A stretch of DNA of 64,000 nt from the sequence record OK040907, one strand, 5' to 3'. The notes below the pieces were generated by a model. The model had not been told where the DNA came from, did not search any database, and saw nothing but the letters and a program-made list of their open reading frames with translations. Source of the stretch: Enterobacteria phage Ac3. How positions within the stretch are numbered: position 1 is the first letter of the stretch; the number at the start of each line of letters is the position of its first letter. Below are positions 1-64,000 of this stretch, in pieces. The translations under genes were made by a program, and so were the position numbers.

Positions 1-674
1 CCAAATCCCGTAAACTGGACTGTTACACCGAGTCTCATCACATTATCCCGCGCTGCCTGAATGGCTCCGATGACGCGAGCAACCTGGTAGACCTGACCCC
101 TGAGGAACATTACGTTGCACACCAGCTCCTGGTTAAAATTTATCCGTCCGAGCCAAAACTGATTTACGCTGCCAACATGATGACTGTATCCACTAAATAT
201 GCTAAACGCAATAACAAAACGTTCGGTTGGATCCGTCGCAAACTGTGGGAAATCGAAAAAAACAAAGAATTCTCTCAGGAAACCCGTAAGAAAATGTCCG
301 ATGCGGTTGCCAACAAGGCGCGCCTGACCTGCCCGCACTGTGGTAAATCTGGCCTGTCTGGTAACATGAATCGTTGGCACTTCGATAATTGCCCGAACCA
401 CCCGAATCCGAAAGTGCGTCCTCCGATGTCTAAAGAACACCGTAATAACATCAGCAACGGTCTGAAAGCAATTATCCTGGAGGAAACCTCTTGCGAATTC
501 TGCGGTATGATCGGCAAGAAATGCGTGATTGCAGCTCACCGTAACTTCTGTAAGAAAAACCCGAACGGCCGTAAGAAAACCGAGAAAACCGGTACTTGCG
601 TGCACTGCGGTAAAGTTACGACCTTTGGCAACCTGAGCCGTTGGCACAACGACAACTGCAAGCACAAACACTAA
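1..674 (+). CDS. HNH homing endonuclease, C-terminal part (5' end outside window)
   Basis: Frame starting at nt 3 reads SHHIIPRCLNGSDDASNLVDLTPEEHYVAHQLL (HNH motif) then three CxxC...W-x-D/N-NC zinc-finger-like repeats; no in-frame stop upstream; E. coli-type codons. Confidence 0.75.
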   Translation, partial: KSRKLDCYTESHHIIPRCLNGSDDASNLVDLTPEEHYVAHQLLVKIYPSEPKLIYAANMMTVSTKYAKRNNKTFGWIRRKLWEIEKNKEFSQETRKKMSDAVANKARLTCPHCGKSGLSGNMNRWHFDNCPNHPNPKVRPPMSKEHRNNISNGLKAIILEETSCEFCGMIGKKCVIAAHRNFCKKNPNGRKKTEKTGTCVHCGKVTTFGNLSRWHNDNCKHKH

Positions 675-2359
675 TTGATCGTAGCAACGGAGAAACGACC
701 CACTTTCTCCATTTTGATGTGCTGACCGTAGTCCTGTGGGTCGTGGTCTTTGTGGCTGATAATGAAAAAGTTAGTATCTTTCAGGCCATCGAGAATTTTA
801 GCGACGTTTTTGATACCTTCGGCGTCGAACGCGCCATCGTACACTTCATCCAGGAACAGGCAAGAGATTTTTACACCAGAGACTTTTTCGGCGATGTCAC
901 GCCAGGTGAACAGGAGGGCGATATCGATACGTGCCTTTTCGCCTTGGGAGAAGGATGCATAAGAGAAATCTTCGCGGCCGCGGGATTTGATAGTTTCGTT
1001 GAATTCCTCGTCCAGGGTGAAAACATAGTCCGCCTCCATAATTTTCAGATAATGGTTGATCTGTTTGTTGAACAGCGGGATGTATTTCTTAATGATCGCG
1101 CCCTTGATGCCGCTGTCTTTCAGCATGTCGGTCAGGATGCCACGGTGGTATTTTTCCATCACCAGGTTGGTTTTAGTCTTCACGATCTTATCCAGCTCTT
1201 CCTGCAGGAGGGCAATTTCGTCCGCGTGGTCAATGAATTCAGAGGAAGCTTTTTCAATGGCAGCTTTAACTTTCTTAGCTTTGTCAACCGTGGTAATCAG
1301 GGACTGTTTCTTGTTACGAATATCGTTCGCCAGAGACTGTTGGGTCTTAATGTTATCACGATATTCGTCCACCAGGACTTTCAGGTTATCGCGGTGGGTG
1401 GACAGTTGTTCAAAAGAGTGGGTGCATTCGCTCACCTTATCTTTAATTTTGCTCACAACTTTATCACCGCTGGACAGTTGAGACAGGCAGGTCGGACACA
1501 GACCGCCCTCGTGGTACATGTTGATAACTTTGTTGTAGCTATCGATTTTGGATTTAATCAGCACGGCCTCCTGGCCAATTTTGTTAAAAGCATCAGTAGG
1601 GTCTTCGTCCAGCACGATGTTGACCAGACGTTCATTCGCTTCCTCGATTTCGCTTTTCAGGGTACGAGCTTCTTTAGCCAGATCGTCGTACATGTTCTGC
1701 AGGCGCGTCAGGTTGTCACCGGTCAGTTTCTTCTGACGTTCTACGTTGTCGTTGTAGATCTTGATCTGTTGGATAATAGAGTCTTTCTTCACATCCAGTA
1801 CCTGGTTCTGAGAGTTCAGTTCACGGATCAGTGCTTTGTTCAGTTTGTCCATCTCCGCCAGGGTGCCAACCTCCAGGAGGTCTTCGACCAGCTTACGGCG
1901 TGCTGGAGTGCTCAGGCCCATGAACGGAGTGTAACCCGCAGTGCCGAGCACAACAATCTGCTTGAAGCTAGCGTAAGACATACCGATCAGCTGTTCGAAC
2001 TCGGCCTGAAAATCTTTGGAAGAGGCAGATTCGTTCAGACGGGTGCCGTTCACAGTGATTTCAAAGACGTTTGGTTTTTGACCGCGTTTGATGTAATATT
2101 TCTTTTCGTCATATTCCATCCACAGTTCTACCAGGAGTTCTTTCTTATTGGTGCTGTTGATCAGCTGGCCTTTCTTAACGTCGCGGAACGGTTTACCGAA
2201 GAGGCCGAAGGTAATAGCCTCCAGCATGGTAGATTTACCGCCACCGTTACGACCAGTGATCAGGGTTTTCTGAACTTTGTCCAGCTGGATATCAACGCCG
2301 TTCTGGCCTACGCTCATAATGTTCTTGTATTTAACACGGTTCAGTTTAAAGGATTTCAT
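671..2359 (-). CDS. 46: gp46 recombination endonuclease subunit (Rad50/SbcC-like ATPase)
   Basis: 562 aa; N-terminal Walker A GRNGGGKST, central coiled coil with CPTC zinc hook, signature FSQGE, Walker B LFLDEV; partner gene 47 nearby; written in E. coli-optimal codons. Confidence 0.9.
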   Translation of the reverse strand: MKSFKLNRVKYKNIMSVGQNGVDIQLDKVQKTLITGRNGGGKSTMLEAITFGLFGKPFRDVKKGQLINSTNKKELLVELWMEYDEKKYYIKRGQKPNVFEITVNGTRLNESASSKDFQAEFEQLIGMSYASFKQIVVLGTAGYTPFMGLSTPARRKLVEDLLEVGTLAEMDKLNKALIRELNSQNQVLDVKKDSIIQQIKIYNDNVERQKKLTGDNLTRLQNMYDDLAKEARTLKSEIEEANERLVNIVLDEDPTDAFNKIGQEAVLIKSKIDSYNKVINMYHEGGLCPTCLSQLSSGDKVVSKIKDKVSECTHSFEQLSTHRDNLKVLVDEYRDNIKTQQSLANDIRNKKQSLITTVDKAKKVKAAIEKASSEFIDHADEIALLQEELDKIVKTKTNLVMEKYHRGILTDMLKDSGIKGAIIKKYIPLFNKQINHYLKIMEADYVFTLDEEFNETIKSRGREDFSYASFSQGEKARIDIALLFTWRDIAEKVSGVKISCLFLDEVYDGAFDAEGIKNVAKILDGLKDTNFFIISHKDHDPQDYGQHIKMEKVGRFSVATIN

Positions 2360-2374
2360 TTTGTATCCAATTGT

Positions 2375-3240
2375 TTAGAGGCTAGAGAATTCTTTTACCA
2401 GGGCTTGCAGGCTAGCTTCGATCGGATAACCATTTTTCACCAGCATTTTACGGAACATCACGTGTTTAGGACGGTTATAGCTGATCCACAGTTCGTACAG
2501 TTTGTCTTTGTTGTCCCAGTGGTAACCTTTGCGACGGCTGGCAATGTGAGCCTTACGAATCTCCGGATTTTTCCAGCTTGCAGCGACAGAGTTGGAAATC
2601 GGCTTTTGATATTTTGAGACGGGCACAGCGGAGCGAAAGGCTTACGAGTGTTGAGTTTGGTGCGTTTCATGGTCAGACCGTTTGCCAGATGCCACTGGAA
2701 TTTCTGTTTAGTTTTGAAGTTATTCAGACGTTCTTTGTTATCCTTACGGTTTTTCGCTACGGAGAAGTATTTCAGTGCGCGTTCACGAGCTGCATTACGG
2801 TTCTGTGGGTTGGAGTAATACTGTTGCAGGCGTTTAGAAATGGTATCGGAAACATCCTGTTTGATAAAAGAGTATTCTGCCGCAATCAGATCAACTTCTG
2901 CCAGGCTGAGGTTTTTATAGGTTTTGCCAGACATCATACGATTCAGCGCGTTCAGCATTTTACCGTTTTTACCTTTTGCCAGGAGGAAGTGTGCTTTAAA
3001 GTGGTTAAAGTGGCTGAGGTTCACCAGGTTCCAGGTAGATTTGAGATATTCCGGGAAGATAGATTTCGGCAGCACGTGATGTGCTTCGGTCTTGCCCGGA
3101 GTCTTAACGGTGCTGTTAACGCTAATGAAGTTGATATAGGACTTAGCGTCTTCCTCAGACAGCGCCAGTTTTTCCACCAGTTCTTTGATCAGGAATTCAT
3201 CGTTGATGTCCAGTTTGAAGTTTTTAACAAAAGATTCCTT
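2375..3240 (-). pseudogene. HNH (Mob-like) homing endonuclease, frameshifted and without a clear start
   Basis: Upstream frame has AHHVLPKS...NLVNLSHFNHFKAH; coding continues in another frame (SWKNPEIRKAHIASRRKGYHWD...) after an apparent 1-nt deletion near 2600; in-frame stop at 3241-3243 with no ATG before GTG 3177. Confidence 0.6.
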
Positions 3241-3488
3241 TTAATGTATCTTTTAGACCATTCTATCATATCATCATAATCTAAAAAGTATTCATCAAAT
3301 TCAGCCATGCAAACAACGCCTTGTGCTGTTTTTGATGTAATATAAATTATTCCAACATATCTAGAATCTTCTTCGGTATAATCAATATTTGCTATAAATT
3401 CATCATTAATGTCAAATGTCGAAAACTTCACAGTATGCATCCTTAATACAAGATACAGCCATATCTCGTAATGATTTAGGTGTGTCAT
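3189..3488 (-). CDS. hypothetical protein (3' end runs into recoded block; boundaries uncertain)
   Basis: 99-aa ORF, AT-rich; contains FDINDEF...EED motif also present in the adjacent HNH remnant; overlaps 3412..3675 in another frame. Confidence 0.35.
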   Translation of the reverse strand: MTHLNHYEIWLYLVLRMHTVKFSTFDINDEFIANIDYTEEDSRYVGIIYITSKTAQGVVCMAEFDEYFLDYDDMIEWSKRYIKRNLLLKTSNWTSTMNS

Positions 3489-3675
3489 TATCTAAAATGT
3501 TGAAGTTAAAAGATACAGCCCAGTCAGTGCAGACCGTAACCTTTTTAATACAATTATCTTCAACCTCTAACGGTTCAAACCAATATTCAATAATTTCTTT
3601 ATGCCCAATATCATCTTTTACTTCGCATTCAAAATGCTGACTCATCATAACATTTTTAAATTCATCAAAAGTCAT
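3412..3675 (-). CDS. hypothetical early protein
   Basis: 87-aa ORF immediately downstream of gene 47, start overlapping its stop. Confidence 0.5.
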   Translation of the reverse strand: MTFDEFKNVMMSQHFECEVKDDIGHKEIIEYWFEPLEVEDNCIKKVTVCTDWAVSFNFNILDNDTPKSLRDMAVSCIKDAYCEVFDI

Positions 3676-4691
3676 TGTGTTGCCTCTACATATAACTGAT
3701 TTGCATATTGAATAAGTGCTTCGCGGTCAGAATCAGTGATGTCTGGAATTGCATTAATGTATTCTTCCATCAACGTCTGAAGAGATTGAACTTCAACTTC
3801 TTCGCTTTCATCTGACTCGACAGAGTTATCAATTTTTGACACAACTCGTAATGAATGCACAACTTTTTCTAGTTCAGATTCGAACTTCGTCAGATTTTTG
3901 TCTACCTCAGTTACTATAACACGTACTGATAGATTTGTAAAATCTTTATAGTCAATTTTTCCTTTAAATGGATAATGAATTCTACGATGCCAGGTAGTAT
4001 TGTTTGGAATAAATTCCATTCGTTCTGTTTCTGTATCAAACATCCAGAACCCGCGAGGGTCATTCTCGTCACCTGCAGTTAGTGTCCATGGTGTCCCAAT
4101 ATATCTGACGTTTGCAGCCTCAGAAATAGTATGGAAGTGACCAGACCACACTTCTTTATAAGTCTTAAGGAAATCAGGTTCAAGACCGTGAGATTTCATT
4201 CCTTTATAAAAATAAAATCCATTCAGTTCCCAGTGACCAACACAAAAAGAAGCAGATGAAGTTTTTATGTGCTCGAGAATTTCACCAGTATTTTCTTCAC
4301 ACATCCAAGGAATTAAATCAATTAAACATCCGTCAAAATCTACTGTAGTAGGCTTATCATATACTTTAACATTAGGATATTTAGCCAAAAGCTCAGTAGA
4401 GGCATTTGGAGTTAAAGTATTTTTAAAGTGCATATCATGGTTTCCTACAACAGTATGTAGGGTAATACCAGCATCATCAAGCATTTGAACTATTTCACGA
4501 GCGAACTCCATAGTTTTATGCGTGATTGCTTTTCGCACATCAAAAATATCGCCATATTGAATCCAGGTAGTAATTCCATTTTTCTTAGAATATTCTATTG
4601 CTTGTTTAATTCCATCCAACTGAATGGATTGAACCCACTCGTCATCGGCTTTAACGCCTAAATGCCAATCACCTAAATTTAAAATTTTCAT
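3672..4691 (-). CDS. 47: gp47 recombination endonuclease subunit (Mre11-like phosphoesterase)
   Basis: 339 aa; metallophosphoesterase motifs GDWHLG, GDIFD, GNHD; adjacent to gene 46. Confidence 0.92.
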   Translation of the reverse strand: MKILNLGDWHLGVKADDEWVQSIQLDGIKQAIEYSKKNGITTWIQYGDIFDVRKAITHKTMEFAREIVQMLDDAGITLHTVVGNHDMHFKNTLTPNASTELLAKYPNVKVYDKPTTVDFDGCLIDLIPWMCEENTGEILEHIKTSSASFCVGHWELNGFYFYKGMKSHGLEPDFLKTYKEVWSGHFHTISEAANVRYIGTPWTLTAGDENDPRGFWMFDTETERMEFIPNNTTWHRRIHYPFKGKIDYKDFTNLSVRVIVTEVDKNLTKFESELEKVVHSLRVVSKIDNSVESDESEEVEVQSLQTLMEEYINAIPDITDSDREALIQYANQLYVEATQ

Positions 4692-4852
4692 ATATCAAGA
4701 ACCGTCATTGAAATGCAAAATAAAATTATTGAAATAAACCCATCTGGTGTGCTAAAGAACCCAATCCAACATGCTCTAGTGAATAGATAAAATGCAAGAA
4801 AAAGTATCACATATCCAAGAAATATCATTATATCAAACTCCGTATAAAGCTA

Positions 4853-4866
4853 AAGGGCCGAAGCCC
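4853..4866 (-). terminator. stem-loop terminator after a-gt
   Basis: GC hairpin AGGGCCGAAGCCCT with flanking T-rich run. Confidence 0.45.
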
Positions 4867-4867
4867 T

Positions 4868-6070
4868 TTATTTTGTAATAATGTCAAACTGTTCTTTAAA
4901 GCAGAAGCTTGAATCTTGATGCTGATACAAAAATTCATAAGCTTTTTCGCGTTCGCGGTCATAAAGAGTTCGGTCAGATGACAGTTCTTTAATACGTTCA
5001 AATGTTGATTCCATGTCATTTTCATCAAACCAAATGATACCGCTATCATGCGAGGTCAAAGGAGTATTATCAACACGGAATTTTAAATTTTCGCCAGTAG
5101 ATTTCCAAAATACCGGAATTGTTCCACATGCACCAAGCTCGAGATGAGTATATTCTAAAGAACGTTGTAGATATTTTTTATCCAACTTACTCAACTGATA
5201 ACCAAAACCGGATTTACTCATACGTTCAAGCATTTCGCTATTTACATAACGGTCAAGAATTTGCGTTGGCAAATTAGGAGCAATTTTAATTTGGTCTACT
5301 TGATGAAGACGATAATACTCGTATGGAATTCCTTTTTCTTTAATAGGAATGAACGCTGGAGAACGTTCCAGACCTTCCATAATAGTACTTAGTCCTGCAG
5401 GTTTAAGATGTTTTTCGTGAAAATCAAACATCTGATAAAAACCTTTCCATGTAGTCGTACGACCAATCCAACGGTTGATATTCATGTTAATTTCAGAAAC
5501 ATCTTTCCAGTAAGTTGACCGAACCTTCGCAATATCCATAGGAGGCTGAAAGTTATATACGGTCGGTGCTTCTTCAATATCATCAAACAGAGAAACAGTT
5601 TCTGGATACCACTCTTTCATCAGAACTTTATTAAAATCACCATTATCAGAATGGCTAAAAATAACATCAGCTCGACGAACAGTTTCTTCTAATCCCAAAT
5701 TTCGACGCAAAGAAAGAGAAGAATGGTCATGCTGATAAACTACAACACGAACAGAAGGTTTAATATTATCAATAATTTTTTTATAGTTATTAATAGTGTC
5801 TTCTTCAACCGAAGTAGCAGGAACTGAATTGATAATTAGAATATCACAATCATTTACCAGCTTAAGTGTTTTATCGTATTCTTTTGCCAATAAAACCGGA
5901 ATTGAAAATGATTTATAATCATGCGCGCAATTACGAGTAAATGATTTATCTTTAGCATAAACCAAAGTCACTTCATGACCATTTTTAATAAACCAATCAC
6001 GTTGCTCGAGTGAGAATTTTGTTACACCACAACCTTCAAGACCTCGAGCCATAAAAATACATACTTTCAT
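4868..6070 (-). CDS. a-gt: DNA alpha-glucosyltransferase
   Basis: 400 aa, length and sequence match T4 AGT (MRxCIFMARGLEGCGVTKFSLEQRDWFIKNGHEVTLVYAKD...). Confidence 0.9.
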   Translation of the reverse strand: MKVCIFMARGLEGCGVTKFSLEQRDWFIKNGHEVTLVYAKDKSFTRNCAHDYKSFSIPVLLAKEYDKTLKLVNDCDILIINSVPATSVEEDTINNYKKIIDNIKPSVRVVVYQHDHSSLSLRRNLGLEETVRRADVIFSHSDNGDFNKVLMKEWYPETVSLFDDIEEAPTVYNFQPPMDIAKVRSTYWKDVSEINMNINRWIGRTTTWKGFYQMFDFHEKHLKPAGLSTIMEGLERSPAFIPIKEKGIPYEYYRLHQVDQIKIAPNLPTQILDRYVNSEMLERMSKSGFGYQLSKLDKKYLQRSLEYTHLELGACGTIPVFWKSTGENLKFRVDNTPLTSHDSGIIWFDENDMESTFERIKELSSDRTLYDREREKAYEFLYQHQDSSFCFKEQFDIITK

Positions 6071-6123
6071 TTAATATCCTCTTTGTTTTGGTTTATTTTA
6101 CCAAAAATTTATAAAGCAATATA

Positions 6124-6137
6124 GGAGCCGAAGCTCC
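6124..6137 (-). terminator. stem-loop (terminator-like)
   Basis: hairpin GGAGCCGAAGCTCC in intergenic region upstream of a-gt. Confidence 0.4.
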
Positions 6138-6313
6138 TATCCACATAATACGCCATACAGAGGCTCATTAGAACTTTTAAATTTTATACGCTTATATGTT
6201 ATAGTTCCTTCTGCTTTAGCTTTATCATGAGACTCTTTAAAGCGTCTCATCATTTCCTCTTTAGAGGAACGAATTTTATTATAATCTATTTCAGAAGTCT
6301 GGATGTTCATCTT

Positions 6314-6520
6314 TCATAACTGCCACCATTTTTTGACTTGATAAGAATCAACCCACACTTTCATATTAGGGTCTGCTCTTACAATAGGAGGATTAACTTC
6401 TTTAATTGAACTATCATGGTATTCTTTTTCAGAAATTTTCACACAAAGATGACCATTCAAAGATTCAGTAAATCCTGCATTAATTTTAAGACGCTTGAAT
6501 TTTACGTGTGTAAGCATCAA
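6314..6520 (-). CDS. hypothetical protein
   Basis: 68-aa ORF in minus-strand early gene run. Confidence 0.5.
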   Translation of the reverse strand: MMLTHVKFKRLKINAGFTESLNGHLCVKISEKEYHDSSIKEVNPPIVRADPNMKVWVDSYQVKKWWQL

Positions 6521-6803
6521 TCATATCCTCAATCTGCGATCTAGTAGTCTTCCAAAGAATACTGATAAGTTCATCGTTATATGGCTGTTTTAGAATATCC
6601 CGACTTTTCTTGATAGCATATTCGTATTGAGCAAAATTATTATTTTCAGCCGCAATCTGAGCATGCTTATAAAGACGATTCAGTTCGCGTTTGTTTTTAG
6701 ACAATAACTTATTTGCTTTTCTTTCTGCTTCAAGACGGTTCTTTTCTTCAATAGAAGAAATAAGCTTTTCCACTTCATCATTAATTTCGGGTTTATCAGT
6801 CAT
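6486..6803 (-). CDS. hypothetical protein
   Basis: 105-aa ORF, coiled-coil rich. Confidence 0.55.
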   Translation of the reverse strand: MTDKPEINDEVEKLISSIEEKNRLEAERKANKLLSKNKRELNRLYKHAQIAAENNNFAQYEYAIKKSRDILKQPYNDELISILWKTTRSQIEDMIDAYTRKIQAS

Positions 6804-6804
6804 A

Positions 6805-7023
6805 TTATTTCTCTAATATAAAATAAAAATCATCATCTGTTAAATGATACCGATAGTTTAATTCTACACCATTAGATTTAAAAGCGGTATCATACGGATT
6901 TTCTGGATCAATATCAATGTCAAGAGCTAAAACTTCCCTGAGATACATTTTAAGTAAATAGGGAATAGCTTCAACTTCAGGTATTTCTTCCAAGAATCCG
7001 GAGAGGTTAATCGTTAGCCTCAT
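6805..7023 (-). CDS. hypothetical protein
   Basis: 72-aa ORF, start overlaps gene 55 stop. Confidence 0.5.
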
Positions 7024-7570
7024 ATAAAAAATCCAAACTAGGAGAATCGTCTACAACACTTTTCTTTTCAGCCCCCGGTGTTCTATAGGTTGATTCTTCG
7101 TAATGCGTCATTTTATCATAGATGTCTTGAATAAAAGTTTCATCTACTAACGCAACCATATCGTCGTCACGACTGTCATAGACATTGTGAACGAAGTAAC
7201 TATATTTCTTTGCAACTTCCTTACGTTCTTTTTTAATACGTTGGACGAATGCATTAAAACAAGCTTGAGTTATATACGCATGTGGGTTTTTATATTTCGT
7301 TTCATCAAAATTGTGAAGCCCCTTAATAGAAGCTTCTATACCATCTGCAATCATTTCTTGTTTCCAAGACTGGGTGTATCCTGAAAAGTTGAAACGTTTA
7401 GATAAGCCTTCTGCAATAAGCATAATGGCTAATCCGATAGTATCATTCTGACGAACTACTTTATTTGGGTCTTTATTATTTGCTAATTCTGTTTTCCAAT
7501 CAATAATAGCTTGTAAAAGCTCTTTATTGTTTACGTAATTATATTTAGGCTTAGTTTCTGACATTTTCAC
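7007..7570 (-). CDS. 55: gp55 late-transcription sigma factor
   Basis: 187 aa, sequence and size match T4 gp55. Confidence 0.9.
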
Positions 7571-7642
7571 CTCTTAGCTCAATTCATAGATCTATTATAT
7601 CATAATATTTGAAGATCTATCTTAAAGCATAGAGGATATCAG

Positions 7643-7912
7643 TTATCTAAGTAAACAGTATGCTTGGAACACTTTCTCCATCATCTTTTTAAATTCATGA
7701 ATATCTATGTAATGACTAGTTAGTTCAGCATGATATAAAAAGTCTAAAAACTTTTCATGTGTACTAACATATTCACTTTCATTTAATTCAGAAACATGGC
7801 TTTCCCAGTATCCAACACCAGTCTTATTTGGGAAAAATGAAATTTTCATGTATTGGTCAACATAGAAAATGCCATAATTTTCAATAGTAATAGAAATATT
7901 AATAAATTTCAT
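7643..7912 (-). CDS. hypothetical protein
   Basis: 89-aa ORF. Confidence 0.5.
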   Translation of the reverse strand: MKFINISITIENYGIFYVDQYMKISFFPNKTGVGYWESHVSELNESEYVSTHEKFLDFLYHAELTSHYIDIHEFKKMMEKVFQAYCLLR

Positions 7913-8124
7913 ACATTCATCAACTTAGCCGCTTCAAGAGCTGCATCTAGTGAATCAAATTGGTCAACGTATTCAATCAATTCGCCGTAATTGGCATATA
8001 ACCACCATTGGCTAAATTCATACTCAAGGATGAATCCATTTCCTTCAATTTGAGTTAAACCATTGCCGTTTGTATTTACTTCATATCCGGCAAGACGCAA
8101 ATCGTTAATAAGAGCTTCGTTCAT
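7909..8124 (-). CDS. hypothetical protein
   Basis: 71-aa ORF with overlapping stop/start. Confidence 0.5.
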   Translation of the reverse strand: MNEALINDLRLAGYEVNTNGNGLTQIEGNGFILEYEFSQWWLYANYGELIEYVDQFDSLDAALEAAKLMNV

Positions 8125-8126
8125 AA

Positions 8127-8453
8127 TTATACCTTAGTAATTTTCAGGTCTGCAAATTTTTTCTTGCGTTGATTTTTCATGCGACGAATAGTTTTATCGG
8201 AAATTTCATGCTTTTGATAAGCTTTAGATTCTACACCAAAAGCTTTAACATCAAATTCTGACAAGATATATTGAACCAACAATTCACGGACAGTATTGCG
8301 TCCAATTTTCTGATCATTCTGTTTCATCGTCTGATGAAGTTCTTTTTCCCATTTATCCAAAATTTGAGGAGTTACAATATCGCCTTTTTCTAGCAAAGAA
8401 ACTACTTTATCATATGCATAAGAATTAATGACGTTTTTAATCTGAATAGTCAT
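8127..8453 (-). CDS. hypothetical protein
   Basis: 108-aa ORF. Confidence 0.55.
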   Translation of the reverse strand: MTIQIKNVINSYAYDKVVSLLEKGDIVTPQILDKWEKELHQTMKQNDQKIGRNTVRELLVQYILSEFDVKAFGVESKAYQKHEISDKTIRRMKNQRKKKFADLKITKV

Positions 8454-8492
8454 ACATTATCCTCAATTACGTTAAAATTTTATTATCCAAAA

Positions 8493-8506
8493 AGGGCCGA
8501 AGCCCT
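8493..8506 (-). terminator. rho-independent terminator
   Basis: hairpin GGGCTTCGGCCC followed by TTTTT on minus strand. Confidence 0.5.
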
Positions 8507-8706
8507 TAGCTAAACTTTTTGGCACCCTTCCAGCCTTCATACATCATTGCGGCTGATATTAATATTGCTCCTGAGCAACTTGAATATTTGTGATTCCAAA
8601 ACCAGTTTAGAAAAACTTCGTCATCAATACCTTGGGCTATCATATTTTCAAAGAACTGACGACGAGCTTCGGCAATTCGCTGCGATAATTTAGATTCAGG
8701 ATTCAT
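8506..8706 (-). CDS. hypothetical protein
   Basis: 66-aa ORF. Confidence 0.5.
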   Translation of the reverse strand: MNPESKLSQRIAEARRQFFENMIAQGIDDEVFLNWFWNHKYSSCSGAILISAAMMYEGWKGAKKFS

Positions 8707-8922
8707 TTAAATTTCCCAATTGCCATTTTCATCAATAAATTTAATCCAGTCATTTACTGACCACTTAGTTGTATCGCCTTTTGGAGTAACATTTAAAGTG
8801 TATAACCCCTGCTTAAAAAGCATTCGTTTAATATTCATATTTTCCTCAGCTGTAACGATAACATTCGTTTGATTTGCGCTTAGCAACTCGTTGAGATGTA
8901 TTATAATCAAAATCATCGTCAA
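8707..8922 (-). CDS. hypothetical protein (start may be internal)
   Basis: 71-aa ORF; 5' part overlaps 8846..9184 in another frame. Confidence 0.4.
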   Translation of the reverse strand: MTMILIIIHLNELLSANQTNVIVTAEENMNIKRMLFKQGLYTLNVTPKGDTTKWSVNDWIKFIDENGNWEI

Positions 8923-9184
8923 TGTAAACTGATTTTTTCAACTTTCTTACTTCACCACGCAGTTGACGATTCAATTCATTCTTAACCTCTGAATCAACAC
9001 CTCGCATACGTCGCCATTTATCTGAACGAAAAATGTTTTCAACCATATCTTTATGACTTACCCCATCAGGAGCTTTACGCTTTCCGAAATAGTCATAATC
9101 ACGAACTTTCAAGTCTTTACGACGATACGTTTTACCCATGGAGTTTAATTTCCTTAGCAACTGAACTAAATACAGCACGATCAC
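8846..9184 (-). CDS. hypothetical basic protein (start may be internal)
   Basis: 112-aa ORF, Lys/Arg rich. Confidence 0.45.
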   Translation of the reverse strand: MIVLYLVQLLRKLNSMGKTYRRKDLKVRDYDYFGKRKAPDGVSHKDMVENIFRSDKWRRMRGVDSEVKNELNRQLRGEVRKLKKSVYIDDDFDYNTSQRVAKRKSNECYRYS

Positions 9185-9314
9185 AAATCATGTGTTTATG
9201 TAACTTAAGTATAAGATAATAAACATCATAACCATTTACGTAAGTAACACGAACAACATTACCATTAATAAAATAATATTGTCCCTTTTTAATTTCTTTA
9301 TCAATCATAACCAT
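9132..9314 (-). CDS. hypothetical protein
   Basis: 60-aa ORF downstream of an early-promoter motif. Confidence 0.45.
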   Translation of the reverse strand: MVMIDKEIKKGQYYFINGNVVRVTYVNGYDVYYLILKLHKHMICDRAVFSSVAKEIKLHG

Positions 9315-9339
9315 ATCAATTCCTCAAAGGCAATTCATG

Positions 9340-9375
9340 TGTTAATAATACCACAGTTTGAGCTTGTTGTAAACA
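9340..9375 (-). promoter_or_regulatory. T4-type early promoter
   Basis: minus-strand TTTCACAAAGTTGTTTACA (-35 GTTTAC) with A/T-rich -10 downstream; motif recurs through the early region. Confidence 0.4.
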
Positions 9376-9455
9376 ACTTTGTGAAAATTATTTTAGGGAA
9401 TGATAAGAAGGGAACGATAGCTTAGAATGGTAATATACAGAATGTGAGAAAGAAA

Positions 9456-9469
9456 GGCCCAGAGGGCCC
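9456..9469 (-). terminator. rho-independent terminator
   Basis: hairpin GGGCCCTCTGGGCC followed by TTTCTTTCT on minus strand. Confidence 0.5.
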
Positions 9470-9472
9470 GTC

Positions 9473-9796
9473 TTAGTCTTCTATGATATCTCTATCATAT
9501 CCAAGTGAAATGAGAGTTTCTTTGAAGTGTTTAATGTTCTTTTGTCTAGAATCATTAATGAAAATGACTGGATAACGAATGTTAAGAGATGTGAATCCAG
9601 CGCGTTTAGCAAGAGATACAATCAGTGGGCGATCATACTCAATCTTACCATTATTTGTAAGAACTTTATAGAAAGTAAAAGGAGCATTAAGCTCCTTTAG
9701 AAGTTTTGTAACTGATTGACATCCAGGACAACGACCTACTTCATCTGGAATTCCATAGACTTCAATCTTATTCTTTAAGTTCGAGTTTTGTTCCAC
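9473..9796 (-). CDS. nrdH: glutaredoxin-like protein NrdH (start uncertain, probably GTG near 9796)
   Basis: CPGC redox motif; ORF extends to 9925 but overlaps upstream gene; SD-like AAGGA before GTG. Confidence 0.6.
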   Translation of the reverse strand: MEQNSNLKNKIEVYGIPDEVGRCPGCQSVTKLLKELNAPFTFYKVLTNNGKIEYDRPLIVSLAKRAGFTSLNIRYPVIFINDSRQKNIKHFKETLISLGYDRDIIED

Positions 9797-10079
9797 GAGA
9801 AATAATTCCTTGGTAAGCCCAATAAGGAGGATTAACAGAATCCTCACCAGAGTTTTCTTCAGGAAAATAAACCTGGATAACGAAGCCGGATTCATCAAAG
9901 GTGAAATAAGTAGTAGGCAGTTCACCTAACAAATCGGCACGAGCGTTGATTTCTTCGAGGTCTTGTTCACGTCCAGCCCAGAAGCTTGGGTTCAGACTAC
10001 ATTCATAGAAATAATAGTCATTACCGAACATATCAAAACCATTCCAACTCTCTACTACATACCGCTCAAAACTAATCAT
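9768..10079 (-). CDS. hypothetical protein
   Basis: 103-aa ORF. Confidence 0.5.
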   Translation of the reverse strand: MISFERYVVESWNGFDMFGNDYYFYECSLNPSFWAGREQDLEEINARADLLGELPTTYFTFDESGFVIQVYFPEENSGEDSVNPPYWAYQGIISRGTKLELKE

Positions 10080-10081
10080 AA

Positions 10082-10297
10082 TTAAGCCTTTTTATCAAGA
10101 ACAGCATTCAGCTTGTTAGTAATTTTATCCAGACGCTTATTGAACTCACTAGAAGATAAGCCCTTTTCTGGAGAAATTAAACTAATCACGAAAAATATAG
10201 CAATAAAAGGAATAAGGAAAATAGCTCCAACTGCCATAAACAGAAAGAATGTTACAGTTGTAAGAAAATCAGCTAAACCTTTACGAAATTTATACAT
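10082..10297 (-). CDS. small membrane protein
   Basis: 71 aa with one long hydrophobic segment. Confidence 0.5.
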   Translation of the reverse strand: MYKFRKGLADFLTTVTFFLFMAVGAIFLIPFIAIFFVISLISPEKGLSSSEFNKRLDKITNKLNAVLDKKA

Positions 10298-10412
10298 ATT
10301 TTACCCTTAATTGATTAACCAAGCATTGATAAGCACTAAACTATATTGCGAATAAAATTCTGGACCAAAATGAAAAATCATATCATTTATAGTATCCATA
10401 ATGTAATTCAAT

Positions 10413-10883
10413 TTAATCATGTGTCCACACCCCATCGGTATTTGACCAAAGTCGCTGATTATCTGATCCTCGCCACAGCTTTTTGGTCGGAAGATTTTTC
10501 TCATACTTCCCATCAATAATAACATCAACATATTTAAGCATTTCTAGTTGTTTAATATCTTCAAACTTATATCCTGTCCACAACCAAATGCTTTTATTGG
10601 GATAAAGATTTTTAATAGTTTGAACCACAGAGTGAATCACGTCTCTGTTATCAGGATAAAGAGGGTCACCTCCGGTTATAGTTAATCCTTCTATATAATC
10701 ATTATTCAAACATTCAATCAATTGTTCTAGTGTTTCACCAGTGAATGGAATACCATTTCTAGCATTCCATGTTGATTTATTATAACACCCTTCGCATTTA
10801 TGCAAACAACCTGTAACGAAAAGAACGACCCTGCATCCAGGGCCATTCACAAAATCACAGGGATAAAATCTATCGTAATTCAT
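10413..10883 (-). CDS. nrdG: anaerobic ribonucleotide reductase activating protein NrdG
   Basis: 156 aa, Cys-rich radical-SAM-type N terminus, directly downstream of nrdD. Confidence 0.85.
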   Translation of the reverse strand: MNYDRFYPCDFVNGPGCRVVLFVTGCLHKCEGCYNKSTWNARNGIPFTGETLEQLIECLNNDYIEGLTITGGDPLYPDNRDVIHSVVQTIKNLYPNKSIWLWTGYKFEDIKQLEMLKYVDVIIDGKYEKNLPTKKLWRGSDNQRLWSNTDGVWTHD

Positions 10884-12697
10884 TGGTGTTTAACCCTATG
10901 CATGATTTCTTTATTTTTACCGAGATTAAATCCGCGCTCGTTCGGATTTCCCAAATAACCACATGTTCTTCTTATTGTGTTCATCTTTTTAGGATCAGTT
11001 TCTCCACAAATAGAACAAACAAATCCGTTTTCAGTAGGAGTCATTTCATGGGTACTTCCACATGTAAAACATTTATCTACTGGCATATTAACACCAAAAT
11101 AATCTAAATGTTGTGCGGCATAATCCCATACAGCCTCAAGACCTTTTAAGTTATTTTTCATATCAGGAAGTTCAACATAAGAAATGTGACCACCTGTCGC
11201 AATGAAATGATATGGCGCTTCACGAGAAATCTTTTCAAACGGAGTAACATTTTCTTCTACTGAAACGTGGAAACTGTTAGTGTACCAGCCTTTATCAGTA
11301 ACATCCTTTACACTTCCATATTTTTCTGTATCAAGTTTACAGAAGCGATAGCAAAGGTTTTCAGCAGGAGTAGAATACAAACTAAAAGCAAACCCAGTTC
11401 TTTCAGTCCACTGTTTAAGATGAGCATTCATTTTAGTTAAAATTTCTTGTCCAATATCACGACCGATAAGAATATTCAATTCGTGAATACCAATGTATCC
11501 TAAAGACACTGAACTTCTACCGTTTTTAAATAACTCAATTATATCGTCATCGGGTTTAAGACGAACCCCGAATGCACCTTCTTGGTAAAGAATAGGAGCA
11601 ACAGTAGCTTTAACTCCTTTTAAGGAACTAATTCTACACATCAAAGCTTCAAAACATAAATCCATTCGTTCATTGAACAATTCGATAAATTTCTGTTCAT
11701 TGAGCTGTGTTCCAATATAAGAATCTAATGCGATACGAGGAAGATTCAGTGTTACAACACCGAGATTATTACGTCCATCAAGAATTTCATTGCCAGTCGA
11801 ATCTTTCCATACGCTCAAGAAACTACGACAACCCATTGGAGAAACAGGAACAGATGAACCAGTGATAGCTTTATTGTTCTTAGCTGAAATAATATCAGGA
11901 TACATCCTTTTGCTTGCACACTCTAAAGCAAGCTGCTTAATATCATAGTTCGGATCGTCTTTATAAAGATTAACACCTTCTTCAACAAACATAACAAGCT
12001 TAGGGAAAATAGGAGTTATCCCATCACGACCAAGACCTTTAATACGATTTTTCAGAATTGCTTTCTGAATCATTCGTTCAGTCCAGTCAGTTCCTGTACC
12101 AAATGTAATTGTTACAAAAGGTGTTTGTCCGTTTGAACTAAAGAGAGTATTTACTTCATATTCATAAGCTTGGAATGCATCGTATACATCTTTTTCTGTT
12201 TTAGATTGAGCATAATTTAACGCATCAGCGATTTGCCATTTTTCTGCATCCTCAATATGTTTTGCATAGGTGCGTTTAACATAAGGAGAAAGTACTTTAT
12301 CTACATTAGCAAAAGTCGTTCCGCCGTATTGATGGGAAGCAACCTGTGCAGTAATTTGTGCCATAATTGCAGTAGCAACACCGATTGATTTAGGAGTTTC
12401 AATCTGTGCATTACCAAGCTTAAATCCGTTCTCAAGCATTCCTTTTAAATCTACTAAACAACAATTAGTAAATGGAAGAGCAGGGGAATAATCAATATCA
12501 TGGAAATGAATAATTCCGCTTTCATGCGCTTTCATAATAAAAGACGGGACCATATTTTTGGCAATGTGTTTAGACACAATACCAGCCATAAGGTCCCGTT
12601 GAGTTGGAAAAACACGAGAATCTTTATTAGCATTCTCGTTTAAAAGGTCTTTATTAGTTTTATGAATCAATCCTTCAATTTCTTTTTCAATTGTCAT
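10880..12697 (-). CDS. nrdD: anaerobic ribonucleoside-triphosphate reductase NrdD
   Basis: 605 aa; C-terminal glycyl-radical motif RTCGYLG and Zn-ribbon cysteines; ORF is continuous (no intron). Confidence 0.92.
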   Translation of the reverse strand: MTIEKEIEGLIHKTNKDLLNENANKDSRVFPTQRDLMAGIVSKHIAKNMVPSFIMKAHESGIIHFHDIDYSPALPFTNCCLVDLKGMLENGFKLGNAQIETPKSIGVATAIMAQITAQVASHQYGGTTFANVDKVLSPYVKRTYAKHIEDAEKWQIADALNYAQSKTEKDVYDAFQAYEYEVNTLFSSNGQTPFVTITFGTGTDWTERMIQKAILKNRIKGLGRDGITPIFPKLVMFVEEGVNLYKDDPNYDIKQLALECASKRMYPDIISAKNNKAITGSSVPVSPMGCRSFLSVWKDSTGNEILDGRNNLGVVTLNLPRIALDSYIGTQLNEQKFIELFNERMDLCFEALMCRISSLKGVKATVAPILYQEGAFGVRLKPDDDIIELFKNGRSSVSLGYIGIHELNILIGRDIGQEILTKMNAHLKQWTERTGFAFSLYSTPAENLCYRFCKLDTEKYGSVKDVTDKGWYTNSFHVSVEENVTPFEKISREAPYHFIATGGHISYVELPDMKNNLKGLEAVWDYAAQHLDYFGVNMPVDKCFTCGSTHEMTPTENGFVCSICGETDPKKMNTIRRTCGYLGNPNERGFNLGKNKEIMHRVKHQ

Positions 12698-13167
12698 TTT
12701 AAACTCTTTCTAAGCTGCTTCTTAAATGAAGCTATTAATTGTGTTTTAGTGTCAGATTCATTATATTCAAATCCTCTTTGAAGCATCTCAGCCATCATTT
12801 CCTCTTTTCCTAAACGAGAAAATTCCTTTGATTTATCTCCAACAAAGTTAGGGTGAATATTATTTTGGGTGTAATCGGATTTTAAATAAGTAAGTAAATT
12901 TTCTAACCATTCAAGATAATCAACACCCTGTCCCTTTAAGCCAGAACGATTAAATTTATGCTTCATTTGACCTTCTGCGGCATTGCAGAGATTACAAAGC
13001 AATCCACGTACCTTTCCTGCTTTTGGTCCATTTAATTCATGGTCATGATCAAGATGATTAGCTTGAACATCAGGATTTAGTTCTCGTTGGCAAATTAAAC
13101 ATTTACCATTTTGTGCATCATAAAATTTCTGTTTTTCTTCTTTATATAATTTGCCAGTCAATAACAT
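12694..13167 (-). CDS. 49: endonuclease VII (Holliday junction resolvase)
   Basis: 157 aa, Cys/His zinc motif; matches T4 gp49 size and sequence. Confidence 0.9.
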   Translation of the reverse strand: MLLTGKLYKEEKQKFYDAQNGKCLICQRELNPDVQANHLDHDHELNGPKAGKVRGLLCNLCNAAEGQMKHKFNRSGLKGQGVDYLEWLENLLTYLKSDYTQNNIHPNFVGDKSKEFSRLGKEEMMAEMLQRGFEYNESDTKTQLIASFKKQLRKSLK

Positions 13168-13208
13168 AATAAACCCTTACCTTAAATAGATAAGGGTATT
13201 TATTATTT

Positions 13209-13694
13209 TCAAGTATTGTAAAACATTTGATTCAATCGCTTATATTGCCGAATCTTTTGGTCAGAAAAAGAAATTTGGGTTTCAAGCCATTCAATATATT
13301 CTGCCGCAGCTTGCATCAAATTTCCTTCATAGCCATCGTTATTTTCTTGTGCAGCTAATTTAGCTAATGCGTATGAAATACGTTCACCTTGAAAATCAGC
13401 TTTAGGCTTCTGAACAACTTGATTAGTTCTCTCTACAACTTCTTCAATTTCGCCATTTTCTACTGATTCAGTATTCCACAAGCACCAATACGTAATTGGC
13501 TTATCGTAGATGTTAATAATCTTTCCATCAGAAAGTTCAATTTCAATAATTCCAGTATCAGGCTCTATATCATCTTCACATTCTTTTGCAAGTTCACGAA
13601 CTTTAAAGACAGTACCTGCACTAAGTTCCGGCCAGTAATTACACAGCCCTATATCAGCACGATTAATTCTAAACCACTTATCTACTGTAATCAT
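13209..13694 (-). CDS. pin: Pin-like protein (Lon protease inhibitor)
   Basis: 161 aa from ATG 13694 with GGAGA SD; position after gene 49 as in T4. Confidence 0.6.
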   Translation of the reverse strand: MITVDKWFRINRADIGLCNYWPELSAGTVFKVRELAKECEDDIEPDTGIIEIELSDGKIINIYDKPITYWCLWNTESVENGEIEEVVERTNQVVQKPKADFQGERISYALAKLAAQENNDGYEGNLMQAAAEYIEWLETQISFSDQKIRQYKRLNQMFYNT

Positions 13695-13817
13695 GTCCCA
13701 TCTCCATATCAATTAAGTCATTTATCGTCGGTTCATTATATATTGTTTCTTCATCAGTGTAAACCGGTTCTTCCGGCTCTGGCTCTACAGTTTCCCATCT
13801 AGCCGCCCACCAAGGTT

Positions 13818-14138
13818 TTATAGCGTAATCCATTCTCGTACTGTCTGAGTTACTACACGTTCATGGGGCTCGACTAGTTCAACAGTCGGAACTGCATAAT
13901 ACCAGTCAGAATGATAAGAACCTGACCGAGATTCATTTACCGCTACATGTACATTATGTTTTGGACTAAAGTAAACACACTGACGATATTGACATTTACC
14001 ATCTTGCACCCAGTCTTCTATTTCGACAGGTTTAAGATAATCGGAAAAATCGAAATCATAGTTTTCCGAAAATGCATCATGGTCTTCAATGATTTCGCTC
14101 AGAACTGCATCAACATCTAATTTATTTTCAATAGTCAT
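13818..14138 (-). CDS. hypothetical protein
   Basis: 106-aa ORF. Confidence 0.5.
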   Translation of the reverse strand: MTIENKLDVDAVLSEIIEDHDAFSENYDFDFSDYLKPVEIEDWVQDGKCQYRQCVYFSPKHNVHVAVNESRSGSYHSDWYYAVPTVELVEPHERVVTQTVREWITL

Positions 14139-14148
14139 TTTTCACCAA

Positions 14149-14319
14149 TTAGTTGCGCAGCTTATTCAGTTCCTCGTCATCGATCCAAGACTCCAGACCG
14201 GACGGCAGAGCACATTCGATCTCCCACAGGAGTTCCTCAATTTTCTGCAGGCGATCCAGTTCCTCAGCCGGGATGGTCACCATGGACGGTGCACGGCTTA
14301 CGTTAATGTCATAGATCAT
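14149..14319 (-). CDS. small acidic hypothetical protein (E. coli-optimal codons)
   Basis: 56 aa MIYDINVSRAPSMVTIPAEELDRLQKIEELLWEIECALPSGLESWIDDEELNKLRN; below the 60-aa ORF-track cutoff; island bounded exactly by its start and stop codons. Confidence 0.5.
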   Translation of the reverse strand: MIYDINVSRAPSMVTIPAEELDRLQKIEELLWEIECALPSGLESWIDDEELNKLRN

Positions 14320-14321
14320 AT

Positions 14322-14537
14322 TTACCCCAATTTAACCATACAATCGCCGTATTTCCACTTAGAAATAGACTTTTCACCATTAGAATAATAAACTTCGAGT
14401 TTAGCACGATTATTTTTAATTTGAATAACCTTGGCTGTCATCAAAGTTCCATACCCATAATAAACTGCAACTTCATCACCTACATATACCGCGCTTCCGC
14501 GGTAATCATGAATATAGTCAGTTCCTTCGAGCATCAT
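14322..14537 (-). CDS. hypothetical protein
   Basis: 71-aa ORF. Confidence 0.5.
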   Translation of the reverse strand: MMLEGTDYIHDYRGSAVYVGDEVAVYYGYGTLMTAKVIQIKNNRAKLEVYYSNGEKSISKWKYGDCMVKLG

Positions 14538-14797
14538 TTAAAATATTCTCGCAGTTGGTCAAATCCACCAATATGACTTCCATCAGGAGCAAATACCTGG
14601 GGCATTGTCAAGCCGATTTGAGTATCACGACCTAGTTTAGTCAGAAGCTCAGCGATTTTCTCATCATCAAAAACACCTTTTTCCGGCATAATGTTGATAA
14701 ATTCAAACGGCTGTTTCTTCACGGTCAAAAGACGTTTTGCATTATCGCAATACACACATTTATGAATGTTGCTATCATAACCATATACTTTAAACAT
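14534..14797 (-). CDS. nrdC: glutaredoxin/thioredoxin NrdC
   Basis: 87 aa, CVYC active site, matches T4 NrdC. Confidence 0.85.
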   Translation of the reverse strand: MFKVYGYDSNIHKCVYCDNAKRLLTVKKQPFEFINIMPEKGVFDDEKIAELLTKLGRDTQIGLTMPQVFAPDGSHIGGFDQLREYFK

Positions 14798-14798
14798 A

Positions 14799-15041
14799 TT
14801 ATTCCTTAATTCCTAGTACTTGTTTAAAAGTCTCGTCGTAATCAAGACTTTGGCCTGTTTGTTCTTTATGTTTGTATATAATATCACTTACTTCTGATAG
14901 CATATTTTTATATGAACGAGTTAAAGCAGATTTAAGTACGCTGTACCTATCAGGAAATTTACCATGTTCATTATAATAAGCTATTGCTAATTCACGGACT
15001 GCCTTTTCAGCAGCCTCCATATATTCTTTACGCTTGGTCAT
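14799..15041 (-). CDS. hypothetical protein
   Basis: 80-aa ORF. Confidence 0.5.
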
Positions 15042-15043
15042 TT

Positions 15044-15433
15044 TTAATCCAAAATATTATTAGGCATTGGTTGAACACTCACAAGTTCTTTAAAGAACTC
15101 AGTAGAGTCAGGCAATTTAACCATTTCCGGAGCATGCTTACTGAATTTATGTTTACATTGACGGCATTTATATTCAAGCTCTGGTTTACGCCAGTTAATC
15201 AATTGAACTTGTTCAGTACCGCATTCAGGGCAATTAGGAACGTTTTTAGAAGCTCTTTCACGTCGTTCAACCATAGCCATAATAGCATCCCATGCTGGAG
15301 GTTTAAAATCTAAATCGTCGCAGCCGTGAATCTTTCCACGCATTTCCAAATCGTCTTCTTCACCAGCCATAATAATTTTAATTAGACTAGAATTACTTGA
15401 AGCTGCAATGTCTTCTAATAAACGCTTTTTCAT
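15044..15433 (-). CDS. zinc-ribbon protein
   Basis: 129 aa with CPECG...CRQC motif. Confidence 0.5.
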
Positions 15434-16356
15434 TTCAATACCTCAATAGCATTACGTAAACCATTTGCTTTGGCGGTTAAAGCCTTAAGAACTTTAGTAT
15501 GCTCTTCAATCTGTTTTTCAACTTCAATCAAACGGGCACTGAGATATTCGCGTTCTTCTTTCATAGTATCATTTCCATGATTGGATTTTGGTGTAGGTTT
15601 AAATTCACTAGGGTCCTTTAATTTAATAACAAATTTAGTTTCAAACAGTGAAAGACCATAATTCGTATTATCATCAAAGGATTTGACTACATCCATATCA
15701 GATAATAACACGCGCAAATTATAAGCCAAAGAACTAATAGTTTCATTGTGTTTATTAGCTTCGCGTGGTTTCATATACGGAAGATTTTTATATATCTCAT
15801 GCGGAGCGCAAACGATAATTGACAATTCAAATTGTCCATTCTGGGACGATGGAGTGAATTTAGCCGTAACCCAGTCTTTTACATTCACATTAATAGTACG
15901 GTTATCACCATGACAAAACAGTCTACGAGAATGCTTAAAAAGCATATTCACGTTATTATTGAATTCGTGTGAAAATTCACTAGCAAATTTTTCTTTACTA
16001 TCTTTAGAAAACCATTCTTCTAAATAAGTTCTTTTCACGTCGTTAATAATATTAAATGTAACAACACTAGCATTTGATACATTAGTCTCAATGTAGCTTG
16101 GATACATAAATTTTTTAATATTATTAACAGCTATCACAGAAGATAGTAATCGGGAACGTTTGAACCACTCGAGCAAAGAACCAAGAGAATGTGAATACGC
16201 ATTTTGTGTATCTTTACAAATATGGTTTTCCCATCCAATATAGTCTAAAAAATCACGAAGAATATTATTGATTACTTCTCTATGTCCTTTCTGATAATCA
16301 CGATGTTTAGTAATAAGACTGTCAAAATAATCAATATAATGTTTACGAGTTTTCAT
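15430..16356 (-). CDS. hypothetical protein with C-terminal coiled coil
   Basis: 308 aa; first of four consecutive 300-343 aa ORFs ending in heptad-like helices. Confidence 0.55.
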   Translation of the reverse strand: MKTRKHYIDYFDSLITKHRDYQKGHREVINNILRDFLDYIGWENHICKDTQNAYSHSLGSLLEWFKRSRLLSSVIAVNNIKKFMYPSYIETNVSNASVVTFNIINDVKRTYLEEWFSKDSKEKFASEFSHEFNNNVNMLFKHSRRLFCHGDNRTINVNVKDWVTAKFTPSSQNGQFELSIIVCAPHEIYKNLPYMKPREANKHNETISSLAYNLRVLLSDMDVVKSFDDNTNYGLSLFETKFVIKLKDPSEFKPTPKSNHGNDTMKEEREYLSARLIEVEKQIEEHTKVLKALTAKANGLRNAIEVLK

Positions 16357-16410
16357 GTTCTTCTCACTTGGTTAATGATTTATACTCCGAGCCATCCTTG
16401 GCTTTAAATT

Positions 16411-17442
16411 TTACTTAATTAACTGTAAAGCTTGTTCCAGACGATCAAGACGATTAACAGATTCTTCCCAAATCCTTTTAGCCTGCTCATATTCTTTCTG
16501 TGCTTTATTAGAAATTTCTAGAACTTCTTTATAAGCTTTTTCTAGTGCAATAACTTCTGGACGAATTTCTATCGGTTCAGGTGAATCATCAAGATTATCC
16601 ATTAGTTCCTCAAGGGTAGTTTCTTCTTTAGGAGTATTCACAATTTCATCACATTTTTGTTGATAAATTTCTTTATCAGTAGGTGAGTACGCGCACTTTA
16701 CTTCACGAAGACTAATTACAATTTTATATCCTTCCCAACCACCCATATTTTTGAAAGGATATGTATGAATACTTTTTACAGTTTCCATACAATCCAAAGC
16801 CGTCTCTAATTGATGAGTTATAGTGCTAGCAATTGAGAAAAATTTATTAATATTCTTTTGGTTAGCTTCTGGTGTAAAAAATTCGTAATTCACAAAAATA
16901 GCTACTTTATTTTTATCAAGCTCATATTCTTTTACGATAATCATATCAGAAGCCAAAGGATGAATTTGACGATAATCGCCATAACATAATTTAGAAGCTG
17001 ATTTTAGAATTTGTCCTTTAAAAAGTCTGAAATTGCTAATCCAACGACGAGTAAAAATATTCTTAGGGTCTTCTTTGATATTAAGATGATAAGAATTAAC
17101 ATCACCGAACCAATTGTATCCTATTACACCTTTAGTTCGTTTAATTTCTTTCCCAAAATTACCAAGAATATCCCGATTAACCAAATATGAAAGAAGACGA
17201 GACCCTTTAAAGATTATCTTAATATCATCTTTATCTACACGGCTAGAAATTTCACGAACTTCATGAATAAATTTACTGGAAGAAACAATACTTGCATCAA
17301 TACTGCTGAGCCATTGATTGATAATAGAAAGAACAGCGTTCTGACTAGACATGGGTTTAACTTTATCATCAATAACACTATTGAATGATTTGATATATTC
17401 GTTACGAGTCATAATAATCTCCTCAGTAGAAAGTAAGAACAT
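16411..17442 (-). CDS. hypothetical protein with C-terminal coiled coil
   Basis: 343-aa ORF (start may be the internal M at residue 11). Confidence 0.55.
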   Translation of the reverse strand: MFLLSTEEIIMTRNEYIKSFNSVIDDKVKPMSSQNAVLSIINQWLSSIDASIVSSSKFIHEVREISSRVDKDDIKIIFKGSRLLSYLVNRDILGNFGKEIKRTKGVIGYNWFGDVNSYHLNIKEDPKNIFTRRWISNFRLFKGQILKSASKLCYGDYRQIHPLASDMIIVKEYELDKNKVAIFVNYEFFTPEANQKNINKFFSIASTITHQLETALDCMETVKSIHTYPFKNMGGWEGYKIVISLREVKCAYSPTDKEIYQQKCDEIVNTPKEETTLEELMDNLDDSPEPIEIRPEVIALEKAYKEVLEISNKAQKEYEQAKRIWEESVNRLDRLEQALQLIK

Positions 17443-17471
17443 TATACCACATCCTTGTGGTAAAGTAAACT
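17440..17471 (-). promoter_or_regulatory. T4-type early promoter
   Basis: minus-strand GTTTAC -35 and TATAAT -10. Confidence 0.4.
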
Positions 17472-18495
17472 AGTTCAGTGCATTTAATGCATTGTTCAGT
17501 TTAGAACGTTGCTTCGTGAGATTTTTGACTTTTTCTTGTGCTTTTTCTAGCATCTTTTCAGCTTCTAACACTTCATTGGTCGCTTTAACGAGTTCATCAT
17601 CTACTGCCTTGATAGACTTCTCAATCGCATCCGCGTGCCATTTTTCAACAGGTTTAAGACTCGGATTTTCAATAGGAAGAAAATTCACTTTATTGAATTT
17701 CCATGCATCCTTATTACCTGAACTATACATCCAAAATTTAGGATCGTTTGATGAGTAATTGGATAAATTTAAATTTAAGTTATCTTGCACTTCCTGCTTC
17801 TTCTCTTGCGTGACTTCGTCCTTTCTCAAAAAATCATATTTAAATGAAACAATCATATCAAGTTCATATGTTGTTGTGTCTAATTTAAATCGTTCGAAAT
17901 GCTGTGAAATCTTAGACCGAACAGCGGCAACAACATCCATATACTTAAATGCTTCTGTCAACTGTGATTTAAGGCATTCACAAATTGAAAGAGAATTTTT
18001 TGTATTAGGTTTAAAGCTAATTCGTGCAGTTCTATTATTTTCTTTTAATGGTCTTACTTCCATCTGAAGAGTATAACCATCAAATTTCAAGTTCTTTAAG
18101 TTAATATCAGAACCTTTTAATCGACTAGCAGTTGATAAAATTTGCTTTAATTGTCTACGGAACAGAGCAATAAATCTCCATTCAATACGATAATGATTTG
18201 GATTGAAAAATCCAGATGATAAATCGACCTTACTCTGACCAACACCTTGAACAAATAGAGGATTTTTATAATCAATAGTTTTACAGAAATCGGTGAGCTG
18301 CTCACGAGCAGTCATTTGTGTAATATATCCCGCTTTACTAAAATGACGTAACCATTCACTGCTATTCATATACTTAAAGTGAATGGAACTATTAACTCTA
18401 TCAGGGTCTAAATTATTTTGGCACAAAAATGTCATAACATCACGAGTATAGCTGGCATTACGAACCATATCTTCAATTTGAGAACGAGTTTTCAT
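17470..18495 (-). CDS. hypothetical protein with C-terminal coiled coil
   Basis: 341-aa ORF. Confidence 0.55.
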   Translation of the reverse strand: MKTRSQIEDMVRNASYTRDVMTFLCQNNLDPDRVNSSIHFKYMNSSEWLRHFSKAGYITQMTAREQLTDFCKTIDYKNPLFVQGVGQSKVDLSSGFFNPNHYRIEWRFIALFRRQLKQILSTASRLKGSDINLKNLKFDGYTLQMEVRPLKENNRTARISFKPNTKNSLSICECLKSQLTEAFKYMDVVAAVRSKISQHFERFKLDTTTYELDMIVSFKYDFLRKDEVTQEKKQEVQDNLNLNLSNYSSNDPKFWMYSSGNKDAWKFNKVNFLPIENPSLKPVEKWHADAIEKSIKAVDDELVKATNEVLEAEKMLEKAQEKVKNLTKQRSKLNNALNALN

Positions 18496-18503
18496 AGTGT
18501 TCC

Positions 18504-19409
18504 TTAAGATTTAAGTAAATCAACAATTTTAATTAATTTTTCACGCTCAGATTTAGCTTTATTACTCAATCCAGATAGTCTGAAAATTTCATCGTCATAC
18601 TGTTGAATAGAAATATTCAGCTCTTCAATTTGCTTATTAAAATAATCAATTTGCTCAGAATGTTTTTCGTTACTACGAACTGGTACAGGGTTTGTAGGCA
18701 ATTTAGTTAAACTGGATTCATCCGGGCGATAAATTAAAATGCAATTTGAACCAATCGGGCATTTAGCACCAGATGAATATTCTAACGTTCCAGCTTCTTT
18801 TAAAACTTCAAAAGCTAAACAGAGATGATGCCCCATATTAACATAATCTGTAGAGTGAGCTCTGACGTAATAATCATCTCCACGAGTACTAAATTTAAAG
18901 CATTTAAGGTCTTCTGTATTATTAGTTTTAAAAATCATTTGTTTATCTAGACCTTTAGCCAATCGAGCACCTAATGCTAATAATCGTCGTTGATTTTCCC
19001 ACAAATCCGCAATCATTTGATCGAATGACAATTTCGGCATTAGTCGACCATAAAGGTCATATCCTTTATTATAATTGCGAAGAATTTCACTCGCGTTAAT
19101 GCGAGACAATGCTCCAATTTTATTAAGGGCTTTCATGATGCGATTAGATAAACTCATTCCAGACCCATTTGTTCGCTGTAAATGTTTTTCTAATCCAAAC
19201 CCAATATCAACTTTAAATTTATCTAAAATTTCAGCATGAACATCTCTGTCAATAACATTCAAATCCAAAGTTGGGTTAAATCTATGAAAAAATTTATCTG
19301 GCTCTCCACGACGAAATACAGTCCATTCATTCATCATTTTTTTATTAACTAAAGATTTAATTACTGCATTGACATTATTAATTACTACTGACATATTTTT
19401 CTCACTCAA
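18504..19409 (-). CDS. hypothetical protein with C-terminal coiled coil
   Basis: 301-aa ORF. Confidence 0.55.
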   Translation of the reverse strand: MSEKNMSVVINNVNAVIKSLVNKKMMNEWTVFRRGEPDKFFHRFNPTLDLNVIDRDVHAEILDKFKVDIGFGLEKHLQRTNGSGMSLSNRIMKALNKIGALSRINASEILRNYNKGYDLYGRLMPKLSFDQMIADLWENQRRLLALGARLAKGLDKQMIFKTNNTEDLKCFKFSTRGDDYYVRAHSTDYVNMGHHLCLAFEVLKEAGTLEYSSGAKCPIGSNCILIYRPDESSLTKLPTNPVPVRSNEKHSEQIDYFNKQIEELNISIQQYDDEIFRLSGLSNKAKSEREKLIKIVDLLKS

Positions 19410-19810
19410 TTTTCAATTTTACTAAATACACAGAATATGATGGAAAAGACTATATAAGCACCGCACACAGATTGAACTAATACCATTCCAAAGAACCAAA
19501 TAATATTATCAAACAGTGTCTGTTTTACGTCGAAAGGACGTAAACTTACAGTAATATTATCACCTTTTTCTATTGAAGAATACATCTCTGGTGAAATATA
19601 TTCACTAAATCTATAACCGTCTTTGAGTTCATATACAGCAATAAACGATAAACTAGACCCCTTTCCTTGAGTTCCTGTAAGGGTATTAACTACAGTAACA
19701 TCATAATCTTTATAATGCATATAATCATTAATTGCGTAATAACCATATGCAACTACTACACATAAACAACATATCAATAAATTCAATCTTTTAATTATCA
19801 ACTGTTTCAT
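19406..19810 (-). CDS. membrane protein
   Basis: 134 aa with N- and C-terminal hydrophobic segments. Confidence 0.5.
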   Translation of the reverse strand: MKQLIIKRLNLLICCLCVVVAYGYYAINDYMHYKDYDVTVVNTLTGTQGKGSSLSFIAVYELKDGYRFSEYISPEMYSSIEKGDNITVSLRPFDVKQTLFDNIIWFFGMVLVQSVCGAYIVFSIIFCVFSKIEN

Positions 19811-19865
19811 AATAATCTCAATTAAAAGGGCTTAGAACCATTATACCATCCTTGGTATAAAGCGG

Positions 19866-20393
19866 TTATGCGAGTACCGTCTTTAACCGTTCTTCAAACT
19901 TCCGAAGAGTATTCTGGCGTTCAGCTCTTTGCTTTTTGTAAGTTTCAATACGCTCTGAAATGAGATTGTATCGTTCATTTACTGTTTCTTTCATAAAATC
20001 AGGAATTTCACGAGAAGCTTTAATCTCGTCAAATTTATCAATAACAGCTTGCTCTTCAGCAATTAAGTTATCATACATCAAAATATCTTTCTTGATGAAC
20101 TCAATATCTTCTTGAGTTACACGAGATAACTTAGATGCTTTATCCTTTTTGTACTGTTCGTTAGTATCACGAGACCAGTGTAATGTACGATTTTTATTCG
20201 TATTCTTGTAAATTTCTACAATACCAATCTCATCGATAATAACGATCCAATTCCAACGGGATTTGTAAATTTGTCCTCCATCAACAGTGATTTCACCACC
20301 GATTGAGACATCATTAAAGAACTTGCTTTGAGCTTCAGATTTAAATTTACCATCATTGTAGTTTACCAAGTTGAAAATATCTTTAGCATTCAT
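19866..20393 (-). CDS. hypothetical protein
   Basis: 175-aa ORF downstream of an early promoter. Confidence 0.5.
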   Translation of the reverse strand: MNAKDIFNLVNYNDGKFKSEAQSKFFNDVSIGGEITVDGGQIYKSRWNWIVIIDEIGIVEIYKNTNKNRTLHWSRDTNEQYKKDKASKLSRVTQEDIEFIKKDILMYDNLIAEEQAVIDKFDEIKASREIPDFMKETVNERYNLISERIETYKKQRAERQNTLRKFEERLKTVLA

Positions 20394-20419
20394 TTTCTGT
20401 TCCTCCGTAGTTGATAGTT

Positions 20420-20452
20420 GTATAGTATCACAGAGGAACAGTCTTGTAAACC
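20420..20452 (-). promoter_or_regulatory. T4-type early promoter
   Basis: minus-strand GTTTACA, spacer, TGTGATACTATACAACTATCAACTA module. Confidence 0.45.
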
Positions 20453-20453
20453 A

Positions 20454-20768
20454 CTAAAAGAAACTTCTTTCACAATTTTTTCCACTGAACCACGCGCTCA
20501 CTGCTTTCTTAGTCTCAGGAGCAGTGTTATCCATAAACCATTCAAAGGCAGCCTTTTTATGATTCTGGAGGGCTTCTCGGGCTTTAATCTGCTCACGGTC
20601 TATTAACACTAACATATGAGCCTTTCTTGTCACCAGGGGCTTCTTATGATTTTTTGAATATTCCCAATCATTTGTCCATCGCATTGTTGTTGCGAACTGA
20701 AATACTGCTTCTTTAATTTTAGTTTCATAAATTTCACGAGCCTTTGAGTATAACATCATTACCTCCAT
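20454..20768 (-). CDS. hypothetical protein
   Basis: 104-aa ORF. Confidence 0.5.
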   Translation of the reverse strand: MEVMMLYSKAREIYETKIKEAVFQFATTMRWTNDWEYSKNHKKPLVTRKAHMLVLIDREQIKAREALQNHKKAAFEWFMDNTAPETKKAVSAWFSGKNCERSFF

Positions 20769-20838
20769 TTACCAGTTTAATTCTAGTCATCTTTTTGATG
20801 GCAGTCCATATAATCTATTTCTGAACTGCCTTTTTGTC

Positions 20839-21558
20839 TTAGGATTCTTCTAAATGTCTTTTCTGAAAAGTTGATACCATACTACGATACGGTTCATTTG
20901 GATATCCGTGTTTTATAGCTTCCTTTGTAAATTTTCTCCATCCATATTTAGTTTCTTTCCAAAGCTCGAATAATTCATCTTCATATTGCCATATAGTTAA
21001 ATGAGAACGCTTTGCAGCTTTAATTCCATTAATATGCTTTTCTTTTACTACAGGATTGCTTAGTTTCTTTTTAATAATATTACTAACTTTTCTAACAAAA
21101 ACTGGGTCCTTATATCGTTGCGAAGTTTTTATTGAAGTGTTTAATTTAGCTTCCGGCGTGGATGTGACCTCTTTCATCTTTTTCTTCATATGCTGTATAT
21201 GATTAGGATTTTTCCATAAATTTATAGAATGCTTTTTGCATTTTATCCTAGTTTCATCTGCAACCTTTCCTCCTTCACCCCCGTATGACAGGTTAACACA
21301 GTTTTTTCCATATTTCAATTTACCTGCCATGATATATAATATTTCAGCTTGTACCATTTTATCATAATTATCAAAAACTTCTAAAACCGTTTTTGATAAT
21401 ATGTGGTCATTTGACACTTTTACACGTTCTATATAATTTCCACTACCAACATACGAATCATTGATGTTATTAGTTATATGTCGACCATAATAGTATTTCT
21501 TAATACCTGTCTTTAAATTTAATATTTCAGTTTTATAGATAGTAAAATATTTTTTCAT
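20839..21558 (-). CDS. GIY-YIG family homing endonuclease (Seg-like)
   Basis: N-terminal IYKTEILNLKTGIKKYYYG GIY-YIG-like motif with downstream R and E; basic C-terminal half. Confidence 0.5.
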   Translation of the reverse strand: MKKYFTIYKTEILNLKTGIKKYYYGRHITNNINDSYVGSGNYIERVKVSNDHILSKTVLEVFDNYDKMVQAEILYIMAGKLKYGKNCVNLSYGGEGGKVADETRIKCKKHSINLWKNPNHIQHMKKKMKEVTSTPEAKLNTSIKTSQRYKDPVFVRKVSNIIKKKLSNPVVKEKHINGIKAAKRSHLTIWQYEDELFELWKETKYGWRKFTKEAIKHGYPNEPYRSMVSTFQKRHLEES

Positions 21559-22523
21559 TTTAATAATACCGTTTCAGCGATTTCTTCCCAACCGTTTTTG
21601 TCGGTCATAATAAAGTCAGCAAGATAAAGTGCAGTACGCAGTGAAACATTACGTAAACGATTAACATTGACTTTCATCCATGATAATGCTTTATAAGTTT
21701 CTTCATCAGAAAGACCGCGCTTTTGCATCATGTCGGTTGAAAGAATAACATCTTCAACCCTGACCATAATTTCTTCATTAGTGTGAACACCCAAATCCAA
21801 ATAAACTGAGCGGGACACTAATGCTTGTAAATGTGGAGCAAGTTTAGTACCACGGTCTAATTCGCGGTCAATGTCAACGTTTGTGATAAAAACAATCGTT
21901 CCTTTAAATTCAAACTCACGCTCAATGCCTTTTTCTTCTAAGTAAGAAGATGCGGTGCTCCAGCAGACTTTACGGGTCTCTCCAGTGTCCAGAGCAGCTT
22001 TCAGAAGATTAAGAATGTCCATATCAGAGAAAACATCCACATCATCAATCAAAAGGACAGAATTCTCTTCACGATTATTCCAAAGCTGTTCATAAAGACC
22101 AATACCAGAGATTTTACCATTAATGCTTTTATACTCAATGTATCCAATATCATTTGCTTTATTTAAAGCTTTATCTAAAGAATACGTTTTACCAATACCT
22201 GCTGCTCCCGAGATAATTAATGAACGAATGTTTCCGTTAATAATACCATTCGTCATCATTCCCATAACATTAAATCTTTTATTAATGCGGGTTTTCATAT
22301 CTTCATACGATTCTTTAACTTCTTCAACTTTTACACCATCATATGAAATGTCTGATTTGTAAACCCAAACACCGCGACGCTTACCGTCAATTTCAACAAA
22401 AACTTTACCATCTCCTTGTGCATCTACCGGAGCATTATCTGGGAACCATTCGCCTAAGAGCTCAAAAGTTCCAGAGATTTCTTTACCGAAGTAGATACCC
22501 TTATTGATAGTTACAGTTTTCAT
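21555..22523 (-). CDS. P-loop NTPase (AAA-like ATPase)
   Basis: Walker A GAAGIGKT, Walker B LLIDDVD; ATG 22523 preceded by GGAGAA SD and lying downstream of the promoter; ORF track extends to 22589. Confidence 0.6.
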   Translation of the reverse strand: MKTVTINKGIYFGKEISGTFELLGEWFPDNAPVDAQGDGKVFVEIDGKRRGVWVYKSDISYDGVKVEEVKESYEDMKTRINKRFNVMGMMTNGIINGNIRSLIISGAAGIGKTYSLDKALNKANDIGYIEYKSINGKISGIGLYEQLWNNREENSVLLIDDVDVFSDMDILNLLKAALDTGETRKVCWSTASSYLEEKGIEREFEFKGTIVFITNVDIDRELDRGTKLAPHLQALVSRSVYLDLGVHTNEEIMVRVEDVILSTDMMQKRGLSDEETYKALSWMKVNVNRLRNVSLRTALYLADFIMTDKNGWEEIAETVLLK

Positions 22524-22555
22524 TTTATTCTCCAAATCTGTATCAGTTGATAGTT

Positions 22556-22588
22556 GTATAGTACCATAAAGCTTTATGCTTGTAAACA
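22556..22588 (-). promoter_or_regulatory. T4-type early promoter
   Basis: minus-strand TTTCACAAAGTTGTTTACA (-35) and TACTATACAACTATCAACTGA (-10 region). Confidence 0.5.
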
Positions 22589-22616
22589 ACTTTGTGAAAA
22601 ATTTTTGAAATAAAAA

Positions 22617-22634
22617 AGGGAGCCCGAAGGCTCC
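22617..22634 (-). terminator. rho-independent terminator
   Basis: hairpin GGGAGCCTTCGGGCTCCC followed by TTTTT on minus strand, just after the NTase stop. Confidence 0.55.
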
Positions 22635-22637
22635 CTA

Positions 22638-23648
22638 TTACTTATAGTAGGAGCGGTGGTTCTCCAGGTAAACTTTTTCCAGAAAGTCATCCCAGAAACC
22701 CATGTCAACCTTTTGCTGCATGCCATTCTTGGATGCTTCCGTGCTCGCAGCCTCCACCTGATCAACTACGTCCTCGAGGAATTCCTGCACGGTTTTGAAC
22801 GGGTGCTTGCCCAGTTTGACATCCAGGATAAACGGCGCATCCTGCAGTGGGTAGATCAGGTCGCCGGTTTTGTAAATTTCCAGGAGCTGCAGGCCACCGC
22901 GGCATGCATGGGACAGAGCTTTCCAGTCGATGCCTTCGTTTGCCTCTGCTTTGCGGGCGCGTTCGCCGTATTCAGCATCCAGTTTATTCAGGGATTGTTT
23001 CAGTTCGATCAGGCTCAGGGTAGTCTGATATTTACGACCCAGCACCGTATAGAAAGTTTGCGGGCCGGTTTTTTCGTGGTTGTGAAACACCCATTCACAG
23101 AATTCGTTTTCCGGCAGGCGGTGTTTGATATCTTCGATTTTGGTACGGCGTTGACCCTGAGTGCCGTCTTCGCGATAAACGTTGCGCTGGTCCGGGATCT
23201 GATTCACGACTTTCAGGACGTCGCGCAGAGCGGCCAGACGGGAGCCCTTAACACCATATTTAGAGGCTTGTTTGCGTACATAGCCCAGGTAAGATTTCAT
23301 ATTGGTAGTGTAGAAGCGGCTGCGGTTGTCCTGAATGAATTTCCAAACGTCAGGCAGATCGCTCTTAACCACCAGTTCTGGCGGCGTATGCAGCATGTCG
23401 AGTGCCACGGTCTCACCGTCCGCAGCCAGTTTGAAAAAATACTTGAGGCTATACAGTTCGTGGTCGATGTCATCTTTGGTATTCTTGCTAGAGGTATTGT
23501 TGGTGTTTTTAGACATGTGTTCTTTCACGTTGCCGATCAGAATGTCACGTGCCGGTGGCACGAAGATCTCTTTGAAGTCGACATCGCTTTCCGGGGTGGA
23601 AGTGCCGTACAGGTGGCTGCCAAAGTAGGATTTCATCACAGTCTTCAT
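22638..23648 (-). CDS. Pol-beta-superfamily nucleotidyltransferase
   Basis: 336 aa; N-terminal GSHLYGTSTPESDVDF (GS...DxD NTase motif) with later acidic residues and helical C-terminal region; E. coli-optimal codons; start overlaps upstream stop (TAATG). Confidence 0.65.
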   Translation of the reverse strand: MKTVMKSYFGSHLYGTSTPESDVDFKEIFVPPARDILIGNVKEHMSKNTNNTSSKNTKDDIDHELYSLKYFFKLAADGETVALDMLHTPPELVVKSDLPDVWKFIQDNRSRFYTTNMKSYLGYVRKQASKYGVKGSRLAALRDVLKVVNQIPDQRNVYREDGTQGQRRTKIEDIKHRLPENEFCEWVFHNHEKTGPQTFYTVLGRKYQTTLSLIELKQSLNKLDAEYGERARKAEANEGIDWKALSHACRGGLQLLEIYKTGDLIYPLQDAPFILDVKLGKHPFKTVQEFLEDVVDQVEAASTEASKNGMQQKVDMGFWDDFLEKVYLENHRSYYK

Positions 23649-24109
23649 TATTCAGCTTTGTATTCGATCACCGGACACACTTTCGCTTTGCGCGCTTTCA
23701 GGAACTCAACAATGATAGATTTCTTCGGTTGGATTGGCGGCAGGCCTTTGTAAGCGCGATCGATGTTTTCAACGTGCAGCGCGTAATCTTTCTTCCATTT
23801 GTAGTCTTTGTATTTCTCACGCAGGTGCGCCGGAATCACGAAGGAGCCGATAATCAGGAGAACCACCAGGAGTGCCAGAATGAACGCGGATGGCAGGAGG
23901 GTCCACAGGCTACCGAAGATCAGCCAGCGCTGCAGGGATTCAGCACAGATAATAGTCAGACCAACCAGGATGGCACAACCGAAGATGGAAACGAAAAACG
24001 TCGGGATGGCGATAGACCAGAAGTACGCGCACAGGGTTTTAGGGCGCTGCCACTCGTCGTTAAACAGTTTGAACAGCTTATAGTGCCAAGAGTTTTCATT
24101 AATGATCAT
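23648..24109 (-). CDS. small membrane protein coupled to the NTase
   Basis: 153 aa, 2-3 hydrophobic helices then basic tail; AAGGA SD; E. coli-optimal codons. Confidence 0.6.
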   Translation of the reverse strand: MIINENSWHYKLFKLFNDEWQRPKTLCAYFWSIAIPTFFVSIFGCAILVGLTIICAESLQRWLIFGSLWTLLPSAFILALLVVLLIIGSFVIPAHLREKYKDYKWKKDYALHVENIDRAYKGLPPIQPKKSIIVEFLKARKAKVCPVIEYKAE

Positions 24110-24111
24110 AA

Positions 24112-24633
24112 TTATCCTTTCATTGAAGGCGTAACGGTTGTTAAATACTTAATCATAGCTTCAGCTTCTGATTTTGATAATGAAATTTCTCCATTGCTTT
24201 GACGAATAGAAATAAAATCCGGATGACGGTCACCACCAGCTTTTAAAACACACATATAAGTATCAACTTCGCCTTCAATATTTGAAATGATTGAAGCAGT
24301 TCCACATGAATGCGGTTTTTGATAAATCAATACAGCTTTTCTTCCACCATTTGACTGTTCATAGGCTTTTAATACATCAAACAAATCAGTTCTTTTATCA
24401 ATAGCTAAAATGTTATTTTCATCTTCAATGTTAAATCCTTCGGATACTTCATAAAGCGTTACCCATAAATCACCGATGTCAATAACAGCATTTACTTTTC
24501 CACAGCTTTCAAGAGTATGACAAATTTTCTTGATTTCGTCATAACTCATTTTAATAATATCATCTCCTTGGCTAAGAAAGATGTCATTTTTAAATTCAAC
24601 ACGAATTAAACCACTTCCACTTGAAATAAACAT
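24112..24633 (-). CDS. hypothetical protein (paralog of 24640..25185)
   Basis: 173 aa; shares GFNIE...and C-terminal ...EA.A(M/L)K.YL..V.P(S/T)M tail with neighbour. Confidence 0.55.
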   Translation of the reverse strand: MFISSGSGLIRVEFKNDIFLSQGDDIIKMSYDEIKKICHTLESCGKVNAVIDIGDLWVTLYEVSEGFNIEDENNILAIDKRTDLFDVLKAYEQSNGGRKAVLIYQKPHSCGTASIISNIEGEVDTYMCVLKAGGDRHPDFISIRQSNGEISLSKSEAEAMIKYLTTVTPSMKG

Positions 24634-24639
24634 ATTTCC

Positions 24640-25185
24640 TCACTTTGAAATCATAGTTGGAATAACAGAATCAAGATAAGTCTTTAGTGCAATAGCTTCG
24701 TCTTTGGTAAATGTAATGATATGTGATCGAAAATCGTCAATTTGACGAATAGATACTACATCTCCCTCTTCATAGCATTTTGACACATTTAAAATAGTTT
24801 CATCATTCTGATTGCAAGCGTTAGTAATAATAGCATTGCAATTTTTAAACCATTTTAAACTATGTTTTCTTTCATTAGAATAATAAAAATATTTAATCTT
24901 ATCTATAAAACTATCCCAATGGATAACTGATAAGCATATTGACTCGCTTTCAATATTAAATCCTGGGCATGAAGAATAAAAATGAATTTTATGCTCATCA
25001 TTAATGCTTACAATTTTATCAGTATAAGGATTTTCAATTTTGGTTAAATGAATGATTTCACTAGGCGTAAAATACAGCATATCGTCTTCTTGTGTCAAAC
25101 GATACATATTATTTACTTTTTCTATAGCCAATTCACCAAAAAGTGAACTAACTTCTAATACTAATCGTTTCGCCTCGCTCATCAT
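24640..25185 (-). CDS. hypothetical protein (paralog of 24112..24633)
   Basis: 181 aa. Confidence 0.55.
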   Translation of the reverse strand: MMSEAKRLVLEVSSLFGELAIEKVNNMYRLTQEDDMLYFTPSEIIHLTKIENPYTDKIVSINDEHKIHFYSSCPGFNIESESICLSVIHWDSFIDKIKYFYYSNERKHSLKWFKNCNAIITNACNQNDETILNVSKCYEEGDVVSIRQIDDFRSHIITFTKDEAIALKTYLDSVIPTMISK

Positions 25186-25512
25186 TACATACTCCTTTGA
25201 ACCATATCAATAATGTTATTCACCAGATTATAAGTAAACATTGGGTAATTATATTGAATCATCACATACACAACAAACAAAACTTTCATTCTCTTCTCCT
25301 TGGCAGTTGACAAGATTACTATACCATAACCTTGCCAACTTGTAAACCATTAAATGGCGTTTTCAATAAAATTCTGAAGCTTTGTGTGAGCATCAACCAT
25401 GATTTTCATTTCTTCTTTGGCGAAAGCTGTACCTCTTTCCCGAGAAGAACATTCATAGTCAGAAACTGCATTAGCATATTCTTCGATTAGTTTCATTAAA
25501 AACATCTGTTTT

Positions 25513-25707
25513 TCAGTTTTCATTATTCCACCTAATCATTTCAAGATATTGAACTAACTTAGCTTTAGATTTATCCAAATCCTTTTTAGCTGCTTCTATA
25601 CCGTCGTATGAATATCCTTCACAATGCTCAACTGCTAATTGATATGAATCTATTTCAATATCACGTGCTAATTTAATGATTTTTTCAAACTGTTCGCGTG
25701 TTAGCAT
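25513..25707 (-). CDS. hypothetical protein
   Basis: 64-aa ORF. Confidence 0.45.
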   Translation of the reverse strand: MLTREQFEKIIKLARDIEIDSYQLAVEHCEGYSYDGIEAAKKDLDKSKAKLVQYLEMIRWNNEN

Positions 25708-25709
25708 AC

Positions 25710-25949
25710 TTACACTCTCGTATTATGATCGATAATTTCATCAAGAAACATATCTAACGCTTCTATAGCATTATCCACTTTAGTTTCAAAGTCTTTAATG
25801 CCTTTATTCGAAATACCCGATGAATACCAAGCAAAGTCAATCAGCTCTTCATCTGCTTTACGAATTGAAGCCACTAATTCCTTGATTTTATCTGCTTGCT
25901 CTATACTAATCATTATTCCACCACATATGACAGAGAGAATATTGCACAC
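25710..25949 (-). CDS. hypothetical protein
   Basis: 79-aa ORF. Confidence 0.45.
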
Positions 25950-26146
25950 GCCATGTGAGTTGCAACTTCATCACACATATTATAACGTTTCTTAAGAAGT
26001 TCTACAAGTTCTTCACTAGTAACTTCATCCATGTCGACGAAAAAATCACCATTAATGATGACGTAGATATTTCCTTCTTGATTGAGTGCTTCAATTTTCA
26101 TGATGTTCTCCTCTTTATCTGATAGTTGTATAGTATCACAGCTCAA
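25913..26146 (-). CDS. hypothetical protein
   Basis: 77-aa ORF downstream of an early promoter. Confidence 0.45.
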
Positions 26147-26160
26147 ACGGAAAGTAAACC
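26128..26160 (-). promoter_or_regulatory. T4-type early promoter
   Basis: minus-strand GTTTAC -35 and TGTGATACTATACAACTATCAGA -10 module. Confidence 0.45.
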
Positions 26161-26168
26161 GGTAAAAT

Positions 26169-26192
26169 GAAAAAAGTCTCCCGAAGGAGACT
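26169..26192 (-). terminator. rho-independent terminator
   Basis: hairpin AGTCTCCTTCGGGAGACT followed by TTTTTT on minus strand. Confidence 0.5.
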
Positions 26193-26196
26193 AATG

Positions 26197-26583
26197 TTAT
26201 TCGAGGGAAAGAAGATACTTACTCTGGTAAAACATTCCAGTAATATCATCTATCGTGCTTTGAATGGCTGGAGGCATTTCTTTATAAATGCTGTTAGATT
26301 GGTCTAGTATGCGATCAATCATTTTAATTGTGTCGGTAGGAAGTTTACTGGCATCTGGAATTGAAGGTGTGTATTTTCTACCAGAATACCCCAAATATTG
26401 CTCACCAAATTTATCAATCAAATCTGGCAACTCGGAGAAAATAAAATCGTATGCTTTGTGTCTAGCATAACTTTTAGTTTCAAAATGTGCAGAATGAAAA
26501 TAAGCTTGTGCAGCCATTAATAAACCTAAGTATTCATCTGCCTTTGAAGGTTTTCCACTTTGTGAAAAGTCGCTGAATTTCAT
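26197..26583 (-). CDS. hypothetical protein
   Basis: 128-aa ORF. Confidence 0.5.
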
Positions 26584-26873
26584 TCAGTCTCCAATTTAAT
26601 GTTCATAATTCTAGCGTATGATTGTGCCATCTCCGCGCCTCGTTCTATACATTCAAAATCAGAAGAGCACGGGTCATTTTTATAGGTCGTTCTCATAAAA
26701 CTATAGAACTGTTCAGATGATTCTACGCTTTTATTTTCAAAAAGCATATAAACATGTCTAATACCAGATTCCATAAATTTATCAAAATGAGGATCGACAT
26801 TCGCTTCAATTGGTGGAGATAAAGCAAATGACAATCCTAGCATGGCAAAAAGTGCCGTTGCTTTTAAGGCCAT
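26580..26873 (-). CDS. rI: lysis-inhibition protein RI
   Basis: 97 aa with N-terminal signal/anchor MALKATALFAMLGLSFALSPPIEA; size, sequence and position upstream of tk match T4 RI. Confidence 0.75.
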   Translation of the reverse strand: MALKATALFAMLGLSFALSPPIEANVDPHFDKFMESGIRHVYMLFENKSVESSEQFYSFMRTTYKNDPCSSDFECIERGAEMAQSYARIMNIKLETE

Positions 26874-26885
26874 AAAGGCCTCCTA

Positions 26886-27098
26886 TCATTTTTGTCCTGT
26901 ATTTACTTTATGCCGATGCACGGCCTTAACTTTATCAAGGTATTTTTCAAAATTTCGCAATCTAGTATAGTCTGCCGGAGATTGGTTGAGTGATACTTCT
27001 CGACGCAAAGCTGAAATGATATTTCCAACTTCCCTACGAATTTCATCTAATTGAAGCACAGTAAGATTGCGAAGTTGCTTTTCAGTTAATTGTAGCAT
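26886..27098 (-). CDS. hypothetical protein
   Basis: 70-aa ORF. Confidence 0.5.
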
Positions 27099-27140
27099 AT
27101 ATACCCCTTTAGTTAGATAAACCTATTTATAACTTTTGCA

Positions 27141-27722
27141 CTAACCGAGCTTTTTAGTTAATTCATTCCAATGTTTTCTACACAAAGAAACATAAATTTC
27201 ATCACCAATACAGATTTGATTACCTTCTTTAACTGGTGTTCCATCTTCCATTAATCGAGCTGTCATAATCGCTTTTTTGCCGCAATGACAAACTGCCTTT
27301 AGTTCAATAAGTTTATCTGCAATCGCTAAAAGTTCTTTAGAACCTTCAAACAATTTTCCAGCGAAATCAGTCCTTAATCCATAAGCCATAACAGGAACAT
27401 TATATGTATCAACAATTCGGCTCAATTGATGCACTTGTTCAGTTTTTAAAAACTGAGCTTCATCTACAAATACACAATGAATATCTTTTTGTGCTTCAGC
27501 CCATTTATAGAACTCGAAAATATCCATATCATCTGTAATAATATTCGCTTCCTGTTTAATTCCAATGCGAGAAACAACTTCACAGACAGAATCGCGAGTA
27601 TCAATAGCAGGCTTAAGAACTAATACACTCATTCCACGTTCTTTATAATTATGTGCAGCAGTCAAAAGAGAAGCAGATTTTCCAGCATTCATTGCTGCAT
27701 AAGTAAAAATTAAACTCGCCAT
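27141..27722 (-). CDS. tk: thymidine kinase
   Basis: 193 aa, P-loop AMNAGKS, C-terminal Zn cysteines; matches T4 Tk. Confidence 0.92.
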   Translation of the reverse strand: MASLIFTYAAMNAGKSASLLTAAHNYKERGMSVLVLKPAIDTRDSVCEVVSRIGIKQEANIITDDMDIFEFYKWAEAQKDIHCVFVDEAQFLKTEQVHQLSRIVDTYNVPVMAYGLRTDFAGKLFEGSKELLAIADKLIELKAVCHCGKKAIMTARLMEDGTPVKEGNQICIGDEIYVSLCRKHWNELTKKLG

Positions 27723-27731
27723 ATCACCTTC

Positions 27732-27917
27732 TTAAAGCGTATTCACATAAGCTATTAATTCATTTTCTTTCTTATCAAACCGATCAGCAAATTCTTCCTG
27801 CTGTTCAGGAGATAGCGGGCCGTATTCATCATAAAAGGTGTTTGCTTCTGTATGCTCATCTAGAAGTTCATGGATAAGCTCAAACAATTTATCTTTTTGT
27901 TCTTTACTCAGACTCAT
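27732..27917 (-). CDS. hypothetical acidic protein
   Basis: 61-aa ORF. Confidence 0.5.
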   Translation of the reverse strand: MSLSKEQKDKLFELIHELLDEHTEANTFYDEYGPLSPEQQEEFADRFDKKENELIAYVNTL

Positions 27918-28083
27918 ATATTAATTTCCAGGAGTTTTAAAATAATTCGCTTTTGCTTAAATATTTCCATAGTTAAATGACTAGTATCTTTTTGACCGAT
28001 TCCAATGGCAAAACCTTTATTAACAGCGAGTTCAATTAAATTATCAAGCTCACGTAACACTTCGTATTGTAACTCAAAACTAT

Positions 28084-28514
28084 TTATTTCGGTTTACCTT
28101 CCTTCACGAAGTCTGGGTACGGATAAAAGCCAGAGTAGAAACCTTCGCCTTTGTGGTTGATACAACCTTTGTTGGAACAATAGCACCAGTAATCGAAATC
28201 GCAAGCCATTTCGTCGTTGCACAGGGCGAAAACGACCGGCCATTTACATTTTTCACAGTGCGCGTTTTTCAGGATGGAAGTCTGGGATACCGCCAGGTGA
28301 CTTTCAGGCAGTATTCCTCCACATGCTGTTTGCGACCTTTCTTGTCGATGAAGGTGTATTCAACGAAGGTACCGATGTAATCTTTATCCACGTCGTGCGG
28401 AGAGTTGATCGGGCACTTAGTACGGCAGATGCGTTCCCACTGACGAATGATTACAGCCTTGTTTTTCGGGTCGAACGGGTGTGGATAATGTACTTTTACA
28501 GCAGCGGCTCCCAA
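28084..28514 (-). pseudogene. Cys/His-rich putative zinc-binding domain, disrupted by frameshifts (probably once fused to the upstream macro domain)
   Basis: Coding in E. coli-optimal codons switches frame near 28292-28297 (..KVTW / AVSQTSILKNAHCEKCKW..); its start has no ATG and overlaps the macro gene stop, where re-inserting one G would fuse the frames. Confidence 0.5.
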
Positions 28515-28963
28515 TCAACGATTACGATTTCCAGTTTGGAAGAATAGGTGTCCAGGATACCTTCAATGATGTCCCAGTTGCCTTTACCGATGCCGGCGCC
28601 GATGCGCGGCATGTAGATGGTTGGTTTGATCAGTTTGTTTTCACCGAATTCGTTCAGCTCCAGCATACAATTCATCAGCGCAGAATATTCAAAGTTTGGG
28701 CCCGGCTGGAACTGAGTGTACAGGTTAAAACAGTACGCTTTGTGGGTGCGAAAGTACTTTTCATACACGGAGTAGCTACCCAGTTTAGTCACGTCGCCCC
28801 ATTCGGTCTGCAGCTTGTCAGCTTCCAGGATTTTCGGAAACGCTTTGGTCAGCTGACCGGCTACACCCGCTTTCATGGTATGGAAGCAGTTACAGCCGTG
28901 AGCGATGTTTTTACCTTCGGCAAACAGCGCTACGATATCGCCTTTGATGTATTTGACAATCAT
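28496..28963 (-). CDS. macro domain protein, TARG1/OARD1/DarG-like (putative ADP-ribose hydrolase)
   Basis: 155 aa; KGDIVALF...HGCNCFHTMKAGVAGQL...MPRIGAGIGKGNWD matches TARG1-family macro motifs; E. coli-optimal codons; ATGA overlap with upstream gene. Confidence 0.7.
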   Translation of the reverse strand: MIVKYIKGDIVALFAEGKNIAHGCNCFHTMKAGVAGQLTKAFPKILEADKLQTEWGDVTKLGSYSVYEKYFRTHKAYCFNLYTQFQPGPNFEYSALMNCMLELNEFGENKLIKPTIYMPRIGAGIGKGNWDIIEGILDTYSSKLEIVIVDWEPLL

Positions 28964-29301
28964 CTAGTACTCAATCCTCGATTATAAGAATCTACCAAAC
29001 GGTCAACCATTGAATGACAAGCGGCTTTATCTTTCTCCTCCGCAACTGAACATTCTAAAGTATTCCACTTTTTAGCATATCGTTTTAATAATGTATCGTT
29101 TTTGTATCTGCTTGATTTATCTCTTTCTCCGTCTTTGTATGCATATATTAATTTCTGTGCAAATTCAGCTTGGCATGCTTTATTTTTCCCACAATAATCT
29201 GCCGCAGTGCGGTTTACATACTCTCTAATTTCAGTATATGATGTATCTGCTAACGCAGAAAATGAAATTAATCCTATACATAAAACCAAAATTTTAGTCA
29301 T
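28960..29301 (-). CDS. secreted/periplasmic hypothetical protein
   Basis: 113 aa with signal peptide MTKILVLCIGLISFSALA. Confidence 0.55.
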   Translation of the reverse strand: MTKILVLCIGLISFSALADTSYTEIREYVNRTAADYCGKNKACQAEFAQKLIYAYKDGERDKSSRYKNDTLLKRYAKKWNTLECSVAEEKDKAACHSMVDRLVDSYNRGLSTR

Positions 29302-29839
29302 TTACTATTTCCAAAAGTTTATTATTTTTAAGGTAATTAGCCTTTTCTAGGACTTCAGAAGCATATTTAGAACCTGCTTTAACATTCCATCCCGAATTAT
29401 AAGAGGATATTGCTTTTCTTATATCGCCCTTATGTATATTTAACCAATAAGAAAGTTCAATGTACGCCCAGGAAGCTGAATTGGACCGTTTATTCAACAT
29501 TCTTTTTATTTCAGCATCGGTCATATTATAACCAAGTTCCTTAACTCTTGCTCGCATAGTAGGCAAATAATTTTGGAACATTCCATAAGCGTGATGCTTT
29601 GGTTTAGATTTTAAATTAACTCCGCCAGAGCTTTCTTGCCATAAAATAGCAGCCATTATATGACCTAATCCACTCTTGTGGATGTTTTTGTGTGTTTTAT
29701 ATTTTCCATCCTTAGAAAATTGTTCCCCGAATTGATACGCGTAACGCATGTTATCGAGTTGGACATTACTGAAAGTATGCTCGGAGCTATGTGCCATCAT
29801 TGAAATGGCCAATAGACCAGCGAGTAGTGCTTTTCTCAT
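29294..29839 (-). CDS. lytic transglycosylase-like secreted protein
   Basis: 181 aa, signal peptide, QESSGG...YGMFQ resembling SLT-domain catalytic region. Confidence 0.5.
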   Translation of the reverse strand: MRKALLAGLLAISMMAHSSEHTFSNVQLDNMRYAYQFGEQFSKDGKYKTHKNIHKSGLGHIMAAILWQESSGGVNLKSKPKHHAYGMFQNYLPTMRARVKELGYNMTDAEIKRMLNKRSNSASWAYIELSYWLNIHKGDIRKAISSYNSGWNVKAGSKYASEVLEKANYLKNNKLLEIVND

Positions 29840-29846
29840 GCTTACC

Positions 29847-30308
29847 TCATTGAGTTTTAATTACTGCTTTAGAAGCCTTTCCTGGTAAACGACGACTGTT
29901 AATAATTGCCATCCTACATTGGAGTGACGGGTCTTTGAACTTCTCATTAGGTTTACAAACCGTAAATCCAAGCCAAAGATTTCCATCTGTGATTTCTAAA
30001 CGTCCAGGACGATATTCAACCCCATCAATAAAATCCTCGTCAATGTCAGGACGCGGAGGCATACTCAGAAATTCATTAACTTCTAAAACATGGTCTTTTA
30101 TTTTATGGAATAATTCAAAAACGTATGTCTCATCAATCTCCCGTTGAATTGCGCGATCAAGAAGATGCTGAGAATATTTTAGATGAAACGATGAGACCCC
30201 TGCTGCTTTTGATGCCTCACGAATCTCATTGTTAATTTGACGAAACTCCGACTCAAAGTGACGACGAAGCTTATTTCGACGGATAAAAACTTCTGTATTG
30301 ATAGTCAT
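29847..30308 (-). CDS. regB: RegB endoribonuclease
   Basis: 153 aa, size/sequence/position match T4 RegB. Confidence 0.7.
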   Translation of the reverse strand: MTINTEVFIRRNKLRRHFESEFRQINNEIREASKAAGVSSFHLKYSQHLLDRAIQREIDETYVFELFHKIKDHVLEVNEFLSMPPRPDIDEDFIDGVEYRPGRLEITDGNLWLGFTVCKPNEKFKDPSLQCRMAIINSRRLPGKASKAVIKTQ

Positions 30309-30333
30309 GTTATTCTCCTCTTAACTGATAGAA

Positions 30334-30365
30334 AAATTATACCACAGTCAAGAGGAAAAGTAAAC
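30334..30365 (-). promoter_or_regulatory. T4-type early promoter
   Basis: minus-strand GTTTAC -35 and TATAAT -10 upstream of regB. Confidence 0.45.
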
Positions 30366-30367
30366 AG

Positions 30368-30688
30368 TTATTCTTTAAATCTAATCAATTTATTCATAGA
30401 CTTTGAAACTTCTGCACGAACCTCATGTAAGTTTTTAAGCTGTTCAAGACGCTGCGTATAGTAAGCAATTTCATCTTCTTCGAGACAGTCCTGTGAATCT
30501 TCTTTAAGATAACGCGCATAGTCCTGGAAAGCTTTACGGACTACTTCCTGGAAGTCATCAAGACTTTGAATTTTCTTAGGAGCGGCAGATACACGACGAG
30601 GTGCAGTATAATACTCATAACCAAACCCTGCGCTTAATTGAGCCATTAGTATTTTTCCTCTGGTTGGAACACTGCGCGACAAGCCCAC
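30368..30688 (-). CDS. hypothetical protein
   Basis: 106-aa ORF. Confidence 0.5.
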
Positions 30689-30963
30689 ATACTAGCTTCT
30701 TTGAGTTTAGACTTGGCCTTTTGAATGCAGTCAATAGAATTCATAGCTTCATCTAACTTAGAGTCTGACACTTCTTCATTTCCACCTAATGTGCTGTAGA
30801 TTTCAATATACTCGTCTTCTAAAGCCTTTAAAATAAGTCCTAAACGAACTTCAGCGTCTTTGATAGCATTCACTTTACCGATTTTCTCTTCAGTATGCGG
30901 CTTATAACCTTTAATGTCTTCAATCATATTTGACTTCCTCACCAGTACATAAATCATATTCAA
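30646..30963 (-). CDS. hypothetical protein
   Basis: 105-aa ORF. Confidence 0.5.
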
Positions 30964-31141
30964 CTAAACGAATAGGTTCATGAATGCCATATCCTTGAAC
31001 AGAAATTTCTGTCGTAGGATAAATTCCATCAATATCACCCATATTCCAGGCTTCATTAAATTGCTGTTCGCCTGAATTACTAAACCACTCGGCGAAAGCA
31101 TTTAGCACATCTTTAGAACCTTCAATAATTATCTTTGCCAT
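30920..31141 (-). CDS. hypothetical protein
   Basis: 73-aa ORF. Confidence 0.45.
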   Translation of the reverse strand: MAKIIIEGSKDVLNAFAEWFSNSGEQQFNEAWNMGDIDGIYPTTEISVQGYGIHEPIRLVEYDLCTGEEVKYD

Positions 31142-31503
31142 TACAAACTCTCAGTAAAGGTACGAGCGATAACGTCGCGCTGCTGTTCCGGAGTCAGAGA
31201 GTTAAAGCGAACTGCATAACCGGATACACGGATGGTCAGCTGCGGATATTTTTCCGGATGCTTAACTGCATCTTCCAGAGTTTCACGACGCAGAACGTTA
31301 ACGTTCAGGTGTTGACCACCTTCAATTTTAACTGTAGGTTGTGTTTCAATTTCAATTTCACGGGCATGCAAACCGTAGAAAATTTCTGGGTCTACAAAAG
31401 AGTCCTCTTTAAAGGTTTTAGAGACAATAATTCGTGCTTGAATACCATCTTCAAAATAAATAGTACCTTTATGTGTGCCTTCAAGAATTTGATATGCTTT
31501 CAT
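31141..31503 (-). CDS. autonomous glycyl-radical cofactor (GrcA/YfiD-like)
   Basis: C-terminal ~60 aa [61 protein letters not shown] matches E. coli GrcA including the RVSGY glycyl-radical motif; 3' half has E. coli-like composition, 5' half is phage-like. Confidence 0.8.
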
Positions 31504-31510
31504 ATAAACC

Positions 31511-31840
31511 TCAATTAGAAAATAAATTTATCCAAGATTGTTCTTTAATTAAAAATGGCTCAGAATCATATGCCATTAAACTTTGGGTGATTAGTCCTTT
31601 AAAAGGTCCATCAATAAATTCCATGGTAAAATATGGAATTTTATTCATTAACTGCGCGTTAGGAGCAGTGCACAAAACTCTGCATCCTTTGAATACGCCT
31701 TTTTGTAATTTGTATTGCTTGGGATAAAATTCGCTCAAAATGTTATTATTTGCCAAAATTTCAAAATGATTCACCAATTTATTTTTAATAGTTTTTGGCG
31801 AAAAATAAAGATATTCGAAAAGCTGTGTGTCTGTCATCAT
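31511..31840 (-). CDS. hypothetical protein
   Basis: 109-aa ORF. Confidence 0.5.
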
Positions 31841-32427
31841 TGCATTCCAATCACAAAAAATTGAGGACGAACTGTTTCACCTGTTTCAGCATTATAGCTT
31901 CGACAACAGTGTTGTACCGTTTTAATATGGATATTGTAAATCTTATCCATATCAGGAGCTTTAATAGGTTCGTCAATTATGTACAAGATACGAGAAAGCG
32001 ATAACCCACGGAATTTATGACCTTCATTACCGATAAAACTACGGACAGAATCAGTAAATAAACGGAATCGAATATCATCGCTAGAATAACGAGAAAATTC
32101 TTTTTCAATGTTGCCAGCAGAAATTTTAGCGTAAGCTGAAGTATTAGAAAGAACAATAACTGTTCCGCCATCATACAGCCAATTAGCAGCAAAGTTAGTC
32201 ACAGCAATTGATTTACCGGATTGACGTCCACCATCTATACGAAGTGTGCAGTACTGTTTGAGCACATCTTCCATTGGTGGAAGATAATCATTCTTACAAA
32301 TTTCTTCTACTCTAGCATCAGAATGGTGTGTAAAAGCATTCATCAGGGATAGATAAGGACCAGTTAAAAATGTTCTCATTTTATTCTCTCTAAGTTTGGG
32401 CCATTCCGTGGCGCATGAATTGTCCAT
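31837..32427 (-). CDS. P-loop NTPase-like protein (start may be internal)
   Basis: GGRQSGKS Walker A-like and IIDE Walker B-like motifs. Confidence 0.5.
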   Translation of the reverse strand: MDNSCATEWPKLRENKMRTFLTGPYLSLMNAFTHHSDARVEEICKNDYLPPMEDVLKQYCTLRIDGGRQSGKSIAVTNFAANWLYDGGTVIVLSNTSAYAKISAGNIEKEFSRYSSDDIRFRLFTDSVRSFIGNEGHKFRGLSLSRILYIIDEPIKAPDMDKIYNIHIKTVQHCCRSYNAETGETVRPQFFVIGMQ

Positions 32428-32520
32428 TTCTGTATTTACCCATTACCGCACTTGGGCTCGACCTTATCACAGGTTGGCGGGAATCCCTCATAGAATCATG
32501 AGGTCCAGGTTGTTCCCATA

Positions 32521-32994
32521 TTATTTGAACGATTTAACGTACTGAATAGAACCCTTACTATTCACAAAGGCAATTTTACCATTTTTATTATACATGGTAG
32601 CAGTACGCTGATAACCATAGGTTTGTTTACCAGATTGATAACCAACTAATGCAAAATTATCTTCACCCATTTTATTCTGTTTAGCGCGAATGCGTTCATG
32701 ACCATGTGCCATAAGAACCTTAGCATCACCAGTTGCAATGGATCGACGAGTTTTTTCATCTTCAACTGCATTAACAAAGTCGTCAAATGAATCAAATTTA
32801 GCATGAGATTTATTATACAATTTTCCATCTACTGCATAATTATATCCCTGTACATCCATCTCAACTTCTGTACCATCATCCAATACAGCAGTAATTTTTT
32901 GACCTTTTTTAAATTTCAAAAGATCAGTAAAAGATTCAGCAATAATTTGAGAATTAATAGCTGCTTCAGTGATAAATTCTTGATATGTTTTCAT
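32521..32994 (-). CDS. internal head protein with capsid targeting sequence
   Basis: 157 aa starting MKTYQEFITEA, the conserved N-terminal targeting sequence of T4 internal proteins; adjacent to denV as T4 ipII/ipIII. Confidence 0.65.
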   Translation of the reverse strand: MKTYQEFITEAAINSQIIAESFTDLLKFKKGQKITAVLDDGTEVEMDVQGYNYAVDGKLYNKSHAKFDSFDDFVNAVEDEKTRRSIATGDAKVLMAHGHERIRAKQNKMGEDNFALVGYQSGKQTYGYQRTATMYNKNGKIAFVNSKGSIQYVKSFK

Positions 32995-33003
32995 GGGTTT
33001 CCT

Positions 33004-33420
33004 TTAAATGTAAATATTTTTACCGTAATACTTATACCAATGTGGTTTCATTAAAATTTTTTCATCAAGTCGTTGTTGACTCAATTTAATAGCTGATTTG
33101 CATGGATTATAATCATTTTTCCATTCTATTGGAATATCGCTGATGTCAGGAACTTCAGTATCTTTTATACTGAACCCGCGTTTTAAGCATTCCGTTATAA
33201 TGTCTAATTGACGCTTTCGCAAAAATTCTAACTTATCGTAAAAGAACGTAACATGACCAGAACCTAAAATAAACTCGGAAGATATTTTAAAATCTTTAAC
33301 GCGCTTACCGTTTGCCACATGCTTACGAACTATACCAAAAACACGCGGCAATTCACGGTATTCTGCGATTAAATGTTGATCAGCAAGTTCAGATACTAAA
33401 GTCAAATTAATACGAGTCAT
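33004..33420 (-). CDS. denV: endonuclease V (pyrimidine dimer DNA glycosylase)
   Basis: 138 aa [29 protein letters not shown]... matches T4 DenV. Confidence 0.9.
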
Positions 33421-33443
33421 TTTATCCCTCCAAGTAACTGTGA

Positions 33444-33476
33444 ATATACTATCACAATTCTAGGAGAAAGTAAACA
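33444..33476 (-). promoter_or_regulatory. T4-type early promoter
   Basis: minus-strand GTTTAC -35 and TAGTAT -10 upstream of denV. Confidence 0.45.
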
Positions 33477-33479
33477 ACT

Positions 33480-34448
<969 letters not shown>

Positions 34449-34467
<19 letters not shown>

Positions 34468-34937
34468 TCAGTGATAAAGTTATTTAAATTTTGAGTATAT
34501 TTCTTTTCATCAAAAATCTTTTGTTGTCTGCGTAGCCGCCATGGCATTTCAATGAACGTGTACCATATCCCAGATAATATTGCTGCAGTAAAAATATTAA
34601 CAAGTATGGTTAAAAGAATCCAATCTCCTATTCTGTCCATTGGATTTTTTATAAAAAAGTAAAATACGAATGATGTCACAGGAAGACTAATAATATACCA
34701 CAGAATCATAATTTTATCTGTGAACCAATCAGCGTTCGTTAACTTAGCGCGACCATTATGAATACACACGAATTTATCATCTGTTATAATAGATGGCTTA
34801 GCTGCTTGATATCCCATTCTAAACTCCCTAATCAACAAATTTTTCATATCTTCGGAACAACCATTCCAGTCAACTCTATCAACTGAAATGCCATCATCCC
34901 CATCATCTAAATCATACCAGCGAGTTTTTAAAATCAT
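34449..34937 (-). CDS. membrane protein (C-terminal ..ECRKLK tail family)
   Basis: 162 aa, hydrophobic helices. Confidence 0.5.
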
Positions 34938-35239
34938 TTAATTTTCCTACAATCACTCACAAACTCTTCCATTGATTCTTTTTCAATATAAGACATGTAG
35001 CTATTATATTCCTTTAATTGTATTTTGTAATCTTTTTTTCTTTGCCAATTTATTTTAAAATTATCATAATGAAAATATAACATGGTACCAAAGAATGAAA
35101 ATAATGAAATCGCTATAGTATAATGAAGTTCACTCCAAACTTCTATTATATCTATTATACCGCTGACGTTACTACGGATGTTTAAAATAAGACAGTCAAT
35201 TAACAATCCAAAAAGACTACCCGCAAGAGCTGCAGCCAA
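34934..35239 (-). CDS. membrane protein (C-terminal ..DCRKIK tail family)
   Basis: 101 aa, hydrophobic N terminus. Confidence 0.5.
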   Translation of the reverse strand: MAAALAGSLFGLLIDCLILNIRSNVSGIIDIIEVWSELHYTIAISLFSFFGTMLYFHYDNFKINWQRKKDYKIQLKEYNSYMSYIEKESMEEFVSDCRKIK

Positions 35240-35289
35240 CGCTACAGCAAAAATTAAAAATGACTCAGGAAGAGAATATTTGACTTTAT

Positions 35290-35683
35290 TCAGTTCTGGC
35301 TTTTGCAGCGGCTCTCTTTTACGAATTTCATGATTTCATCAAATTCGTGAGCCGCCAGCTTCAGCTGGTGTTCTTTCTTGATTTTCTTGCACTGCGCTTT
35401 CCAGTCACGAACACGTTTGCGATAATGACGACCCTGGTACCAGTAACCGATCCAGTTGATCGGCACGAGCAGGAGCGGAACCACCAGCGGCAGGATCAGG
35501 GTAGCGCCGAAGATTGCGCCGGATTCGATATCAGTCATAACGTCGATAACCATACCGGCAATAACCAGAATAACAAAAGAGACCACAACCACCGGACCGA
35601 TCAGCACGTCAGTGGAGATAATTTGGCGCTTCAGTTCGTATTTCAGTGGTTTGCTCGGCAGGTACAGAGACGGTTTGGACATA
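35290..35683 (-). CDS. membrane protein (same family, E. coli-optimal codons)
   Basis: 130 aa from ATG 35683 (MSKPSLYLPSK...), two hydrophobic helices, basic tail ending ..ESRCKSQN; ORF track extends to 35703 through native sequence. Confidence 0.55.
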
Positions 35684-36259
35684 TTCTCTACATTCCTTAA
35701 CAAATTTTTCTAATAATAAATCGCTTTCAAAATTGGGATTTTCTACGAATTTATCAAAAAGATCATCGACAATAGTTAAGATATTCTTTTTACTAAGAAT
35801 ACGTTTATTTTCATATTTTGTTTCAGAGTCAACTATAAGAGTAAAGAAATATTTCTTGCCCTGAAATTTTACAGTAGTATCAATATAGAATAAATTTGAC
35901 TTTTGTAAATTACGTTTAAACCATGCATCACTTAAACTATAAACGCCAAGATAATCATAATCGTCGTTTAAATAACAGACCGTCCATTCAGGAGAAACAA
36001 AATCAGTAAATTCAACGTCAAAATCGCATGTTAATAAATGAATTGATTCAATACTGTTAATAAGTATTCCAGGACGTATTAAAGACTTTTTACCTCTAAA
36101 AAATCTTCCAGAAAGACTTTCAACAGTTTCATATGAAGAACCCCAATAATAATTACGTCCTTCTGCCATACGTTTAAGAGCATTTAATAATTGGTCTGGA
36201 ACATCAACCTGTCTTTGGAACTCTTCAAACATTGAATTGAAATCACTTTGCATTTTCAT
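35609..36259 (-). CDS. hypothetical protein (true 3' end probably near 35690)
   Basis: 216-aa ORF; last ~25 codons read through the recoded gene in another frame, so the native stop appears lost; ..KFVKECREY resembles the family tail. Confidence 0.5.
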   Translation of the reverse strand: MKMQSDFNSMFEEFQRQVDVPDQLLNALKRMAEGRNYYWGSSYETVESLSGRFFRGKKSLIRPGILINSIESIHLLTCDFDVEFTDFVSPEWTVCYLNDDYDYLGVYSLSDAWFKRNLQKSNLFYIDTTVKFQGKKYFFTLIVDSETKYENKRILSKKNILTIVDDLFDKFVENPNFESDLLLEKFVKECREYVQTVSVPAEQTTEIRTEAPNYLH

Positions 36260-36280
36260 TCCTACTTACTCCAAGTAATA

Positions 36281-36294
36281 GGGGCCGAAGCCCC
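36281..36294. terminator. GC hairpin (terminator-like)
   Basis: GGGGCCGAAGCCCC palindrome between genes; no clear T-run on the minus side. Confidence 0.35.
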
Positions 36295-36300
36295 TTATCA

Positions 36301-36894
36301 TTATTTCAGAGAATTAATATATTCCTGAACATCGGCAGAGGTAGTTTCAACCCCAGAAATATTACCATTAAAGGTTTCAACTCGAGCAAGAGTATCTTCA
36401 ATATCAACCTTAGTCAGTGCTGCAATTTCAACTACATCATCAGCAGTACTAATTCCAAGGGCATTCGCGGCGCGAGTTTCACGGATATATTCCAATTTAA
36501 CTGCAAGTTCTTGGCGAGCATCATCTAACTCAACTACTTTCTTGGCAATTTCAATTCGCATTTCAGCATAACCATCAGCTTTAGTAGTCAACTGCTCAGC
36601 TGTTCGACGATATAGTAAACCAAGTTTAGCATGCATTGTTACATCTTGACCTTCCGAAAGGAGCTTGCGAATTTCACGCTCTTTTGATTCGGCCTGCTTA
36701 TTCTTTTCGACAATAAGTTCACGAATACGCTTTTCTTCATTAATAGATTTAACAGAAGCAGTTTTTAGATCTTTAATTTTATCAAGCAATTTTGCTGCTG
36801 CGGCAGTATACTGCTCTTCAACAGATAGATTTTTAGCCATAGCAGAACCAAGTTTAGTGCGAATAAACTCAACAATTTTCTTCAGTGTGTTCAT
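36301..36894 (-). CDS. coiled-coil hypothetical protein
   Basis: 197 aa, helical, heptad-rich. Confidence 0.5.
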
Positions 36895-36937
36895 AGTATT
36901 TCCTTAGGTTGATTAGAAATTAAAATCTGCAGAAGAA

Positions 36938-37471
36938 TTATATCATGCTACTTAAGAGATGTAAACTATTTTTAATTTTACAAATTCGTTCAGCTTCTTC
37001 AACAGCGGCAGTGATAATGCTTTTAGCTATAGGAGTACTAATATTAGTAGCTTTTACACTTAACACGATTTCTTTATCTTTACCAGGCCAACCCCACGAT
37101 TTTTCACCATGAGTGCCTTTAATTACAGCAGACACCTCAAGTGAGCATCCATTATCGCATGTTTTTACATTAACAACCCAAGTGTCACTTTTCTCAACCG
37201 GTTTATCCCAGTAAATATTAAGAATACGTGGGACATCAAATTTAGCAGGGCAAATCTTAACCGTAAGACCTTCGCTTTCTAGCCAATTAATAAGAGGGCG
37301 TTCATACATGCGGCGATGTGGGCTTTGAACTCGACAAGCTTTGTACCCATTGCTTGCGGCTTCACTAAGCTCTTCTAATACATGCTTTTGCATTATTGAT
37401 AAGATACCATCAAAAGATTTTTCGGAAGTTTCATTCAGTTCGGTATAAAGAGACATAACAGTTTTCCTCAA
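36938..37471 (-). CDS. hypothetical protein
   Basis: 177-aa ORF. Confidence 0.5.
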   Translation of the reverse strand: MRKTVMSLYTELNETSEKSFDGILSIMQKHVLEELSEAASNGYKACRVQSPHRRMYERPLINWLESEGLTVKICPAKFDVPRILNIYWDKPVEKSDTWVVNVKTCDNGCSLEVSAVIKGTHGEKSWGWPGKDKEIVLSVKATNISTPIAKSIITAAVEEAERICKIKNSLHLLSSMI

Positions 37472-37512
37472 ATTATAGGCTCATAATATCTCAATCATGA
37501 GCCTATGTAAAC

Positions 37513-37776
37513 TTATTTCATATTATTGAAATATTCTTCTGCGATTTCGTCGTTATCATGGTAAACTTTAGAAGACAGTTTAACATAACCTTCAGCAGTG
37601 AACATGTTAATCACAACCTTTACAGTATACCACTGACCATCTTCATTACCCATTACTGCGTAAGTTTCAAACATCGGATGATCAGGACCGATAACTTTAA
37701 TATCATTCACTGTACGACCAAAATCTTCTGAAACACATTTCATAAAGAAGTTGAACAGTTCACCGTAATTATCCAT
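37513..37776 (-). CDS. hypothetical protein
   Basis: ATG 37776 with GGAGAA SD; ORF track starts at a TTG at 37788. Confidence 0.5.
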   Translation of the reverse strand: MDNYGELFNFFMKCVSEDFGRTVNDIKVIGPDHPMFETYAVMGNEDGQWYTVKVVINMFTAEGYVKLSSKVYHDNDEIAEEYFNNMK

Positions 37777-37817
37777 TTCATTCTCCAAGTTGTTTTCTGT
37801 ATCAGTAGTTGATAGTT

Positions 37818-37851
37818 GTATAGTACCATAGAAGAACAGGGATGTAAACAG
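37818..37851 (-). promoter_or_regulatory. T4-type early promoter
   Basis: minus-strand TTTCACAAAACTGTTTACA (-35) and TACTATACAACTATCAACTA (-10 region). Confidence 0.5.
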
Positions 37852-37982
37852 TTTTGTGAAAAAATTTTTAAAAAGTTTTGGGGAATTCTAGGGCAGGGAG
37901 GGGAAATCAAAGGATAGGATAATATATTATAAAGGGTAGAAACTAAATGATGTCTAGAGAGGCCTGGAAAGGCCTAGATACC

Positions 37983-38010
37983 AAAAAGCCCCAACCTTTC
38001 GGCTAGGGCT
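37983..38010 (-). terminator. rho-independent terminator
   Basis: hairpin AGCCCTAGCCGAAAGGTTGGGGCT then TTTTT on minus strand; near-duplicate of element at 38551. Confidence 0.5.
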
Positions 38011-38017
38011 AAGAATG

Positions 38018-38491
38018 TTATTTGATTTGTTTAGCAGACCAAATGCGGTCTTTAATAATTTTTTGAATGTCTTCAACATACTCAAGAGAGTGAGCATGTG
38101 GGTTATCTTTGAAACTATAAGCACGAGCTAGTTTTTGGCCTTCAGTTTTGATTACTAAAAGCTCTTTAAGGATAGCTTCATATTTGGAGATAATTCCTTT
38201 AACAATATTTTTCTCTTGTGCGACTTTAGGATCTGCTTTAGGAGCAGGTTTACCCGAAGCCTTTGCAAAAGCAGCGCCAGTAGCAACTAAACTTTTCCAG
38301 GCCATACTAACTGCATTTCCCGTAAATCCTTCCGCTTTCATGTCGCGTGCGAACTGGAATCGCGATTCATCAGAAGCATCTTTGTAAGAATATTTACCCG
38401 CTGCAATGGCTGCTTTTGCGACAGCTTGAATTTCGGTGCTAGATGCTTCATTTAACACCGCTTCATTTAAAAATTGAGTATATGATTTCAT
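38018..38491 (-). CDS. internal head protein-like (capsid targeting sequence)
   Basis: 157 aa starting MKSYTQFLNEA; late-promoter TATAAATA upstream. Confidence 0.6.
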   Translation of the reverse strand: MKSYTQFLNEAVLNEASSTEIQAVAKAAIAAGKYSYKDASDESRFQFARDMKAEGFTGNAVSMAWKSLVATGAAFAKASGKPAPKADPKVAQEKNIVKGIISKYEAILKELLVIKTEGQKLARAYSFKDNPHAHSLEYVEDIQKIIKDRIWSAKQIK

Positions 38492-38542
38492 CTTATTTCC
38501 TGTTTTAATTCGTGGATTTAATATACTACTATATTTATACCA

Positions 38543-38550
38543 AAAAGCCC
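38543..38550 (-). promoter_or_regulatory. late promoter TATAAATA
   Basis: minus-strand TATAAATA about 50 nt upstream of 38491. Confidence 0.45.
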
Positions 38551-38579
38551 CAACCTTTCGGTCGGGGCTAAGCCTTGCG
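38551..38579 (-). terminator. rho-independent terminator
   Basis: hairpin AGCCCCGACCGAAAGGTTGGGGCT then TTTTT on minus strand, at the distal end of the tRNA/RNA cluster. Confidence 0.5.
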
Positions 38580-38599
38580 GCAACCTTGTCGGGGTTCCA

Positions 38600-38880
38600 C
38601 CTGCTAAGGCAAGTGTTTGTACGAAACGCCGGGATTCGAACCCGGTTATCAAGCAGTTGACGCTACTCAATATTTTTAAAAGGCCATATCTCGACCATAT
38701 CCGAACGTTCCGTCAAAAACGCTACTCGGCTTACGGCAAAGATATTTCCTCGAATCGATAATTCGGTGCGCCGTTTCTGCTGTGATATAAGGGGCATTAA
38801 CAAAACATAAAGATTTATTAATGCCAGTCCTTAAACAGGGAACATCAGTCCGACGACTTACCGGTAGCGACCCGGTTTCT
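38600..38880 (-). ncRNA. candidate small stable RNA(s), tRNA-like (compare T4 species 1/2 RNAs)
   Basis: No coding frame; minus strand has a perfect tRNA T-arm CCGGGTTCGAATCCCGG (38622-38642) and other hairpins but no complete cloverleaf. Confidence 0.3.
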
Positions 38881-39230
38881 TAATATTCTTTTAAAGCATC
38901 AATTTGTTCACGGCGTTTACGCCATAAATCAATTGCTTCATAAGCAGATTCAGCATTTCGAATTAGCCGACATTTATGTAAAGACTTATGATTTTGATAT
39001 TGTGTAGATAACGGAATTTTATCTAAAAGGTCTTTACGTTCAAAATATTCGTAACCATCTAAACCAAATGAACGATTTTTGAGAAATTGCCAATGACCAA
39101 ATTCGTTTTCGACATAAACATAATCTGCATGCTGATAAAGCAAATTAATTACACGTTCAGAAATAACAGTATCATTATGATTAAAATAGAATGTTAAATC
39201 ATGAACTACTAAATAAACATTGCCTTTCAT
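38880..39230 (-). CDS. hypothetical protein
   Basis: ATG 39230 with GAGGA SD; the longer ORF-track start at 39278 would lie inside tRNA-Arg. Confidence 0.45.
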   Translation of the reverse strand: MKGNVYLVVHDLTFYFNHNDTVISERVINLLYQHADYVYVENEFGHWQFLKNRSFGLDGYEYFERKDLLDKIPLSTQYQNHKSLHKCRLIRNAESAYEAIDLWRKRREQIDALKEY

Positions 39231-39248
39231 ATTTTCCTCACTTATAAT

Positions 39249-39325
<77 letters not shown>

Positions 39326-39329
39326 TATT

Positions 39330-39404
39330 TGGCGGACATGCATGGATTCGAACCATGGACCAATTGATTAACAGTCAACTGCTCTACCACTGAGCTACAC
39401 ATCC
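39330..39404 (-). tRNA. tRNA-Asn (anticodon GUU)
   Basis: Manual cloverleaf: D-arm TAGCTCAGTGGTAGAGC, anticodon loop CTGTTAA, T-loop TTCGAAT, CCA encoded. Confidence 0.8.
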
Positions 39405-39408
39405 AAAT

Positions 39409-39495
39409 TGGTGGGGAGTGATGGAGTCGAACCACCCGAGTCGCAATGACAATGAATTTACAGTCCACACCGCTACCTCTACGGGATAACTCCCC
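39409..39495 (-). tRNA. tRNA-Tyr (anticodon GUA), type II with long variable arm
   Basis: Acceptor GGGGAGT/ACTCCCC, anticodon loop CTGTAAA, T-loop TTCGACT, CCA encoded; D-arm register slightly irregular. Confidence 0.65.
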
Positions 39496-39507
39496 TAATT
39501 CATAATT

Positions 39508-39582
39508 TGGTGGCCCTGGGTGGAATTGAACCACCATCTGGCGATTATGAGTCGCTTGCTTGAACCTTCCAGCTACAGGGCC
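39508..39582 (-). tRNA. tRNA with CAU anticodon (Ile2/Met)
   Basis: Acceptor GGCCCTG/CAGGGCC, anticodon loop CTCATAA, T-loop TTCAATT, CCA encoded. Confidence 0.8.
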
Positions 39583-39583
39583 T

Positions 39584-39659
39584 TGGTGCTGATTGACGGA
39601 ATCGAACCGCCGACCTTCTCATTACAAGTGAGTTGCTCTACCTACTGAGCTAAATCAGC
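39584..39659 (-). tRNA. tRNA-Thr (anticodon UGU)
   Basis: D-arm TAGCTCAGTAGGTAGAGC, anticodon loop CTTGTAA, T-loop TTCGATT, CCA encoded. Confidence 0.85.
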
Positions 39660-39664
39660 AAAAC

Positions 39665-39754
39665 TGGCGGAGGTGATAGGATTCGAACCTATGAATCGCC
39701 GGAGCGACTGCCGGTTTTCAAGACCGGTGCATTCAACCACTCTGCCACACCTCC
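39665..39754 (-). tRNA. tRNA-Ser (anticodon UGA), type II
   Basis: Acceptor GGAGGTG/CACCTCC, anticodon loop CTTGAAA, long variable arm, T-loop TTCGAAT, CCA encoded. Confidence 0.85.
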
Positions 39755-39760
39755 AAATAT

Positions 39761-40411
39761 TTATATATTGTTAATTTGATTTAGAATTCTTTTTGCTTGA
39801 GTATGACTTACGCCAATATGCTTAGCATATTTAGATAATTCACCACGCTTAGAAAAATCATATAATTTAGAAATTTCTATTCTTCTTTTTCTTTCATCCG
39901 CAGAAACTTTTGCTTCGTTTGCTTTTGCTATTTTACGTTTAGCTTCTTGAGAATGAGTTTTACCAGCAAAGCCATTCTTCATTAATCCATTTGAAGACCA
40001 TCCTTTTAATTTTCCGTTAGAATGTGCCTTTTTAACACCCAATGAAATTAATTCGCGCTGCTGATCTGTCATAGGATAATTATTTATATGATCCCATCCA
40101 CCTTCACCGCCAAGTTTTAAATTATACACATCTGGTCTATTTAAAAACTCTTCTGTAACAATATTTTTCTCGGCTTCAAGCATAGATTCTTTATCATCAA
40201 AATACTCTAATATTTCTTTAGAAAAATTTTCTATACCATATTTATCTTGGGCTCTTTTTAATAATTTACCAGAACCCATATATCCATCATCTAAATTTTC
40301 GGTAGAATGCACACCAATATAAATTTTATTATTAATTTTATTTGTTATTTTATAAAGATAAAAATGCATATCAGTCCCTAATAAAGAACTGAGCGTCTCA
40401 CGACGAGTCAT
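39761..40411 (-). CDS. segB: GIY-YIG homing endonuclease SegB-like
   Basis: 216 aa; FYLYKITNKINNKIYIGVH GIY-YIG motif; embedded inside the tRNA cluster. Confidence 0.8.
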   Translation of the reverse strand: MTRRETLSSLLGTDMHFYLYKITNKINNKIYIGVHSTENLDDGYMGSGKLLKRAQDKYGIENFSKEILEYFDDKESMLEAEKNIVTEEFLNRPDVYNLKLGGEGGWDHINNYPMTDQQRELISLGVKKAHSNGKLKGWSSNGLMKNGFAGKTHSQEAKRKIAKANEAKVSADERKRRIEISKLYDFSKRGELSKYAKHIGVSHTQAKRILNQINNI

Positions 40412-40414
40412 AAA

Positions 40415-40489
<75 letters not shown>

Positions 40490-40493
40490 AAAT

Positions 40494-40580
40494 TTGGTGC
40501 GAGAAGTGGGACTCGAACCCACAAGGAAATCATTCCGCAGCATTTTAAGTGCTGTGCCTTTACCAATTTGACCATTCTCG
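40494..40580 (-). tRNA. tRNA-Leu (anticodon UAA), type II
   Basis: Acceptor GCGAGAA/TTCTCGC, anticodon loop CTTAAAA, long variable arm, T-loop TTCGAGT, CCA encoded. Confidence 0.85.
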
Positions 40581-40581
40581 C

Positions 40582-40654
40582 GCTGGGAATAAAGGACTCG
40601 AACCTTTGCATCCTGGAATCAAAATCCAGTGCCTTACCAACTTGGCTAATTCCC
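40582..40654 (-). tRNA. tRNA-Gln (anticodon UUG)
   Basis: Acceptor TGGGAAT/ATTCCCA, anticodon loop TTTTGAT, T-loop TTCGAGT; 1 nt from tRNA-Leu. Confidence 0.85.
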
Positions 40655-40752
40655 AATTATTAACAAAGGCTCTCAAGCAAGAACCCTTGATGATAGAGGG
40701 TATTAATCAGTGCGGTATGAGTTAATAATAACAAATAATTCTTAAAGCATAT

Positions 40753-41040
40753 TTACCATTTATGATAATACATATTTACGATGCACTCAAGACCCAAAGG
40801 ATTCTTGAAAATATCATATTCAAGAGGACCTTTTTCTGTTTCAATAAAGAAATCAAAATTTACTGTATTAAATTTATGGTCTTCCTTCACTAATTTAACT
40901 TGAGAAGATGAACGGTCAATGTAAACTTTTTCAACTTCAAAACATGTTAAAATACCATAATCATCAATCAAGGCTTTAGCTGCTTCTTGATCATATTTAT
41001 ATCCATTTTCAATGGATGATACTTTTGCATAAAGAATCAT
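40753..41040 (-). CDS. hypothetical protein
   Basis: 95-aa ORF. Confidence 0.5.
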   Translation of the reverse strand: MILYAKVSSIENGYKYDQEAAKALIDDYGILTCFEVEKVYIDRSSSQVKLVKEDHKFNTVNFDFFIETEKGPLEYDIFKNPLGLECIVNMYYHKW

Positions 41041-41043
41041 TAT

Positions 41044-41463
41044 TTACCCTTCATCAACAATAGTATGAGTGTGGGCATTTACAATTTGCCACCAATCAAA
41101 GCGATTAGAACCATACATTGGTTTGTTCTCATTTTCTTTGATAATGTCACGGAGTTCATCTTCGGTAGCGGCTTTCGCGATTAAATCAGCATATCCACCG
41201 CGAGGATAATAATTATCACCTGCAAAAAGTAAAAAGTTTGGTTTAATGTTATTGAACTCTTCAAGAGTAATAACTGTTCCACCAGGTTGAACAATATCTA
41301 CATAACTATATCCTAATTTTTGAGCAGCATCTACTGCTTCAAGCAGGGTATCATGAGCCCATCCAATTTGGCAATCTGGCTTTTCAGATGGATTAGCCTG
41401 ATAATCTGCATATACTTTATACATTCTACTCACCTTTAGAAATTTTATCCATAACGATAGCAA
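41044..41463 (-). CDS. hypothetical protein
   Basis: 139-aa ORF. Confidence 0.5.
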   Translation of the reverse strand: MLSLWIKFLKVSRMYKVYADYQANPSEKPDCQIGWAHDTLLEAVDAAQKLGYSYVDIVQPGGTVITLEEFNNIKPNFLLFAGDNYYPRGGYADLIAKAATEDELRDIIKENENKPMYGSNRFDWWQIVNAHTHTIVDEG

Positions 41464-41611
41464 TTAAACCAATTAAAAATGCTACTACAAGTGAAAATAC
41501 ATTTTCTGCTGTAGTTAATAATCCGCATATAAATCCAACAAACATTGAAAAACTAAAAGCGGAAGCAGAAATTGCAATAGCAACATTTCGAATTAATTCA
41601 CAACGTTTCAT
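41426..41611 (-). CDS. small membrane protein
   Basis: 61 aa, mostly hydrophobic. Confidence 0.45.
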   Translation of the reverse strand: MKRCELIRNVAIAISASAFSFSMFVGFICGLLTTAENVFSLVVAFLIGLIAIVMDKISKGE

Positions 41612-41637
41612 TTTATTCTCCTCAGTAGTTGATAGGG

Positions 41638-41670
41638 TAATAGTATCACAACTAAAACCCTATGTAAACA
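41638..41670 (-). promoter_or_regulatory. T4-type early promoter
   Basis: minus-strand TTTCACAAAGTTGTTTACA (-35) and TGTGATACTATTACCCTATCAACTA (-10 region). Confidence 0.5.
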
Positions 41671-41681
41671 ACTTTGTGAAA

Positions 41682-41939
41682 TTATTTTAAATCTTCTAAT
41701 CGTTTCTTCATCTTAGAACCATTTTTAGCGATTTCTCCTGCGTCAGAGCATAATGCTAAAAGTGCTTTAACTTTAGTTTGGTCTCCTTTAAAAGACGAAG
41801 GATCGACTGCAGCAGCAAGTTCTTTAATACGAGAGAAAAGACGCTCAGCTTCAGCTAAAGCCATTCCAAGCTTTACTTCCATACCATGAGAAGATTCAGT
41901 GATAATAGTTTCTGTAGCAAACTCTTTATAAGTTTTCAT
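41682..41939 (-). CDS. internal protein I-like (capsid targeting sequence)
   Basis: 85 aa starting MKTYKEFATE; position next to 57B as T4 ipI. Confidence 0.6.
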   Translation of the reverse strand: MKTYKEFATETIITESSHGMEVKLGMALAEAERLFSRIKELAAAVDPSSFKGDQTKVKALLALCSDAGEIAKNGSKMKKRLEDLK

Positions 41940-41969
41940 TTTATTTTTCCTAATTAATTTTGATGAGGT

Positions 41970-42001
41970 AATAGTATCACTACCTCATCATCGTGTAAAC
42001 A
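41970..42001 (-). promoter_or_regulatory. T4-type early promoter
   Basis: minus-strand GTTTACA -35 and GTGATACTATTACC -10 within an inverted repeat. Confidence 0.45.
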
Positions 42002-42012
42002 ACTTTGTGAAA

Positions 42013-42709
<697 letters not shown>

Positions 42710-42710
<1 letters not shown>

Positions 42711-43435
42711 TATAGTACCTTTAGTGTATTTTTAATTTTAGAAAAAAGTTCTTCAAGAGAACCATCGTTTGTAATTACTAAATCACCATCACGAATTGGC
42801 AATCCAGCTTCTGTAATATGTGTATCATTGGATTTTTGACCAGGACGAACTACATGAATTACTGTAGCACCCATCGCCCTAGCCGCATCCATTTCATGAT
42901 CTTGACGAGTATCAGAAACGATATAATAATCATAACCTGAGTTAAATTTATCAAGATAATCTAAAGCAAATAATTTTACCCAGTACATGCGGTCGAAGTT
43001 ATTAACAATCAAATCCGTACCTAGGGCTTGCATCAGACGACGGACTGACCATTGATCTTCAATATTATTTATAACGTCAATAATCTTGTTAAATGCTACG
43101 GAATTAACTGATTCTTTTCCTTCGTCATCAAAAACAAACACACCTTTAATTGGGCTTTTACCATTAAGATAGCAAAATGCTTGTTCCATAATCGTGATTA
43201 CTTCTAATTTAGTCAGATTTAAATTAGTCTCACGATCATAGTCAATTCCTTCAAACTCTTTACGGGTTAAGCAAGGATAGTCAGTGTTTGCCGCAAATAC
43301 TCCCCATGCATAAGCCAATGCATCCTTAATAGGACCAGCAAGTTGGTATTTAACTGCAGAATAATTGCTCATGATAAAATCAGCAGTAGTATCTTTTCCA
43401 CTACGCTTTACACCGCTTAAAAAGATTAGTTTCAT
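42710..43435 (-). CDS. 1: deoxynucleoside monophosphate kinase
   Basis: 241 aa from ATG 43435 (MKLIFLSGVKRSGKDT P-loop) with GGAGA SD; ORF track starts at an upstream M. Confidence 0.9.
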
Positions 43436-43484
43436 GTGTTTCTCCTCAAATTTAATTAAGATTATAACACACAAAACTGAAGCA

Positions 43485-44015
43485 TTAAACTTCCGCTATA
43501 ATTTTTCCATCTTTTTCTACTTGAAAATAGGTGTAAGGAATCGTTGCAGTACATACTAAAGCCGGGTCTGAATCTTCTGTGTAGCTAAATTCTACTTCAG
43601 ATAGGTCAGAAACCCAAGGCTTATAAAAATTTATTGACATCACTATTTCAGTTTTGCTATTATCTAAGATGTAAAGCGTAATGTACTCAGGACCTGTTTT
43701 TTGGGCAGTATTTTCACCTGTAAGATAGTTGCTAGTTCCTAGCATCCATTCATACATTCCTATCCACGACTTAAGTTCTTCATCAACTATAAATCTCACA
43801 ATGAGTGGATCATACTCAAATGTAACACCTGGACGTTGTGCTCGGCCCAGTCCAAACGGCCCAGTCACGGTATCAGTAACAGGTATTCTAATTCCTGGAA
43901 TAGGAACTGACTGAGCATTTAAAGTAAAAGCAGATGTAGTATTACTATGTGGTATTGATACTACAAAGTTAGTTGTATTTGCTTGGTTAAAAATTTGTTG
44001 CAGAGCTTGCGACAT
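43485..44015 (-). CDS. 3: gp3 tail tube terminator / sheath stabiliser
   Basis: 176 aa from ATG 44015 with GAGGA SD; gene order 3-2-4 as in T4. Confidence 0.85.
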   Translation of the reverse strand: MSQALQQIFNQANTTNFVVSIPHSNTTSAFTLNAQSVPIPGIRIPVTDTVTGPFGLGRAQRPGVTFEYDPLIVRFIVDEELKSWIGMYEWMLGTSNYLTGENTAQKTGPEYITLYILDNSKTEIVMSINFYKPWVSDLSEVEFSYTEDSDPALVCTATIPYTYFQVEKDGKIIAEV

Positions 44016-44121
44016 ATATTCCTCATAATGCTTTATAACTGTTGGTGGTATAATGGGTCTAAGTCCCTTCCATTCAATTTCATTTAGAACAAACAACAGA
44101 AAAGAATGGAAGATAATAGAA

Positions 44122-44946
44122 TTAGATATTTGACCAGACTTTGTTTGCAGAGAAACGTTTTCCTTTTGAAACGAACTGCTGAAGTGGCATTAACACAACG
44201 TTCGCCCAGTCTTTCGGGGCGATTTCAACAAGGCTACCCATAATATTACCGGGTATATATGCCTTAATCATTTGATCTGCACCCCTAAATCCTTTCACTT
44301 GACTCCAATCAATTTTTAATTTCGTTTTATTAGTAATAGTAGGTGTATTTGCATATTGCTTTAAAAGCTCTTCTAGGAATTGCTGACGAGCTTTAGGTGG
44401 AATATAGTGCAAGTTTAATCCGTACATTAAATTATGCTTACCTAAACCAAGGTAAATTATCAAAGGAAATTTATCCCAGTAAGGAAGAGTTTCCTTGTGT
44501 TTAGCATCATAAGCAAAAGCATATATTCGCCCCGGCTGCGGGCGAACAACTTTATGTCCTTTTACTTGCTTAATAGTTTCGGCAAACCATTTTCTGGTTT
44601 TATTATTAATTGCTGCACCTTCATTACGAATTTTATCGCGCAATGTTTGTCTGAATGAATTTATCATAAGCAGTTGTCTTTCTTGCTTATTGAGCTTATT
44701 CATTGGTTTTGATTCAAGCTTTTGAATCTTTTCAGCCGTTTTAATTCCTGAAGCATATTTTGACATTGCTGAAGTAAACGTAGAGTATTTGATTCCTCTT
44801 TCTTCAGCAAATTGCTTTCCTGTCATTCCTTTTGCTTTGGCCTTTTTATATTCAAGACCTATCTGAATCCATTTCTTTTCGTTTAATGATTGCTTAACCT
44901 TTGGAACTTGGGGTGTGCTTTCATTAATTATTTGAAAAATAGCCAT
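44122..44946 (-). CDS. 2: gp2 DNA end protector
   Basis: 274 aa, size and position match T4 gp2. Confidence 0.85.
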
Positions 44947-45398
44947 TATGCCCCCTTAAAGCCAAGAGCTCGTAATCCATCTTCTGTTAGAATTCTAAAT
45001 TTTATTCCACGCTTTTCAGCTAAAGATTGTGCTGCTTTCCATTTGTCAGTGTTCACAGACCAGGTATAAATTTCATTCATAAATCTTTTCTTCGCTGCAG
45101 TTGTTAGATGTGCTGGTTTAACTGGTGGTTGTGTTTCTTTTTTAGGTTTTATTTCAATAAAAAATTCTTGTCCAGAAGAATCTTTCATCCAAATATCCAT
45201 GAAGTATCTACGTTTTTTCCCTTCGGCATTACAAAAATAAGGAATTACTGCTGTTTCACTACCCCATGCAATAATTTCTGGATTTTTATCTAACCATTCA
45301 AAAAAGAATTTTTCCCAATTTGATCTATACGTAATTTTTTTAGGGTCACCTCTATATTTTGATATATTTTTAGGAACCCATTTTCCAGAATATGCCAT
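44946..45398 (-). CDS. 4: gp4 head completion protein
   Basis: 150 aa, size and position match T4 gp4. Confidence 0.85.
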
Positions 45399-45409
45399 TG
45401 GATTCTCCT

Positions 45410-45417
45410 TATAAATA
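45410..45417 (+). promoter_or_regulatory. late promoter TATAAATA (gene 53 and baseplate operon)
   Basis: plus-strand TATAAATA 29 nt upstream of gene 53 ATG; AGGAGG SD at 45436. Confidence 0.55.
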
Positions 45418-45424
45418 GATAATA

Positions 45425-45432
45425 TATTTATA
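45425..45432 (-). promoter_or_regulatory. late promoter TATAAATA (gene 4, divergent)
   Basis: minus-strand TATAAATA about 27 nt upstream of gene 4 start. Confidence 0.5.
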
Positions 45433-45445
45433 AACAGGAGGGCCC

Positions 45446-46036
45446 ATGCTCTTTACATTTTTTGATCCGATTGAATATGCGGCCAAAACGGTGAATAAAA
45501 ACGCGCCGACTATTCCTATGACAGATATTTTTAGAAACTATAAAGACTATTTCAAACGTGCTCTTGCGGGATACCGCTTACGTACTTATTATATTAAAGG
45601 TTCACCACGCCCGGAAGAATTAGCAAATACTATATATGGAAATCCGCAGTTGTATTGGGTTTTATTGATGTGTAATGATAATTATGACCCGTATTATGGA
45701 TGGATTACTTCACAAGAAGCTGCTTATCAAGCATCTATACAAAAATACAAAAACGTAGGTGGAGACCAAATAGTATATCATGTGAATGAAAACGGTGAAA
45801 AATTTTATAATTTAGTATCATACGATGATAATCCATATGTTTGGTATGATAAAGGCGATAAAGCTAAAAAATATCCTCAATATGAAGGAGCGCTTGCTGC
45901 GGTCGATACGTATGAAGCTGCTGTTCTTGAAAATGAAAAACTTCGTCAAATAAAAATAATAGCAAAATCAGACATCAATTCATTTATGAACGACCTTATA
46001 CGTATAATGGAGAAATCTTATGGAAATGATAAGTAA
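45446..46036 (+). CDS. 53: gp53 baseplate wedge protein
   Basis: 196 aa, matches T4 gp53. Confidence 0.9.
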   Translation: MLFTFFDPIEYAAKTVNKNAPTIPMTDIFRNYKDYFKRALAGYRLRTYYIKGSPRPEELANTIYGNPQLYWVLLMCNDNYDPYYGWITSQEAAYQASIQKYKNVGGDQIVYHVNENGEKFYNLVSYDDNPYVWYDKGDKAKKYPQYEGALAAVDTYEAAVLENEKLRQIKIIAKSDINSFMNDLIRIMEKSYGNDK

Positions 46037-47747
46037 TAACCTTAATTGGTTTGTTGGTGTTGTTGAAGATAGAATGGACCCATTAAAATTAGGTCGTGTT
46101 CGTGTTCGTGTGGTTGGTCTGCATCCACCTCAAAGAGCACAAGGTGATGTAATGGGTATTCCAACTGAAAAATTACCATGGATGTCAGTTATTCAACCTA
46201 TAACTTCTGCAGCAATGTCTGGAATTGGAGGCTCCGTTACTGGACCGGTAGAAGGAACTAGAGTTTATGGTCATTTTTTAGACAAATGGAAAACCAACGG
46301 AATTGTCCTTGGCACGTATGGTGGAATAGTTCGCGAAAAACCGAATAGACTTGAAGGATTTTCTGATCCAACTGGACAATATCCTAGACGTTTAGGAAAT
46401 GATACTAACGTACTAAACCAAGGCGGTGATGTAGGATATGATTCCTCTTCTAATGTTATTCAAGATAGTAACTTAGACACTGCAATAAATCCTGATGATA
46501 GACCACTATCAGAGATTCCAACTGATGATAATCCAAACATGTCAATGGCTGAAATGCTTCGCCGTGATGAAGGATTAAGACTAAAAGTTTATTGGGATAC
46601 TGAAGGATATCCGACAATTGGTATTGGTCATCTTATCATGAAGCAGCCAGTTCGTGATATGGCTCAAATTAATAAAGTTTTATCAAAACAAGTTGGTCGT
46701 GAAATTACAGGAAATCCAGGTTCTATTACAATGGAAGAAGCGACGACTTTATTTGAGCGTGATTTGGCTGATATGCAACGTGACATTAAATCACATTCTA
46801 AAGTAGGACCAGTCTGGCAAGCTGTCAACCGTTCTCGTCAAATGGCATTAGAAAATATGGCATTTCAGATGGGTGTTGGCGGTGTAGCTAAATTTAACAC
46901 AATGTTAACTGCTATGTTAGCAGGAGATTGGGAAAAAGCATATAAAGCCGGTCGTGATTCATTGTGGTATCAACAAACAAAAGGCCGTGCATCCCGTGTT
47001 ACCATGATTATTCTTACGGGGAATTTGGAATCATATGGTGTTGAAGTGAAAACTCCAGCTAGGTCTTTATCGGCAATGGCTGCGACTGTAGCTAAATCTT
47101 CTGACCCTGCTGACCCTCCTATTCCAAATGACTCGAGAATTTTATTCAAAGAACCAGTTTCTTCATATAAAGGCGAATATCCGTATGTTCACACAATGGA
47201 AACTGAAAGCGGTCATATTCAGGAATTTGATGATACCCCTGGGCAAGAACGATACAGATTAGTTCATCCAACTGGAACTTATGAAGAAGTATCACCGTCA
47301 GGAAGAAGAACAAGAAAAACTGTTGATAATTTGTATGATATAACAAATGCTGATGGTAATTTTTTGGTAGCCGGCGATAAAAAGACTAACGTCGGTGGAT
47401 CAGAAATTTATTACAACATGGATAATCGTCTTCACCAAATAGATGGAAGCAATACGATATTTGTGCGTGGAGATGAAACTAAGACAGTTGAAGGTAATGG
47501 AACTATCCTAGTTAAAGGTAATGTTACTATTGTAGTTGAAGGTAATGCTGACATTACAGTTAAAGGAGATGCTACCACTTTAGTTGAAGGAAATCAAACT
47601 AATACAGTAAATGGAAATCTTTCTTGGAAAGTTGCTGGGACAGTTGATTGGGACGTTGGTGGTGATTGGACAGAAAAAATGGCATCTATGAGTTCTATTT
47701 CATCTGGTCAATACACAATTGATGGATCGAGGATTGACATTGGCTAA
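46020..47747 (+). CDS. 5: gp5 baseplate hub / tail-associated lysozyme
   Basis: 575 aa; internal lysozyme domain MAEMLRRDEGLRLKVYWDTEGYPTIGIGHLI; C-terminal beta-helix repeats (VEGN..., VKGN...). Confidence 0.95.
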   Translation: MEMISNNLNWFVGVVEDRMDPLKLGRVRVRVVGLHPPQRAQGDVMGIPTEKLPWMSVIQPITSAAMSGIGGSVTGPVEGTRVYGHFLDKWKTNGIVLGTYGGIVREKPNRLEGFSDPTGQYPRRLGNDTNVLNQGGDVGYDSSSNVIQDSNLDTAINPDDRPLSEIPTDDNPNMSMAEMLRRDEGLRLKVYWDTEGYPTIGIGHLIMKQPVRDMAQINKVLSKQVGREITGNPGSITMEEATTLFERDLADMQRDIKSHSKVGPVWQAVNRSRQMALENMAFQMGVGGVAKFNTMLTAMLAGDWEKAYKAGRDSLWYQQTKGRASRVTMIILTGNLESYGVEVKTPARSLSAMAATVAKSSDPADPPIPNDSRILFKEPVSSYKGEYPYVHTMETESGHIQEFDDTPGQERYRLVHPTGTYEEVSPSGRRTRKTVDNLYDITNADGNFLVAGDKKTNVGGSEIYYNMDNRLHQIDGSNTIFVRGDETKTVEGNGTILVKGNVTIVVEGNADITVKGDATTLVEGNQTNTVNGNLSWKVAGTVDWDVGGDWTEKMASMSSISSGQYTIDGSRIDIG

Positions 47748-48276
47748 TATACTTCCAATGAGCGCTGATTTAGGAGAATCCATGGAAGGTTCTTCTATCG
47801 ACGTCACCTTTACCGCTCAATTAGAAACGGGTGAAACGTTAGTATCTATAAATATAACTAGTTACGAAGAAACTCCTGGGGTTTTAGTAGAAGAAAATCG
47901 CTTATATGGAACATATGAATCTGTATTTGGTTTCGGAAATGACGCGTTGAAATATCGTTTAGGCGATGAATTTAAAACTGCTGCTTCATGGGAAGAACTT
48001 CCTACTGATTCTGATACTCAGTTGTATTTGTGGAAAGCTCCTCAAAATCTCCAGAAGACATTCACTTACGAAGTAACATTAATATATGACTACCAAGAAC
48101 AAAGTGAATCTGGAGGTTCTGGCAGTAATTCTAGGTCATCTTCTGATGCTACTGAACCAACCGATCCTCCAGCTCCAATAAGAAAAACTCTTGTTAAAAA
48201 TTACACAAAAACTATAGTTGGAAATTGGAGCCGTTGGGCTAATAAATTGAGAAGCTACGTATATGAGAGGCAATAA
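47719..48276 (+). CDS. 5.1: gp5.1-like hypothetical protein
   Basis: 185-aa ORF between genes 5 and 5.4. Confidence 0.55.
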
Positions 48277-48569
48277 TGTCAGGATTAAGTTATGATAAAT
48301 GTGTTACTGCTGGTCATGAAGCGTGGCCTCCAACAGTTGTGAATGCTACACAAAGTAAAGTATTCACTGGAGGAATTGCTGTTCTAGTAGCAGGCGATCC
48401 AATTACAGAACATACAGAAATTAAAAAGCCATATGAAACACATGGCGGAGTGACACAACCCAGAACTTCTAAGGTATATGTCACTGGAAAGAAAGCTGTT
48501 CAAATGGCTGATCCAATATCATGCGGTGATACTGTGGCTCAGGCATCATCTAAAGTATTCATTAAATAG
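48276..48569 (+). CDS. 5.4: PAAR-repeat spike tip protein
   Basis: 97 aa, size and sequence match T4 gp5.4. Confidence 0.75.
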
Positions 48570-48577
48570 GATTTAAA

Positions 48578-50560
48578 ATGGCAAATACCCCTGTAAATTA
48601 TCAATTAACAAGAACAGCAAATGCTATTCCCGAGATATTCGTCGGGGGTACGTTTGCTGAAATAAAACAAAACCTCATTGAATGGCTTAATGGCCAAAAT
48701 GAATTTTTGGATTATGATTTTGAAGGCTCAAGATTAAACGTTCTGTGTGACCTTTTAGCTTATAATACATTATACATTCAGCAGTTTGGTAATGCTGCTG
48801 TGTATGAAAGCTTTATGCGTACTGCTAACTTACGAAGTTCAGTTGTTCAAGCTGCACAAGATAACGGATATTTACCTACTTCAAAATCCGCTGCGCAGAC
48901 CGAAATTATGTTAACATGCACCGACGCATTGAATAGGAATTACATTACAATTCCTCGCGGAACTCGCTTTTTAGCATATGCAAAAGATACTTCTGTTAAT
49001 CCATACAACTTCGTTTCTACCGAAGACGTTATTGCTATTCGTGATAAAAATAACCAATATTTTCCGCGTTTAAAATTGGCCCAGGGACGTATAGTAAGAA
49101 CTGAAATCATTTATGATAAATTAACACCTATTATCATTTATGATAAAAATATTGATAGAAACCAGGTTAAATTATATGTTGATGGAGCGGAATGGATTAA
49201 CTGGACGAGAAAGTCAATGGTTCATGCTGGTTCAACATCAACGATTTACTATATGCGTGAAACTATTGATGGAAACACTGAATTCTATTTTGGCGAAGGT
49301 GAAATTTCTGTTAATGCTTCTGAAGGAGCTTTGACCGCTAATTATATCGGAGGTCTTAAACCTACCCAGAACTCTACGATTGTTATTGAGTACATCAGTA
49401 CTAACGGTGCAGATGCGAATGGCGCAGTCGGATTTTCATATGCAGATACATTAACAAATATAACTGTCATCAATATTAATGAAAATCCAAACGACGACCC
49501 AGATTTTGTCGGAGCAGATGGCGGCGGTGATCCAGAAGATATTGAACGTATTCGTGAATTGGGTACTATTAAGCGTGAAACTCAGCAGCGATGTGTAACT
49601 GCGACAGATTATGATACATTTGTCTCAGAAAGATTTGGTTCTATTATTCAAGCCGTTCAGACTTTCACTGATTCTACTAAACCTGGTTATGCATTTATTG
49701 CTGCTAAACCTAAATCAGGATTGTATTTAACTACTGTGCAGCGTGAAGATATTAAAAATTATCTCAAAGATTATAATTTAGCACCTATTACACCATCAAT
49801 TATTTCTCCTAATTATCTTTTTATTAAGACTAATTTAAAAGTCACATATGCTTTAAATAAGCTGCAAGAATCTGAACAGTGGCTTGAAGGTCAAATAATT
49901 GATAAAATTGACCGCTATTATACTGAAGATGTAGAAATTTTTAACTCATCTTTCGCTAAGTCTAAGATGTTAACTTATGTAGATGATGCAGATCATTCTA
50001 TCATTGGTTCATCAGCGACAATTCAAATTGTTCGTGAAGTACAAAACTTCTATAAAACGCCTGAAGCAGGTATTAAATACAATAATCAAATAAAAGATCG
50101 TTCTATGGAATCTAATACGTTTTCATTTAATTCTGGACGAAAGGTTGTAAATCCTGATACTGGTTTAGAAGAAGATGTATTATACGATGTTCGTATAGTA
50201 TCAACTGACAGAGATTCTAAAGGAATTGGTAAAGTTATTATCGGTCCATTTGCTCCTGGCGATGTTACAGAAAATGAAAACATTCAGCCGTATACAGGCA
50301 ACGATTTTAACAAATTAATAAACTCCACCGGACGCGACAAATACTATGTTATCGGTGAAATAAACTATCCAGCCGATACAATTTATTGGAATATCGCTAA
50401 AATTAATTTAACATCTGAAAAATTTGAAGTTCAGACTATTGAATTATATTCTGACCCAACCGATGATGTTATCTTTACTCGCGATGGTTCACTGATTGTA
50501 TTTGAAAATGACTTACGTCCACAATACTTAACTATCGATTTGGAGCCTATATCACAATGA
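48578..50560 (+). CDS. 6: gp6 baseplate wedge protein
   Basis: 660 aa, matches T4 gp6. Confidence 0.9.
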   Translation: MANTPVNYQLTRTANAIPEIFVGGTFAEIKQNLIEWLNGQNEFLDYDFEGSRLNVLCDLLAYNTLYIQQFGNAAVYESFMRTANLRSSVVQAAQDNGYLPTSKSAAQTEIMLTCTDALNRNYITIPRGTRFLAYAKDTSVNPYNFVSTEDVIAIRDKNNQYFPRLKLAQGRIVRTEIIYDKLTPIIIYDKNIDRNQVKLYVDGAEWINWTRKSMVHAGSTSTIYYMRETIDGNTEFYFGEGEISVNASEGALTANYIGGLKPTQNSTIVIEYISTNGADANGAVGFSYADTLTNITVININENPNDDPDFVGADGGGDPEDIERIRELGTIKRETQQRCVTATDYDTFVSERFGSIIQAVQTFTDSTKPGYAFIAAKPKSGLYLTTVQREDIKNYLKDYNLAPITPSIISPNYLFIKTNLKVTYALNKLQESEQWLEGQIIDKIDRYYTEDVEIFNSSFAKSKMLTYVDDADHSIIGSSATIQIVREVQNFYKTPEAGIKYNNQIKDRSMESNTFSFNSGRKVVNPDTGLEEDVLYDVRIVSTDRDSKGIGKVIIGPFAPGDVTENENIQPYTGNDFNKLINSTGRDKYYVIGEINYPADTIYWNIAKINLTSEKFEVQTIELYSDPTDDVIFTRDGSLIVFENDLRPQYLTIDLEPISQ

Positions 50561-53500
50561 CAGTAAAAGCACCTTCAGTCACTAGTCTCAGAATTTCCAA
50601 GTTATCCGCAAATCAGGTGCAAGTACGCTGGGATGACGTTGGTGCTAATTTCTACTACTTTGTAGAAATCGCTGAGACAAAATCAAACTCGGGAGAAAAT
50701 CTCCCGAGTAATCAATATCGTTGGATTAATTTAGGATATACAGCAAATAATAGTTTCTTTTTTGATGATGCTGATCCATTGACATCATACATTATCAGAG
50801 TAGCTACAGCTGCGCAAGATTTTGAGCAGTCTGATTGGATTTATACAGAAGAGTTTGAAACTTTTGCTACAAATGCTTATACATTTCAAAACATGATTGA
50901 AATGCAATTAGCTAATAAATTCATTCAGGAAAAGTTCACTCTTAATAATTCTAATTATGTCAATTTCAATAATGACACAATAATGGCTGCGTTGATGAAT
51001 GAATCATTTCAGTTTAGCCCATCGTATGCTGATGTCTCATCAATCAGTAATTTTATTATTGGTGAAAACGAGTATCATGAAATACAAGGTTCTATTCAGC
51101 AAGTATGTAAGGATATTAACCGAGTTTATTTGATGGAATTAGAAGGGATTCTATATCTTTTTGAGCGTTATCAACCCGTAGTTAAAGTATCAAATGATAA
51201 AGGACAAACTTGGAAAGCTGTAAAGCTCTTCAATGACCGTGTAGGATATCCTTTATCTAAGACTGTATATTACCAATCTGCAAACACAACATACGTTCTA
51301 GGATACGACAAGATTTTCTATGGTCGCAAATCTACTGATGTTAGATGGTCAGCAGATGATGTCAGATTCAGTTCGCAGGATATAACATTTGCTAAATTAG
51401 GAGACCAACTTCATTTAGGATTCGATGTTGAAATCTTCGCTACTTATGCGACTTTACCAGCGAATGTATATCGTATAGCTGAAGCCATTACTTGTACGGA
51501 TGATTATATCTATGTTGTTGCCAGAGATAAAGTTAGATATATAAAAACGAGTAATGCACCTATAGATTCTGACCCATTATCACCAACATACTCGGAAAGA
51601 CTTTTTGAACCTGATACAATGACTATAACTGGAAATCCTAAAGCTGTATGCTATAAAATGGATTCTATTGGTGATAAAGTTTTTGCTCTTATTATTGGTG
51701 AAGTTGAAACATTAAATGCTAATCCTAGAACATCAAAAATAATTGATTCCGCTGATAAAGGAATATATGTTTTAAATCAAGACACAAAAACATGGAAAAG
51801 AGTTTTCGGTAATACCGAAGAAGAAAGAAGACGTATTCAACCTGGATACGCAAACATGTCAACTGATGGTAAATTAGTTTCTCTGTCTTCGAGTAATTTT
51901 AAATTTTTAAGTGATAACGTTGTTAATGACCCTGAAACTGCTGTAAAATACCAGTTAATCGGTGCTGTTAAATATGAATTTCCTCGCGAATGGTTAGCTG
52001 ATAAACATTATCATATGATGGCGTTTATAGCGGATGAAAAATCTGATTGGGAGACTTTTACTCCTCAACCGATGAAATACTACGCAGAACCGTTCTTTAA
52101 TTGGTCTAAAAAATCTAACACTCGTTGTTGGATAAACAACTCTGATAAAGCTGTTGTAGTTTATGCAGATTTGAAATACACCAAAGTTATTGAAAATATT
52201 CCAGAAACGTCACCAGATAGATTAGTGCATGAATACTGGGATGATGGCGATTGCACTATAGTAATGCCAAATGTTAAATTCACCGGATTTAAAAAATACG
52301 CATCAGGAATGCTTTTCTACAAATCTTCTGGCGAAATAATTTCTTATTATGATTTTAACTATCGTGTGAGAGATACAGTAGAAATTATTTGGAAACCAAC
52401 TGAAGTATTTTTAAAAGCATTTTTACAAAACCAAGAGCGCGAAACTCCTTGGTCACCAGAAGAAGAACGTGGATTAGCTGACCCTGATTTAAGACCATTA
52501 ATTGGCACAATGATGCCTGATTCTTATTTGTTACAAGATTCTAATTTTGAGGCATTTTGTGAAGCATATATTCAATATCTTTCTGACGGATATGGAACTC
52601 AGTATAACAATTTACGAAATTTAATTCGTAACCAATATCCGCGAGAAGAGCATGCGTGGGAATATTTATGGTCAGAAATATATAAAAGAAACATTTATTT
52701 AAATGCTGACAAACGCGATGCTGTTGCAAGATTTTTTGAATCACGTAGCTATGATTTTTATTCTACTAAAGGAATTGAAGCATCATATAAATTTCTTTTT
52801 AAAGTTCTTTATAATGAAGAAGTTGAAATTGAAATTGAATCGGGAGCAGGTACTGAATATGATGTAATCATTCAATCTGATTCTCTTACAGAAGATTTAG
52901 TAGGACAAACGATTTATACAGCTACAGGAAGATGTAATGTTACTTATATAGAAAGAAGCTATTCTAATGGTAAATTGCAATGGACCGTGACTATTCATAA
53001 TCTTTTGGGGCGGTTAATAGCAGGACAAGAAGTTAAAGCAGAAAGACTTCCAGGTTTTGAAGGCGAAATTATTCGCGGGGTTAAAGGAAAGGATTTGCTT
53101 CAAAATAATATAGACTATATTAATAGAAGTCGATCATATTATGTAATGAAAATTAAATCCAATTTACCTTCTTCTCGTTGGAAATCTGACGTTATTCGTT
53201 TTGTTCATCCAGTAGGATTTGGATTTATAGCAATTACACTTTTAACGATGTTTATTAATGTTGGTTTAACTCTTAAACACACAGAGACTATAATTAATAA
53301 ATACAAAAACTATAAATGGGATTCTGGATTGCCTACTGAATATGCTGATAGAGTAGCTAAATTGACTCCAACTGGTGAAATTGAGCATGATTCGGTAACA
53401 GGCGAAGCAATTTATGAGCCTGGCCCAATGGCTGGTGTAGAATATCCTCTTCCTGATGACTATAATGCTGAAAATAACAATTCAATATTTCAAGGTCAAT

Positions 53501-53655
53501 TGCCATCTGAACGACGTAAATTAATGAGTCCTTTATTTGATGCATCTGGAACAACATTTGCGCAATTTAGAGATTTAGTTAATAAACGTCTAAAAGACAA
53601 TATAGGAAATCCAAGAGACCCTGAAAATCCAACACAGGTTAAAATAGATGAATGA
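50557..53655 (+). CDS. 7: gp7 baseplate wedge initiator
   Basis: 1032 aa, matches T4 gp7. Confidence 0.9.
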   Translation: MTVKAPSVTSLRISKLSANQVQVRWDDVGANFYYFVEIAETKSNSGENLPSNQYRWINLGYTANNSFFFDDADPLTSYIIRVATAAQDFEQSDWIYTEEFETFATNAYTFQNMIEMQLANKFIQEKFTLNNSNYVNFNNDTIMAALMNESFQFSPSYADVSSISNFIIGENEYHEIQGSIQQVCKDINRVYLMELEGILYLFERYQPVVKVSNDKGQTWKAVKLFNDRVGYPLSKTVYYQSANTTYVLGYDKIFYGRKSTDVRWSADDVRFSSQDITFAKLGDQLHLGFDVEIFATYATLPANVYRIAEAITCTDDYIYVVARDKVRYIKTSNAPIDSDPLSPTYSERLFEPDTMTITGNPKAVCYKMDSIGDKVFALIIGEVETLNANPRTSKIIDSADKGIYVLNQDTKTWKRVFGNTEEERRRIQPGYANMSTDGKLVSLSSSNFKFLSDNVVNDPETAVKYQLIGAVKYEFPREWLADKHYHMMAFIADEKSDWETFTPQPMKYYAEPFFNWSKKSNTRCWINNSDKAVVVYADLKYTKVIENIPETSPDRLVHEYWDDGDCTIVMPNVKFTGFKKYASGMLFYKSSGEIISYYDFNYRVRDTVEIIWKPTEVFLKAFLQNQERETPWSPEEERGLADPDLRPLIGTMMPDSYLLQDSNFEAFCEAYIQYLSDGYGTQYNNLRNLIRNQYPREEHAWEYLWSEIYKRNIYLNADKRDAVARFFESRSYDFYSTKGIEASYKFLFKVLYNEEVEIEIESGAGTEYDVIIQSDSLTEDLVGQTIYTATGRCNVTYIERSYSNGKLQWTVTIHNLLGRLIAGQEVKAERLPGFEGEIIRGVKGKDLLQNNIDYINRSRSYYVMKIKSNLPSSRWKSDVIRFVHPVGFGFIAITLLTMFINVGLTLKHTETIINKYKNYKWDSGLPTEYADRVAKLTPTGEIEHDSVTGEAIYEPGPMAGVEYPLPDDYNAENNNSIFQGQLPSERRKLMSPLFDASGTTFAQFRDLVNKRLKDNIGNPRDPENPTQVKIDE

Positions 53656-54652
53656 TTCAAGTGTTATCTATCGTGCGATAGTTACTTCAAAATTTAGAAC
53701 AGAAAAAATGTTGAATTTTTATAATTCAATTGGAAGTGGTCCGGATAAAAACACTATCTTTATCACATTTGGAAGATCAGAACCGTGGTCATCAAATGAA
53801 AATGAGGTGGGCTTTGCCCCACCTTATCCTACCGATTCTGTATTAGGTGTAACTGACATGTGGACTCATATGATGGGAACAGTAAAAGTTCTTCCATCTA
53901 TGCTTGATGCAGTTATTCCTCGTCGAGATTGGGGAGATACTAGATATCCGGATCCATACACATTTAGAATTAACGATATTGTAGTGTGCAACTCAGCTCC
54001 TTACAACGCTACTGAATCAGGCGCGGGATGGTTAGTGTATCGCTGTTTAGATGTTCCTGATACTGGAATGTGCTCAATAGCATCTTTAACTAATAAGGAT
54101 GAATGCCTTAAATTAGGTGGAAAATGGACTCCTTCTGCTAGGTCAATGACTCCTCCTGAAGGCCGAGGAGATGCTGAAGGAACAATTGAACCCGGCGATG
54201 GATATGTATGGGAATATCTTTTTGAGATTCCGCCTGATGTATCTATAAATAGATGCACGAATGAGTATATTGTAGTTCCTTGGCCTGAGGAATTAAAAGA
54301 AGACCCGACTAGATGGGGGTATGAAGATAATCTCACTTGGCAGCAAGATGATTTTGGGTTAATTTATCGTGTTAAAGCTAATACAATTCGTTTTAAAGCA
54401 TATTTAGATTCAGTTTATTTTCCTGAAGCTGCATTGCCGGGAAATAAAGGATTTAGACAAATATCGATAATTACAAATCCTCTTGAAGCTAAAGTTCATC
54501 CAAATGATCCAAACGTTAAAGCTGAAAAGGATTATTATGATCCTGAAGATTTAATGAGGCATTCGGGTGAAATGATTTATATGGAAAATAGGCCACCTAT
54601 TATTATGGCAATGGATCAGACAGAAGAAATCAATATTCTGTTTACATTTTAA
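53648..54652 (+). CDS. 8: gp8 baseplate wedge protein
   Basis: 334 aa, matches T4 gp8. Confidence 0.9.
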   Translation: MNDSSVIYRAIVTSKFRTEKMLNFYNSIGSGPDKNTIFITFGRSEPWSSNENEVGFAPPYPTDSVLGVTDMWTHMMGTVKVLPSMLDAVIPRRDWGDTRYPDPYTFRINDIVVCNSAPYNATESGAGWLVYRCLDVPDTGMCSIASLTNKDECLKLGGKWTPSARSMTPPEGRGDAEGTIEPGDGYVWEYLFEIPPDVSINRCTNEYIVVPWPEELKEDPTRWGYEDNLTWQQDDFGLIYRVKANTIRFKAYLDSVYFPEAALPGNKGFRQISIITNPLEAKVHPNDPNVKAEKDYYDPEDLMRHSGEMIYMENRPPIIMAMDQTEEINILFTF

Positions 54653-54657
54653 ATTAA

Positions 54658-54680
54658 GGGAGCCCATGGGCTCCCTTTTT
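54658..54680 (+). terminator. rho-independent terminator
   Basis: hairpin GGGAGCCCATGGGCTCCC followed by TTTTTC after gene 8. Confidence 0.6.
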
Positions 54681-54683
54681 CTT

Positions 54684-54691
54684 TATAAATA
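54684..54691 (+). promoter_or_regulatory. late promoter TATAAATA (gene 9)
   Basis: plus-strand TATAAATA 25 nt upstream of gene 9 ATG. Confidence 0.55.
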
Positions 54692-54715
54692 CTATAAACT
54701 CATAAGGAAACCGCT

Positions 54716-55582
54716 ATGTTCATTCAAGAACCAAAGAAATTGATTGATACCGGCGAAATTGGTAACGCTTCTACTGGTGATATCTTATTCGACGGTGGTA
54801 ATAAAATTAATAGTGATTTTAACGCAATTTATAACGCGTTTGGCGATCAACGTAAAATGGCAGTAGCAAATGGCACTGGAGCTGATGGTCAAATTATCCA
54901 TGCTACTGGATATTATCAAAAACACTCTATCGCGGAGTACGCAACTCCAGTAAAAGTTGGCACTAGACATGATATTGATACTTCTACCGTAGGTGTTAAA
55001 GTTATCATTGAAAGAGGCGAACTTGGCGACTGCGTTGAATTTATTAACTCGAATGGATCAATATCAGTTACTAATCCTTTAACGATTCAAGCTATTGATT
55101 CAATTAAAGGCGTTTCAGGTAATTTAGTAGTAACTAGTCCATATAGTAAAGTTACTTTACGTTGTATTTCATCTGATAATTCTACGTCAGTTTGGAATTA
55201 TTCTATTGAAAGTATGTTTGGGCAAAAGGAATCACCAGCTGAAGGTACATGGAATATTTCTACATCTGGATCAGTTGACATTCCACTATTTCATCGCACT
55301 GAATACAATATGGCTAAATTGCTAGTTACGTGCCAATCAGTAGATGGAAGAAAAATTAAAACAGCAGAAATAAATATTCTTGTGGATACTGTTAATTCAG
55401 AGGTCATTTCTTCTGAATATGCTGTCATGCGAGTTGGGAATGAAACCGAAGAAGACGAAATCGCTAATATTGCATTTAGTATTAAAGAAAATTACGTAAC
55501 GGCGACTATAAGTTCTTCAACTGTCGGTATGAGAGCAGCAGTTAAAGTTATCGCTACGCAGAAAATCGGGGTGGCTCAATAA
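54716..55582 (+). CDS. 9: gp9 baseplate wedge / long tail-fibre socket
   Basis: 288 aa, matches T4 gp9. Confidence 0.9.
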   Translation: MFIQEPKKLIDTGEIGNASTGDILFDGGNKINSDFNAIYNAFGDQRKMAVANGTGADGQIIHATGYYQKHSIAEYATPVKVGTRHDIDTSTVGVKVIIERGELGDCVEFINSNGSISVTNPLTIQAIDSIKGVSGNLVVTSPYSKVTLRCISSDNSTSVWNYSIESMFGQKESPAEGTWNISTSGSVDIPLFHRTEYNMAKLLVTCQSVDGRKIKTAEINILVDTVNSEVISSEYAVMRVGNETEEDEIANIAFSIKENYVTATISSSTVGMRAAVKVIATQKIGVAQ

Positions 55583-57387
55583 TGAAACAAAATATTAATA
55601 TCGGTAATGTTGTAGATGATGGTACAGGTGACTACCTGCGTAAAGGTGGTATAAAAATAAATGAAAACTTTGATGAGCTTTATTATGAACTCGGTGATGG
55701 TAATGTTCCATATTCAGCCGGTGCTTGGAAAACTTATAATGCTTCATCTGGGCAAACATTAAAAGCTGAATGGGGAAAATCATACACTATTAATACTTCG
55801 TCTGGAAGAGTAACACTGCAACTTCCTAAAGGAACTGTTAATGATTATAATAAAGTAATTAGAGCTAGGGATGTATTTGCAACATGGAATGTTAATCCAG
55901 TTACTTTAGTAGCCGCTTCTGGTGATACTATCAAAGGATCATCGTCATCGGTTGAAATTAACGTTCAATTTAGTGATTTAGAGCTAGTTTATTGCGCTCC
56001 GGGCCGTTGGGAATATGTCAAAAATAAACAAATTGACAAAATTATTAGTTCAGACATTAGCAATGTAGCTCGTAAAGAATTTTTAGTCGAAGTTCAAGGA
56101 CAAACAGACTTTTTAGATATTTTCCGTGGAACTAGTTATAATGTTAATAACATCAGAGTAAAACACCGCGGTAATGAATTGTATTACGGCGATGTTTTTA
56201 GCGAAAACAGTGACTTTGGCTCTCCAGGGGAAAATGAAGGAGAATTGGTTCCTCTTGATGGATTTAATATTAGATTAAGACAGCCTTGTAATGTTGGTGA
56301 CACTGTTCAAATTGAAACATTTATGGATGGTGTATCGCAGTGGAGAAGTTCATACACAAGACGTCAAATAAAAATATTAGATTCAAAATTAACATCAAAA
56401 ACTTCTTTGGAAGGAAGTATTTACGTTACTGATTTATCGGCAATGAAATCAATTCCATTCTCCGCATTTGGATTAATTCCAGGAGAACCTATTAATCCTA
56501 ATTCTCTTGAAGTTCGTTTTAATGGAATTTTACAACAACAAGCTGGAACAGCCGGATATCCTCTGTTTTTATGTGAAGGTGCTAATTCAGATACGCAAGA
56601 AGGATGTATATCTCTTGGCGGTGAATGGAAAGAATCAAACACAGATTATTCTATAGAATATGAAGATGGAAAACCGATCAGTCTTTTATTTGATAGAAAA
56701 TTTGAATCAGGCGATATAATCGTTATAACGTGGTTCAATAATGATTTAGGAACTCTTTTGGAAAAAGATGACATTATTGAATTAACTGATGAACGCTATG
56801 TTAGCAAAGGATCATCTACTGAAGTTACTGGTGATGTAGCCTTAACTGATTTTGATAAAATCGGTTGGCCAAATGTTGAAAAAGTTGATTCTTATACTAG
56901 AACGTATAATTCAATATCATCTATTTTCGATAGCATTTATCCCATTGGTTCAATTTATGAAAATGCTATAAACCCAAATAATCCAGTAACTTATATGGGA
57001 TTTGGTTCATGGAAATTATTTGGTAAAGGGCAGGTTTTAGTAGGATGGAATGATGATGTCACAGATCCAAACTTTGCATTAAACAATAATGATTTAGATT
57101 CTAGCGGAAATCCTTCACATACCGCCGGTGGAACAGTTGGTACAACATCAGTAACGCTTGAAAACGCAAATCTTCCTGCGACTAAAACTGATGAAAGAGT
57201 TTTAATTGAAGACGAAAATGGATCAGTTATTATTGGAGGATGTCAATATGACCCAGACGAAACTGGTCCTATATATACAAAATATCGTGAAGACTACGCA
57301 ACAACAAACTCTTCACATACTCCTCCTGCTAATATTAGTAATATTCAACCGTCTATTACTGTATACCGTTGGATAAGGATTGCATAA
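55582..57387 (+). CDS. 10: gp10 baseplate wedge protein
   Basis: 601 aa, matches T4 gp10. Confidence 0.9.
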
Positions 57388-58046
57388 TGAGTTTACTTAA
57401 TAATAAAGCGGGAGTTATTTCCCGCTTAGCAGATTTTCTTGGTTTTAGAACTAAGAAAAATGATATTTCGGTTATGAATAATCAGCCAGTAGGTGCTGTA
57501 ACAATTTCACAAATAGCAAAAGGTTTTTATGACCCAAATGTAGAATCTGCTATCAATGATGTTAGAAATATGGCAGAGCAACAGGTTGGAGCTGTATTAG
57601 TTAATATAAGTGGCGTATCTCCTACTGGCGTGCAGCAAACAGACTATTGGTCATTTGAAGGAACTGTTACTGATACTTCAGCCAAACCAGGTGACCCAGT
57701 TATTGTTAATATGTTTGGCATTCCTGTTAAAGCTACTAATGGAATGACTTCAATCGAATTTACCAGTGCCGTTAGAACAGCTCTGCAGGAAATGGTTGCA
57801 AAATTTATTGCAATTGATTCATTTGAAGACCATCCTACCATAGGAAATAAAATACAAGTTAAGTATTTAGATAACCAAGAACATATCTTAGAACAATACT
57901 CTGATAAAGGAATTACTTTCAAACAAGAAATAATTTCTCCTTCTAAACCTGGATACGGAACTTGGCAATTATTAGGTGCGCAAACTGTCACGCTAGATAG
58001 TCACACACAACCTACGGTATTTTATTATTTTGAGAGAATAGCATGA
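57387..58046 (+). CDS. 11: gp11 baseplate wedge / short tail-fibre attachment
   Basis: 219 aa from ATG 57387 (MSLLNNKAG...), overlapping the gene 10 stop; ORF track starts 18 nt upstream. Confidence 0.9.
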
Positions 58047-59599
58047 GTAACAATACATATCAGCACGTATCAAATGAATCAAAATATGTTAAATTCGATC
58101 CAGTAGGATCGAATTTTCCTGACACTGTCACGACAGTGCAGTCTGCATTATCAAAAATAAGTAATATCGGCGTAAATGGTATTCCTGATGCAACTATGGA
58201 AGTTAAAGGAATAGCAATGATTGCGTCAGAGCAAGAGGTTTTAGATGGAACTAATAATTCTAAAATCGTTACACCAGCTACATTAGCAACAAGATTATTG
58301 TATCCAAATGCTACTGAAACTAAGTATGGTTTAACGCGCTATTCAACAAATGAAGAAACATTAGAAGGCTCAGATAATAATTCATCAATAACGCCGCAAA
58401 AACTGAAATACCATACTGACGATGTGTTCCAAAATAGATATTCGTCTGAGTCATCAAACGGGGTTATTAAAATATCATCTACACCTGCAGCTTTAGCTGG
58501 AGTTGATGATACTACGGCAATGACTCCATTAAAAACGCAAAAACTTGCAATAAAATTAATTTCACAAATAGCTCCTTCCGAAGATACTGCATCAGAATCT
58601 GTGAGAGGTGTAGTTCAATTATCTACTGTTGCGCAAACTCGTCAAGGAACTCTCCGCGAAGGATATGCAATTTCTCCGTATACCTTTATGAATTCTGTTG
58701 CAACACAAGAATATAAGGGTGTTATACGTTTAGGAACACAATCGGAAATTAACAGTAATTTGGGAGATGTTGCAGTAACGGGTGAAACGCTAAATGGTCG
58801 AGGAGCTACTGGTTCTATGCGTGGAGTAGTTAAATTAACGACGCAAGCCGGTATTGCCCCTGAAGGTGATAGCTCTGGTGCATTAGCATGGAACGCAGAT
58901 GTAATTAATACTCGTGGTGGACAAACTATTAATGGTTCTTTAAATTTAGACCATCTTACAGCAAACGGAATTTGGTCGCGCGGCGGAATGTGGAAAAATG
59001 GCGATCAACCTGTTGCCACTGAAAGATACGCGTCCGAAAGGGTTCCAGTTGGAACTATTATGATGTTTGCTGGAGATTCAGCACCTCCGGGTTGGATTAT
59101 GTGCCACGGCGGAACCGTGTCAGGAGATCAATATCCTGATTATAGAAACACAGTTGGAACGAGATTTGGTGGCGATTGGAATAATCCTGGCATTCCTGAT
59201 ATGCGAGGTCTTTTTGTTAGAGGAGCGGGCACCGGCGGTCATATTTTAAATCAACGAGGACAAGATGGTTATGGGAAGGATAGACTTGGTGTAGGATGTG
59301 ATGGAATGCATGTTGGTGGTGTTCAAGCACAACAAATATCATACCATAAACATGCTGGTGCCTGGGGGGAAAATGGAAATAACAGAGGTTATGCACCGTT
59401 TGGCGCATCTAATGGCAATGGATATTTGGGCAATGGTAAAAGCGCCGACTGGGACAACCATTTGTTCTTTACTAATGACGGATTTGAAATGGGTGGTCCT
59501 CGTGACTCGTTCGGCACGTTAAATCGCGAAGGATTAATTGGTTATGAAACTAGACCATGGAATATATCATTAAACTATATTATTAAAATTCATTACTAA
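58043..59599 (+). CDS. 12: gp12 short tail fibre
   Basis: 518 aa, matches T4 gp12. Confidence 0.9.
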
Positions 59600-59608
59600 G
59601 GATTACAA

Positions 59609-61066
59609 ATGATTGAATTAAAAGAGTTACCTTTTGTTGATAGCGTTCCTGGCGAAGGTCAGGAACGTATTTCATGGATTAAAAATGGTGAAGAAATACT
59701 AGGAGCTAGTACTAAGTATGGAAACGATGGATCAATGAATAGACCAACTGTTTCCGTGTTTAAAAACGTCGAAGTTCTTGATGAAAATGTGGGAATTCTT
59801 AAAACTGCTGTTGAAACATCACAGGAAGATATTAAAACAATTCAAGGCATTTTAGATGTATCAGGAGATATAGAAGCGCTATCACAAATCAGCGTTAATA
59901 AAAATGACATATCAAATTTAAAAACGCTTACGAGTGAACATACTGATATATTAAATGGTACAAATACTACGGTTGATAATATTCTTTCTGATATTGGTCC
60001 ATTTAATTCGCAAGCAAATTCAGTTTATAGAACGATTAGAAATGATTTGTTATGGATTAAAAGGGAATTAGGACAATATGCTGGGCAAGATATTAATGGT
60101 CTTCCTGTTGTAGGAAATAGCAGCACGGGGATGAAGCACCGTATCATTAATAATACAGATGCTATAACTTCCCAAGGAATACGTCTAAGTGATTTGGAAG
60201 AAAAATTTATTGAATCTGATGTAGGTTCACTGACAATTGAAGTTGGAAATCTTAGACAAGAACTTGGACAAAGACCATCTTCATTTAGTGAAAGCATATA
60301 TTCACGTATGCATAATTTAGATCAATCGCAGATTAATCTTAGTTCCGAAATTAAATCTATCAAAACTTCTATTGGATATCCAGGAAATACTTCAATAATC
60401 ACAGATGTCAATGTCAATAGTCAAGAAATTTCAGCTTTAAATGATGAACTAAATAAAAGTGGCGGCGTTAAACAGCGATTAACTGTTATTGAAACATCGA
60501 TTGGTTCAGATGATATTCCTTCTAGTATTAAAGGTCAAATTAAAGATAATACCACTTCTATTGAATCTTTAAATGGAATTGTAGGTGAAAACACCTCGTC
60601 CGGTTTAAGAGCTAACGTTTCATGGCTAAATCAGATAGTTGGAACTGATTCTAGCGGAGGTCAGCCTTCTCCTCCTGGGTCTCTTTTAAATAGGGTTTCA
60701 ACTGTTGAAACCTCTGTTAATAGACTTAACAATGATGTTCAAAACTTACAGGTTGAAATTGGTAATAACAATTCCGGAATTAAAGGGCAAGTTGTAACAC
60801 TAAATAAATTAGTAAATGGAACAAATCCGAATGGTTCAACTGTCGAAGAACGCGGATTGACTAATTCAATAAAAGCTAATGAGACTAACATTTCTTCAAT
60901 TAATCAAGAGATTCGTAGTATTAAAGGTAATGTGTCCTCATTACAGAGGGATGTCCAGACTTTACAAGAAGCTGGTTATATTCCTGAAGCTCCAAAAGAT
61001 GGTCAAGCTTACGTTCGTAAAGACGGCGAATGGGTATTGCTTTCTACCTTTTTATCACCAGCATAA
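59609..61066 (+). CDS. wac: fibritin (whisker antigen control)
   Basis: 485 aa coiled coil ending in foldon [27 protein letters not shown]. Confidence 0.95.
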
Positions 61067-61097
61067 CATGGGGCCGCAAGGCCCTAAAGGATTTTAA

Positions 61098-62799
<1,702 letters not shown>

Positions 62800-62840
62800 T
62801 AAATATTATAAACTAATTAAAGCCCAGATTAGGAGAAATC

Positions 62841-64000
<1,160 letters not shown>

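Follow-up and report, generated by a model that had tools for sequence, protein, structure and literature searches.

Phage genes have been recoded experimentally on a large scale: the T7 capsid gene, the whole genome of PhiX174 and a synthetic recoded T7 have been described as recoded or codon-deoptimised phages (PMC5592923, PMC7881332, PMC12814771), and they are described as documented constructs of small phages, mostly de-optimised or targeted for viability. Gene-synthesis software performs weighted-random back-translation of isolated genes, in which codons are drawn from a table of E. coli high-expression usage that omits codons below a rarity cut-off. Nature, too, produces abrupt local losses of nucleotide identity on a near-identical backbone, in the mosaic, hyperplastic regions of T4-like genomes, where alleles are replaced through recombination and spread with the help of homing endonucleases; such replacements bring amino acid changes and indels and are AT-rich in composition.

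We analysed a window of 64,000 nucleotides of Enterobacteria phage Ac3 (sequence record OK040907), in which an initial annotation made from the letters alone had proposed five islands of E. coli-optimal codon usage. The islands are an artificial edit and no natural feature: very probably, a computer routine rewrote eleven called CDSs of an RB51/RB68-lineage genome at their own positions, in five runs of one to four neighbouring genes.

Alignment with RB51 and base composition

The window is colinear with positions 32001-96000 of Enterobacteria phage RB51 (NC_012635), with an offset of 32000 and no indel. A base-by-base comparison of the two sequences gave 1,513 differences, all of them substitutions, of which 1,510 sat in five dense blocks (2-3226, 14152-14314, 22639-24104, 28085-28955 and 35291-35677) with a substitution rate of about 24%. 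The block ends coincide with CDS ends, and directly beyond them identity to RB51 is 100%. GC content was 0.44-0.51 over positions 1-3200 versus about 0.30-0.40 elsewhere in the window, with further peaks at 22800-24000 (0.50-0.53), 28000-28800 (0.44-0.49) and 35200-35600 (0.47). GC peaks and difference blocks agree with the islands as first drawn, which are therefore real, and most of their limits hold as well; the first island, however, ends with its CDS at 3228 and not at 3240, and the final CDS runs to 35682. A uniform composition would have spoken against the islands, but neither GC nor the codon adaptation index (CAI) was uniform across the window.

The remaining three differences are isolated SNPs in the backbone: T>C at 17918 (- strand; nrdC.5 Q193R), C>T at 51140 (+ strand; gp7 S195L), which is private to the window, and A>G at 60975 (+ strand; wac D456G), which is the RB68 allele. 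The nrdC.5 variant is on record, the lookup pointing to a native contig of the Logan assemblies, SRR15600129_34, whereas no record of the gp7 variant protein was found. RB68 was ruled out as the exact backbone, despite the allele at 60975, by the RB51 allele kept at 31050 and the two further SNPs; likewise, no record in the phage collection was byte-identical to the backbone, with its two private SNPs and one RB68 allele.

Codon usage of the recoded genes

With E. coli ribosomal-protein genes, tufA and rpoA as the reference set, the CAI of the eleven recoded CDSs was 0.69-0.79, versus a mean of 0.37 (sd 0.08) in the 96 untouched CDSs, and their GC3 was 0.55-0.65, versus an average of 0.25 in the untouched CDSs, none of which exceeded 0.37. 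Relative to their RB51 counterparts, CAI rose from 0.35 to 0.73, close to the 0.70 of the E. coli ribosomal-protein genes themselves, and GC3 from 0.24 to 0.60. Codon fractions were also close to those of ribosomal-protein genes, with Arg (CGT:CGC about 1:1), Gly and Val usage somewhat off this reference. Three native genes, e.8, 57A and vs.6, reach a CAI of 0.60-0.69, yet their GC3 is at most 0.31. Sixteen sense codons, AGA, AGG, ATA, CTA, TTA, GGA and CGA among them, have zero uses in the recoded genes versus 375 in the RB51 versions. In gene 46, read by the initial annotation as lacking rare codons, we indeed counted 0 AGA, AGG, ATA, CTA, TTA and TCA codons and 45 CTG, compared with 6 AGA, 10 ATA, 3 CTA, 18 TTA and 4 CTG in RB51; gene 47 is, as had also been noted, native in codon usage.

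The antisense strand of the islands had been described as nearly stop-free, and the codon-aligned antisense frame contains 0 stops in all 11 of the 11 recoded units, versus up to 29 in RB51. The long antisense ORF at 641..2617 exists, and stop-free ORFs of this kind arise because the codon table lacks TTA, CTA and TCA, which read as the three stops on the opposite strand; they should not be reported as genes.

Synonymous redrawing of codons

Among 1,994 cleanly assessable codons, 1,270 had changed relative to RB51 without a single non-synonymous change, at a nucleotide identity of 75.8%. The new codon was independent of the old (pooled chi-square 62.2, 61 df, p=0.43), 724 codons being left identical versus 749 expected under independent drawing, and Ser codons swapped freely between AGY and TCN. 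For gene 46, protein identity was 100% and nucleotide identity 74.9%, all 370 codon differences being synonymous. As a natural control we used gp46 of phage LF82-2, which lies at a matching nucleotide distance (75.8% identity) and shows 81.9% amino acid identity, 102 non-synonymous codon differences and a GC3 of 0.31. This contrast between protein and nucleotide identity supports the initial proposal that selected CDSs had been synonymously recoded, back-translated or replaced by engineering.

Recoded genes and damage to their neighbours

The recoded set comprises eleven whole CDSs: ORF054w, gene 46, two endonuclease halves, ORF081c, nrdC.11, ORF096c, ORF111c, tk.3, tk.4 and e.4. Their proteins are unchanged except for one accidentally corrupted C-terminal end, that of the endonuclease ORF at 2602-3228. 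The first island opens with ORF054w (1..674, + strand; 153 nt and 0 aa differences from RB51), a mobB-like homing endonuclease that begins 40 nt before the window. Its last His codon went from CAT to CAC, and this change also converted the stop of gene 46, which overlaps here, from TAA to TAG. Gene 46 (671..2359, - strand), a Rad50/SbcC-like recombination nuclease subunit, is fully recoded (424 nt and 0 aa differences; CAI 0.37 to 0.73, GC3 0.23 to 0.61). The spacer at 2360..2374 (- strand), which holds the gene 46 ribosome-binding region and lies between two recoded CDSs, is identical to RB51.

On the far side of this spacer lies a split homing endonuclease, both ORFs of which are on the - strand. 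The C-terminal ORF (2375..2695; 106 aa in RB51) was assigned to a first pass of recoding by alignment and a dynamic-programming test, and the later pass overwrote the 32 codons at its beginning. Its ATG is now GTG, a TAA stands within the frame, and the frame is synonymous with RB51 up to 2599 and non-synonymous above. The N-terminal ORF (2602..3228; 208 aa), recoded in a second pass, starts with GTG in RB51 and RB68, and this GTG (3228-3226) is now GTT; its stop had already been lost (TAG to TCG to AGC), and its C-terminal 30 aa are altered. Its recoding also destroyed the stop of the native neighbour, gene 46.1 (3225..3227, - strand; TGA to TTA), which now runs on to 3189. The 'HNH' labels that the endonuclease genes had received were borne out in part. 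ORF054w and the 2602-3228 ORF match the homing and HNH endonuclease families of PHROGs (PHROG 655 'homing endonuclease', E=2e-68 and 4e-36, respectively; PHROG 12434 'HNH endonuclease', 1.5e-10 and 4.6e-16), but a Pfam scan for HNH domains in the genes flanking gene 46 returned no family at E<=0.01, and the 2375-2695 ORF had no family match.

For the 94 nt shared by the two endonuclease ORFs (2602-2695), a dynamic-programming search looked for an intermediate made of table codons under either order of passes. An intermediate exists if the C-terminal ORF was processed first and the N-terminal ORF second; none exists for the reverse order, which is thus impossible under the model. Only a succession of two passes, in which the later one re-translated what the earlier one had already altered, explains this overlap. 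The same order-dependent logic applies to the tk.3/ORF111c junction, where processing of ORF111c before tk.3 is impossible under the model.

The second island consists of ORF081c (14149..14319, - strand; 56 aa; 39 nt and 0 aa differences), whose PHROG family is labelled 'antitoxin'. The third holds nrdC.11 (22638..23648, - strand; 251 nt and 0 aa differences), an RlaP-type nucleotidyltransferase (Pfam PF10127), and ORF096c (23648..24109, - strand; 153 aa; 108 nt and 0 aa differences), both with the stop changed from TGA to TAA. A terminator-like hairpin directly 3' of nrdC.11 (22617..22636, - strand) is native and identical to RB51.

The fourth island, likewise on the - strand, contains ORF111c (28084..28296), a zinc-binding phage protein (Pfam PF23895), tk.3 (28287..28499; DUF7202) and the macro-domain protein tk.4 (28496..28963; Pfam PF01661; 111 nt and 0 aa differences; stop TGA to TAA). 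The ORF111c unit, processed after tk.3, begins at an upstream in-frame ATG at 28296; a unit starting at the annotated 28290 was rejected because it leaves CGG at 28292 unexplained, whereas a start at 28296 accounts for it. Both ATGs are gone (CTG at 28296, GTA at 28290), and the new TAA stop of ORF111c turned the ORF110c start from ATG to ATA, while tk.3 lost its own start (ATG to GTA) and its stop through its neighbours' passes.

In the fifth island, e.4 (35290..35682, - strand; 130 aa) had its stop changed from TAA to TGA, which rules out that stops were always set to TAA. Its recoding damaged e.3, through a start changed from ATG to CTG (35306-35308) and a K5E substitution, and e.5, in which 6 C-terminal aa are changed and the stop (35651-35653) is lost, so that the gene runs on to 35609; no record of this chimeric read-through protein was found. 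In all, starts were lost in ORF110c, tk.3, ORF111c and e.3, and stops in 46.1, tk.3 and e.5. The earlier statement that native signals sit directly outside the islands consequently stands for the outer boundaries, such as the spacer with the gene 46 Shine-Dalgarno (SD) sequence and the nrdC.11 hairpin, but not where genes overlap, since neighbours' starts, stops and SD regions were hit there.

Searches for the recoded DNA elsewhere

Neither 5,426 E. coli genomes nor 72,556 plasmids gave a megablast match to positions 1-3240, and host-derived or foreign DNA from these sources was rejected as an origin. The best phage records were RB51 and RB68, at just 86-88% across the island regions. In addition to megablast, collections were scanned with two exact 40-nt probes, from gene 46 and nrdC.11: both were absent from IMG/VR, the gene 46 probe was absent from JGI metagenomes, and the nrdC.11 probe was absent from GTDB genomes. 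A natural relative with identical DNA, which would have undermined the proposal of recoding, was therefore not encountered in any public collection searched (phage, plasmid, E. coli, IMG/VR, JGI and GTDB). Contig SRR15600129_34, from the one related public assembly that the searches turned up, covers 17443-28495 of the window and shares its SNP at 17918; it is native over block 3 and the covered part of block 4, and it differs from the window at 444 positions, every one of them within the blocks. A literature search found no recoded RB51, RB68 or T-even genome and nothing relevant on SRR15600129.

Discussion

The sequence shows how the routine behind this edit worked. It translated the current sequence of each CDS interval literally, reading the initiator GTG as valine, and for every residue it picked a codon at random from a table of E. 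coli high-expression usage stripped of 16 rare sense codons, with stops drawn mostly as TAA. The redrawn codons were then written back onto the same coordinates, the CDSs being handled one by one on the evolving string with overlaps ignored. Such sequential, overlap-blind processing accounts for the corrupted starts and stops of neighbours, the embedded SD regions and the two-ORF overlap. The recoded sequence most likely exists in silico only, as a design or spiked test sequence, and did not evolve.

The best surviving alternative, itself improbable, is a physically built phage in which the eleven genes were swapped for synthesised codon-optimised versions from a naive script and the product was sequenced, possibly for a study of codon or tRNA dependence or for evasion of sequence-directed defences. 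The intact outer SD sequences and terminators, the preserved gene 46 protein and ribosome-binding region, and the occurrence of the 17918 SNP in a real laboratory sample fit such a construct, for which recoded and codon-deoptimised T7 and PhiX174 offer described precedents (PMC5592923, PMC7881332, PMC12814771). That sample, however, is native over block 3 and the covered part of block 4, the literature holds no T-even counterpart that our search could find, and neither the recoded DNA nor the chimeric e.5 protein appears in the public assemblies searched. A designer starting with protein sequences would not re-translate a corrupted frame, nor destroy four start and three stop codons of neighbours along with the GTG with which the recoded endonuclease ORF itself began. 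To replace several kilobases at five separate places of a T-even genome, whose DNA is modified, would moreover be a major undertaking, and this scale weighs against a built phage. A phage of the present design might nevertheless be viable, because the damaged genes are accessory and, we presume, not among the known essential T4 functions. There is a slim chance that an unpublished RB51-lineage phage exists with eleven early-region genes replaced by E. coli-optimised synthetic versions; if so, no T-even genome would have been synonymously rewritten at several loci before it.

Laboratories commonly use codon-optimised clones of accessory phage genes, and separately synthesised, plasmid-borne copies might in principle have been co-assembled with phage reads. 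Such a chimera is very improbable: every replacement keeps exact register and brings in neither vector sequence nor an indel, native spacers are retained between adjacent recoded genes, the plasmid collection holds no match, and the overlaps record sequential recoding of one string, which independent back-translation would not. Natural acquisition, whether by recombination of alleles from a higher-GC relative or host or by strong translational selection, could appeal to the mosaicism of T-even genomes, the homing endonuclease genes flanking gene 46 and the CAI of native e.8, 57A and vs.6, but its probability is close to nil given 1,270 changed codons without one non-synonymous change (a gp46 of natural origin and equal divergence has 102), new codons without memory of the old, 16 codons exactly absent, blocks that end at CDS ends with 100% identity directly outside, broken starts and stops of neighbours, native high-CAI genes that stay at a GC3 of 0.31 or less, and alleles carried by no relative examined.

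The biological importance of an artificial edit is low, as it reveals no new natural mechanism, and its significance lies in data hygiene: genome scans should flag such DNA as manipulated and not take it for a sign of horizontal transfer, of genes from the host or of selection on translation. Features that could serve as general checks for recoded DNA are zero dN with saturated dS, independence of new codon from old, a codon table with members missing, a codon-aligned antisense frame free of stops and order-dependent corruption at gene overlaps.

As in weighted-random back-translation for gene synthesis, the recoded genes of the window keep their protein and have their codons redrawn independently; they also lack rare codons, reach the CAI of ribosomal-protein genes and mostly have TAA as their stop. 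Unlike the isolated genes of that procedure, the window was edited in place on genome coordinates, by passes over an evolving sequence that ignored alternative starts, overlapping genes and embedded ribosome-binding sites. With recoded T7 and PhiX174, as they are described, the window shares large-scale synonymous substitution in selected phage genes with the protein sequence retained; it differs from them in being optimised, in belonging to a 168-kb T-even genome and in its collateral damage to neighbours. Like the natural mosaic regions of T4-like phages, it combines sharp local drops in identity with a near-identical backbone and has endonuclease genes flanking its first island, but it shows neither the amino acid changes nor the indels of natural replacements, and its GC3 of 0.60 stands against their AT-rich composition.

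Comparison of the window with RB51

Megablast queries of window 1-6000 and 22000-25000 against 50,697 phage records returned Enterobacteria phages RB51 and RB68 as the best matches, in one ungapped piece each and shifted throughout by exactly 32,000, with identities of only 86.5% (1-6000) and 88.1% (22000-25000). When the window was compared base by base with RB51 (NC_012635) 32001-96000, the two sequences proved equal in length, required zero indels and differed at 1,513 positions, 1,510 of which fell in five blocks (2-3226, 14152-14314, 22639-24104, 28085-28955 and 35291-35677) where 22-26% of bases were substituted within each. The remaining three differences were isolated SNPs at 17918, 51140 and 60975, all non-synonymous (nrdC.5 Q193R, gp7 S195L and wac D456G, respectively), and the window was otherwise identical to RB51 outside the blocks. 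The backbone is of the RB51/RB68 lineage but matches neither record exactly: the base at 31050 is the RB51 allele and that at 60975 the RB68 allele, which, together with the two further SNPs, makes it a third member of this lineage, absent from the phage collection. No record of the gp7 S195L variant was found on look-up, and its allele at 51140 turned up nowhere else.

Base composition and codon adaptation changed sharply in the affected coding sequences (CDSs), as the initial annotation had proposed. GC content was 0.44-0.51 across 1-3200 and peaked at 0.47-0.53 in three other islands, against roughly 0.30-0.40 elsewhere; the island at 14149-14319 (171 bp) is too short to show as a GC peak at the resolution used. 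With 27 E. coli K-12 genes (ribosomal-protein genes, rpoA and tufA; own mean 0.70) as the reference for the codon adaptation index (CAI), the eleven affected CDSs had CAI values of 0.69-0.79 and GC3 values of 0.55-0.65, compared with 0.35 and 0.24 for their RB51 versions and means of 0.37 (sd 0.08) and 0.25 (maximum 0.37) for the 96 untouched CDSs. The proposed island coordinates were correct within a few bases, except that the first island ends at 3228 rather than 3240, and a codon count bore out the reported absence of AGA, AGG, ATA and CTA from gene 46, where TTA and TCA likewise had zero uses. Natural codon adaptation in this AT-rich genome is exemplified by the native, untouched genes e.8 (37513-37776), 57A (42468-42710) and vs.6 (31141-31503), which combine an unusually high E. 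coli CAI (0.60-0.69) with low GC3 (0.22-0.31).

Codon replacement in the recoded genes

Apart from the two ORFs of a split endonuclease, the affected CDSs (nine of eleven), read in their annotated frames, differed in amino acid sequence from RB51 only where they overlap a recoded neighbour. Codon statistics were restricted to 1,994 overlap-free codons, of which 1,270 were changed relative to RB51 with zero amino acid changes. Old and new codons were independent (pooled chi-square = 62.2, 61 df, p = 0.43; 18 amino-acid families), and 724 codons were identical where independent drawing would give 749. Serine codons interchanged freely between AGY and TCN, and each of the six original leucine codons was replaced by CTG and CTC at about 87:13. 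Sixteen sense codons had zero use (ACA, AGA, AGG, AGT, ATA, CCC, CGA, CGG, CTA, CTT, GGA, GGG, TCA, TCG, TTA and TTG), although the RB51 versions used them 375 times, and the fractions of the codons still used resemble those of E. coli ribosomal-protein genes. Back-translation by weighted-random draws from a truncated high-expression table behaves in this way; mutation and selection do not. The gp46 gene of phage LF82-2, a natural control, lies at practically the same nucleotide distance from RB51 (75.8% identity, against 74.9% for window gene 46), yet it carries 102 non-synonymous codon differences (81.9% amino acid identity; GC3 0.31), whereas the recoded genes carry none in clean codons.

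The codon-aligned antisense frame contained zero stops in 11 of 11 recoded intervals, against up to 29 in RB51, because the table lacks TTA, CTA and TCA, the reverse complements of the three stops. Open antisense stretches, among them 614-2617, 2485-3279 and 22614-23753, were present in the window and absent from RB51. Both the synonymous recoding or back-translation suspected in the initial annotation and its dismissal of the antisense ORFs as artefacts are upheld.

The native tRNA cluster at 38620-40655 is identical to RB51 and comprises Arg-UCU, Asn, Tyr, Ile/Met-CAU, Thr, Ser, Gly, Leu-UAA and Gln tRNAs together with rnaC and rnaD, as the RB68 annotation has them; the phage-supplied Arg-UCU and Leu-UAA tRNAs serve AGA and TTA, which are among the codons removed.

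Overlaps and junctions

The most diagnostic region for a scripted edit is 2602-2695, a 94-nt overlap between the two ORFs of a frameshifted homing endonuclease, neither of whose proteins is kept in the window. A dynamic-programming test asked, for each recoding order, whether any intermediate could be built from table codons alone. With 2375-2695 recoded first and 2602-3228 second, such intermediates exist (4 solutions among 2.3e11 possible recodings); the opposite order yielded none and was ruled out. The overlap seen in the window is precisely the outcome of rewriting 2375-2695 in a first pass and, in a second, of translating 2602-3228 off the changed sequence and rewriting it in turn. The stop of 2602-3228 was lost because the first pass turned TAG into TCG and the second turned this serine TCG into AGC. 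In RB51 the endonuclease lies at 34375-35228 (window 2375-3228), split into 2375-2695 and 2602-3228; it is unannotated in both the GenBank and RefSeq records, whose locus-tag numbering leaves out ORF059 and ORF060, and RB68 annotates it otherwise, as 2375-2491 and 2602-3228.

Other junctions were damaged as well. The initiator GTG of the 2602-3228 ORF became the valine codon GTT, so that the overlapping 46.1 stop changed from TGA to TTA, and, at ORF111c, replacement of the stop TGA by TAA turned the ORF110c start from ATG into ATA. The tk.3 start is now GTA and its stop is lost, e.3 now starts with CTG, and e.5 has lost its stop and reads on to 35609. Gene 46 now ends in TAG, a consequence of the later rewriting of the convergent ORF054w. 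The sequential-pass logic of the endonuclease overlap also holds at the tk.3/ORF111c junction, which shows that the routine's gene list began ORF111c at an in-frame ATG at 28296, two codons upstream of the GenBank start (28290), and hence that this list was drawn neither from the RB51 annotation nor from that of RB68. Each interval contained only table codons after its final pass. These junctions mark an edit made by script, on coordinates, with no regard for biology.

Identities of the recoded genes

The recoded genes come in runs of 4, 1, 2, 3 and 1 adjacent CDSs, all in the first 36 kb, and no shared functional theme was seen among the eleven. ORF054w (1-674) and the N-terminal endonuclease ORF (2602-3228) match PHROG homing/HNH endonuclease families with no match in Pfam, and the C-terminal ORF (2375-2695) has no family match in either collection. 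Gene 46 (671-2359) encodes an SbcC/Rad50-like nuclease subunit, nrdC.11 (22638-23648) an RlaP-type nucleotidyltransferase, tk.4 (28496-28963) a macro domain, ORF111c (28084-28296) a phage zinc-binding domain and tk.3 (28287-28499) DUF7202, while ORF096c (23648-24109) and e.4 (35290-35682) have no assigned function. ORF081c (14149-14319; 56 aa) matches a PHROG family labelled 'antitoxin' (2.7e-40). Its weak match, below the curated cut-off, to the T7 gp5.9 RecBCD-inhibitor family (PF25708, E = 4.8e-4; PHROG 6234, E = 7.5e-4) may offer a lead on function.

Search for the recoded DNA

One public contig, Logan SRR15600129_34, encodes the nrdC.5 Q193R variant and shares the 17918 allele with the window. 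Over the 11 kb compared (window 17443-28495), this contig differed from RB51 solely at 17918, and its 444 differences from the window lay without exception in blocks 3 and 4; a real sample with the window's private SNP therefore has native genes. Neither megablast searches of plasmids and E. coli genomes nor scans for exact 40-mers in IMG/VR, JGI metagenomes and GTDB genomes turned up the recoded DNA, and look-up of the e.5 read-through protein found no record. In the paper library searched, nothing describes a recoded RB51, RB68 or T-even phage or mentions SRR15600129.

Discussion

Very probably, eleven CDSs of an RB51-lineage genome were codon-optimised in place by a script, and the recoded sequence most likely exists in silico only, whether as a design or as a test sequence altered on purpose. 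That a phage of the same design was physically built is improbable: the gene 46 protein and its SD are retained, and the damaged genes are presumably accessory rather than known essential T4 functions, but a corrupted frame was re-translated, several starts and stops were lost, and no reads or publication were found. Assembly chimerism has a negligible chance of explaining the islands and natural transfer or selection practically none, since both are contradicted by zero dN, memoryless truncated codon choice, perfect register and order-dependent overlaps. The edit is of value as a worked example for recognising recoded DNA and is otherwise minor; codon optimisation by back-translation is of a well-known kind, and the islands are not a natural phage feature.

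Follow-up and report, generated by a model that had tools for sequence, protein, structure and literature searches.

Which gene lies between genes 46 and 46.1 of this phage, and which of its unusual features are native? At this place, the window, i.e., the whole stretch of 64,000 nucleotides that was analyzed, contains a minus-strand open reading frame (ORF) with an HNH motif. A sequence-only reading had described it as a decayed HNH homing endonuclease gene which has no ATG start, changes its frame, shares its first residues with the upstream ORF and adjoins a boundary of base composition. The ORF and its motif were found as described. The region from 2375 to 3228 on the minus strand very probably represents a Mob-type HNH homing endonuclease gene in its RB51 version; it is located at gene 46, carries a frameshift and owes its odd features to a rewrite of its codons.

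Synonymous rewriting of five patches

In an ungapped base-by-base comparison, the window is colinear without gaps with positions 32001-96000 of phage RB51 (NC_012635), window position w corresponding to RB51 position 32000+w. A megablast search of window positions 1-8000 against the phage collection also yielded a single colinear match to RB51 and RB68 (32003-40000) with 89.8% identity. The differences from RB51 fall into five patches (2-3226, 14152-14314, 22639-24104, 28085-28955, and 35291-35677) and three isolated SNPs; outside of these, no difference was found across 64 kb. In the first patch, 15-45 differences per 100 bases (mostly 20-30) were counted up to position 3226 and zero beyond.

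Inside the patches about 25% of the nucleotides are changed, and the encoded proteins are identical. The product of gene 46 agrees with that of RB51 in 563 of 563 amino acids despite 424 nucleotide changes, and the product of the adjacent mobB-like gene in 224 of 224 despite 153 changes. The GC content of the patches is raised from 0.33 in the native sequence to 0.47-0.54. In the recoded gene 46, all 52 leucines are encoded by CTG or CTC and every arginine by CGT or CGC, while the codons ATA, GGA, and GGG are not used. The intergenic spacer of 15 nt (2360-2374) shows no differences from RB51. Between 2602 and 2692, where two ORFs overlap, the changes affect third codon positions in each of the two frames (20 and 17, respectively), and after this double recoding the protein of neither frame is preserved. 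Start and stop codons of overlapping neighbors are broken at the patch edges, here as well as at the other patches: the endonuclease gene, RB32ORF110c, RB32ORF111c, tk.3, and e.3 lost their starts through the rewrite, and 46.1, tk.3, and e.5 their stops. The other four patches share these traits, and their edges coincide with CDS borders. Based on the identical proteins, the E. coli-type codons, the untouched spacer and the broken overlaps, the patches are read as a rewrite and not as natural divergence. The region 2-3226 is an artificial synonymous rewrite to E. coli-preferred codons, which was carried out ORF by ORF and ignored overlaps.

It is unlikely that the patches represent a physically built, engineered derivative of RB51 rather than an edit of the sequence in silico. 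Clean codon optimization delimited by coding sequences would be in line with gene synthesis, but the designer of a viable phage would avoid destroying the overlapping starts and stops of the neighbors, as well as scrambling both frames of an ORF overlap. Moreover, the recoded DNA had no match in the phage collection or in the plasmid collection. In IMG/VR, zero exact-pattern matches were obtained for the recoded junction and for the native junction, and this collection is therefore uninformative for either of them.

The rewrite accounts for most of what appeared unusual at this locus. Its last recoded base is 3226, where a native C on the plus strand was replaced by A, changing GTGA to GTTA on the coding strand. 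The composition boundary, which had been placed at about 3240, actually lies at this base and exists because the recoding ends there; the GC content falls sharply from about 0.47 to about 0.30 near position 3230. The single change at 3226 removes both the GTG start of the endonuclease gene and the stop of gene 46.1 (TGA to TTA). Gene 46.1 (DUF5487) is located at 3225..3431 on the minus strand, with a GTG start at 3429-3431 and a native TGA stop at 3225-3227 which reads TTA in the window. Since this stop is lost, the ORF of gene 46.1 runs on to 3189 in the window.

The missing start codon is explained in the same way. No ATG is found on the minus strand between the in-frame stop at 3241-3243 and the HNH motif, as had been stated; however, this absence of a start is not native, because the GTG at 3226-3228 was treated as an ordinary valine codon and changed to GTT. 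The apparent switch of frame near 2600 results from the zone in which two overlapping ORFs were both recoded. The two copies of the DINDEF motif described below show synonymous differences, which had been taken for natural ones; they are present because only one of the copies lies inside the rewritten block. Thus, the GC jump, the absent start, the run-on of 46.1, the frame switch near 2600 and the synonymous repeat differences are recoding artefacts, and these seemingly unusual features are uninformative on the evolution of the phage.

The endonuclease gene and its frameshift

The N-terminal part of the endonuclease is encoded at 2706..3228 on the minus strand and contains the HNH motif EAHHVLPKS...WNLVNLSHFNHFKAH. 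According to the annotation of RB68 and the sequence, its native start is the GTG at 3226-3228, which overlaps the TGA of gene 46.1 as GTGA. The C-terminal part (2375..2700, minus strand) follows in a frame shifted by -1 and corresponds to codons ~176-284 of the intact protein, of which the window keeps the amino acids only from about 2600 downwards. The two parts are separated by the inactivating lesion at 2701..2705, which is a run of five A in native RB51 and RB68 and of six A in intact copies; in the window this homopolymer is broken up by the recoding.

The intact orthologue of phage SHFML-26 (YP_009279050) has a length of 284 amino acids and aligns along the whole RB51 region. Compared to it, RB51 lacks one A of the A6 run at nucleotide ~524 of the ORF (gap at alignment column 523), i.e., at codon ~175. 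A frameshift is thus present as the sequence-only reading had proposed, but not through the loss of a C near 2600, which is about 100 nt away from the actual lesion. RB68, which was deposited separately, has the same A5 as RB51. In T2, an independent deletion of 2 nt is located 85 nt further on than the RB51 lesion, and in G2133 the gene is also interrupted by a disruption differing from that of RB51. An intact gene at the same position was found in relatives. Among the best 60 of about 71 records listed, 56 contain the gene intact in one uninterrupted piece, including T6 and PP01, whereas those of RB51, RB68, and G2133 are interrupted. As the reading frame is broken relative to the intact orthologues (SHFML-26, T6, and others), the RB51 gene was classified as a pseudogene. 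The loss of the A disconnects the C-terminal region from the HNH domain, and the endonuclease of RB51 and RB68 is dead or truncated, in agreement with the decayed state that had been suggested.

A run of A is a classic place for sequencing errors and for ribosomal slippage, and the change from A6 to A5 could accordingly stem from a homopolymer error, or a programmed frameshift could still yield the full-length RB51 endonuclease. Both are quite improbable given the identical A5 in the separate RB68 deposit, the single-frame protein in the 56 records mentioned above and the different disruptions in T2 and G2133, as expected once endonuclease genes stop spreading.

The family of the gene was assigned by motif and homology. 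Four putative endonuclease genes have been described for RB51, HNH types among them (PMC2993671). RefSeq already labels the gene as "homing endonuclease" in numerous phages, RB68 and T6 among them. The protein matches phrog_655 ("homing endonuclease") with E=7.8e-45 over residues 1-282 and phrog_12434 ("HNH endonuclease") with E=4.4e-15. In addition, a tblastn match to the annotated mobD gene of RB9 was obtained (29.6% identity, E=4e-11, residues 47-281). The motif EAHHVLPKS...WNLVNL...NHFKAH has the pattern of the catalytic motif of the HNH superfamily. The residues E48, H50, H51, P54, N67, H76, and H80 are invariant when the protein is aligned with five homologues, the mobB-like gene being one of them.

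General domain collections were less informative for this protein. Pfam gave no HNH match even at E<=10, NCBIfam no HNH assignment, and searches of the PDB with the single sequence and with a profile nothing significant; the neighboring mobB-like protein alone yields a match to PF01844, which is sub-threshold (E=0.0068). An AlphaFold2 model calculated from an alignment of six sequences reached a mean pLDDT of 55.6 and less than 50 in the region of the motif, which is too low for assessing the beta-beta-alpha metal-finger fold. The assignment to the HNH group is hence a prediction from the motif and the homology to phage families, by which the gene is classified as a putative Mob-type (MobD-like) free-standing HNH homing endonuclease gene. 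In the searched literature, no paper on this particular endonuclease and no enzymatic or genetic evidence of its cleavage or homing was found.

Junctions at gene 46 and the DINDEF repeat

Gene 46, encoding an SbcC/Rad50-like recombination nuclease subunit, is located at 671..2359 on the minus strand and is fully recoded in the window. From the other side, as had been noted, a second HNH gene converges on it; this is a mobB-like homing endonuclease gene (RB32ORF054w/RB51ORF057; 1..674, plus strand), which overlaps gene 46 by 4 nt. The 5′ end of this gene is cut by the window edge; it is also recoded, and its product matches phrog_655 with E=2e-68. Gene 46 is thereby bracketed by two free-standing HNH homing endonuclease genes. 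Only one T4 late-promoter motif (TATAAATA) was identified; it is located outside of the window, on the upstream side of the convergent mobB-like gene. The late-promoter scan revealed none serving the endonuclease gene proximal to gene 46, which sits inside the operon reaching from gene 47 to gene 46.

The way in which the element was inserted can be seen from the empty site of T4. There, the sequence reads ...AATCTTTT GTGAAGAATTTTAAACTT AATAGAGTAAAATAT..., the stop of 46.1 overlaps the GTG start of gene 46 as GTGA, and the protein begins with MKNFKLNRVKY. RB51 has the same sequence through CTT and continues with the endonuclease sequence GACATTAATGATGAATTT... instead. After the endonuclease stop, 15 nt follow and then ATGAAATCATTTAAACTT AATAGAGTAAAATAT..., with gene 46 starting as MKSFKLNRVKY. 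The element is inserted precisely behind codon 6 of gene 46.

The 5′ end that gene 46 originally had and that was captured by the element (3211..3228, minus strand; natively GTGAAGAATTTTAAACTT, encoding MKNFKL) now forms codons 1-6 of the endonuclease gene, and its native form is identical to the gene 46 start of T4 including the upstream context. A replacement 5′ end is carried by the endonuclease cassette at 2342-2359 (minus strand); it consists of an ATG start and comprises the first six codons, encoding MKSFKL. The two segments form an imperfect direct repeat. The spacer that links the stop of the endonuclease gene to the ATG of gene 46 (2360..2374, minus strand) has the sequence ACAATTGGATACAAA and carries the new ribosome-binding region of gene 46. 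The 3′ end of the cassette is thus composed of this spacer and ATG-AAA-TCA-TTT-AAA-CTT.

Because the element sits after codon 6, the initiation region and the first six codons of gene 46 serve the endonuclease ORF. This ORF has taken over the ribosome-binding site, the GTG start and the residues MKNFKL of gene 46 and would be translationally coupled to 46.1. The 3′ end of the cassette restores a complete gene 46 beginning with MKSFKL.

Directly behind the captured codons, the endonuclease shares the hexapeptide DINDEF with the product of gene 46.1. The first copy of the repeat is located at 3396..3415 on the minus strand within codons 6-12 of gene 46.1 and begins one base before the stop of gene 46.2 (3412-3414). 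The second one is located at 3193..3212 on the minus strand (codons 6-12 of the endonuclease gene) and reads TTGACATTAATGATGAATTT in native DNA, whereas in the window it is recoded and its DNA match to the first copy is lost. In native DNA, the copies are identical over a run of 20 bases, which has the same codon phase in both genes, and they lie 203 nt apart; DINDEF occupies codons 7-12 of both genes. Of the proposed relation between the endonuclease N-terminus and the upstream ORF, the part concerning DINDEF (3396-3413 in gene 46.1) thus holds, and the half formed by MKNFKL comes from gene 46 instead. The duplication, for which about 200 bp had been assumed, spans 12 codons or about 45 nt of native sequence with an exact core of 20 nt.

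It is very improbable that the DINDEF match is a coincidence which is limited to the hexapeptide and holds no historical information. The endonuclease homologues of other genera are devoid of the motif, and the similarity of the proteins ends at residue 12: without the first 12 residues it is at chance level, the observed score being reached by 463 of 3000 shuffles. The DNA, however, argues for a common origin of the two copies beyond the hexapeptide. The local DNA alignment score is 27 compared to 10.9 ± 1.7 for shuffled sequences, none of 1000 shuffles reached this score, and just seven exact direct repeats of at least 20 nt are present in 49 kb of native sequence, of which the remaining six look like sequences of the T4 promoter type and an annotated flanking repeat.

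An extension of the similarity to 46.1 through "EED...Y...I..S" was rejected on the basis of the same 463 of 3000 shuffles; a sub-window chosen post hoc was marginal (32 of 3000). The segment YINFIS..NST is conserved among the endonuclease homologues and is therefore not derived from 46.1. The 20-mer was also considered as a promoter and rejected, since it contains TTGACA but is followed by no convincing -10 region. A sigma-70 scan identified 13 sites, with 9.1 ± 3.1 expected, and none at the repeat.

The left junction may have arisen by short-homology recombination between the coupled junctions 46.2/46.1 and 46.1/46, a route whose chances are rated not far below even. The two junctions, TGTGAAGTTTTCGACATTT (46.2/46.1) and TGTGAAGAATTTTAAACTT (46.1/46), are identical at 13 of 19 positions as counted by hand. 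A donor in which 46.2 is followed by codons 1-12 of 46.1 fused to the endonuclease was not found; all of the 69 apparent full-coverage matches (69/69) are two-piece joins across the known arrangement. A recombination or splice scar had been suspected at this locus; the insertion did leave a genuine recombination scar in the form of the N-terminal repeat, and the composition boundary is the edge of the artificial recoding. Finally, there is virtually no chance that the GC-rich block represents foreign DNA of natural origin which arrived together with the endonuclease gene, and that a stretch of 46.1 of about 200 bp was duplicated across the junction and diverged synonymously afterwards: the drop of the GC content near 3230 and the genuine DINDEF match between two ORFs would fit, but this origin was refuted by the base-for-base comparison with RB51, as the block is colinear with the AT-rich RB51 sequence with 0 amino acid changes in 787 codons at about 25% nucleotide changes, its codons are restricted to the E. 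coli-optimal set, four more patches with these traits, likewise delimited by CDS borders, are present, and the similarity past residue 12 is not significant.

Relation to known systems and distribution of the element

The element is of an already known kind and fits the standard cycle of T-even homing endonucleases, consisting of invasion, fixation at one site and decay by homopolymer slippage. The small new detail is the anatomy of the junctions, with the captured start and six codons of gene 46, the 20-nt copy from 46.1, the replacement 5′ end and the variable patch in gene 46 described below; it predicts where the target of the enzyme lies.

The closest counterparts are the Mob-type endonucleases MobA-E of T4, of which MobD is closest by sequence and MobE best studied. 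They are likewise free-standing, intron-less and wedged between conserved T-even genes, and they have the HH...N...H motif and the membership in phrog_655 in common with the present element. For mobE and other free-standing endonucleases of T4, start/stop overlaps and translational coupling have been described (PMC2988022). The UAAUGA overlap of nrdA and mobE resembles the overlap of the endonuclease start with the upstream stop found here (PMC2988022). In contrast to the T4 Mob-type genes, the element is located inside the coding sequence of its target, after codon 6 of gene 46, and not between genes. It borrows the start and six codons of the target and supplies a replacement 5′ end. Further differences are its GTG start and the frameshift of the RB51 copy.

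In Aeromonas phage Aeh1, an insertion of mobE reportedly splits nrdA into two genes. There, too, a Mob-type HNH gene sits inside the coding sequence of a conserved gene of the phage, and the target is still functional. Unlike in Aeh1, gene 46 is not split into two polypeptides; six codons are left fused to the endonuclease, and since these codons are duplicated, gene 46 stays one intact ORF.

By tblastn, the gene was found with at least 95% identity in about 71 T-even phage records (about 99% identical). Of about 517 Tequatrovirus-like records, about 71 are occupied and about 446 are empty at the 46.1/46 junction; the empty sites are of T4-type, RB5-type, or intermediate. The element is thus patchily distributed across close relatives, always at one fixed site and with exact breakpoints, which is the pattern of a homing endonuclease gene. 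The T4-type empty site is present in about 72 records and agrees 100% in its right flank with the occupied genomes. The RB5-type is present in about 310 records. Over the first 90 nt of gene 46, 13 positions distinguish the two types; further downstream they differ at about 0-2 positions per 30 nt, with a divergence of roughly 1%. The substitution cluster at the insertion site is circumstantial evidence in line with co-conversion around a homing site or with variation of the target site.

Intact copies of the element probably spread by cutting empty sites near codons 6-30 of gene 46, followed by recombinational repair. Intronless homing has been described for SegF and SegG of T4 (PMC2993671), and the same course would be expected here, i.e., a double-strand break in an endonuclease-less genome, repair from the carrier and co-conversion of flanking markers. 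The localized variation at the gene 46 insertion site is consistent with such a SegF/SegG-like spread. SegF and SegG differ in being GIY-YIG enzymes with demonstrated activity, whereas homing of the HNH element is deduced.

Tentatively, and with somewhat less than an even chance of being right as a whole, the native locus might be read as the record of an endonuclease colonizing the 5′ end of an essential gene and capturing its initiation region and six codons. The donated, diverged 5′ end would possibly immunize the carrier, the left junction would stem from the two look-alike GTGA junctions, and the cluster at codons 6-30 would reflect an ongoing contest between endonuclease and target. If true, this contest plays out inside the gene for the Rad50-like gp46, which is needed to repair the break.

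Homologues were also found in two other genera. In the Mosigvirus vB_EcoM-172859UKE1, a homologue with about 70% DNA identity over the shared region is located directly 5′ of gene 46, after gene 46.2. In the Gelderlandvirus Melville, a homologue with 44% identity (tblastn) is located directly 5′ of gene 46, after gene 47. In both of them the endonuclease stop overlaps the start of gene 46. From this position, the endonuclease lineage is taken to be specialized for the 5′ end of gene 46. The N-termini of these homologues are unrelated, with neither MKNFKL nor DINDEF, and no 46.1 lies in between. As both are devoid of these segments, the mosaic of 12 codons is regarded as a local acquisition within Tequatrovirus.

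Gene 46 and neighbouring endonuclease genes

The first 30 codons of gene 46 (SbcC/Rad50-like recombination nuclease subunit, minus strand), a stretch of 90 nt at 2270-2359, form a variation hotspot among native relatives. The T4-type and RB5-type alleles, which lack an endonuclease insertion at the 46.1/46 junction, differ here at 13 positions, and at about 1% of positions farther downstream. Directly 3′ of the site where the endonuclease gene is inserted, this variable stretch is a candidate for the target or the co-conversion tract.

The mobB-like HNH endonuclease gene (1..674, plus strand), which is convergent with gene 46, starts beyond the window edge. The T4 late-promoter consensus TATAAATA is located 33 nt upstream of its start, at RB51 31920-31927, and thus outside the window, which begins about 75 nt farther on. 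Late promoters are the usual expression signal of T4 free-standing endonuclease genes. A relative, phage G9062, has a further endonuclease insertion close to the 46/47 nuclease operon: a gene annotated as 'HNH endonuclease' (L013 2958-3291) that overlaps gene 47 at its upstream end, a place which is occupied by gene 47.1 in RB51.

Further recoded patches and their effect on overlapping genes

Comparison with RB51 identified four patches besides 2-3226 which are rewritten synonymously with E. coli-preferred codons: 14152-14314 (RB32ORF081c), 22639-24104 (nrdC.11 and RB32ORF096c), 28085-28955 (RB32ORF111c, tk.3 and tk.4) and 35291-35677 (e.4). Their GC content rises from a native 0.34-0.38 to 0.48-0.54, with zero amino-acid changes within the main recoded coding sequences.

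Overlapping neighbour genes were damaged by the recoding at 28085-28500, 35290-35310 and 35651-35680. The start codon ATG is changed to ATA in RB32ORF110c, to GTA in RB32ORF111c and tk.3, and to CTG in e.3, while the stop codons of tk.3 (TGA to TAT) and e.5 (TAA to CAA) are lost as well. Any 'missing start' or 'read-through' in these three intervals would be an artefact of recoding.

Exact repeats and isolated base differences

Two families of exact repeats of 19-31 nt, TGTAAACAACTTTGTGAAA... and AGTTGATAGTTGTATAGTA..., were found in intergenic native sequence at 9367-9387, 22580-22600, 41663-41693 and 41994-42024, as well as at 20407-20433, 22545-22568, 26120-26141 and 37805-37830. Presumably, they resemble reverse complements of the -35 and -10 regions of T4 early promoters. 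Furthermore, an exact direct repeat of 25 nt is present on both sides of RB32ORF132c (37978-38002 and 38537-38561), in agreement with a note in the annotation of RB51, 'flanked by 34 bp imperfect direct repeat'. RB32ORF132c may therefore be a further example of a small ORF that is mobile or was inserted.

Finally, three lone single-base differences from NC_012635.1 are located outside the recoded patches, at 17918 (C in the window, T in RB51), 51140 and 60975. The source may be a relative that is almost identical to RB51; alternatively, these differences may be point edits, made either deliberately or at random.

Follow-up and report, generated by a model that had tools for sequence, protein, structure and literature searches.

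NrdC.11 of T-even phages, a divergent RlaP-family nucleotidyltransferase and candidate RNA 3'-end repair enzyme, next to an optional membrane-protein gene

The window analyzed here is a 64,000-nucleotide stretch of Enterobacteria phage Ac3 (sequence record OK040907), whose counterpart in phage RB51 spans positions 32001-96000. We investigated two adjoining genes in it, encoding proteins of 153 and 336 aa (Table 1). The initial annotation had placed both ORFs correctly and left their strand unstated; they are on the minus strand, and their location in a T-even early region is likewise supported. At 100% identity, the 336-aa protein corresponds to RB51 NrdC.11 (YP_002854055) and the 153-aa protein to RB51 RB32ORF096c (YP_002854056). 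By sequence, the larger gene is the long-annotated T-even nrdC.11 (PHA02603, COG3541; “nucleotidyltransferase” in RefSeq) and was already known. Its T4 counterpart, ~96% identical to the window’s protein over the full length, occupies the same position between nrdC.10 and the mobD.1 region; the difference is that in T4 the homing endonuclease gene mobD lies upstream of nrdC.11 in place of the 153-aa gene.

The stop codon of the 153-aa gene and the start codon of nrdC.11 overlap by one base, and the coding strand reads GAATAATGAAG, with the TAATG junction noted earlier; in native RB51, the junction between the same two genes is TGATG. This junction had been taken as a sign of translational coupling. 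However, 47 of the 109 same-strand adjacent gene pairs in this genome overlap (43%), and in 12 of these the overlap is exactly one base. Directly after the nrdC.11 stop codon, a scan revealed a terminator-like hairpin, AGGGAGCCTTCGGGCTCCCT then TTTTTATTTC, with 8 pairs, 6 of them GC; it is native, having the same sequence in RB51. Both this hairpin and a promoter-like site lie between nrdC.10 and nrdC.11. The AAA-like ATPase described downstream of the pair is nrdC.10, and the promoter-like site does stand in front of it, but the early promoter attributed to this gene is a consensus match only. The promoter-like site upstream of mobD.1 is the probable start of a transcription unit comprising mobD.1, its paralogue, the 153-aa gene and nrdC.11, judging by the scan and the gene order.

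Table 1. Positions of the genes and sequence features in the window
Feature	Position	Strand	Basis
nrdC.11 CDS, 336 aa + stop, synonymously recoded, RlaP-family Pol-beta nucleotidyltransferase	22638..23648	-	ORF list and identity to RB51 YP_002854055
RB32ORF096c CDS, 153 aa + stop, synonymously recoded, small two-helix membrane protein	23648..24109	-	ORF list and identity to RB51 YP_002854056
Catalytic nucleotidyltransferase core of NrdC.11, aa 1-112 (G10 S11, D22 D24, D62)	23313..23648	-	
Clade-specific C-terminal part of NrdC.11, aa 113-336	22641..23312	-	
Artificial synonymous recoding block, 359 substitutions	22639..24104	.	Ungapped comparison with RB51
Intrinsic-terminator-like hairpin and T-run, directly after nrdC.11 stop	22617..22636	-	Scan
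Promoter-like TTTACA-17-TACTAT, TG before second hexamer, ahead of nrdC.10	22558..22586	-	Consensus scan match only
Promoter-like TTTACA-17-TATAGT, 10/12, upstream of mobD.1	25318..25346	-	Scan
nrdC.10, AAA-like gene downstream of nrdC.11	21558..22523		

The two genes form an island whose GC content is 50.5%, compared with 36.8% in the native sequence. An ungapped comparison with RB51 revealed 359 base differences and 0 amino-acid changes in this block, with flanks that are 100% identical. Codon use in the block is E. coli-style, as leucine is encoded by CTG in 43 of 50 cases and rare codons are absent, and both stop codons were changed from TGA to TAA relative to RB51. The window contains five such recoded blocks in all; the other four each end at ORF boundaries, and amino-acid changes in those blocks are confined to ORFs that overlap recoded ones. 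Since every difference from RB51 is synonymous and follows E. coli codon preference, the island is an artificial codon optimization of exactly these two ORFs, and the RB51 nrdC.11 gene differs from the window’s copy in its DNA alone. The island is therefore uninformative on origin or function: the compositional jump behind the earlier description of a “recoded island” is real (GC 50% vs 37%), but artificial. The sharp jump in GC at the ORF boundaries might in itself suggest a natural cassette, horizontally acquired or selectively recoded. We give this next to no credence and reject a horizontal-transfer origin in view of the synonymous-only changes, the base-identical RB51 flanks, the optimized codons with both stops exchanged, and the four further blocks of the same kind bounded by ORF ends.

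The N-terminus of NrdC.11, MKTVMKSYFGSHLYGTSTPESDVDF, includes G10, S11, D22 and D24. These four residues, as well as D62 (in DDIDHE), are invariant in an alignment of 74 family sequences, where D84 (in VALDM) reaches a conservation of at least 90%; the initial annotation had picked out both the “GS...DxD” nucleotidyltransferase motif and the further acidic residues. In an AF2 model of the protein (pLDDT 94.2), the signature residues map to elements E2-9/H11-14, E23-30 and E61-67. The model contains the alpha/beta nucleotidyltransferase core fold, and the arrangement is that of the Pol-beta superfamily, with hG[GS] followed by [DE]x[DE] on the next strand, while a neighboring strand contributes the third carboxylate. 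Its closest structural matches all belong to the Pol-beta nucleotidyltransferases, among them aminoglycoside nucleotidyltransferases, DrrA, the GlnE adenylyltransferase and MNT, although these Foldseek matches against the PDB are weak (E ~2e-3, TM ~0.3). For example, kanamycin nucleotidyltransferase/ANT(4') and the nucleotidyltransferase-like protein 3c18 share 8-12% identity with NrdC.11 at a TM of ~0.3, with no pointer to a small-molecule substrate. PDB sequence searches with NrdC.11 and with the 74-sequence profile returned nothing meaningful. Overall, the assignment of the 336-aa protein to the Pol-beta-fold nucleotidyltransferases, with its catalytic triad intact, is supported.

The remainder of the protein consists, in the model, of helices at aa 118-149, an insertion of six beta strands at aa 154-208 and a helical bundle at aa 213-335, within which R230, K243, H247 and R250 are invariant. 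The “long helical C-terminal region” described previously is thus an apt description of the bundle, but not of the beta insertion that precedes it. These clade-specific C-terminal two-thirds probably set the substrate choice of NrdC.11.

Profile searches placed the enzyme in a family. NrdC.11 matched the Pfam RlaP family (PF10127) with 44 bits (E 2.8e-11), above the gathering cut-off of 23, and 73 of the 74 clade members match RlaP as well; NrdC.11 also matched phrog_388 (E 2e-135). With the core in the model and this cut-off passed, the Pol-beta fold first suggested by the motif was upheld on both counts. The RlaP profile was matched over positions 23-142 of 249 only, and an hhalign comparison with 16 canonical RlaPs (92% probability, E 7e-7) aligned the third Asp and could align only aa 2-93, so that neither method yielded a full-length match including the canonical C-terminal helical domain. 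Canonical RlaPs such as PfRlaP and PaRlaP resemble NrdC.11 in their Pol-beta core with GS, DxD and D and in the succession of an N-terminal nucleotidyltransferase and a C-terminal helical domain. They differ in length (~270 aa vs ~336 aa) and in the C-terminal part, which in NrdC.11 is unalignable and carries the six-strand insertion. By profile comparison, NrdC.11 is classed as a divergent “long-form” member of RlaP, a membership established for the core. The family itself was reportedly defined by Burroughs and Aravind in 2016.

The initial annotation had offered CD-NTase, MNT and AbiEii among the possible nucleotidyltransferase families, yet no profile supports any of these, or any other defense nucleotidyltransferase. 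PADLOC returned 0 families for CD-NTases (CBASS) or other defense nucleotidyltransferases at E up to 0.1, and Pfam gave no such hits. Membership in MNT/MntA (type VII toxin-antitoxin) was similarly not found, as the NCBIfam MntA model (cut-off 60) gave a score of 13.3 bits, and the neighbors of nrdC.11 are the membrane-protein gene and nrdC.10 rather than a HEPN toxin gene. The Pfam NTP_transf_2 score was 13.5 bits against a cut-off of 21, and the AbiEii/DUF1814 toxins gave no Pfam or PADLOC match. Overall, PADLOC and NCBIfam assigned no family to any of the three proteins searched. The signaling and toxin-antitoxin readings find no support, as no defense, toxin-antitoxin or signaling family was matched and the RlaP cut-off was passed instead.

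The 153-aa protein matched phrog_944, “membrane protein” (E 3.8e-50). Hydropathy analysis revealed two strong hydrophobic segments (~aa 29-55 and 62-93), and the 58-aa C-terminal tail contains 15 K+R with a net charge of +7; of the “2-3 hydrophobic helices and a basic tail” proposed earlier, the tail and two helices, but not a third, were recovered. The family alignment shows conserved termini (NSWHY...PKxLCAYFW and FLKA+KxKVCP), which, with the profile and the two hydrophobic helices, identify the protein as phrog_944/RB69ORF104c-like. The confidence of its AF2 model is low (pLDDT 63.6), and we drew on the secondary structure alone (helices 8-20, 26-64, 68-120 and 132-144). No relatives were found in Pfam, NCBIfam, PADLOC or the PDB. 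The protein is best read as an inner-membrane two-helix hairpin specific to T4-like phages, dispensable and separate from the enzyme, with both conserved termini predicted to face the cytoplasm.

To establish whether the two genes form a conserved pair, as the initial annotation’s architecture of a nucleotidyltransferase and a membrane partner implied, we counted them across phage records. We found 1564 records with the enzyme and 918 with the membrane protein, and the two were close together in 855 of 1562. Co-occurrence is thus frequent, but the membrane protein was undetected near the enzyme in ~45% of enzyme-carrying phages. It is absent from T4, where mobD fills the slot, and from all 78 bacterial loci in which the enzyme has a relative (0/78). 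Truncated copies of its gene are common, and the two genes are separated by other ORFs in phages of Klebsiella and Acinetobacter. A conserved two-gene module is not borne out by these counts, and the 153-aa gene is best read as an optional neighbor and not as a proven partner, with no sign that the enzyme needs it.

We also examined the gene neighborhoods of full-length relatives of the enzyme. On an Asticcacaulis plasmid, a relative with 35% identity lies in the order Hen1-Pnkp-NTase-RlaP; in Deferribacter, the relative’s gene is downstream of RtcB; and in phage phiM12, it is flanked by two RNA ligases. A same-strand Pnkp, Hen1, RtcB, Rnl or Ro60 gene was present no more than 8 kb away in 13 of the 78 bacterial loci, and a canonical RlaP gene lay directly downstream of the long form in 17; 54 had no recognized repair gene and no tandem RlaP in the vicinity. 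No annotated repair genes surround the homologues in a jumbo phage and on a Bacillus plasmid. BLAST clustering of the neighboring ORFs of the 78 loci yielded several antisense or housekeeping clusters, which we set aside. The only enriched neighbors were RNA-repair genes and canonical RlaP. A neighborhood of RNA-ligase or RNA-repair genes, a trait of the RlaP family, was seen for relatives of NrdC.11, in RtcB, Pnkp/Hen1 and RNA-ligase operons, but not in the phage itself. Since the long form often stands in tandem with a canonical RlaP in bacteria, the two constitute paralogous subfamilies (cluster 5 vs cluster 1a), and the long form may therefore not work alone. The canonical form is absent from T-even phages. 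RB51 encodes pseT and rnlA ~80 kb from nrdC.11, and no RNA-repair gene adjoins nrdC.11 in T-even phages.

A 2025 preprint names T4 NrdC.11 in cluster 5 of a PF10127 network (PMC12776372). It also reports that the Pseudomonas RlaPs PfRlaP and PaRlaP (cluster 1a) add 1-2 NMP to RNA 3'-OH ends, prefer cleaved-tRNA mimics, need Mn2+ and are inactive on DNA or protein (PMC12776372). These characterized RlaPs are distant relatives of NrdC.11, alignable in the core at aa 2-93 alone. The anticodon nuclease RloC cuts out the wobble nucleotide, and plain phage tRNA repair is expected to fail at this lesion (PMC2610378); the restoration of such nucleotides has been predicted as a function of RlaP (PMC7824862). 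T4 tolerates deletions across nrdC.11-mobD.3 (PMC9825161), which agrees with an accessory role and offers no functional clue. In the literature that we searched, NrdC.11 itself was the subject of no biochemical or genetic study.

We consider it reasonably probable that NrdC.11 restores nucleotides at RNA 3' ends in phage tRNA repair; its substrate, product and role are what we infer here. The D22/D24/D62 metal site would allow it to add one or a few nucleotides, template-free, to the 3'-OH of broken RNAs, chiefly tRNA halves. The added nucleotides would replace those taken by RloC-type host anticodon nucleases, whose damage would require such a restoring step, after which the polynucleotide kinase PseT and RNA ligase 1 (rnlA) could reseal a functional tRNA. 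NrdC.11 would then be a counter-defense accessory of the classic T4 tRNA-repair pathway (Pnk/PseT and Rnl1 vs PrrC), whose pseT and rnlA are encoded here too; they are not clustered with nrdC.11, and the link between them is a proposed one. The 153-aa gene would be carried on the enzyme’s transcript, with an overlap usual for this genome, and would encode a separate protein. The earlier proposal of an anti-defense or superinfection-exclusion module is plausible with respect to an anti-defense role, but not as a two-gene module, which is not conserved.

An unlikely alternative is that NrdC.11 is catalytically active but acts on something other than damaged tRNA. NrdC.11 might perform RNA 3' tailing (for example, of host or phage mRNA or small RNA to steer decay), small-molecule adenylylation in the manner of kanamycin nucleotidyltransferase, or protein AMPylation in the manner of MNT or DrrA. 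Such targets are suggested by the structural neighbors listed above, by C-terminal two-thirds unlike those of canonical RlaP, by the lack of an RNA-repair gene adjoining nrdC.11 in T-even phages, and by the majority of bacterial loci having no recognized repair neighbor. Nevertheless, the sole enriched neighbors are RNA-repair genes and canonical RlaP, tested RlaPs refuse protein and DNA substrates, and the MntA and NTP_transf_2 scores are far under their cut-offs. Less probable again, at roughly half that weight, is that the two genes form one functional module, in which the transferase would make or modify a nucleotide signal or target and the membrane protein would be its effector, anchor or regulator, serving superinfection exclusion, anti-defense or toxin-antitoxin-like control. 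The one-base overlap and probably common transcript, the proximity in 855 records, the loose synteny kept even in Klebsiella and Acinetobacter phages, and predicted cytoplasmic termini that could serve as a docking surface are consistent with a module. Against it stand the ~45% of enzyme phages, T4 included, that have no detectable membrane protein nearby, its frequent truncation, the unrelated ORFs intervening in distant relatives, its complete absence from the bacterial loci, and the lack of a match to any defense, toxin-antitoxin or signaling family; moreover, overlaps are frequent in this genome anyway, and T4-like gene order is broadly conserved in any case.

A further reading is slightly more doubtful than the module. 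Here, long RlaPs would be a functionally distinct subfamily with its own beta insertion and a HEPN-like bundle. In bacteria, they would perform the first half of a two-enzyme restoration, the long and then the canonical RlaP acting from Pnkp/Hen1 and RtcB operons. T-even phages would rely on the long form by itself, and the conserved cytoplasmic termini of the 153-aa protein would recruit or regulate it at the inner membrane, which would tie RNA repair or another nucleotide transfer to a membrane signal. We consider very improbable a Hailong-like or anti-Hailong function, in which NrdC.11, like HalB, would synthesize short oligodeoxynucleotides that gate the membrane protein or keep a host HalA channel closed. 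The likeness of NrdC.11 to HalB is at the fold level only (14-16% identity), the NrdC.11 family profile retrieves no HalB sequence from the PDB, the membrane-protein profile matches no solved structure, and PADLOC gives no match. Furthermore, the enzyme passes the RlaP model, its relatives occur in RNA-repair operons, and characterized RlaPs are inactive on DNA. Hailong is a bacterial defense system as opposed to a phage gene pair, the pairing seen here is not conserved, and HalB and HalA have no sequence-level kinship to either phage protein. We rejected the analogy at the sequence level, as PADLOC and PDB profile searches recovered neither HalB nor HalA.

Since restoration by RlaP has already been published as a prediction, with T4 NrdC.11 named, no new kind of system is described here. 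Our analysis discards the signaling, toxin-antitoxin and two-gene-module readings, exposes the island as artificial, and documents the closest bacterial relatives of NrdC.11 in Pnkp/Hen1 and RtcB operons, often in tandem with canonical RlaP. If NrdC.11 does restore nuclease-trimmed tRNAs, the classic T4 tRNA-repair story would be completed. Such restoration would also account for a possible survival of T-even phages in the face of RloC-type “wobble-excising” nucleases, whose lesion has been regarded since 2008 as defeating plain repair (PMC2610378).

The 336-aa protein is identical to NrdC.11 of phage RB51 (RefSeq "nucleotidyltransferase"); nrdC.11 was first assigned as a nucleotidyltransferase (NTase) in 2006, from a match to COG3541 (PMC1524935). 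Its N-terminus reads MKTVMKSYFGSHLYGTSTPESDVDF. The protein scored 44 bits (cut-off, 23) against Pfam PF10127 (RlaP, "RNA repair pathway DNA polymerase beta family"), with residues 6-134 covering model positions 23-142 of 249, and matched phrog_388 "nucleotidyltransferase" (E = 2e-135). When 1.84 billion cluster representatives were searched exhaustively, 3416 relatives emerged, of which 821 reached E ≤1e-30; the top ones were full length, with 35-58% identity. Across an alignment of 74 sequences, 73 of which match RlaP, the invariant residues are G10, S11, G15, S21, D22, D24, N56, D62, Y131, R230, K243, H247, R250, and P267. The AlphaFold2 model derived from this alignment was confident (pLDDT 94.2, pTM 0.85), and all its structural matches were Pol-beta-fold transferases: Foldseek returned weak matches to Pol-beta-fold families in the PDB and many phage "nucleotidyltransferases" among viral models (TM up to 0.75-0.79). 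PDB sequence and profile searches found no sequence relative among solved structures. The Pol-beta NTase reading in the initial annotation was thus borne out by the invariant G10, S11, D22, D24, and D62, the PF10127 score, and the fold matches. The long helical C-terminal region it described is present as a bundle, and the model adds a six-strand beta insertion. The finding is real, but the gene had been catalogued before: this is nrdC.11 of RB51/T4, whose product belongs to the RlaP family of RNA-repair transferases.

Features of the window, of the two proteins, and of compared loci
Feature	Position	Strand	Basis or content
nrdC.11, 336-aa ORF	22638..23648	minus	ORF listing
RB32ORF096c, 153-aa ORF	23648..24109 (coding 23651..24109)	minus	ORF listing
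y05I-like gene	24112..24633	minus	Pfam T4_y05I_N + T4_y05I_C
y05I-like gene	24640..25185	minus	Pfam T4_y05I_N + T4_y05I_C
Promoter-like site	25346..25318	minus	consensus match only
Terminator	22636..22617	minus	consensus match only
nrdC.10	21558..22523	minus	AAA/STAND-like P-loop protein, phrog_1250
Homing endonuclease hotspot	20839..21558	minus	
Homing endonuclease hotspot, compared locus L002	9430-10001		
Recoded block	2..3226		mobB-like homing endonuclease, gene 46, stretch to 46.1
Recoded block	14152..14314		RB32ORF081c ("antitoxin")
Recoded block	22639..24104		nrdC.11, RB32ORF096c
Recoded block	28085..28955		RB32ORF111c/tk.3/tk.4
Recoded block	35291..35677		e.4
Single-base differences from RB51 outside blocks	17918, 51140, 60975		
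NrdC.11 NTase core	aa 1-112		AlphaFold2 model
NrdC.11 two helices	aa 118-149		AlphaFold2 model
NrdC.11 six-strand beta insertion	aa 154-208		AlphaFold2 model
NrdC.11 helical bundle	aa 213-335		AlphaFold2 model
RB32ORF096c invariant cluster, N-terminal	aa 7-31		S7 W8 H9 Y10, P23 K24 L26 C27 Y29 F30 W31
RB32ORF096c invariant cluster, C-terminal	aa 133-149		K138 K141 K143 C145 P146 E149
Long form + canonical RlaP tandem, L010	6001-7790		
Long form + canonical RlaP tandem, other loci			L016, L017, L033, L036, L037, L041, L046, L055, L056, L057, L061, L063, L064, L069, L070, L075, L088
Repair cluster, L033 (Nitrosospira contig)	3555-16626	same strand	Ro60/TROVE, RtcB, long NTase, canonical RlaP, Hen1, Pnkp

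When a profile of the NrdC.11 clade was compared with one of canonical RlaPs (~270 aa), homology was detected over residues 2-93 only (probability 92%, E = 7e-7), with D62 aligned to their invariant third aspartate. Because the homology is confined to this region, NrdC.11 is, judged by sequence, a paralogous "long form" of RlaP: the two have a common catalytic core, and relatives of NrdC.11 likewise lie in RNA-repair neighbourhoods, but the C-terminal domain differs. Canonical RlaP was present in 80 phage records but in no T-even phage, leaving NrdC.11 as the sole family member in T-even phages.

Searching plasmids by tblastn and scanning 100,044 species genomes yielded full-length relatives with 24-44% identity. 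The closest plasmid relative, from Asticcacaulis (35% identity across 97% of NrdC.11), lies in an operon ordered Hen1, Pnkp, NrdC.11-like NTase, and second NTase. In Deferribacter, RtcB precedes the long form by 2.5 kb on the same strand, and the homologue in Sinorhizobium phage phiM12 is flanked by Rnl2-type and Rnl1-type RNA ligases. Overall, Pnkp, Hen1, RtcB, a PF09414 RNA ligase, or Ro60/TROVE is encoded no more than 8 kb away in 13/78 bacterial loci (10/45 where 12 kb or more of sequence was available); these neighbours, whose identities were checked by Pfam, are on the same strand and often abut the long-form gene. A canonical RlaP lies directly downstream of the long form in 17/78 loci, the ~270-aa proteins covering the whole PF10127 model (E = 5e-70), which suggests a two-enzyme unit; we found no description of this tandem in the literature searched. 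At one locus (L057) the two appear fused in a 601-aa ORF. The RB51 pseT (polynucleotide kinase) and rnlA (RNA ligase 1) genes are located ~80 kb from nrdC.11.

The initial annotation had described the enzyme and the membrane protein as a translationally coupled pair, likened the architecture to signalling-nucleotide defence and toxin-antitoxin modules, and suggested an anti-defence or superinfection-exclusion module. Both ORFs and their TAATG junction are as it described, on the minus strand, which it left unstated; on the coding strand (GCT GAA TAA TG AAG), the TAA stop and ATG start overlap by one base. Such a junction is ordinary here: of the 109 adjacent same-strand gene pairs at 31-97 kb of RB51, 47 overlap, and in 12 the overlap is a single base. 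The module is not conserved. Phage records number 1564 for the enzyme and 918 for the membrane protein, and a fused query placed both together in 855/1562; T4 has the enzyme without the membrane gene, its slot being occupied by the HNH homing endonuclease mobD, which overlaps the nrdC.11 start. In Klebsiella phage KpV477, two unrelated ORFs stand between the enzyme gene and a true RB32ORF096c homologue (34% identity, E = 7e-25); in Konradin, an Acinetobacter phage, a single ORF separates the enzyme gene from the homologue (26% identity, E = 2e-9). No homologue was detected in the 78 bacterial loci. PADLOC and NCBIfam searches with NrdC.11 found no family, NCBIfam MntA scoring 13 bits (cut-off, 60). 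None of the proposed readings of the pair (signalling-nucleotide, toxin-antitoxin, Hailong-like, or two-gene module) is supported. RB32ORF096c is a dispensable neighbour of nrdC.11, specific to T4-like phages.

The 153-aa protein has the same sequence as RB32ORF096c of RB51 and falls in phrog_944 "membrane protein". Its homologues form 23 clusters in 5.8 billion proteins, all from T4-like phages and none with a Pfam domain; many, including the T2 copy, are truncated to 85-135 aa. Two strong hydrophobic stretches (~aa 29-55 and 62-93) were counted rather than three helices, followed by a 58-residue tail that contains 15 Lys+Arg (net charge, +7). The model is of low confidence (pLDDT 63.6; helices 8-20, 26-64, 68-120, and 132-144) and fits a two-helix hairpin, whose termini, given the positive tail, are probably both cytoplasmic. 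The family profile matched nothing in Pfam or PDB. The membrane core is variable, the conserved ends being NSWHY...PK(T/S)LCAYFW and (F/Y)LKA(R/K)KxKVCPxxE, with C27 and C145 invariant; speculatively, the invariant residues at the two ends, which include H9 and both cysteines, could make up a small site on the cytoplasmic side that binds a metal or ligand.

Directly upstream of RB32ORF096c lie tandem y05I-like paralogues ("y05I-like putative transcription factor"), mobD.1 and RB32ORF097c, probably on one transcript with it and nrdC.11. The AAA-like ATPase with its own early promoter, noted downstream, corresponds to nrdC.10: a promoter-like site precedes it, as a consensus match only, and its Pfam AAA matches all fall under the cut-offs. 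A terminator separates nrdC.10 from nrdC.11, and nrdC.10 is kept downstream of the NrdC.11 homologue in phages IME08, KpV477, and Konradin. The region is a hotspot for homing endonucleases, and in RB51 a seg-like one lies between nrdC.9 and nrdC.10.

The "recoded island" is real as a GC island (~50% precisely across the two ORFs, 30-38% nearby), and it is artificial. Window positions 21500-25200 align without gaps to RB51 (NC_012635) 53500-57200, with 359 differences, all inside 22639..24104, no amino-acid change in either protein, and flanks 100% identical. The entire window equals RB51 32001-96000 save three isolated substitutions and five dense synonymous blocks of E. coli-style recoding, whose limits all coincide with ORF ends. 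Proteins of the targeted ORFs are unaltered, amino-acid changes being limited to overlapping ORFs (seven in e.5, three in tk.3, and two in e.3). In nrdC.11 and RB32ORF096c, ~65% of codons were shifted to E. coli-preferred ones, Leu is CTG in 43/50 cases, ATA, AGG, CGA, CTA, and TTA are absent, and both stops changed from TGA to TAA. The recoding is artificial codon optimisation, not evolution, and carries no information on the origin or function of the two genes. A 365-aa plus-strand ORF (22656..23753) antisense to nrdC.11 is not a gene; it arose because recoding opened a stop-free run of 379 codons, versus 92 in native RB51.

The first RlaP biochemistry appeared in a December 2025 preprint (PMC12776372) on two enzymes from Pseudomonas whose genes lie between rtcB and rtcA. 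They extend RNA 3'-OH ends by one or two NMPs, work best with Mn2+, favour the 5' half when given a mimic of cleaved tRNA, and do not use DNA or protein; applied before ligation, they partly restored aminoacylation of a tRNA without one anticodon-loop nucleotide (PMC12776372). The crystal structure has an N-terminal NTase and a C-terminal helical domain, and "T4NrdC.11" falls in cluster 5 of the PF10127 similarity network, the assayed enzymes in cluster 1a (PMC12776372). The proposed role is to replace nucleotides cut out by "smart" ribotoxins such as RloC (PMC12776372), which removes the wobble nucleotide, a lesion expected to hinder phage tRNA repair (PMC2610378); a nucleotide-restoring role had been predicted earlier for RlaP of jumbo phages (PMC7824862). 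The best-supported mechanism we can infer for NrdC.11, from its catalytic core, from gene neighbourhoods, and from what these distant relatives do biochemically, is 3'-end nucleotide addition for tRNA repair. The enzyme would add one or a few nucleotides, without a template, to broken RNA 3' ends, and the extended ends would feed the phage Pnk/Rnl1 tRNA-repair pathway against RloC-type nucleases.

Follow-up and report, generated by a model that had tools for sequence, protein, structure and literature searches.

The region at 28084–28963 of Enterobacteria phage Ac3 (OK040907; the 64,000-nt stretch analysed here is called the window) is, with a probability of about 0.93, an RB51/RB68-type tk.4–tk.3–RB32ORF111c segment whose codons were artificially exchanged, in silico or in synthetic DNA, for synonymous ones preferred by E. 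coli. A first-pass annotation had described the same region as a TARG1/DarG-like macro domain followed by a Cys-rich domain and broken by two single-G deletions. Its 155-aa macro ORF with the quoted motifs is indeed found on the minus strand, and coding does continue out of frame downstream, in two other frames and with the Cys motifs, to position 28084. The deletions themselves do not exist, as the 880-nt segment has the length of its RB51 and RB68 counterparts and differs by 196 substitutions and 0 indels. The features discussed below are collected in Table 1.

Table 1. Recoded blocks, genes and junctions of the window (positions are those of the window)
Feature	Position	Strand	Observation
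Recoded block 1	2–3226		
Recoded block 2	14152–14314		
Recoded block 3	22639–24104		
Recoded block 4 (tk.4/tk.3/RB32ORF111c)	28085–28955		196 substitutions, 0 indels; flanks 100% identical to RB51
Recoded block 5	35291–35677		
tk.4/adfM	28496–28963	-	155 aa; ORF intact, synonymously recoded; 111 nt and 0 aa differences from RB51
tk.3 (DUF7202; natural 70 aa)	28287–28499	-	Codons 2–69 synonymous with RB51
RB32ORF111c-type zinc-binding protein (natural 68 aa)	28084–28290	-	Codons 2–68 synonymous
RB32ORF110c (57 aa)	27914–28087	-	Itself without recoding
Junction 1 ('first deletion' of the first-pass annotation)	28496–28501	-	TTATGA to CTGTAA
Junction 2 ('second deletion' of the first-pass annotation)	28287–28296	-	Natural ACATGGTTATGA to ACCTGGCGGTAT

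A whole-window comparison aligns the window base for base with positions 32001–96000 of RB51 (FJ839693), with 0 indels. The 1513 substitutions in total are made up of five gene-bounded blocks and three isolated SNPs (17918 T>C, 51140 C>T and 60975 A>G). RB68 shares the last of these with the window but departs from it at 31050; therefore, the backbone is close to both RB51 and RB68 and identical to neither record. Judged from its sequence, it is the backbone of an RB51/RB68-type T-even phage. A megablast search with 27700–29400 returned matches in 725 records, covering hundreds of T-even phages, with RB51/RB68 as the best match at 88.5% identity and exactly equal length.

Within block 4, approximately 85–90% of the substitutions are located at codon position 3. 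No amino-acid change is found in tk.4, and those in tk.3 and RB32ORF111c (below, ORF111c) are limited to the first or last codons at the junctions. The GC content increases from about 0.35 in RB51 to about 0.48, with values of 0.47–0.52. Sixteen rare codons which are common in the natural genes (TTA, TTG, CTT, CTA, ATA, GGA, GGG, AGA, AGG, CGA, CGG, AGT, TCA, TCG, ACA and CCC) are used 0 times in the 1758 recoded codons; for leucine, 140 natural codons but 0 recoded ones are TTA, TTG, CTT or CTA. The other codons of the recoded genes occur in E. coli-preferred proportions. The block edges sit within the first and last codons, and the other four blocks display the same pattern. Overall, the changes are substitutions only, lie inside ORFs, keep the protein and leave out the rare codons, between flanks that are identical to RB51. 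Such a combination of saturating synonymous change, absence of replacements, exclusion of rare codons and perfect flanks is impossible by natural divergence and indicates artificial recoding.

T-even genomes are mosaic, and a sharply bounded block with a different GC content might also be explained by recombination, with the three genes having been replaced horizontally by the alleles of a relative with higher GC. This mosaic block has next to no probability, given a nucleotide divergence of around 22% without a single amino-acid change next to flanks of 100% identity, edges inside the first and last codons, the complete lack of 16 codons, destroyed start codons and an identical pattern in four other blocks. 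Moreover, such an allele has no counterpart in the database: among 50,697 records, no phage exceeded 78.5% identity to the full-length block, while the flanks match at 100%. The block is more like synthetic codon-optimised or refactored phage genes, which share the synonymous-only changes, the absence of rare codons, the raised GC content and the edges at the ends of coding sequences. However, when refactoring is done with care, overlapping genes are pulled apart or protected, whereas the segment in the window lost three downstream starts and one stop.

These losses become clear from the natural gene arrangement. In the annotations of RB51, RB68, RB14 and T4, this region contains separate genes and not one ORF. 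The RB51-type order is vs, tk.4 (155 aa), tk.3 (70 aa), ORF111c (68 aa) and RB32ORF110c (57 aa; below, ORF110c), and in the natural relatives successive genes are linked by 4-nt ATGA stop/start overlaps. Since an ATGA overlap always shifts the downstream gene by one base, two frame changes are seen in the window. They fall at 28496–28499 and 28287–28292, which are the natural ATGA overlaps of three separate genes. In nature, tk.3 and ORF111c are translationally coupled to tk.4.

Profile searches give the same picture at the protein level. What had been taken for a Cys-rich domain of ~140 aa consists of two independent, whole small proteins. The natural tk.3 protein is matched by DUF7202 (PF23832; positions 1–70 of 70, 8e-39) and by phrog_2008 (positions 1–70 of 70), and the natural ORF111c protein by Phage_zn_bind (PF23895; positions 1–69 of 69, 2e-29) as well as by phrog_2306. 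For both proteins, the Pfam and PHROG profiles stop exactly at the gene ends. Of the Cys motifs, CRTKCP is in tk.3, while HCEKCKW, CNDEMAC and WCYC are in ORF111c.

The proposal of a decayed macro–zinc-finger fusion, i.e. an ancestral protein of ~295 aa turned into a pseudogene by two 1-nt deletions, can draw on the fact that one base added per junction gives a continuous 293-aa frame matching all three Pfam families, with GTA at both junctions where the next protein would begin. It is nevertheless refuted by the comparison with RB51 and RB68, which shows no indel. In the relatives, moreover, ATGA overlaps link three genes, and the Pfam and PHROG models describe complete small proteins with the same limits as these genes. 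The 120 listed Tk.4 homologues range from 95 to 246 aa, with most of them between 145 and 181 aa, and none has a domain besides Macro. T4, in addition, has tk.2 immediately after tk.4–tk.3, joined through the same TGGTTATGA junction, and has no zinc-binding gene at all. Therefore, ORF111c is an independent cassette.

The interval from tk to tk.3 differs between the two phage types. It contains tk.1 and tk.2 in T4 (L004, 3347–3926) and tk.2, ORF110c and ORF111c in the RB51 type (window 27732–28290). The Tk.2 proteins of T4 and the RB51-type phages share just 33 of 61 residues; nonetheless, the TGGTTATGA junction 3' of tk.3 is conserved. This interval is a small hot spot for the swapping of cassettes between T4 and RB51-type phages.

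Homopolymer and indel errors often cause apparent frameshifts, and the first-pass annotation had named sequencing or construction errors as another option. The view that the locus is natural apart from errors of sequencing or assembly deserves almost no credence, since there are no indels and since 196 codon-structured synonymous differences are beyond any sequencing-error process. Of the readings in the first-pass annotation, its option of sequencing or construction errors still came nearest to the truth, as it was synonymous recoding that destroyed the overlapping starts.

At junction 1, the tail of tk.4 changes from TTA-TGA to CTG-TAA, which is synonymous for tk.4 and thereby removes the ATG of tk.3, now GTA (28499–28497). 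At junction 2, TGG-TTA-TGA-GCC is changed to TGG-CGG-TAT-CCC. As a result, Leu70 of tk.3 (TTA) becomes Arg (CGG), its TGA stop becomes Tyr (TAT, 28289–28287) and the ATG of ORF111c becomes GTA (28290–28288). At the other end of ORF111c, the stop is altered from TGA to TAA, and because ORF110c overlaps this stop, its ATG start has become ATA at base 28085. The native ATGA overlap between tk.4 and vs at 28960–28963 is kept in the window.

Judged from the sequence, a sequential procedure very probably accounts for this pattern. The recoder would have taken the ORFs in turn, translating and back-translating each of them from the already-edited DNA. Starts and stops would have been handled as ordinary codons, leaving the 4-nt ATGA overlaps unprotected. 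The outcome would be a perfect tk.4, an ATG-to-GTA change in both tk.3 and ORF111c, a TAT in place of the tk.3 stop and an ATA in place of the ORF110c start. Taken together, this junction damage would create the appearance of one long ORF cut by two 1-nt deletions. In a brute-force test, the stretch 28270–28519 could be reached exactly from RB51 by substitutions only under this sequential model, provided that ORF111c was recoded after tk.3 and that its unit started upstream in frame, at ATG 28296 or TTG 28311, the mechanical start of the ORF.

A simple overwrite with independently recoded GenBank coding sequences was rejected: with the ORF111c start at 28290 it fails in all orders to give junction 2, as base 28291 stays unexplained. 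The RefSeq re-annotation has the same ORF111c start as GenBank. As this GenBank/RefSeq start fails, the ORF calls must have been the recoder's own, which fits the recoding of ORFs at 2375–3228 that are unannotated in RB51. The sequential model thus comes with the caveat that it implies a gene call differing from the public annotation.

The same bases can also be obtained by dropping a G from CTGCTG-GTA-AAA and a T from TGG-CTG-GTA-TCC, which gives the window exactly and shortens a length of 882 by 2, to the natural 880. Accordingly, a designed codon-optimised Tk.4–Tk.3–ORF111c fusion could be imagined, in which each Met1 was changed to Val and one base was removed per junction, either as a planted frameshift or by a synthesis error. 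Such a design is very unlikely, as it would take three ad hoc steps (a Met-to-Val change at two places and a pair of exact deletions which happen to bring back the natural length), while overlap-blind recoding accounts for the same bases. Overlap-blind recoding also covers the unrelated damage in the other blocks, which give no hint of a fusion.

For the DNA as written, the reading frames suggest that adfM (tk.4) would be intact, with its native upstream context kept. In contrast to adfM, tk.3 would have no ATG, with TTG 28514 as the sole in-frame alternative and an ORF extending to 28269. ORF111c could presumably be started only at ATG 28209, giving a product of 41 aa in which the first CxxC is missing, and ORF110c only at GTG 28060. 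In a promoter and terminator scan of 27700–29900, sites were no more numerous than in shuffled controls.

The four further blocks cover the mobB-like ORF054w, gene 46, two ORFs between 46 and 46.1, RB32ORF081c, nrdC.11 together with RB32ORF096c, and e.4. Their GC content is raised to 0.45–0.52, and 0 amino-acid changes are found in the genes tested. Neighbouring genes are affected at the block edges. The stop of 46.1 changes from TGA to TTA, and the GTG start of the adjoining 208-aa ORF changes to GTT (3225–3228). Furthermore, e.3 has lost its start (M1L) and carries K5E, while the last seven codons of e.5 are altered and its stop is lost (35290–35308; 35651–35682). Elsewhere in the window, recoding swapped stop codons both from TGA to TAA and from TAA to TGA.

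Two of the recoded ORFs overlap on the minus strand, one of 106 aa at 2375–2695 and one of 208 aa with a GTG start at 2602–3228, the latter with HNH-endonuclease-like motifs as seen by eye. Both are absent from the RB51 annotation, while the annotation of RB68 includes them in part (RB68_057 and RB68_058). Their 94-nt overlap is scrambled in both frames, as sequential recoding predicts.

The main value of these results is a caution: a false broken fusion arises from synonymous recoding that is blind to the 4-nt overlaps of T-even phages. The segment is therefore unsuited to follow-up as a pseudogene or as a new domain architecture. At least four other recoded blocks will give false anomalies of their own, such as GC islands or apparent foreign DNA, missing start and stop codons, and overlaps that look scrambled.

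The protein encoded by tk.4 is left unchanged by the recoding, and its assignment to the TARG1/DarG-like family in the first-pass annotation is borne out. Tk.4 scores 25.0 bits against Pfam Macro (PF01661; gathering cutoff 22, E 1.9e-5, residues 22–132), 1.4e-64 against phrog_335 and 1.1e-7 against the PADLOC DarG model. An AF2 model built with 40 homologues has a pLDDT of 94.7 and a pTM of 0.90. It has the three-layer alpha/beta/alpha macro fold, and its top 50 PDB matches are all macrodomains or designed enzymes on a macro scaffold. The best Foldseek matches are TARG1 (1.5e-9), BT1257, Poa1p and DarG macrodomains, with E values from 1e-9 to 4e-7 and TM scores of 0.7–0.8. In structure, these outrank the coronavirus, alphavirus and Af1521 macrodomains, and the ranking by sequence is concordant. 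As modelled, Tk.4 is thus of the TARG1/Poa1p/DarG-like subclass and not of the MacroD, PARG or viral nsP3 type. The members sharing this subclass of the macro fold are TARG1/OARD1 (4j5r), Poa1p (6lfr), BT1257 (2fg1) and DarG of T. aquaticus (5m31/5m3e) and M. tuberculosis (5m3i), and sequence matches of Tk.4 to these structures range from 2e-8 to 1e-2.

Residues 3–153 of Tk.4 are covered by the DarG models of NCBIfam and PADLOC. For the NCBIfam DarG equivalog (NF048014), Tk.4 scores 25 bits where 250 would be required, and it matches only profile positions 2–146 of 338. Unlike DarG, it has no C-terminal DarT-binding domain and is 155 aa long, compared to ~330 for the profile. No darT adjoins tk.4, its neighbours being vs and tk.3.

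The motif N80-x-Y82-T83-Q84 (28712–28726) is invariant in 40 aligned Tk.4 homologues. In TARG1 and DarG, the catalytic lysine is that of the T-K motif (K84 and K80, respectively). A manual alignment places Q84 of Tk.4 at the position of this lysine, in a stretch that is insecurely aligned. The strand-5 stretch is aligned differently, and in conflict, by BLASTP against TARG1 (with an approximate query sequence) and by hhalign against PhiKZ gp104. Going by the manual alignment, Gln may stand in the Tk.4 family where TARG1, DarG and the PhiKZ AdfM have their catalytic Lys, which would suggest a variant catalytic arrangement.

Residues 31–32 of Tk.4 (28868–28873) are K-A in the RB51-type phages, G-S in T4, and G-A or G-S in most homologues. 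They sit in the M-G-x-G loop beside the invariant G33, and K31-A32 is a natural variant in RB51.

Tk.4 of the window is identical to Tk.4 of RB51 and shares 153 of 155 residues with T4 Tk.4 (the differences being G31K and S32A). The T4 protein is AdfM, which has the length, the vs–tk.4–tk.3 synteny and the stand-alone DarG-like macrodomain in common with Tk.4 of the window. Near-identity and conserved gene order together identify tk.4 as the orthologue of adfM. According to a recent study (bioRxiv 10.1101/2025.11.20.689424), tk.4 was the single significant HIDEN-SEQ transposon hit on a host expressing DarTG2, and a clean tk.4 knockout made T4 sensitive to DarTG2; hence the name adfM, for anti-DarT factor Macrodomain. 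The anti-DarT role that had been guessed from the sequence is therefore correct for the orthologue and already published. In that study (bioRxiv 10.1101/2025.11.20.689424), the removal of ADP-ribose from DNA by T4 AdfM is put forward as a proposal. Compared to T4 tk.4, the DNA in the window is an artificial codon-optimised version, and protection against DarTG2 has been shown for T4 only.

For the AdfM of PhiKZ (gp104), it was demonstrated biochemically that ADP-ribose installed by DarT2 is stripped from a TNTC oligonucleotide (Cell Rep 2026, PMC13309987). An N23A mutant has impaired activity (PMC13309987). Like T4 AdfM, gp104 is a stand-alone phage macrodomain countering DarTG2. By hhalign, the Tk.4 family and gp104 are related with a probability of 95.5%, and the invariant N25 aligns with the catalytic-site N23. 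BLASTP gives only a remote similarity (E 0.018 over 23 residues). The two proteins differ in a motif, which is F-P-T-K as in DarG for PhiKZ AdfM and an invariant L-Y-T-Q for the Tk.4 family. In addition, the PhiKZ protein is imported into a phage nucleus, a structure that the T-even phages do not have.

By analogy, Tk.4 would hydrolyse ADP-ribose off DarT2-modified thymidines on phage ssDNA, thus neutralising DarT2, and this hydrolysis of ADP-ribosyl-thymidine is the most likely mechanism of Tk.4 in T4 and RB51. A more speculative and rather unlikely extension is that the AdfM of T-even phages is a mechanistically distinct DNA ADP-ribosyl hydrolase, acting with an invariant set of N25, D49 and T83-Q84 in place of the catalytic lysine. 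K31-A32 might also alter the substrate range, and tk.3 and ORF111c could be accessory anti-defence factors.

Behind the artificial codons lies a genuine gene, tk.4/adfM, whose role in counter-defence against DarTG2 is known from reports of 2025–2026.

Follow-up and report, generated by a model that had tools for sequence, protein, structure and literature searches.

A host-identical block of grcA in the 3′ half of the T-even phage gene vs.6, and its counterpart in Klebsiella phages

Glycyl-radical enzymes are sensitive to oxygen, and the same O2 cleavage is stated to affect all of them (PMC8683613). Two proteins, YfiD and Y06I, are the only ones that this paper names as validated spare parts. 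For Y06I of bacteriophage T4 it reports, citing Wagner et al. (2001), that the radical is installed by the pyruvate formate-lyase (PFL)-activating enzyme and that the activated protein rescues O2-cleaved PFL by entering into a complex with it. The gene of this protein, vs.6, is labelled in RefSeq, for T4 as well as for phage RB51, as "autonomous glycyl radical cofactor GrcA", and an early comparative study had noted the Pfam match alone (PMC1524935). What this gene encodes, the family to which it belongs and the activity of its product were known beforehand from T4. A described case of gene segments passing between phage and host is that of the cyanophage genes psbA and psbD, where intragenic recombination between host and phage copies was reported together with a patchy G+C content (Sullivan et al., 2006; PMC1484495).

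The gene analyzed here lies in a window, that is the whole stretch of 64,000 nucleotides of Enterobacteria phage Ac3 (OK040907), the position 1 of which corresponds to position 32001 of the RB51 record (NC_012635.1). Its 363-nt coding sequence is a 100% match to vs.6 of RB51 (63141–63503 of that record) and its neighbours are vs.7 and vs.5, within the e-denV-vs-regB-tk early region; the features are collected in Table 1. The product matches the Pfam family Gly_radical (PF01228) with E = 2.2e-18, its residues 22–120 align to residues 28–127 of the YfiD structure (PDB 6owr; phmmer, E = 4.6e-42), and the C-terminus of PFL (PDB 1h16, residues 697–759) is matched at E = 4.8e-26. The model TIGR04365 of the GrcA/YfiD family (IPR011140) is matched at E = 1.4e-45 with 154.6 bits, which falls short of the curated cutoff for equivalogs (170) because the N-terminal half of the protein is diverged. 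Vs.6 is a small stand-alone protein, with its own putative Shine-Dalgarno sequence and start and with a separate gene on each side. The GAGG upstream of its ATG probably acts as the Shine-Dalgarno element, and the one-base overlap with vs.5 suggests that both genes may be translationally coupled. A scan for promoters and terminators over positions 30600–33100 gave counts not above those of shuffled sequence, and a hairpin at 31307–31321 on the plus strand, inside the host-like part of the gene, was set aside as a chance match.

Table 1. Features of the vs.6 locus, in positions of the window.
Feature	Position	Strand	Remark
vs.6 CDS (120 aa + TAA stop)	31141..31503	minus	autonomous glycyl-radical cofactor of the phage; T4 orthologue is Y06I/Vs.6
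Phage-type 5′ part, gene nt 1–178 (codons 1–59 + first base of codon 60)	31326..31503	minus	diverged GrcA N-half
Host-derived conversion tract, gene nt 179–353 (codons 60–117)	31151..31325	minus	175/175 vs E. coli grcA nt 200–374
Phage-type 3′ tail of vs.6	31141..31150	minus	GAG AGT TTG vs E. coli GAA AGC CTG, synonymous; then TAA
RVSGY glycyl-radical loop, residues 92–96	31216..31230	minus	aligned to GrcA and PFL G734 region
Radical glycine G95	31219–31221	minus	inside RVSGY loop
Shine-Dalgarno-like GAGG (putative)	31509..31512	minus	5 nt 5′ of vs.6 ATG, overlaps vs.7 stop codon
vs.5, gene 3′ of vs.6	30920..31141	minus	start overlaps vs.6 stop by one base (TAATG)

The 3′ half of vs.6 is host sequence almost to its end. 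The tract listed in Table 1 encodes the entire PFL-type glycyl-radical domain, and residues 61–120 of Vs.6 are identical at 60/60 positions to residues 68–127 of E. coli GrcA, the RVSGY loop included. At the nucleotide level gene nt 179–363 show 98.4% identity to grcA of E. coli genomes, while for the tract itself 5156 of 5426 complete E. coli genomes have a grcA with at least 99% identity, and many of them one with 100%. The base-by-base comparison revealed no homology between vs.6 and grcA past the stop codon, and 5′ of nt 179 the alignment collapses. In the preliminary description the gene at 31141–31503 was read as a GrcA/YfiD-like glycyl-radical cofactor, whose last ~60 residues match those of E. 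coli GrcA with RVSGY and whose composition is host-like in the 3′ half and phage-like in the 5′ half; all these statements hold. The nucleotide alignment to grcA, which it had proposed, sets the junction at gene nt 178/179 and gives, instead of a low identity, 175/175. At the other edge, host homology ends at the start of vs.5, which overlaps the stop codon of vs.6. A Shine-Dalgarno-like GAGAG is located there (31148–31152), six bases upstream of the vs.5 ATG; it may be the ribosome-binding site of vs.5, which could be the reason why this edge is of phage type.

The composition of the gene changes together with its identity. Codons 61–117 have a GC of 0.50 and a GC3 of 0.42, in contrast to 0.33 and 0.19 in codons 1–59 and to GC3 values of 0.21–0.31 in the neighbouring genes. 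Leucine is encoded by CTG in 5/5 codons of the tract vs. 5/132 in eight neighbouring phage genes, and proline by CCG in 3/3 vs. 7/56. The composition of this segment matches that of the donor grcA and not that of the recipient phage. E. coli grcA is uniform, with a GC3 of 0.42 in both halves, and as host-like GC3 and codons occur in the tract alone, the direction of transfer was from host to phage. Over the comparable span the tract agrees with E. coli grcA at 171/171 positions, and E. coli grcA itself agrees with that of another Escherichia species at 169/171, of Citrobacter amalonaticus at 158/171 and of Salmonella at 142/171. Two other genes considered as donors, pflB and tdcE, were ruled out by a nucleotide identity of ~80%; with the 3′ end of pflB at that distance from the tract, the donor is grcA. 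The junction was also examined by a breakpoint test on informative sites of three sequences, with RB51 vs.6 as a query, E. coli as the host parent and Karamvirus as the native parent: on the left 9 sites are of host and 63 of native type, on the right 44 are of host and 1 of native type (Fisher p = 5e-22). Beyond weak tRNA similarity, no other near-identical E. coli DNA was found in positions 19000–43999 of the window.

A second donor is recorded in phages of Klebsiella. In the vs.6 homologue of Jiaodavirus (Shinkou, Nispero, AM_K3) the C-terminal block has a GC of 0.56 and agrees with K. pneumoniae grcA at 164–166/171 positions vs. 147–149/171 for E. coli; the first ~100 nt of this tract are identical to the compared K. 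pneumoniae allele, and the Klebsiella-specific residues L77 and E81 lie within it. The 5′ junction falls in the same codon as in RB51 (breakpoint test, p = 2e-17). The RB51 and Jiaodavirus tracts are 87% identical, which equals the divergence of the two host genes. When phage records were surveyed, 638 proved at least 95% identical to the 3′ half of E. coli grcA, all of them beginning at grcA nt 199–202, and 106, all Klebsiella phages, are 95–99% identical to K. pneumoniae grcA; both tract types are also represented among metagenome-derived viral contigs (L104–L109 and L129). As the tracts diverge in the way the host genes do, co-divergence without repeated copying cannot give this pattern, and at the level of sequence comparison at least two host-to-phage events, with E. 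coli and Klebsiella donors, are established.

Taken together, vs.6 is very probably a GrcA-type PFL-repair gene in which the 3′ block of an old phage homologue was overwritten from host grcA. It is proposed that T4-like and T5-like phages have long held a full-length, diverged grcA homologue of their own, and that in the line leading to Tequatrovirus and Mosigvirus the conserved 3′ block of at least 175 nt would have been replaced by E. coli chromosomal grcA. As to the pathway, we infer homologous recombination, or short-patch gene conversion, with fragments of host DNA during infection, which the phage recombination machinery would carry out. Crossovers would have fallen within the few conserved bases at the edges of the block, TTGAAGG on the 5′ side and CGTACCTTTAC(T)GA on the 3′ side; the tract begins and ends where the strongly conserved block does. 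Klebsiella grcA was copied independently into Jiaodavirus, a sister genus that infects Klebsiella. In T4 genetics, markers are routinely rescued from plasmids, and T-even phages break down the host DNA early. Given this early breakdown and an identity of ~76–83% between native and host blocks, which makes a poor substrate, such exchange is expected to be rare.

One may ask whether the block was exchanged once or many times. Between Tequatrovirus and Mosigvirus the flanks are 66–79% identical, the N-half 89% and the tract 98–99%, and there are 10 synonymous differences in the N-half vs. 2–4 in the tract (Fisher p = 0.03). This suggests a tract younger than the split of these genera, or one refreshed after it. 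Close relatives combine the four variable sites of the 3′ edge in at least six ways, and the tract variant R73 CGC is found both in certain E. coli alleles and in certain phages. In one uncultivated phage contig (L124), a run of 53 nt is identical to grcA of Haemophilus parainfluenzae. Two donor genera with one junction, a tract that looks younger than the rest of the gene, the six combinations, the shared CGC codon and the Haemophilus run are all hints of repeated conversion. They lead to a tentative, and on the whole rather doubtful, proposal that vs.6 evolves in concert with the current host through repeated grcA conversion of the ~175-nt block, which, once installed, would stay open to further conversion owing to its near-perfect homology; were it true, the block would record the principal host genus of a phage lineage. 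Selection for the fit to PflA/PflB may also hold the tract host-exact.

Several comparisons bear on how closely the tract follows the host. The tract of Mosigvirus tp13 reaches at best 98.3% identity among the 5426 E. coli genomes, and 3/4 of its differences, absent from all 5426, look post-transfer; that Mosigvirus took its tract separately, from another E. coli allele, was considered and not retained, since these private changes give no proof of it. Tequatroviruses isolated on Yersinia or Salmonella have the E. coli-type tract, and the compared Klebsiella phages of Slopekvirus and Karamvirus are without the Klebsiella tract. A Salmonella-type tract was looked for, and the identity of phage records to S. 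enterica grcA nowhere rises above 90%; for a Citrobacter-type tract the best phages are of E. coli type at 92.3%, which is the distance between E. coli and C. amalonaticus. As a tracker of the listed host, the tract is not general.

The origin of the 5′ half decides what kind of gene received the host block. The preliminary description had taken the gene for a chimera that arose by capture of host grcA, and of this claim the host origin of the 3′ half stands (175/175), but the fusion to a phage-specific 5′ part does not, as that part is a diverged GrcA N-half. A fusion, in which illegitimate recombination joined the 3′ half of grcA from the host to an unrelated phage reading frame, would agree with the abrupt way in which both composition and identity switch at gene nt 178/179, and with the fact that the 5′ half alone matches no NCBIfam model. 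It is nevertheless very improbable, since hhalign matches a profile of ten phage N-halves over its whole length to one of nine bacterial GrcA N-halves (probability 95%, E = 3.8e-8, 61 columns, 28% identity), so that by profile comparison the GrcA-specific N-half, which is absent from PFL, is present in Vs.6, and the phmmer alignment to YfiD already extends to residue 22. The same two-part architecture occurs, moreover, with a non-host C-block in distant phage lineages. Matches to Vs.6 were found by tblastn in 1591 phage records, and the N-half of vs.6 is 89% identical to that of Mosigvirus and 74% to those of Jiaodavirus and Karamvirus. In Karamvirus, Slopekvirus, Pseudotevenvirus, Krischvirus, one Morganella phage, Aeromonas phages and T5-like phages, C-blocks coding for identical or almost identical residues have 69–83% nucleotide identity to E. 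coli grcA and a GC of 0.38–0.48, and among 82 bacterial grcA genes compared none is closer to these phage blocks than 72–85%. With no close bacterial grcA, the homologues of Slopek-, Karam-, Krisch- and Pseudotevenvirus, of Aeromonas phages and of T5-like phages were treated as native. As distant phage families share the two-part gene with a non-host C-block, the full-length gene predates the host tract.

The biochemical role of Vs.6 is assigned by orthology. The 118/120 identity to T4 Y06I, with an identical radical domain, makes the mechanism of that protein the probable one for Vs.6 as well. Host PflA, the radical-SAM PFL-activating enzyme, would strip G95, the glycine of the RVSGY loop, of a hydrogen, and the radical-bearing Vs.6 would dock on host PFL whose C-terminal radical domain had been removed by O2 at G734. 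By substituting for the lost domain it would restore the conversion of pyruvate to acetyl-CoA and formate. For the in vivo benefit to infection, we infer that the supply of fermentative acetyl-CoA, formate and ATP could be maintained in the infected cell under microaerobic or fluctuating oxygen.

In another reading, Vs.6 would be activated by NrdG and supply a spare radical domain to the phage NrdD instead of to host PFL. The phage does have both genes, as was noted before: nrdD lies at 10880–12697 and nrdG at 10413–10883 of the window (42880–44697 and 42413–42883 of the RB51 record). The same O2 cleavage extends to all glycyl-radical enzymes (PMC8683613), and the early comparative paper guessed a role in nucleotide metabolism from the Gly_radical match (PMC1524935). 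This reading is highly improbable, however, as BLASTP of Vs.6 against the phage NrdD gave a best E of 9, no NrdD chain is present among 33 PDB sequence matches while PFL appears at E = 4.8e-26, and the radical domain is the PFL-type sequence of host grcA. The activity reported for T4 Y06I concerns PFL with PFL-AE (PMC8683613). Between the two roles that had been named at the outset, service to NrdD was thus not borne out, with no similarity to NrdD detectable and a radical domain of PFL type, and PFL repair is favoured, the published activity of the T4 orthologue (PMC8683613) being probably shared by Vs.6.

A history with no recombination, in which a whole gene was captured long ago from an enterobacterium and its 3′ half was preserved by protein constraint, can appeal to the C-terminal 60 residues, which are nearly invariant among the phage and bacterial homologues compared. 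Under such a constraint it is the synonymous sites that decide the origin, and these are unprotected: phage homologues with the same residues differ at 17–31% of nucleotides, RB51 at 0/175, and the tracts of coliphages and Klebsiella phages differ exactly as their hosts do (87%), which leaves this history very improbable. The chance of a reversed direction, from phage to E. coli grcA, or of a contamination or misassembly artefact is practically negligible, as nothing specific favours either beyond the generic possibility that comes with any shared tract, and against them stand the uniform composition, conserved ung-grcA synteny and species-typical sequence of E. coli grcA (80 bacterial genomes), with the phage gene as the compositionally heterogeneous partner, and a tract that keeps the reading frame, shows one and the same junction in about 750 independent phage genomes, T4 included, and is found in metagenome-derived viral contigs too.

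The identity of the protein adds nothing to what is known from T4, and the evolutionary detail is possibly unreported: no description of the nucleotide identity between vs.6 and grcA was found in the literature searched, with much of the older T4 literature outside that search. The overwritten block of vs.6 and its Klebsiella counterpart provide direct natural evidence that homologous exchange takes place between T-even phages and the chromosome of the host. The tract is a simple sequence marker of host genus in two large groups of therapeutic phages, and with the vs.6/grcA pair the conversion of a phage gene by host DNA could easily be measured by experiment.

Among the known systems, T4 vs.6 (Y06I, NP_049730.1) is the nearest, with the same position in the order vs.7-vs.6-vs.5, 118/120 identical amino acids and the same host-like tract and junction. 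The two proteins differ in P54 and H73 of T4 vs. T54 and R73 of RB51, the third base of codon 118 differs as well, and the T4 tract has one difference from E. coli grcA (R73H), while that of RB51 has none. E. coli GrcA (YfiD, PDB 6owr, TIGR04365) is likewise a stand-alone protein of ~14 kDa, with an identical C-terminus (60 residues, 175 nt) and a homologous N-half; in contrast to it, Vs.6 is 7 residues shorter, its N-half is only ~28% identical, and its gene belongs to a cluster of early phage genes, whereas grcA of E. coli is flanked by ung and eamB. The C-terminal domain of PflB (1h16, 697–759) shares the RVSGY loop and is the domain that Vs.6 would replace, but PflB is a 759-aa enzyme and pflB DNA is ~80% identical to the tract. 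As a kind of event, the pattern in vs.6 belongs to host–phage intragenic recombination as known from psbA: the cyanophage psbA/psbD mosaics are also phage copies of a host metabolic gene with segments exchanged with the host. Unlike in those mosaics, the tract of vs.6 is a single, sharply bounded block with 100% identity to the host, it resides in a strictly lytic T-even phage that degrades the host DNA, and two host genera have left distinguishable tracts at one and the same junction.

Apart from vs.6, the gene for the GrcA/YfiD-like glycyl-radical cofactor, six further islands have a GC content of 0.50–0.58, against 36% for the window overall, and they are probably the recoded islands from which the preliminary description had set vs.6 apart. 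The genes beneath them include nrdC.11/RB32ORF096c, tk.3/tk.4 and e.4 in the RB51 annotation (a partial list). Judged by sequence matching, the islands that lie inside window 19000–43999 are not recent E. coli DNA, in contrast to the vs.6 tract that is identical to E. coli grcA, because megablast of these islands against E. coli genomes returned zero matches.

Coordinates of the features discussed, in the window or in the record named
Feature	Sequence	Position
High-GC islands	window	1–3193, 14114–14372, 22604–24104, 28127–28982, 35293–35682, 58937–59532
Conserved stretch within vs.8	window	~31990–32260 (~270 nt)
Part of the tRNA cluster	window	~39345–39499
Two-piece vs.6 match	OR539219.1 (Escherichia phage vB-Eco-KMB39)	59730–60147
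vs.6 homologue	L008 (Morganella phage vB_Mm5)	537–1190

Near vs.6, a stretch of ~270 nt within vs.8 is 90–98% identical between RB51 and Mosigvirus phages, whereas the sequence flanking it is 40–80% identical, a sign of phage–phage mosaic exchange. In some E. coli plasmid records with a length of ~100 kb, possibly phage-plasmids, tRNA-Tyr/tRNA-Thr genes are 84–90% identical to the tabulated part of the tRNA cluster.

The vs.6 gene itself varies among other phages. In Escherichia phage OES_C-2, whose vs.6 3′ end is the closest to E. coli (184/185), one copy of a tandem GAAATT (EI) repeat is lost from the phage-type 5′ part at codons ~51–54, and this 6-nt deletion leaves a product of 118 aa. The match in vB-Eco-KMB39 spans 418 nt instead of the usual 363 and carries two annotated CDSs; vs.6 may be interrupted or duplicated there, or the assembly may be at fault. 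The homologue in the Morganella phage is annotated at 217 aa, with ~95 additional N-terminal residues that may represent a real fusion or a start called too far upstream, and an HNH endonuclease gene comes next after it.

Among the bacterial sequences, grcA of K. aerogenes NCTC10006 (LR134122.1) contains a surplus A in a homopolymer (GGAAAAAATACC) that truncates the CDS; a sequencing error is almost certainly to blame, and the gene was compared with the homopolymer corrected. In L124 (IMGVR_UViG_3300008607_000007), a large uncultivated phage contig from a human-associated sample, the conserved 3′ block of the vs.6 homologue, with the glycyl-radical domain, includes a 53-nt run that equals Haemophilus parainfluenzae grcA exactly, and the sibling sequences L122 and L123 have six synonymous differences within it. 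The run may represent a third host tract, a short one, carried by a Pasteurellaceae phage.
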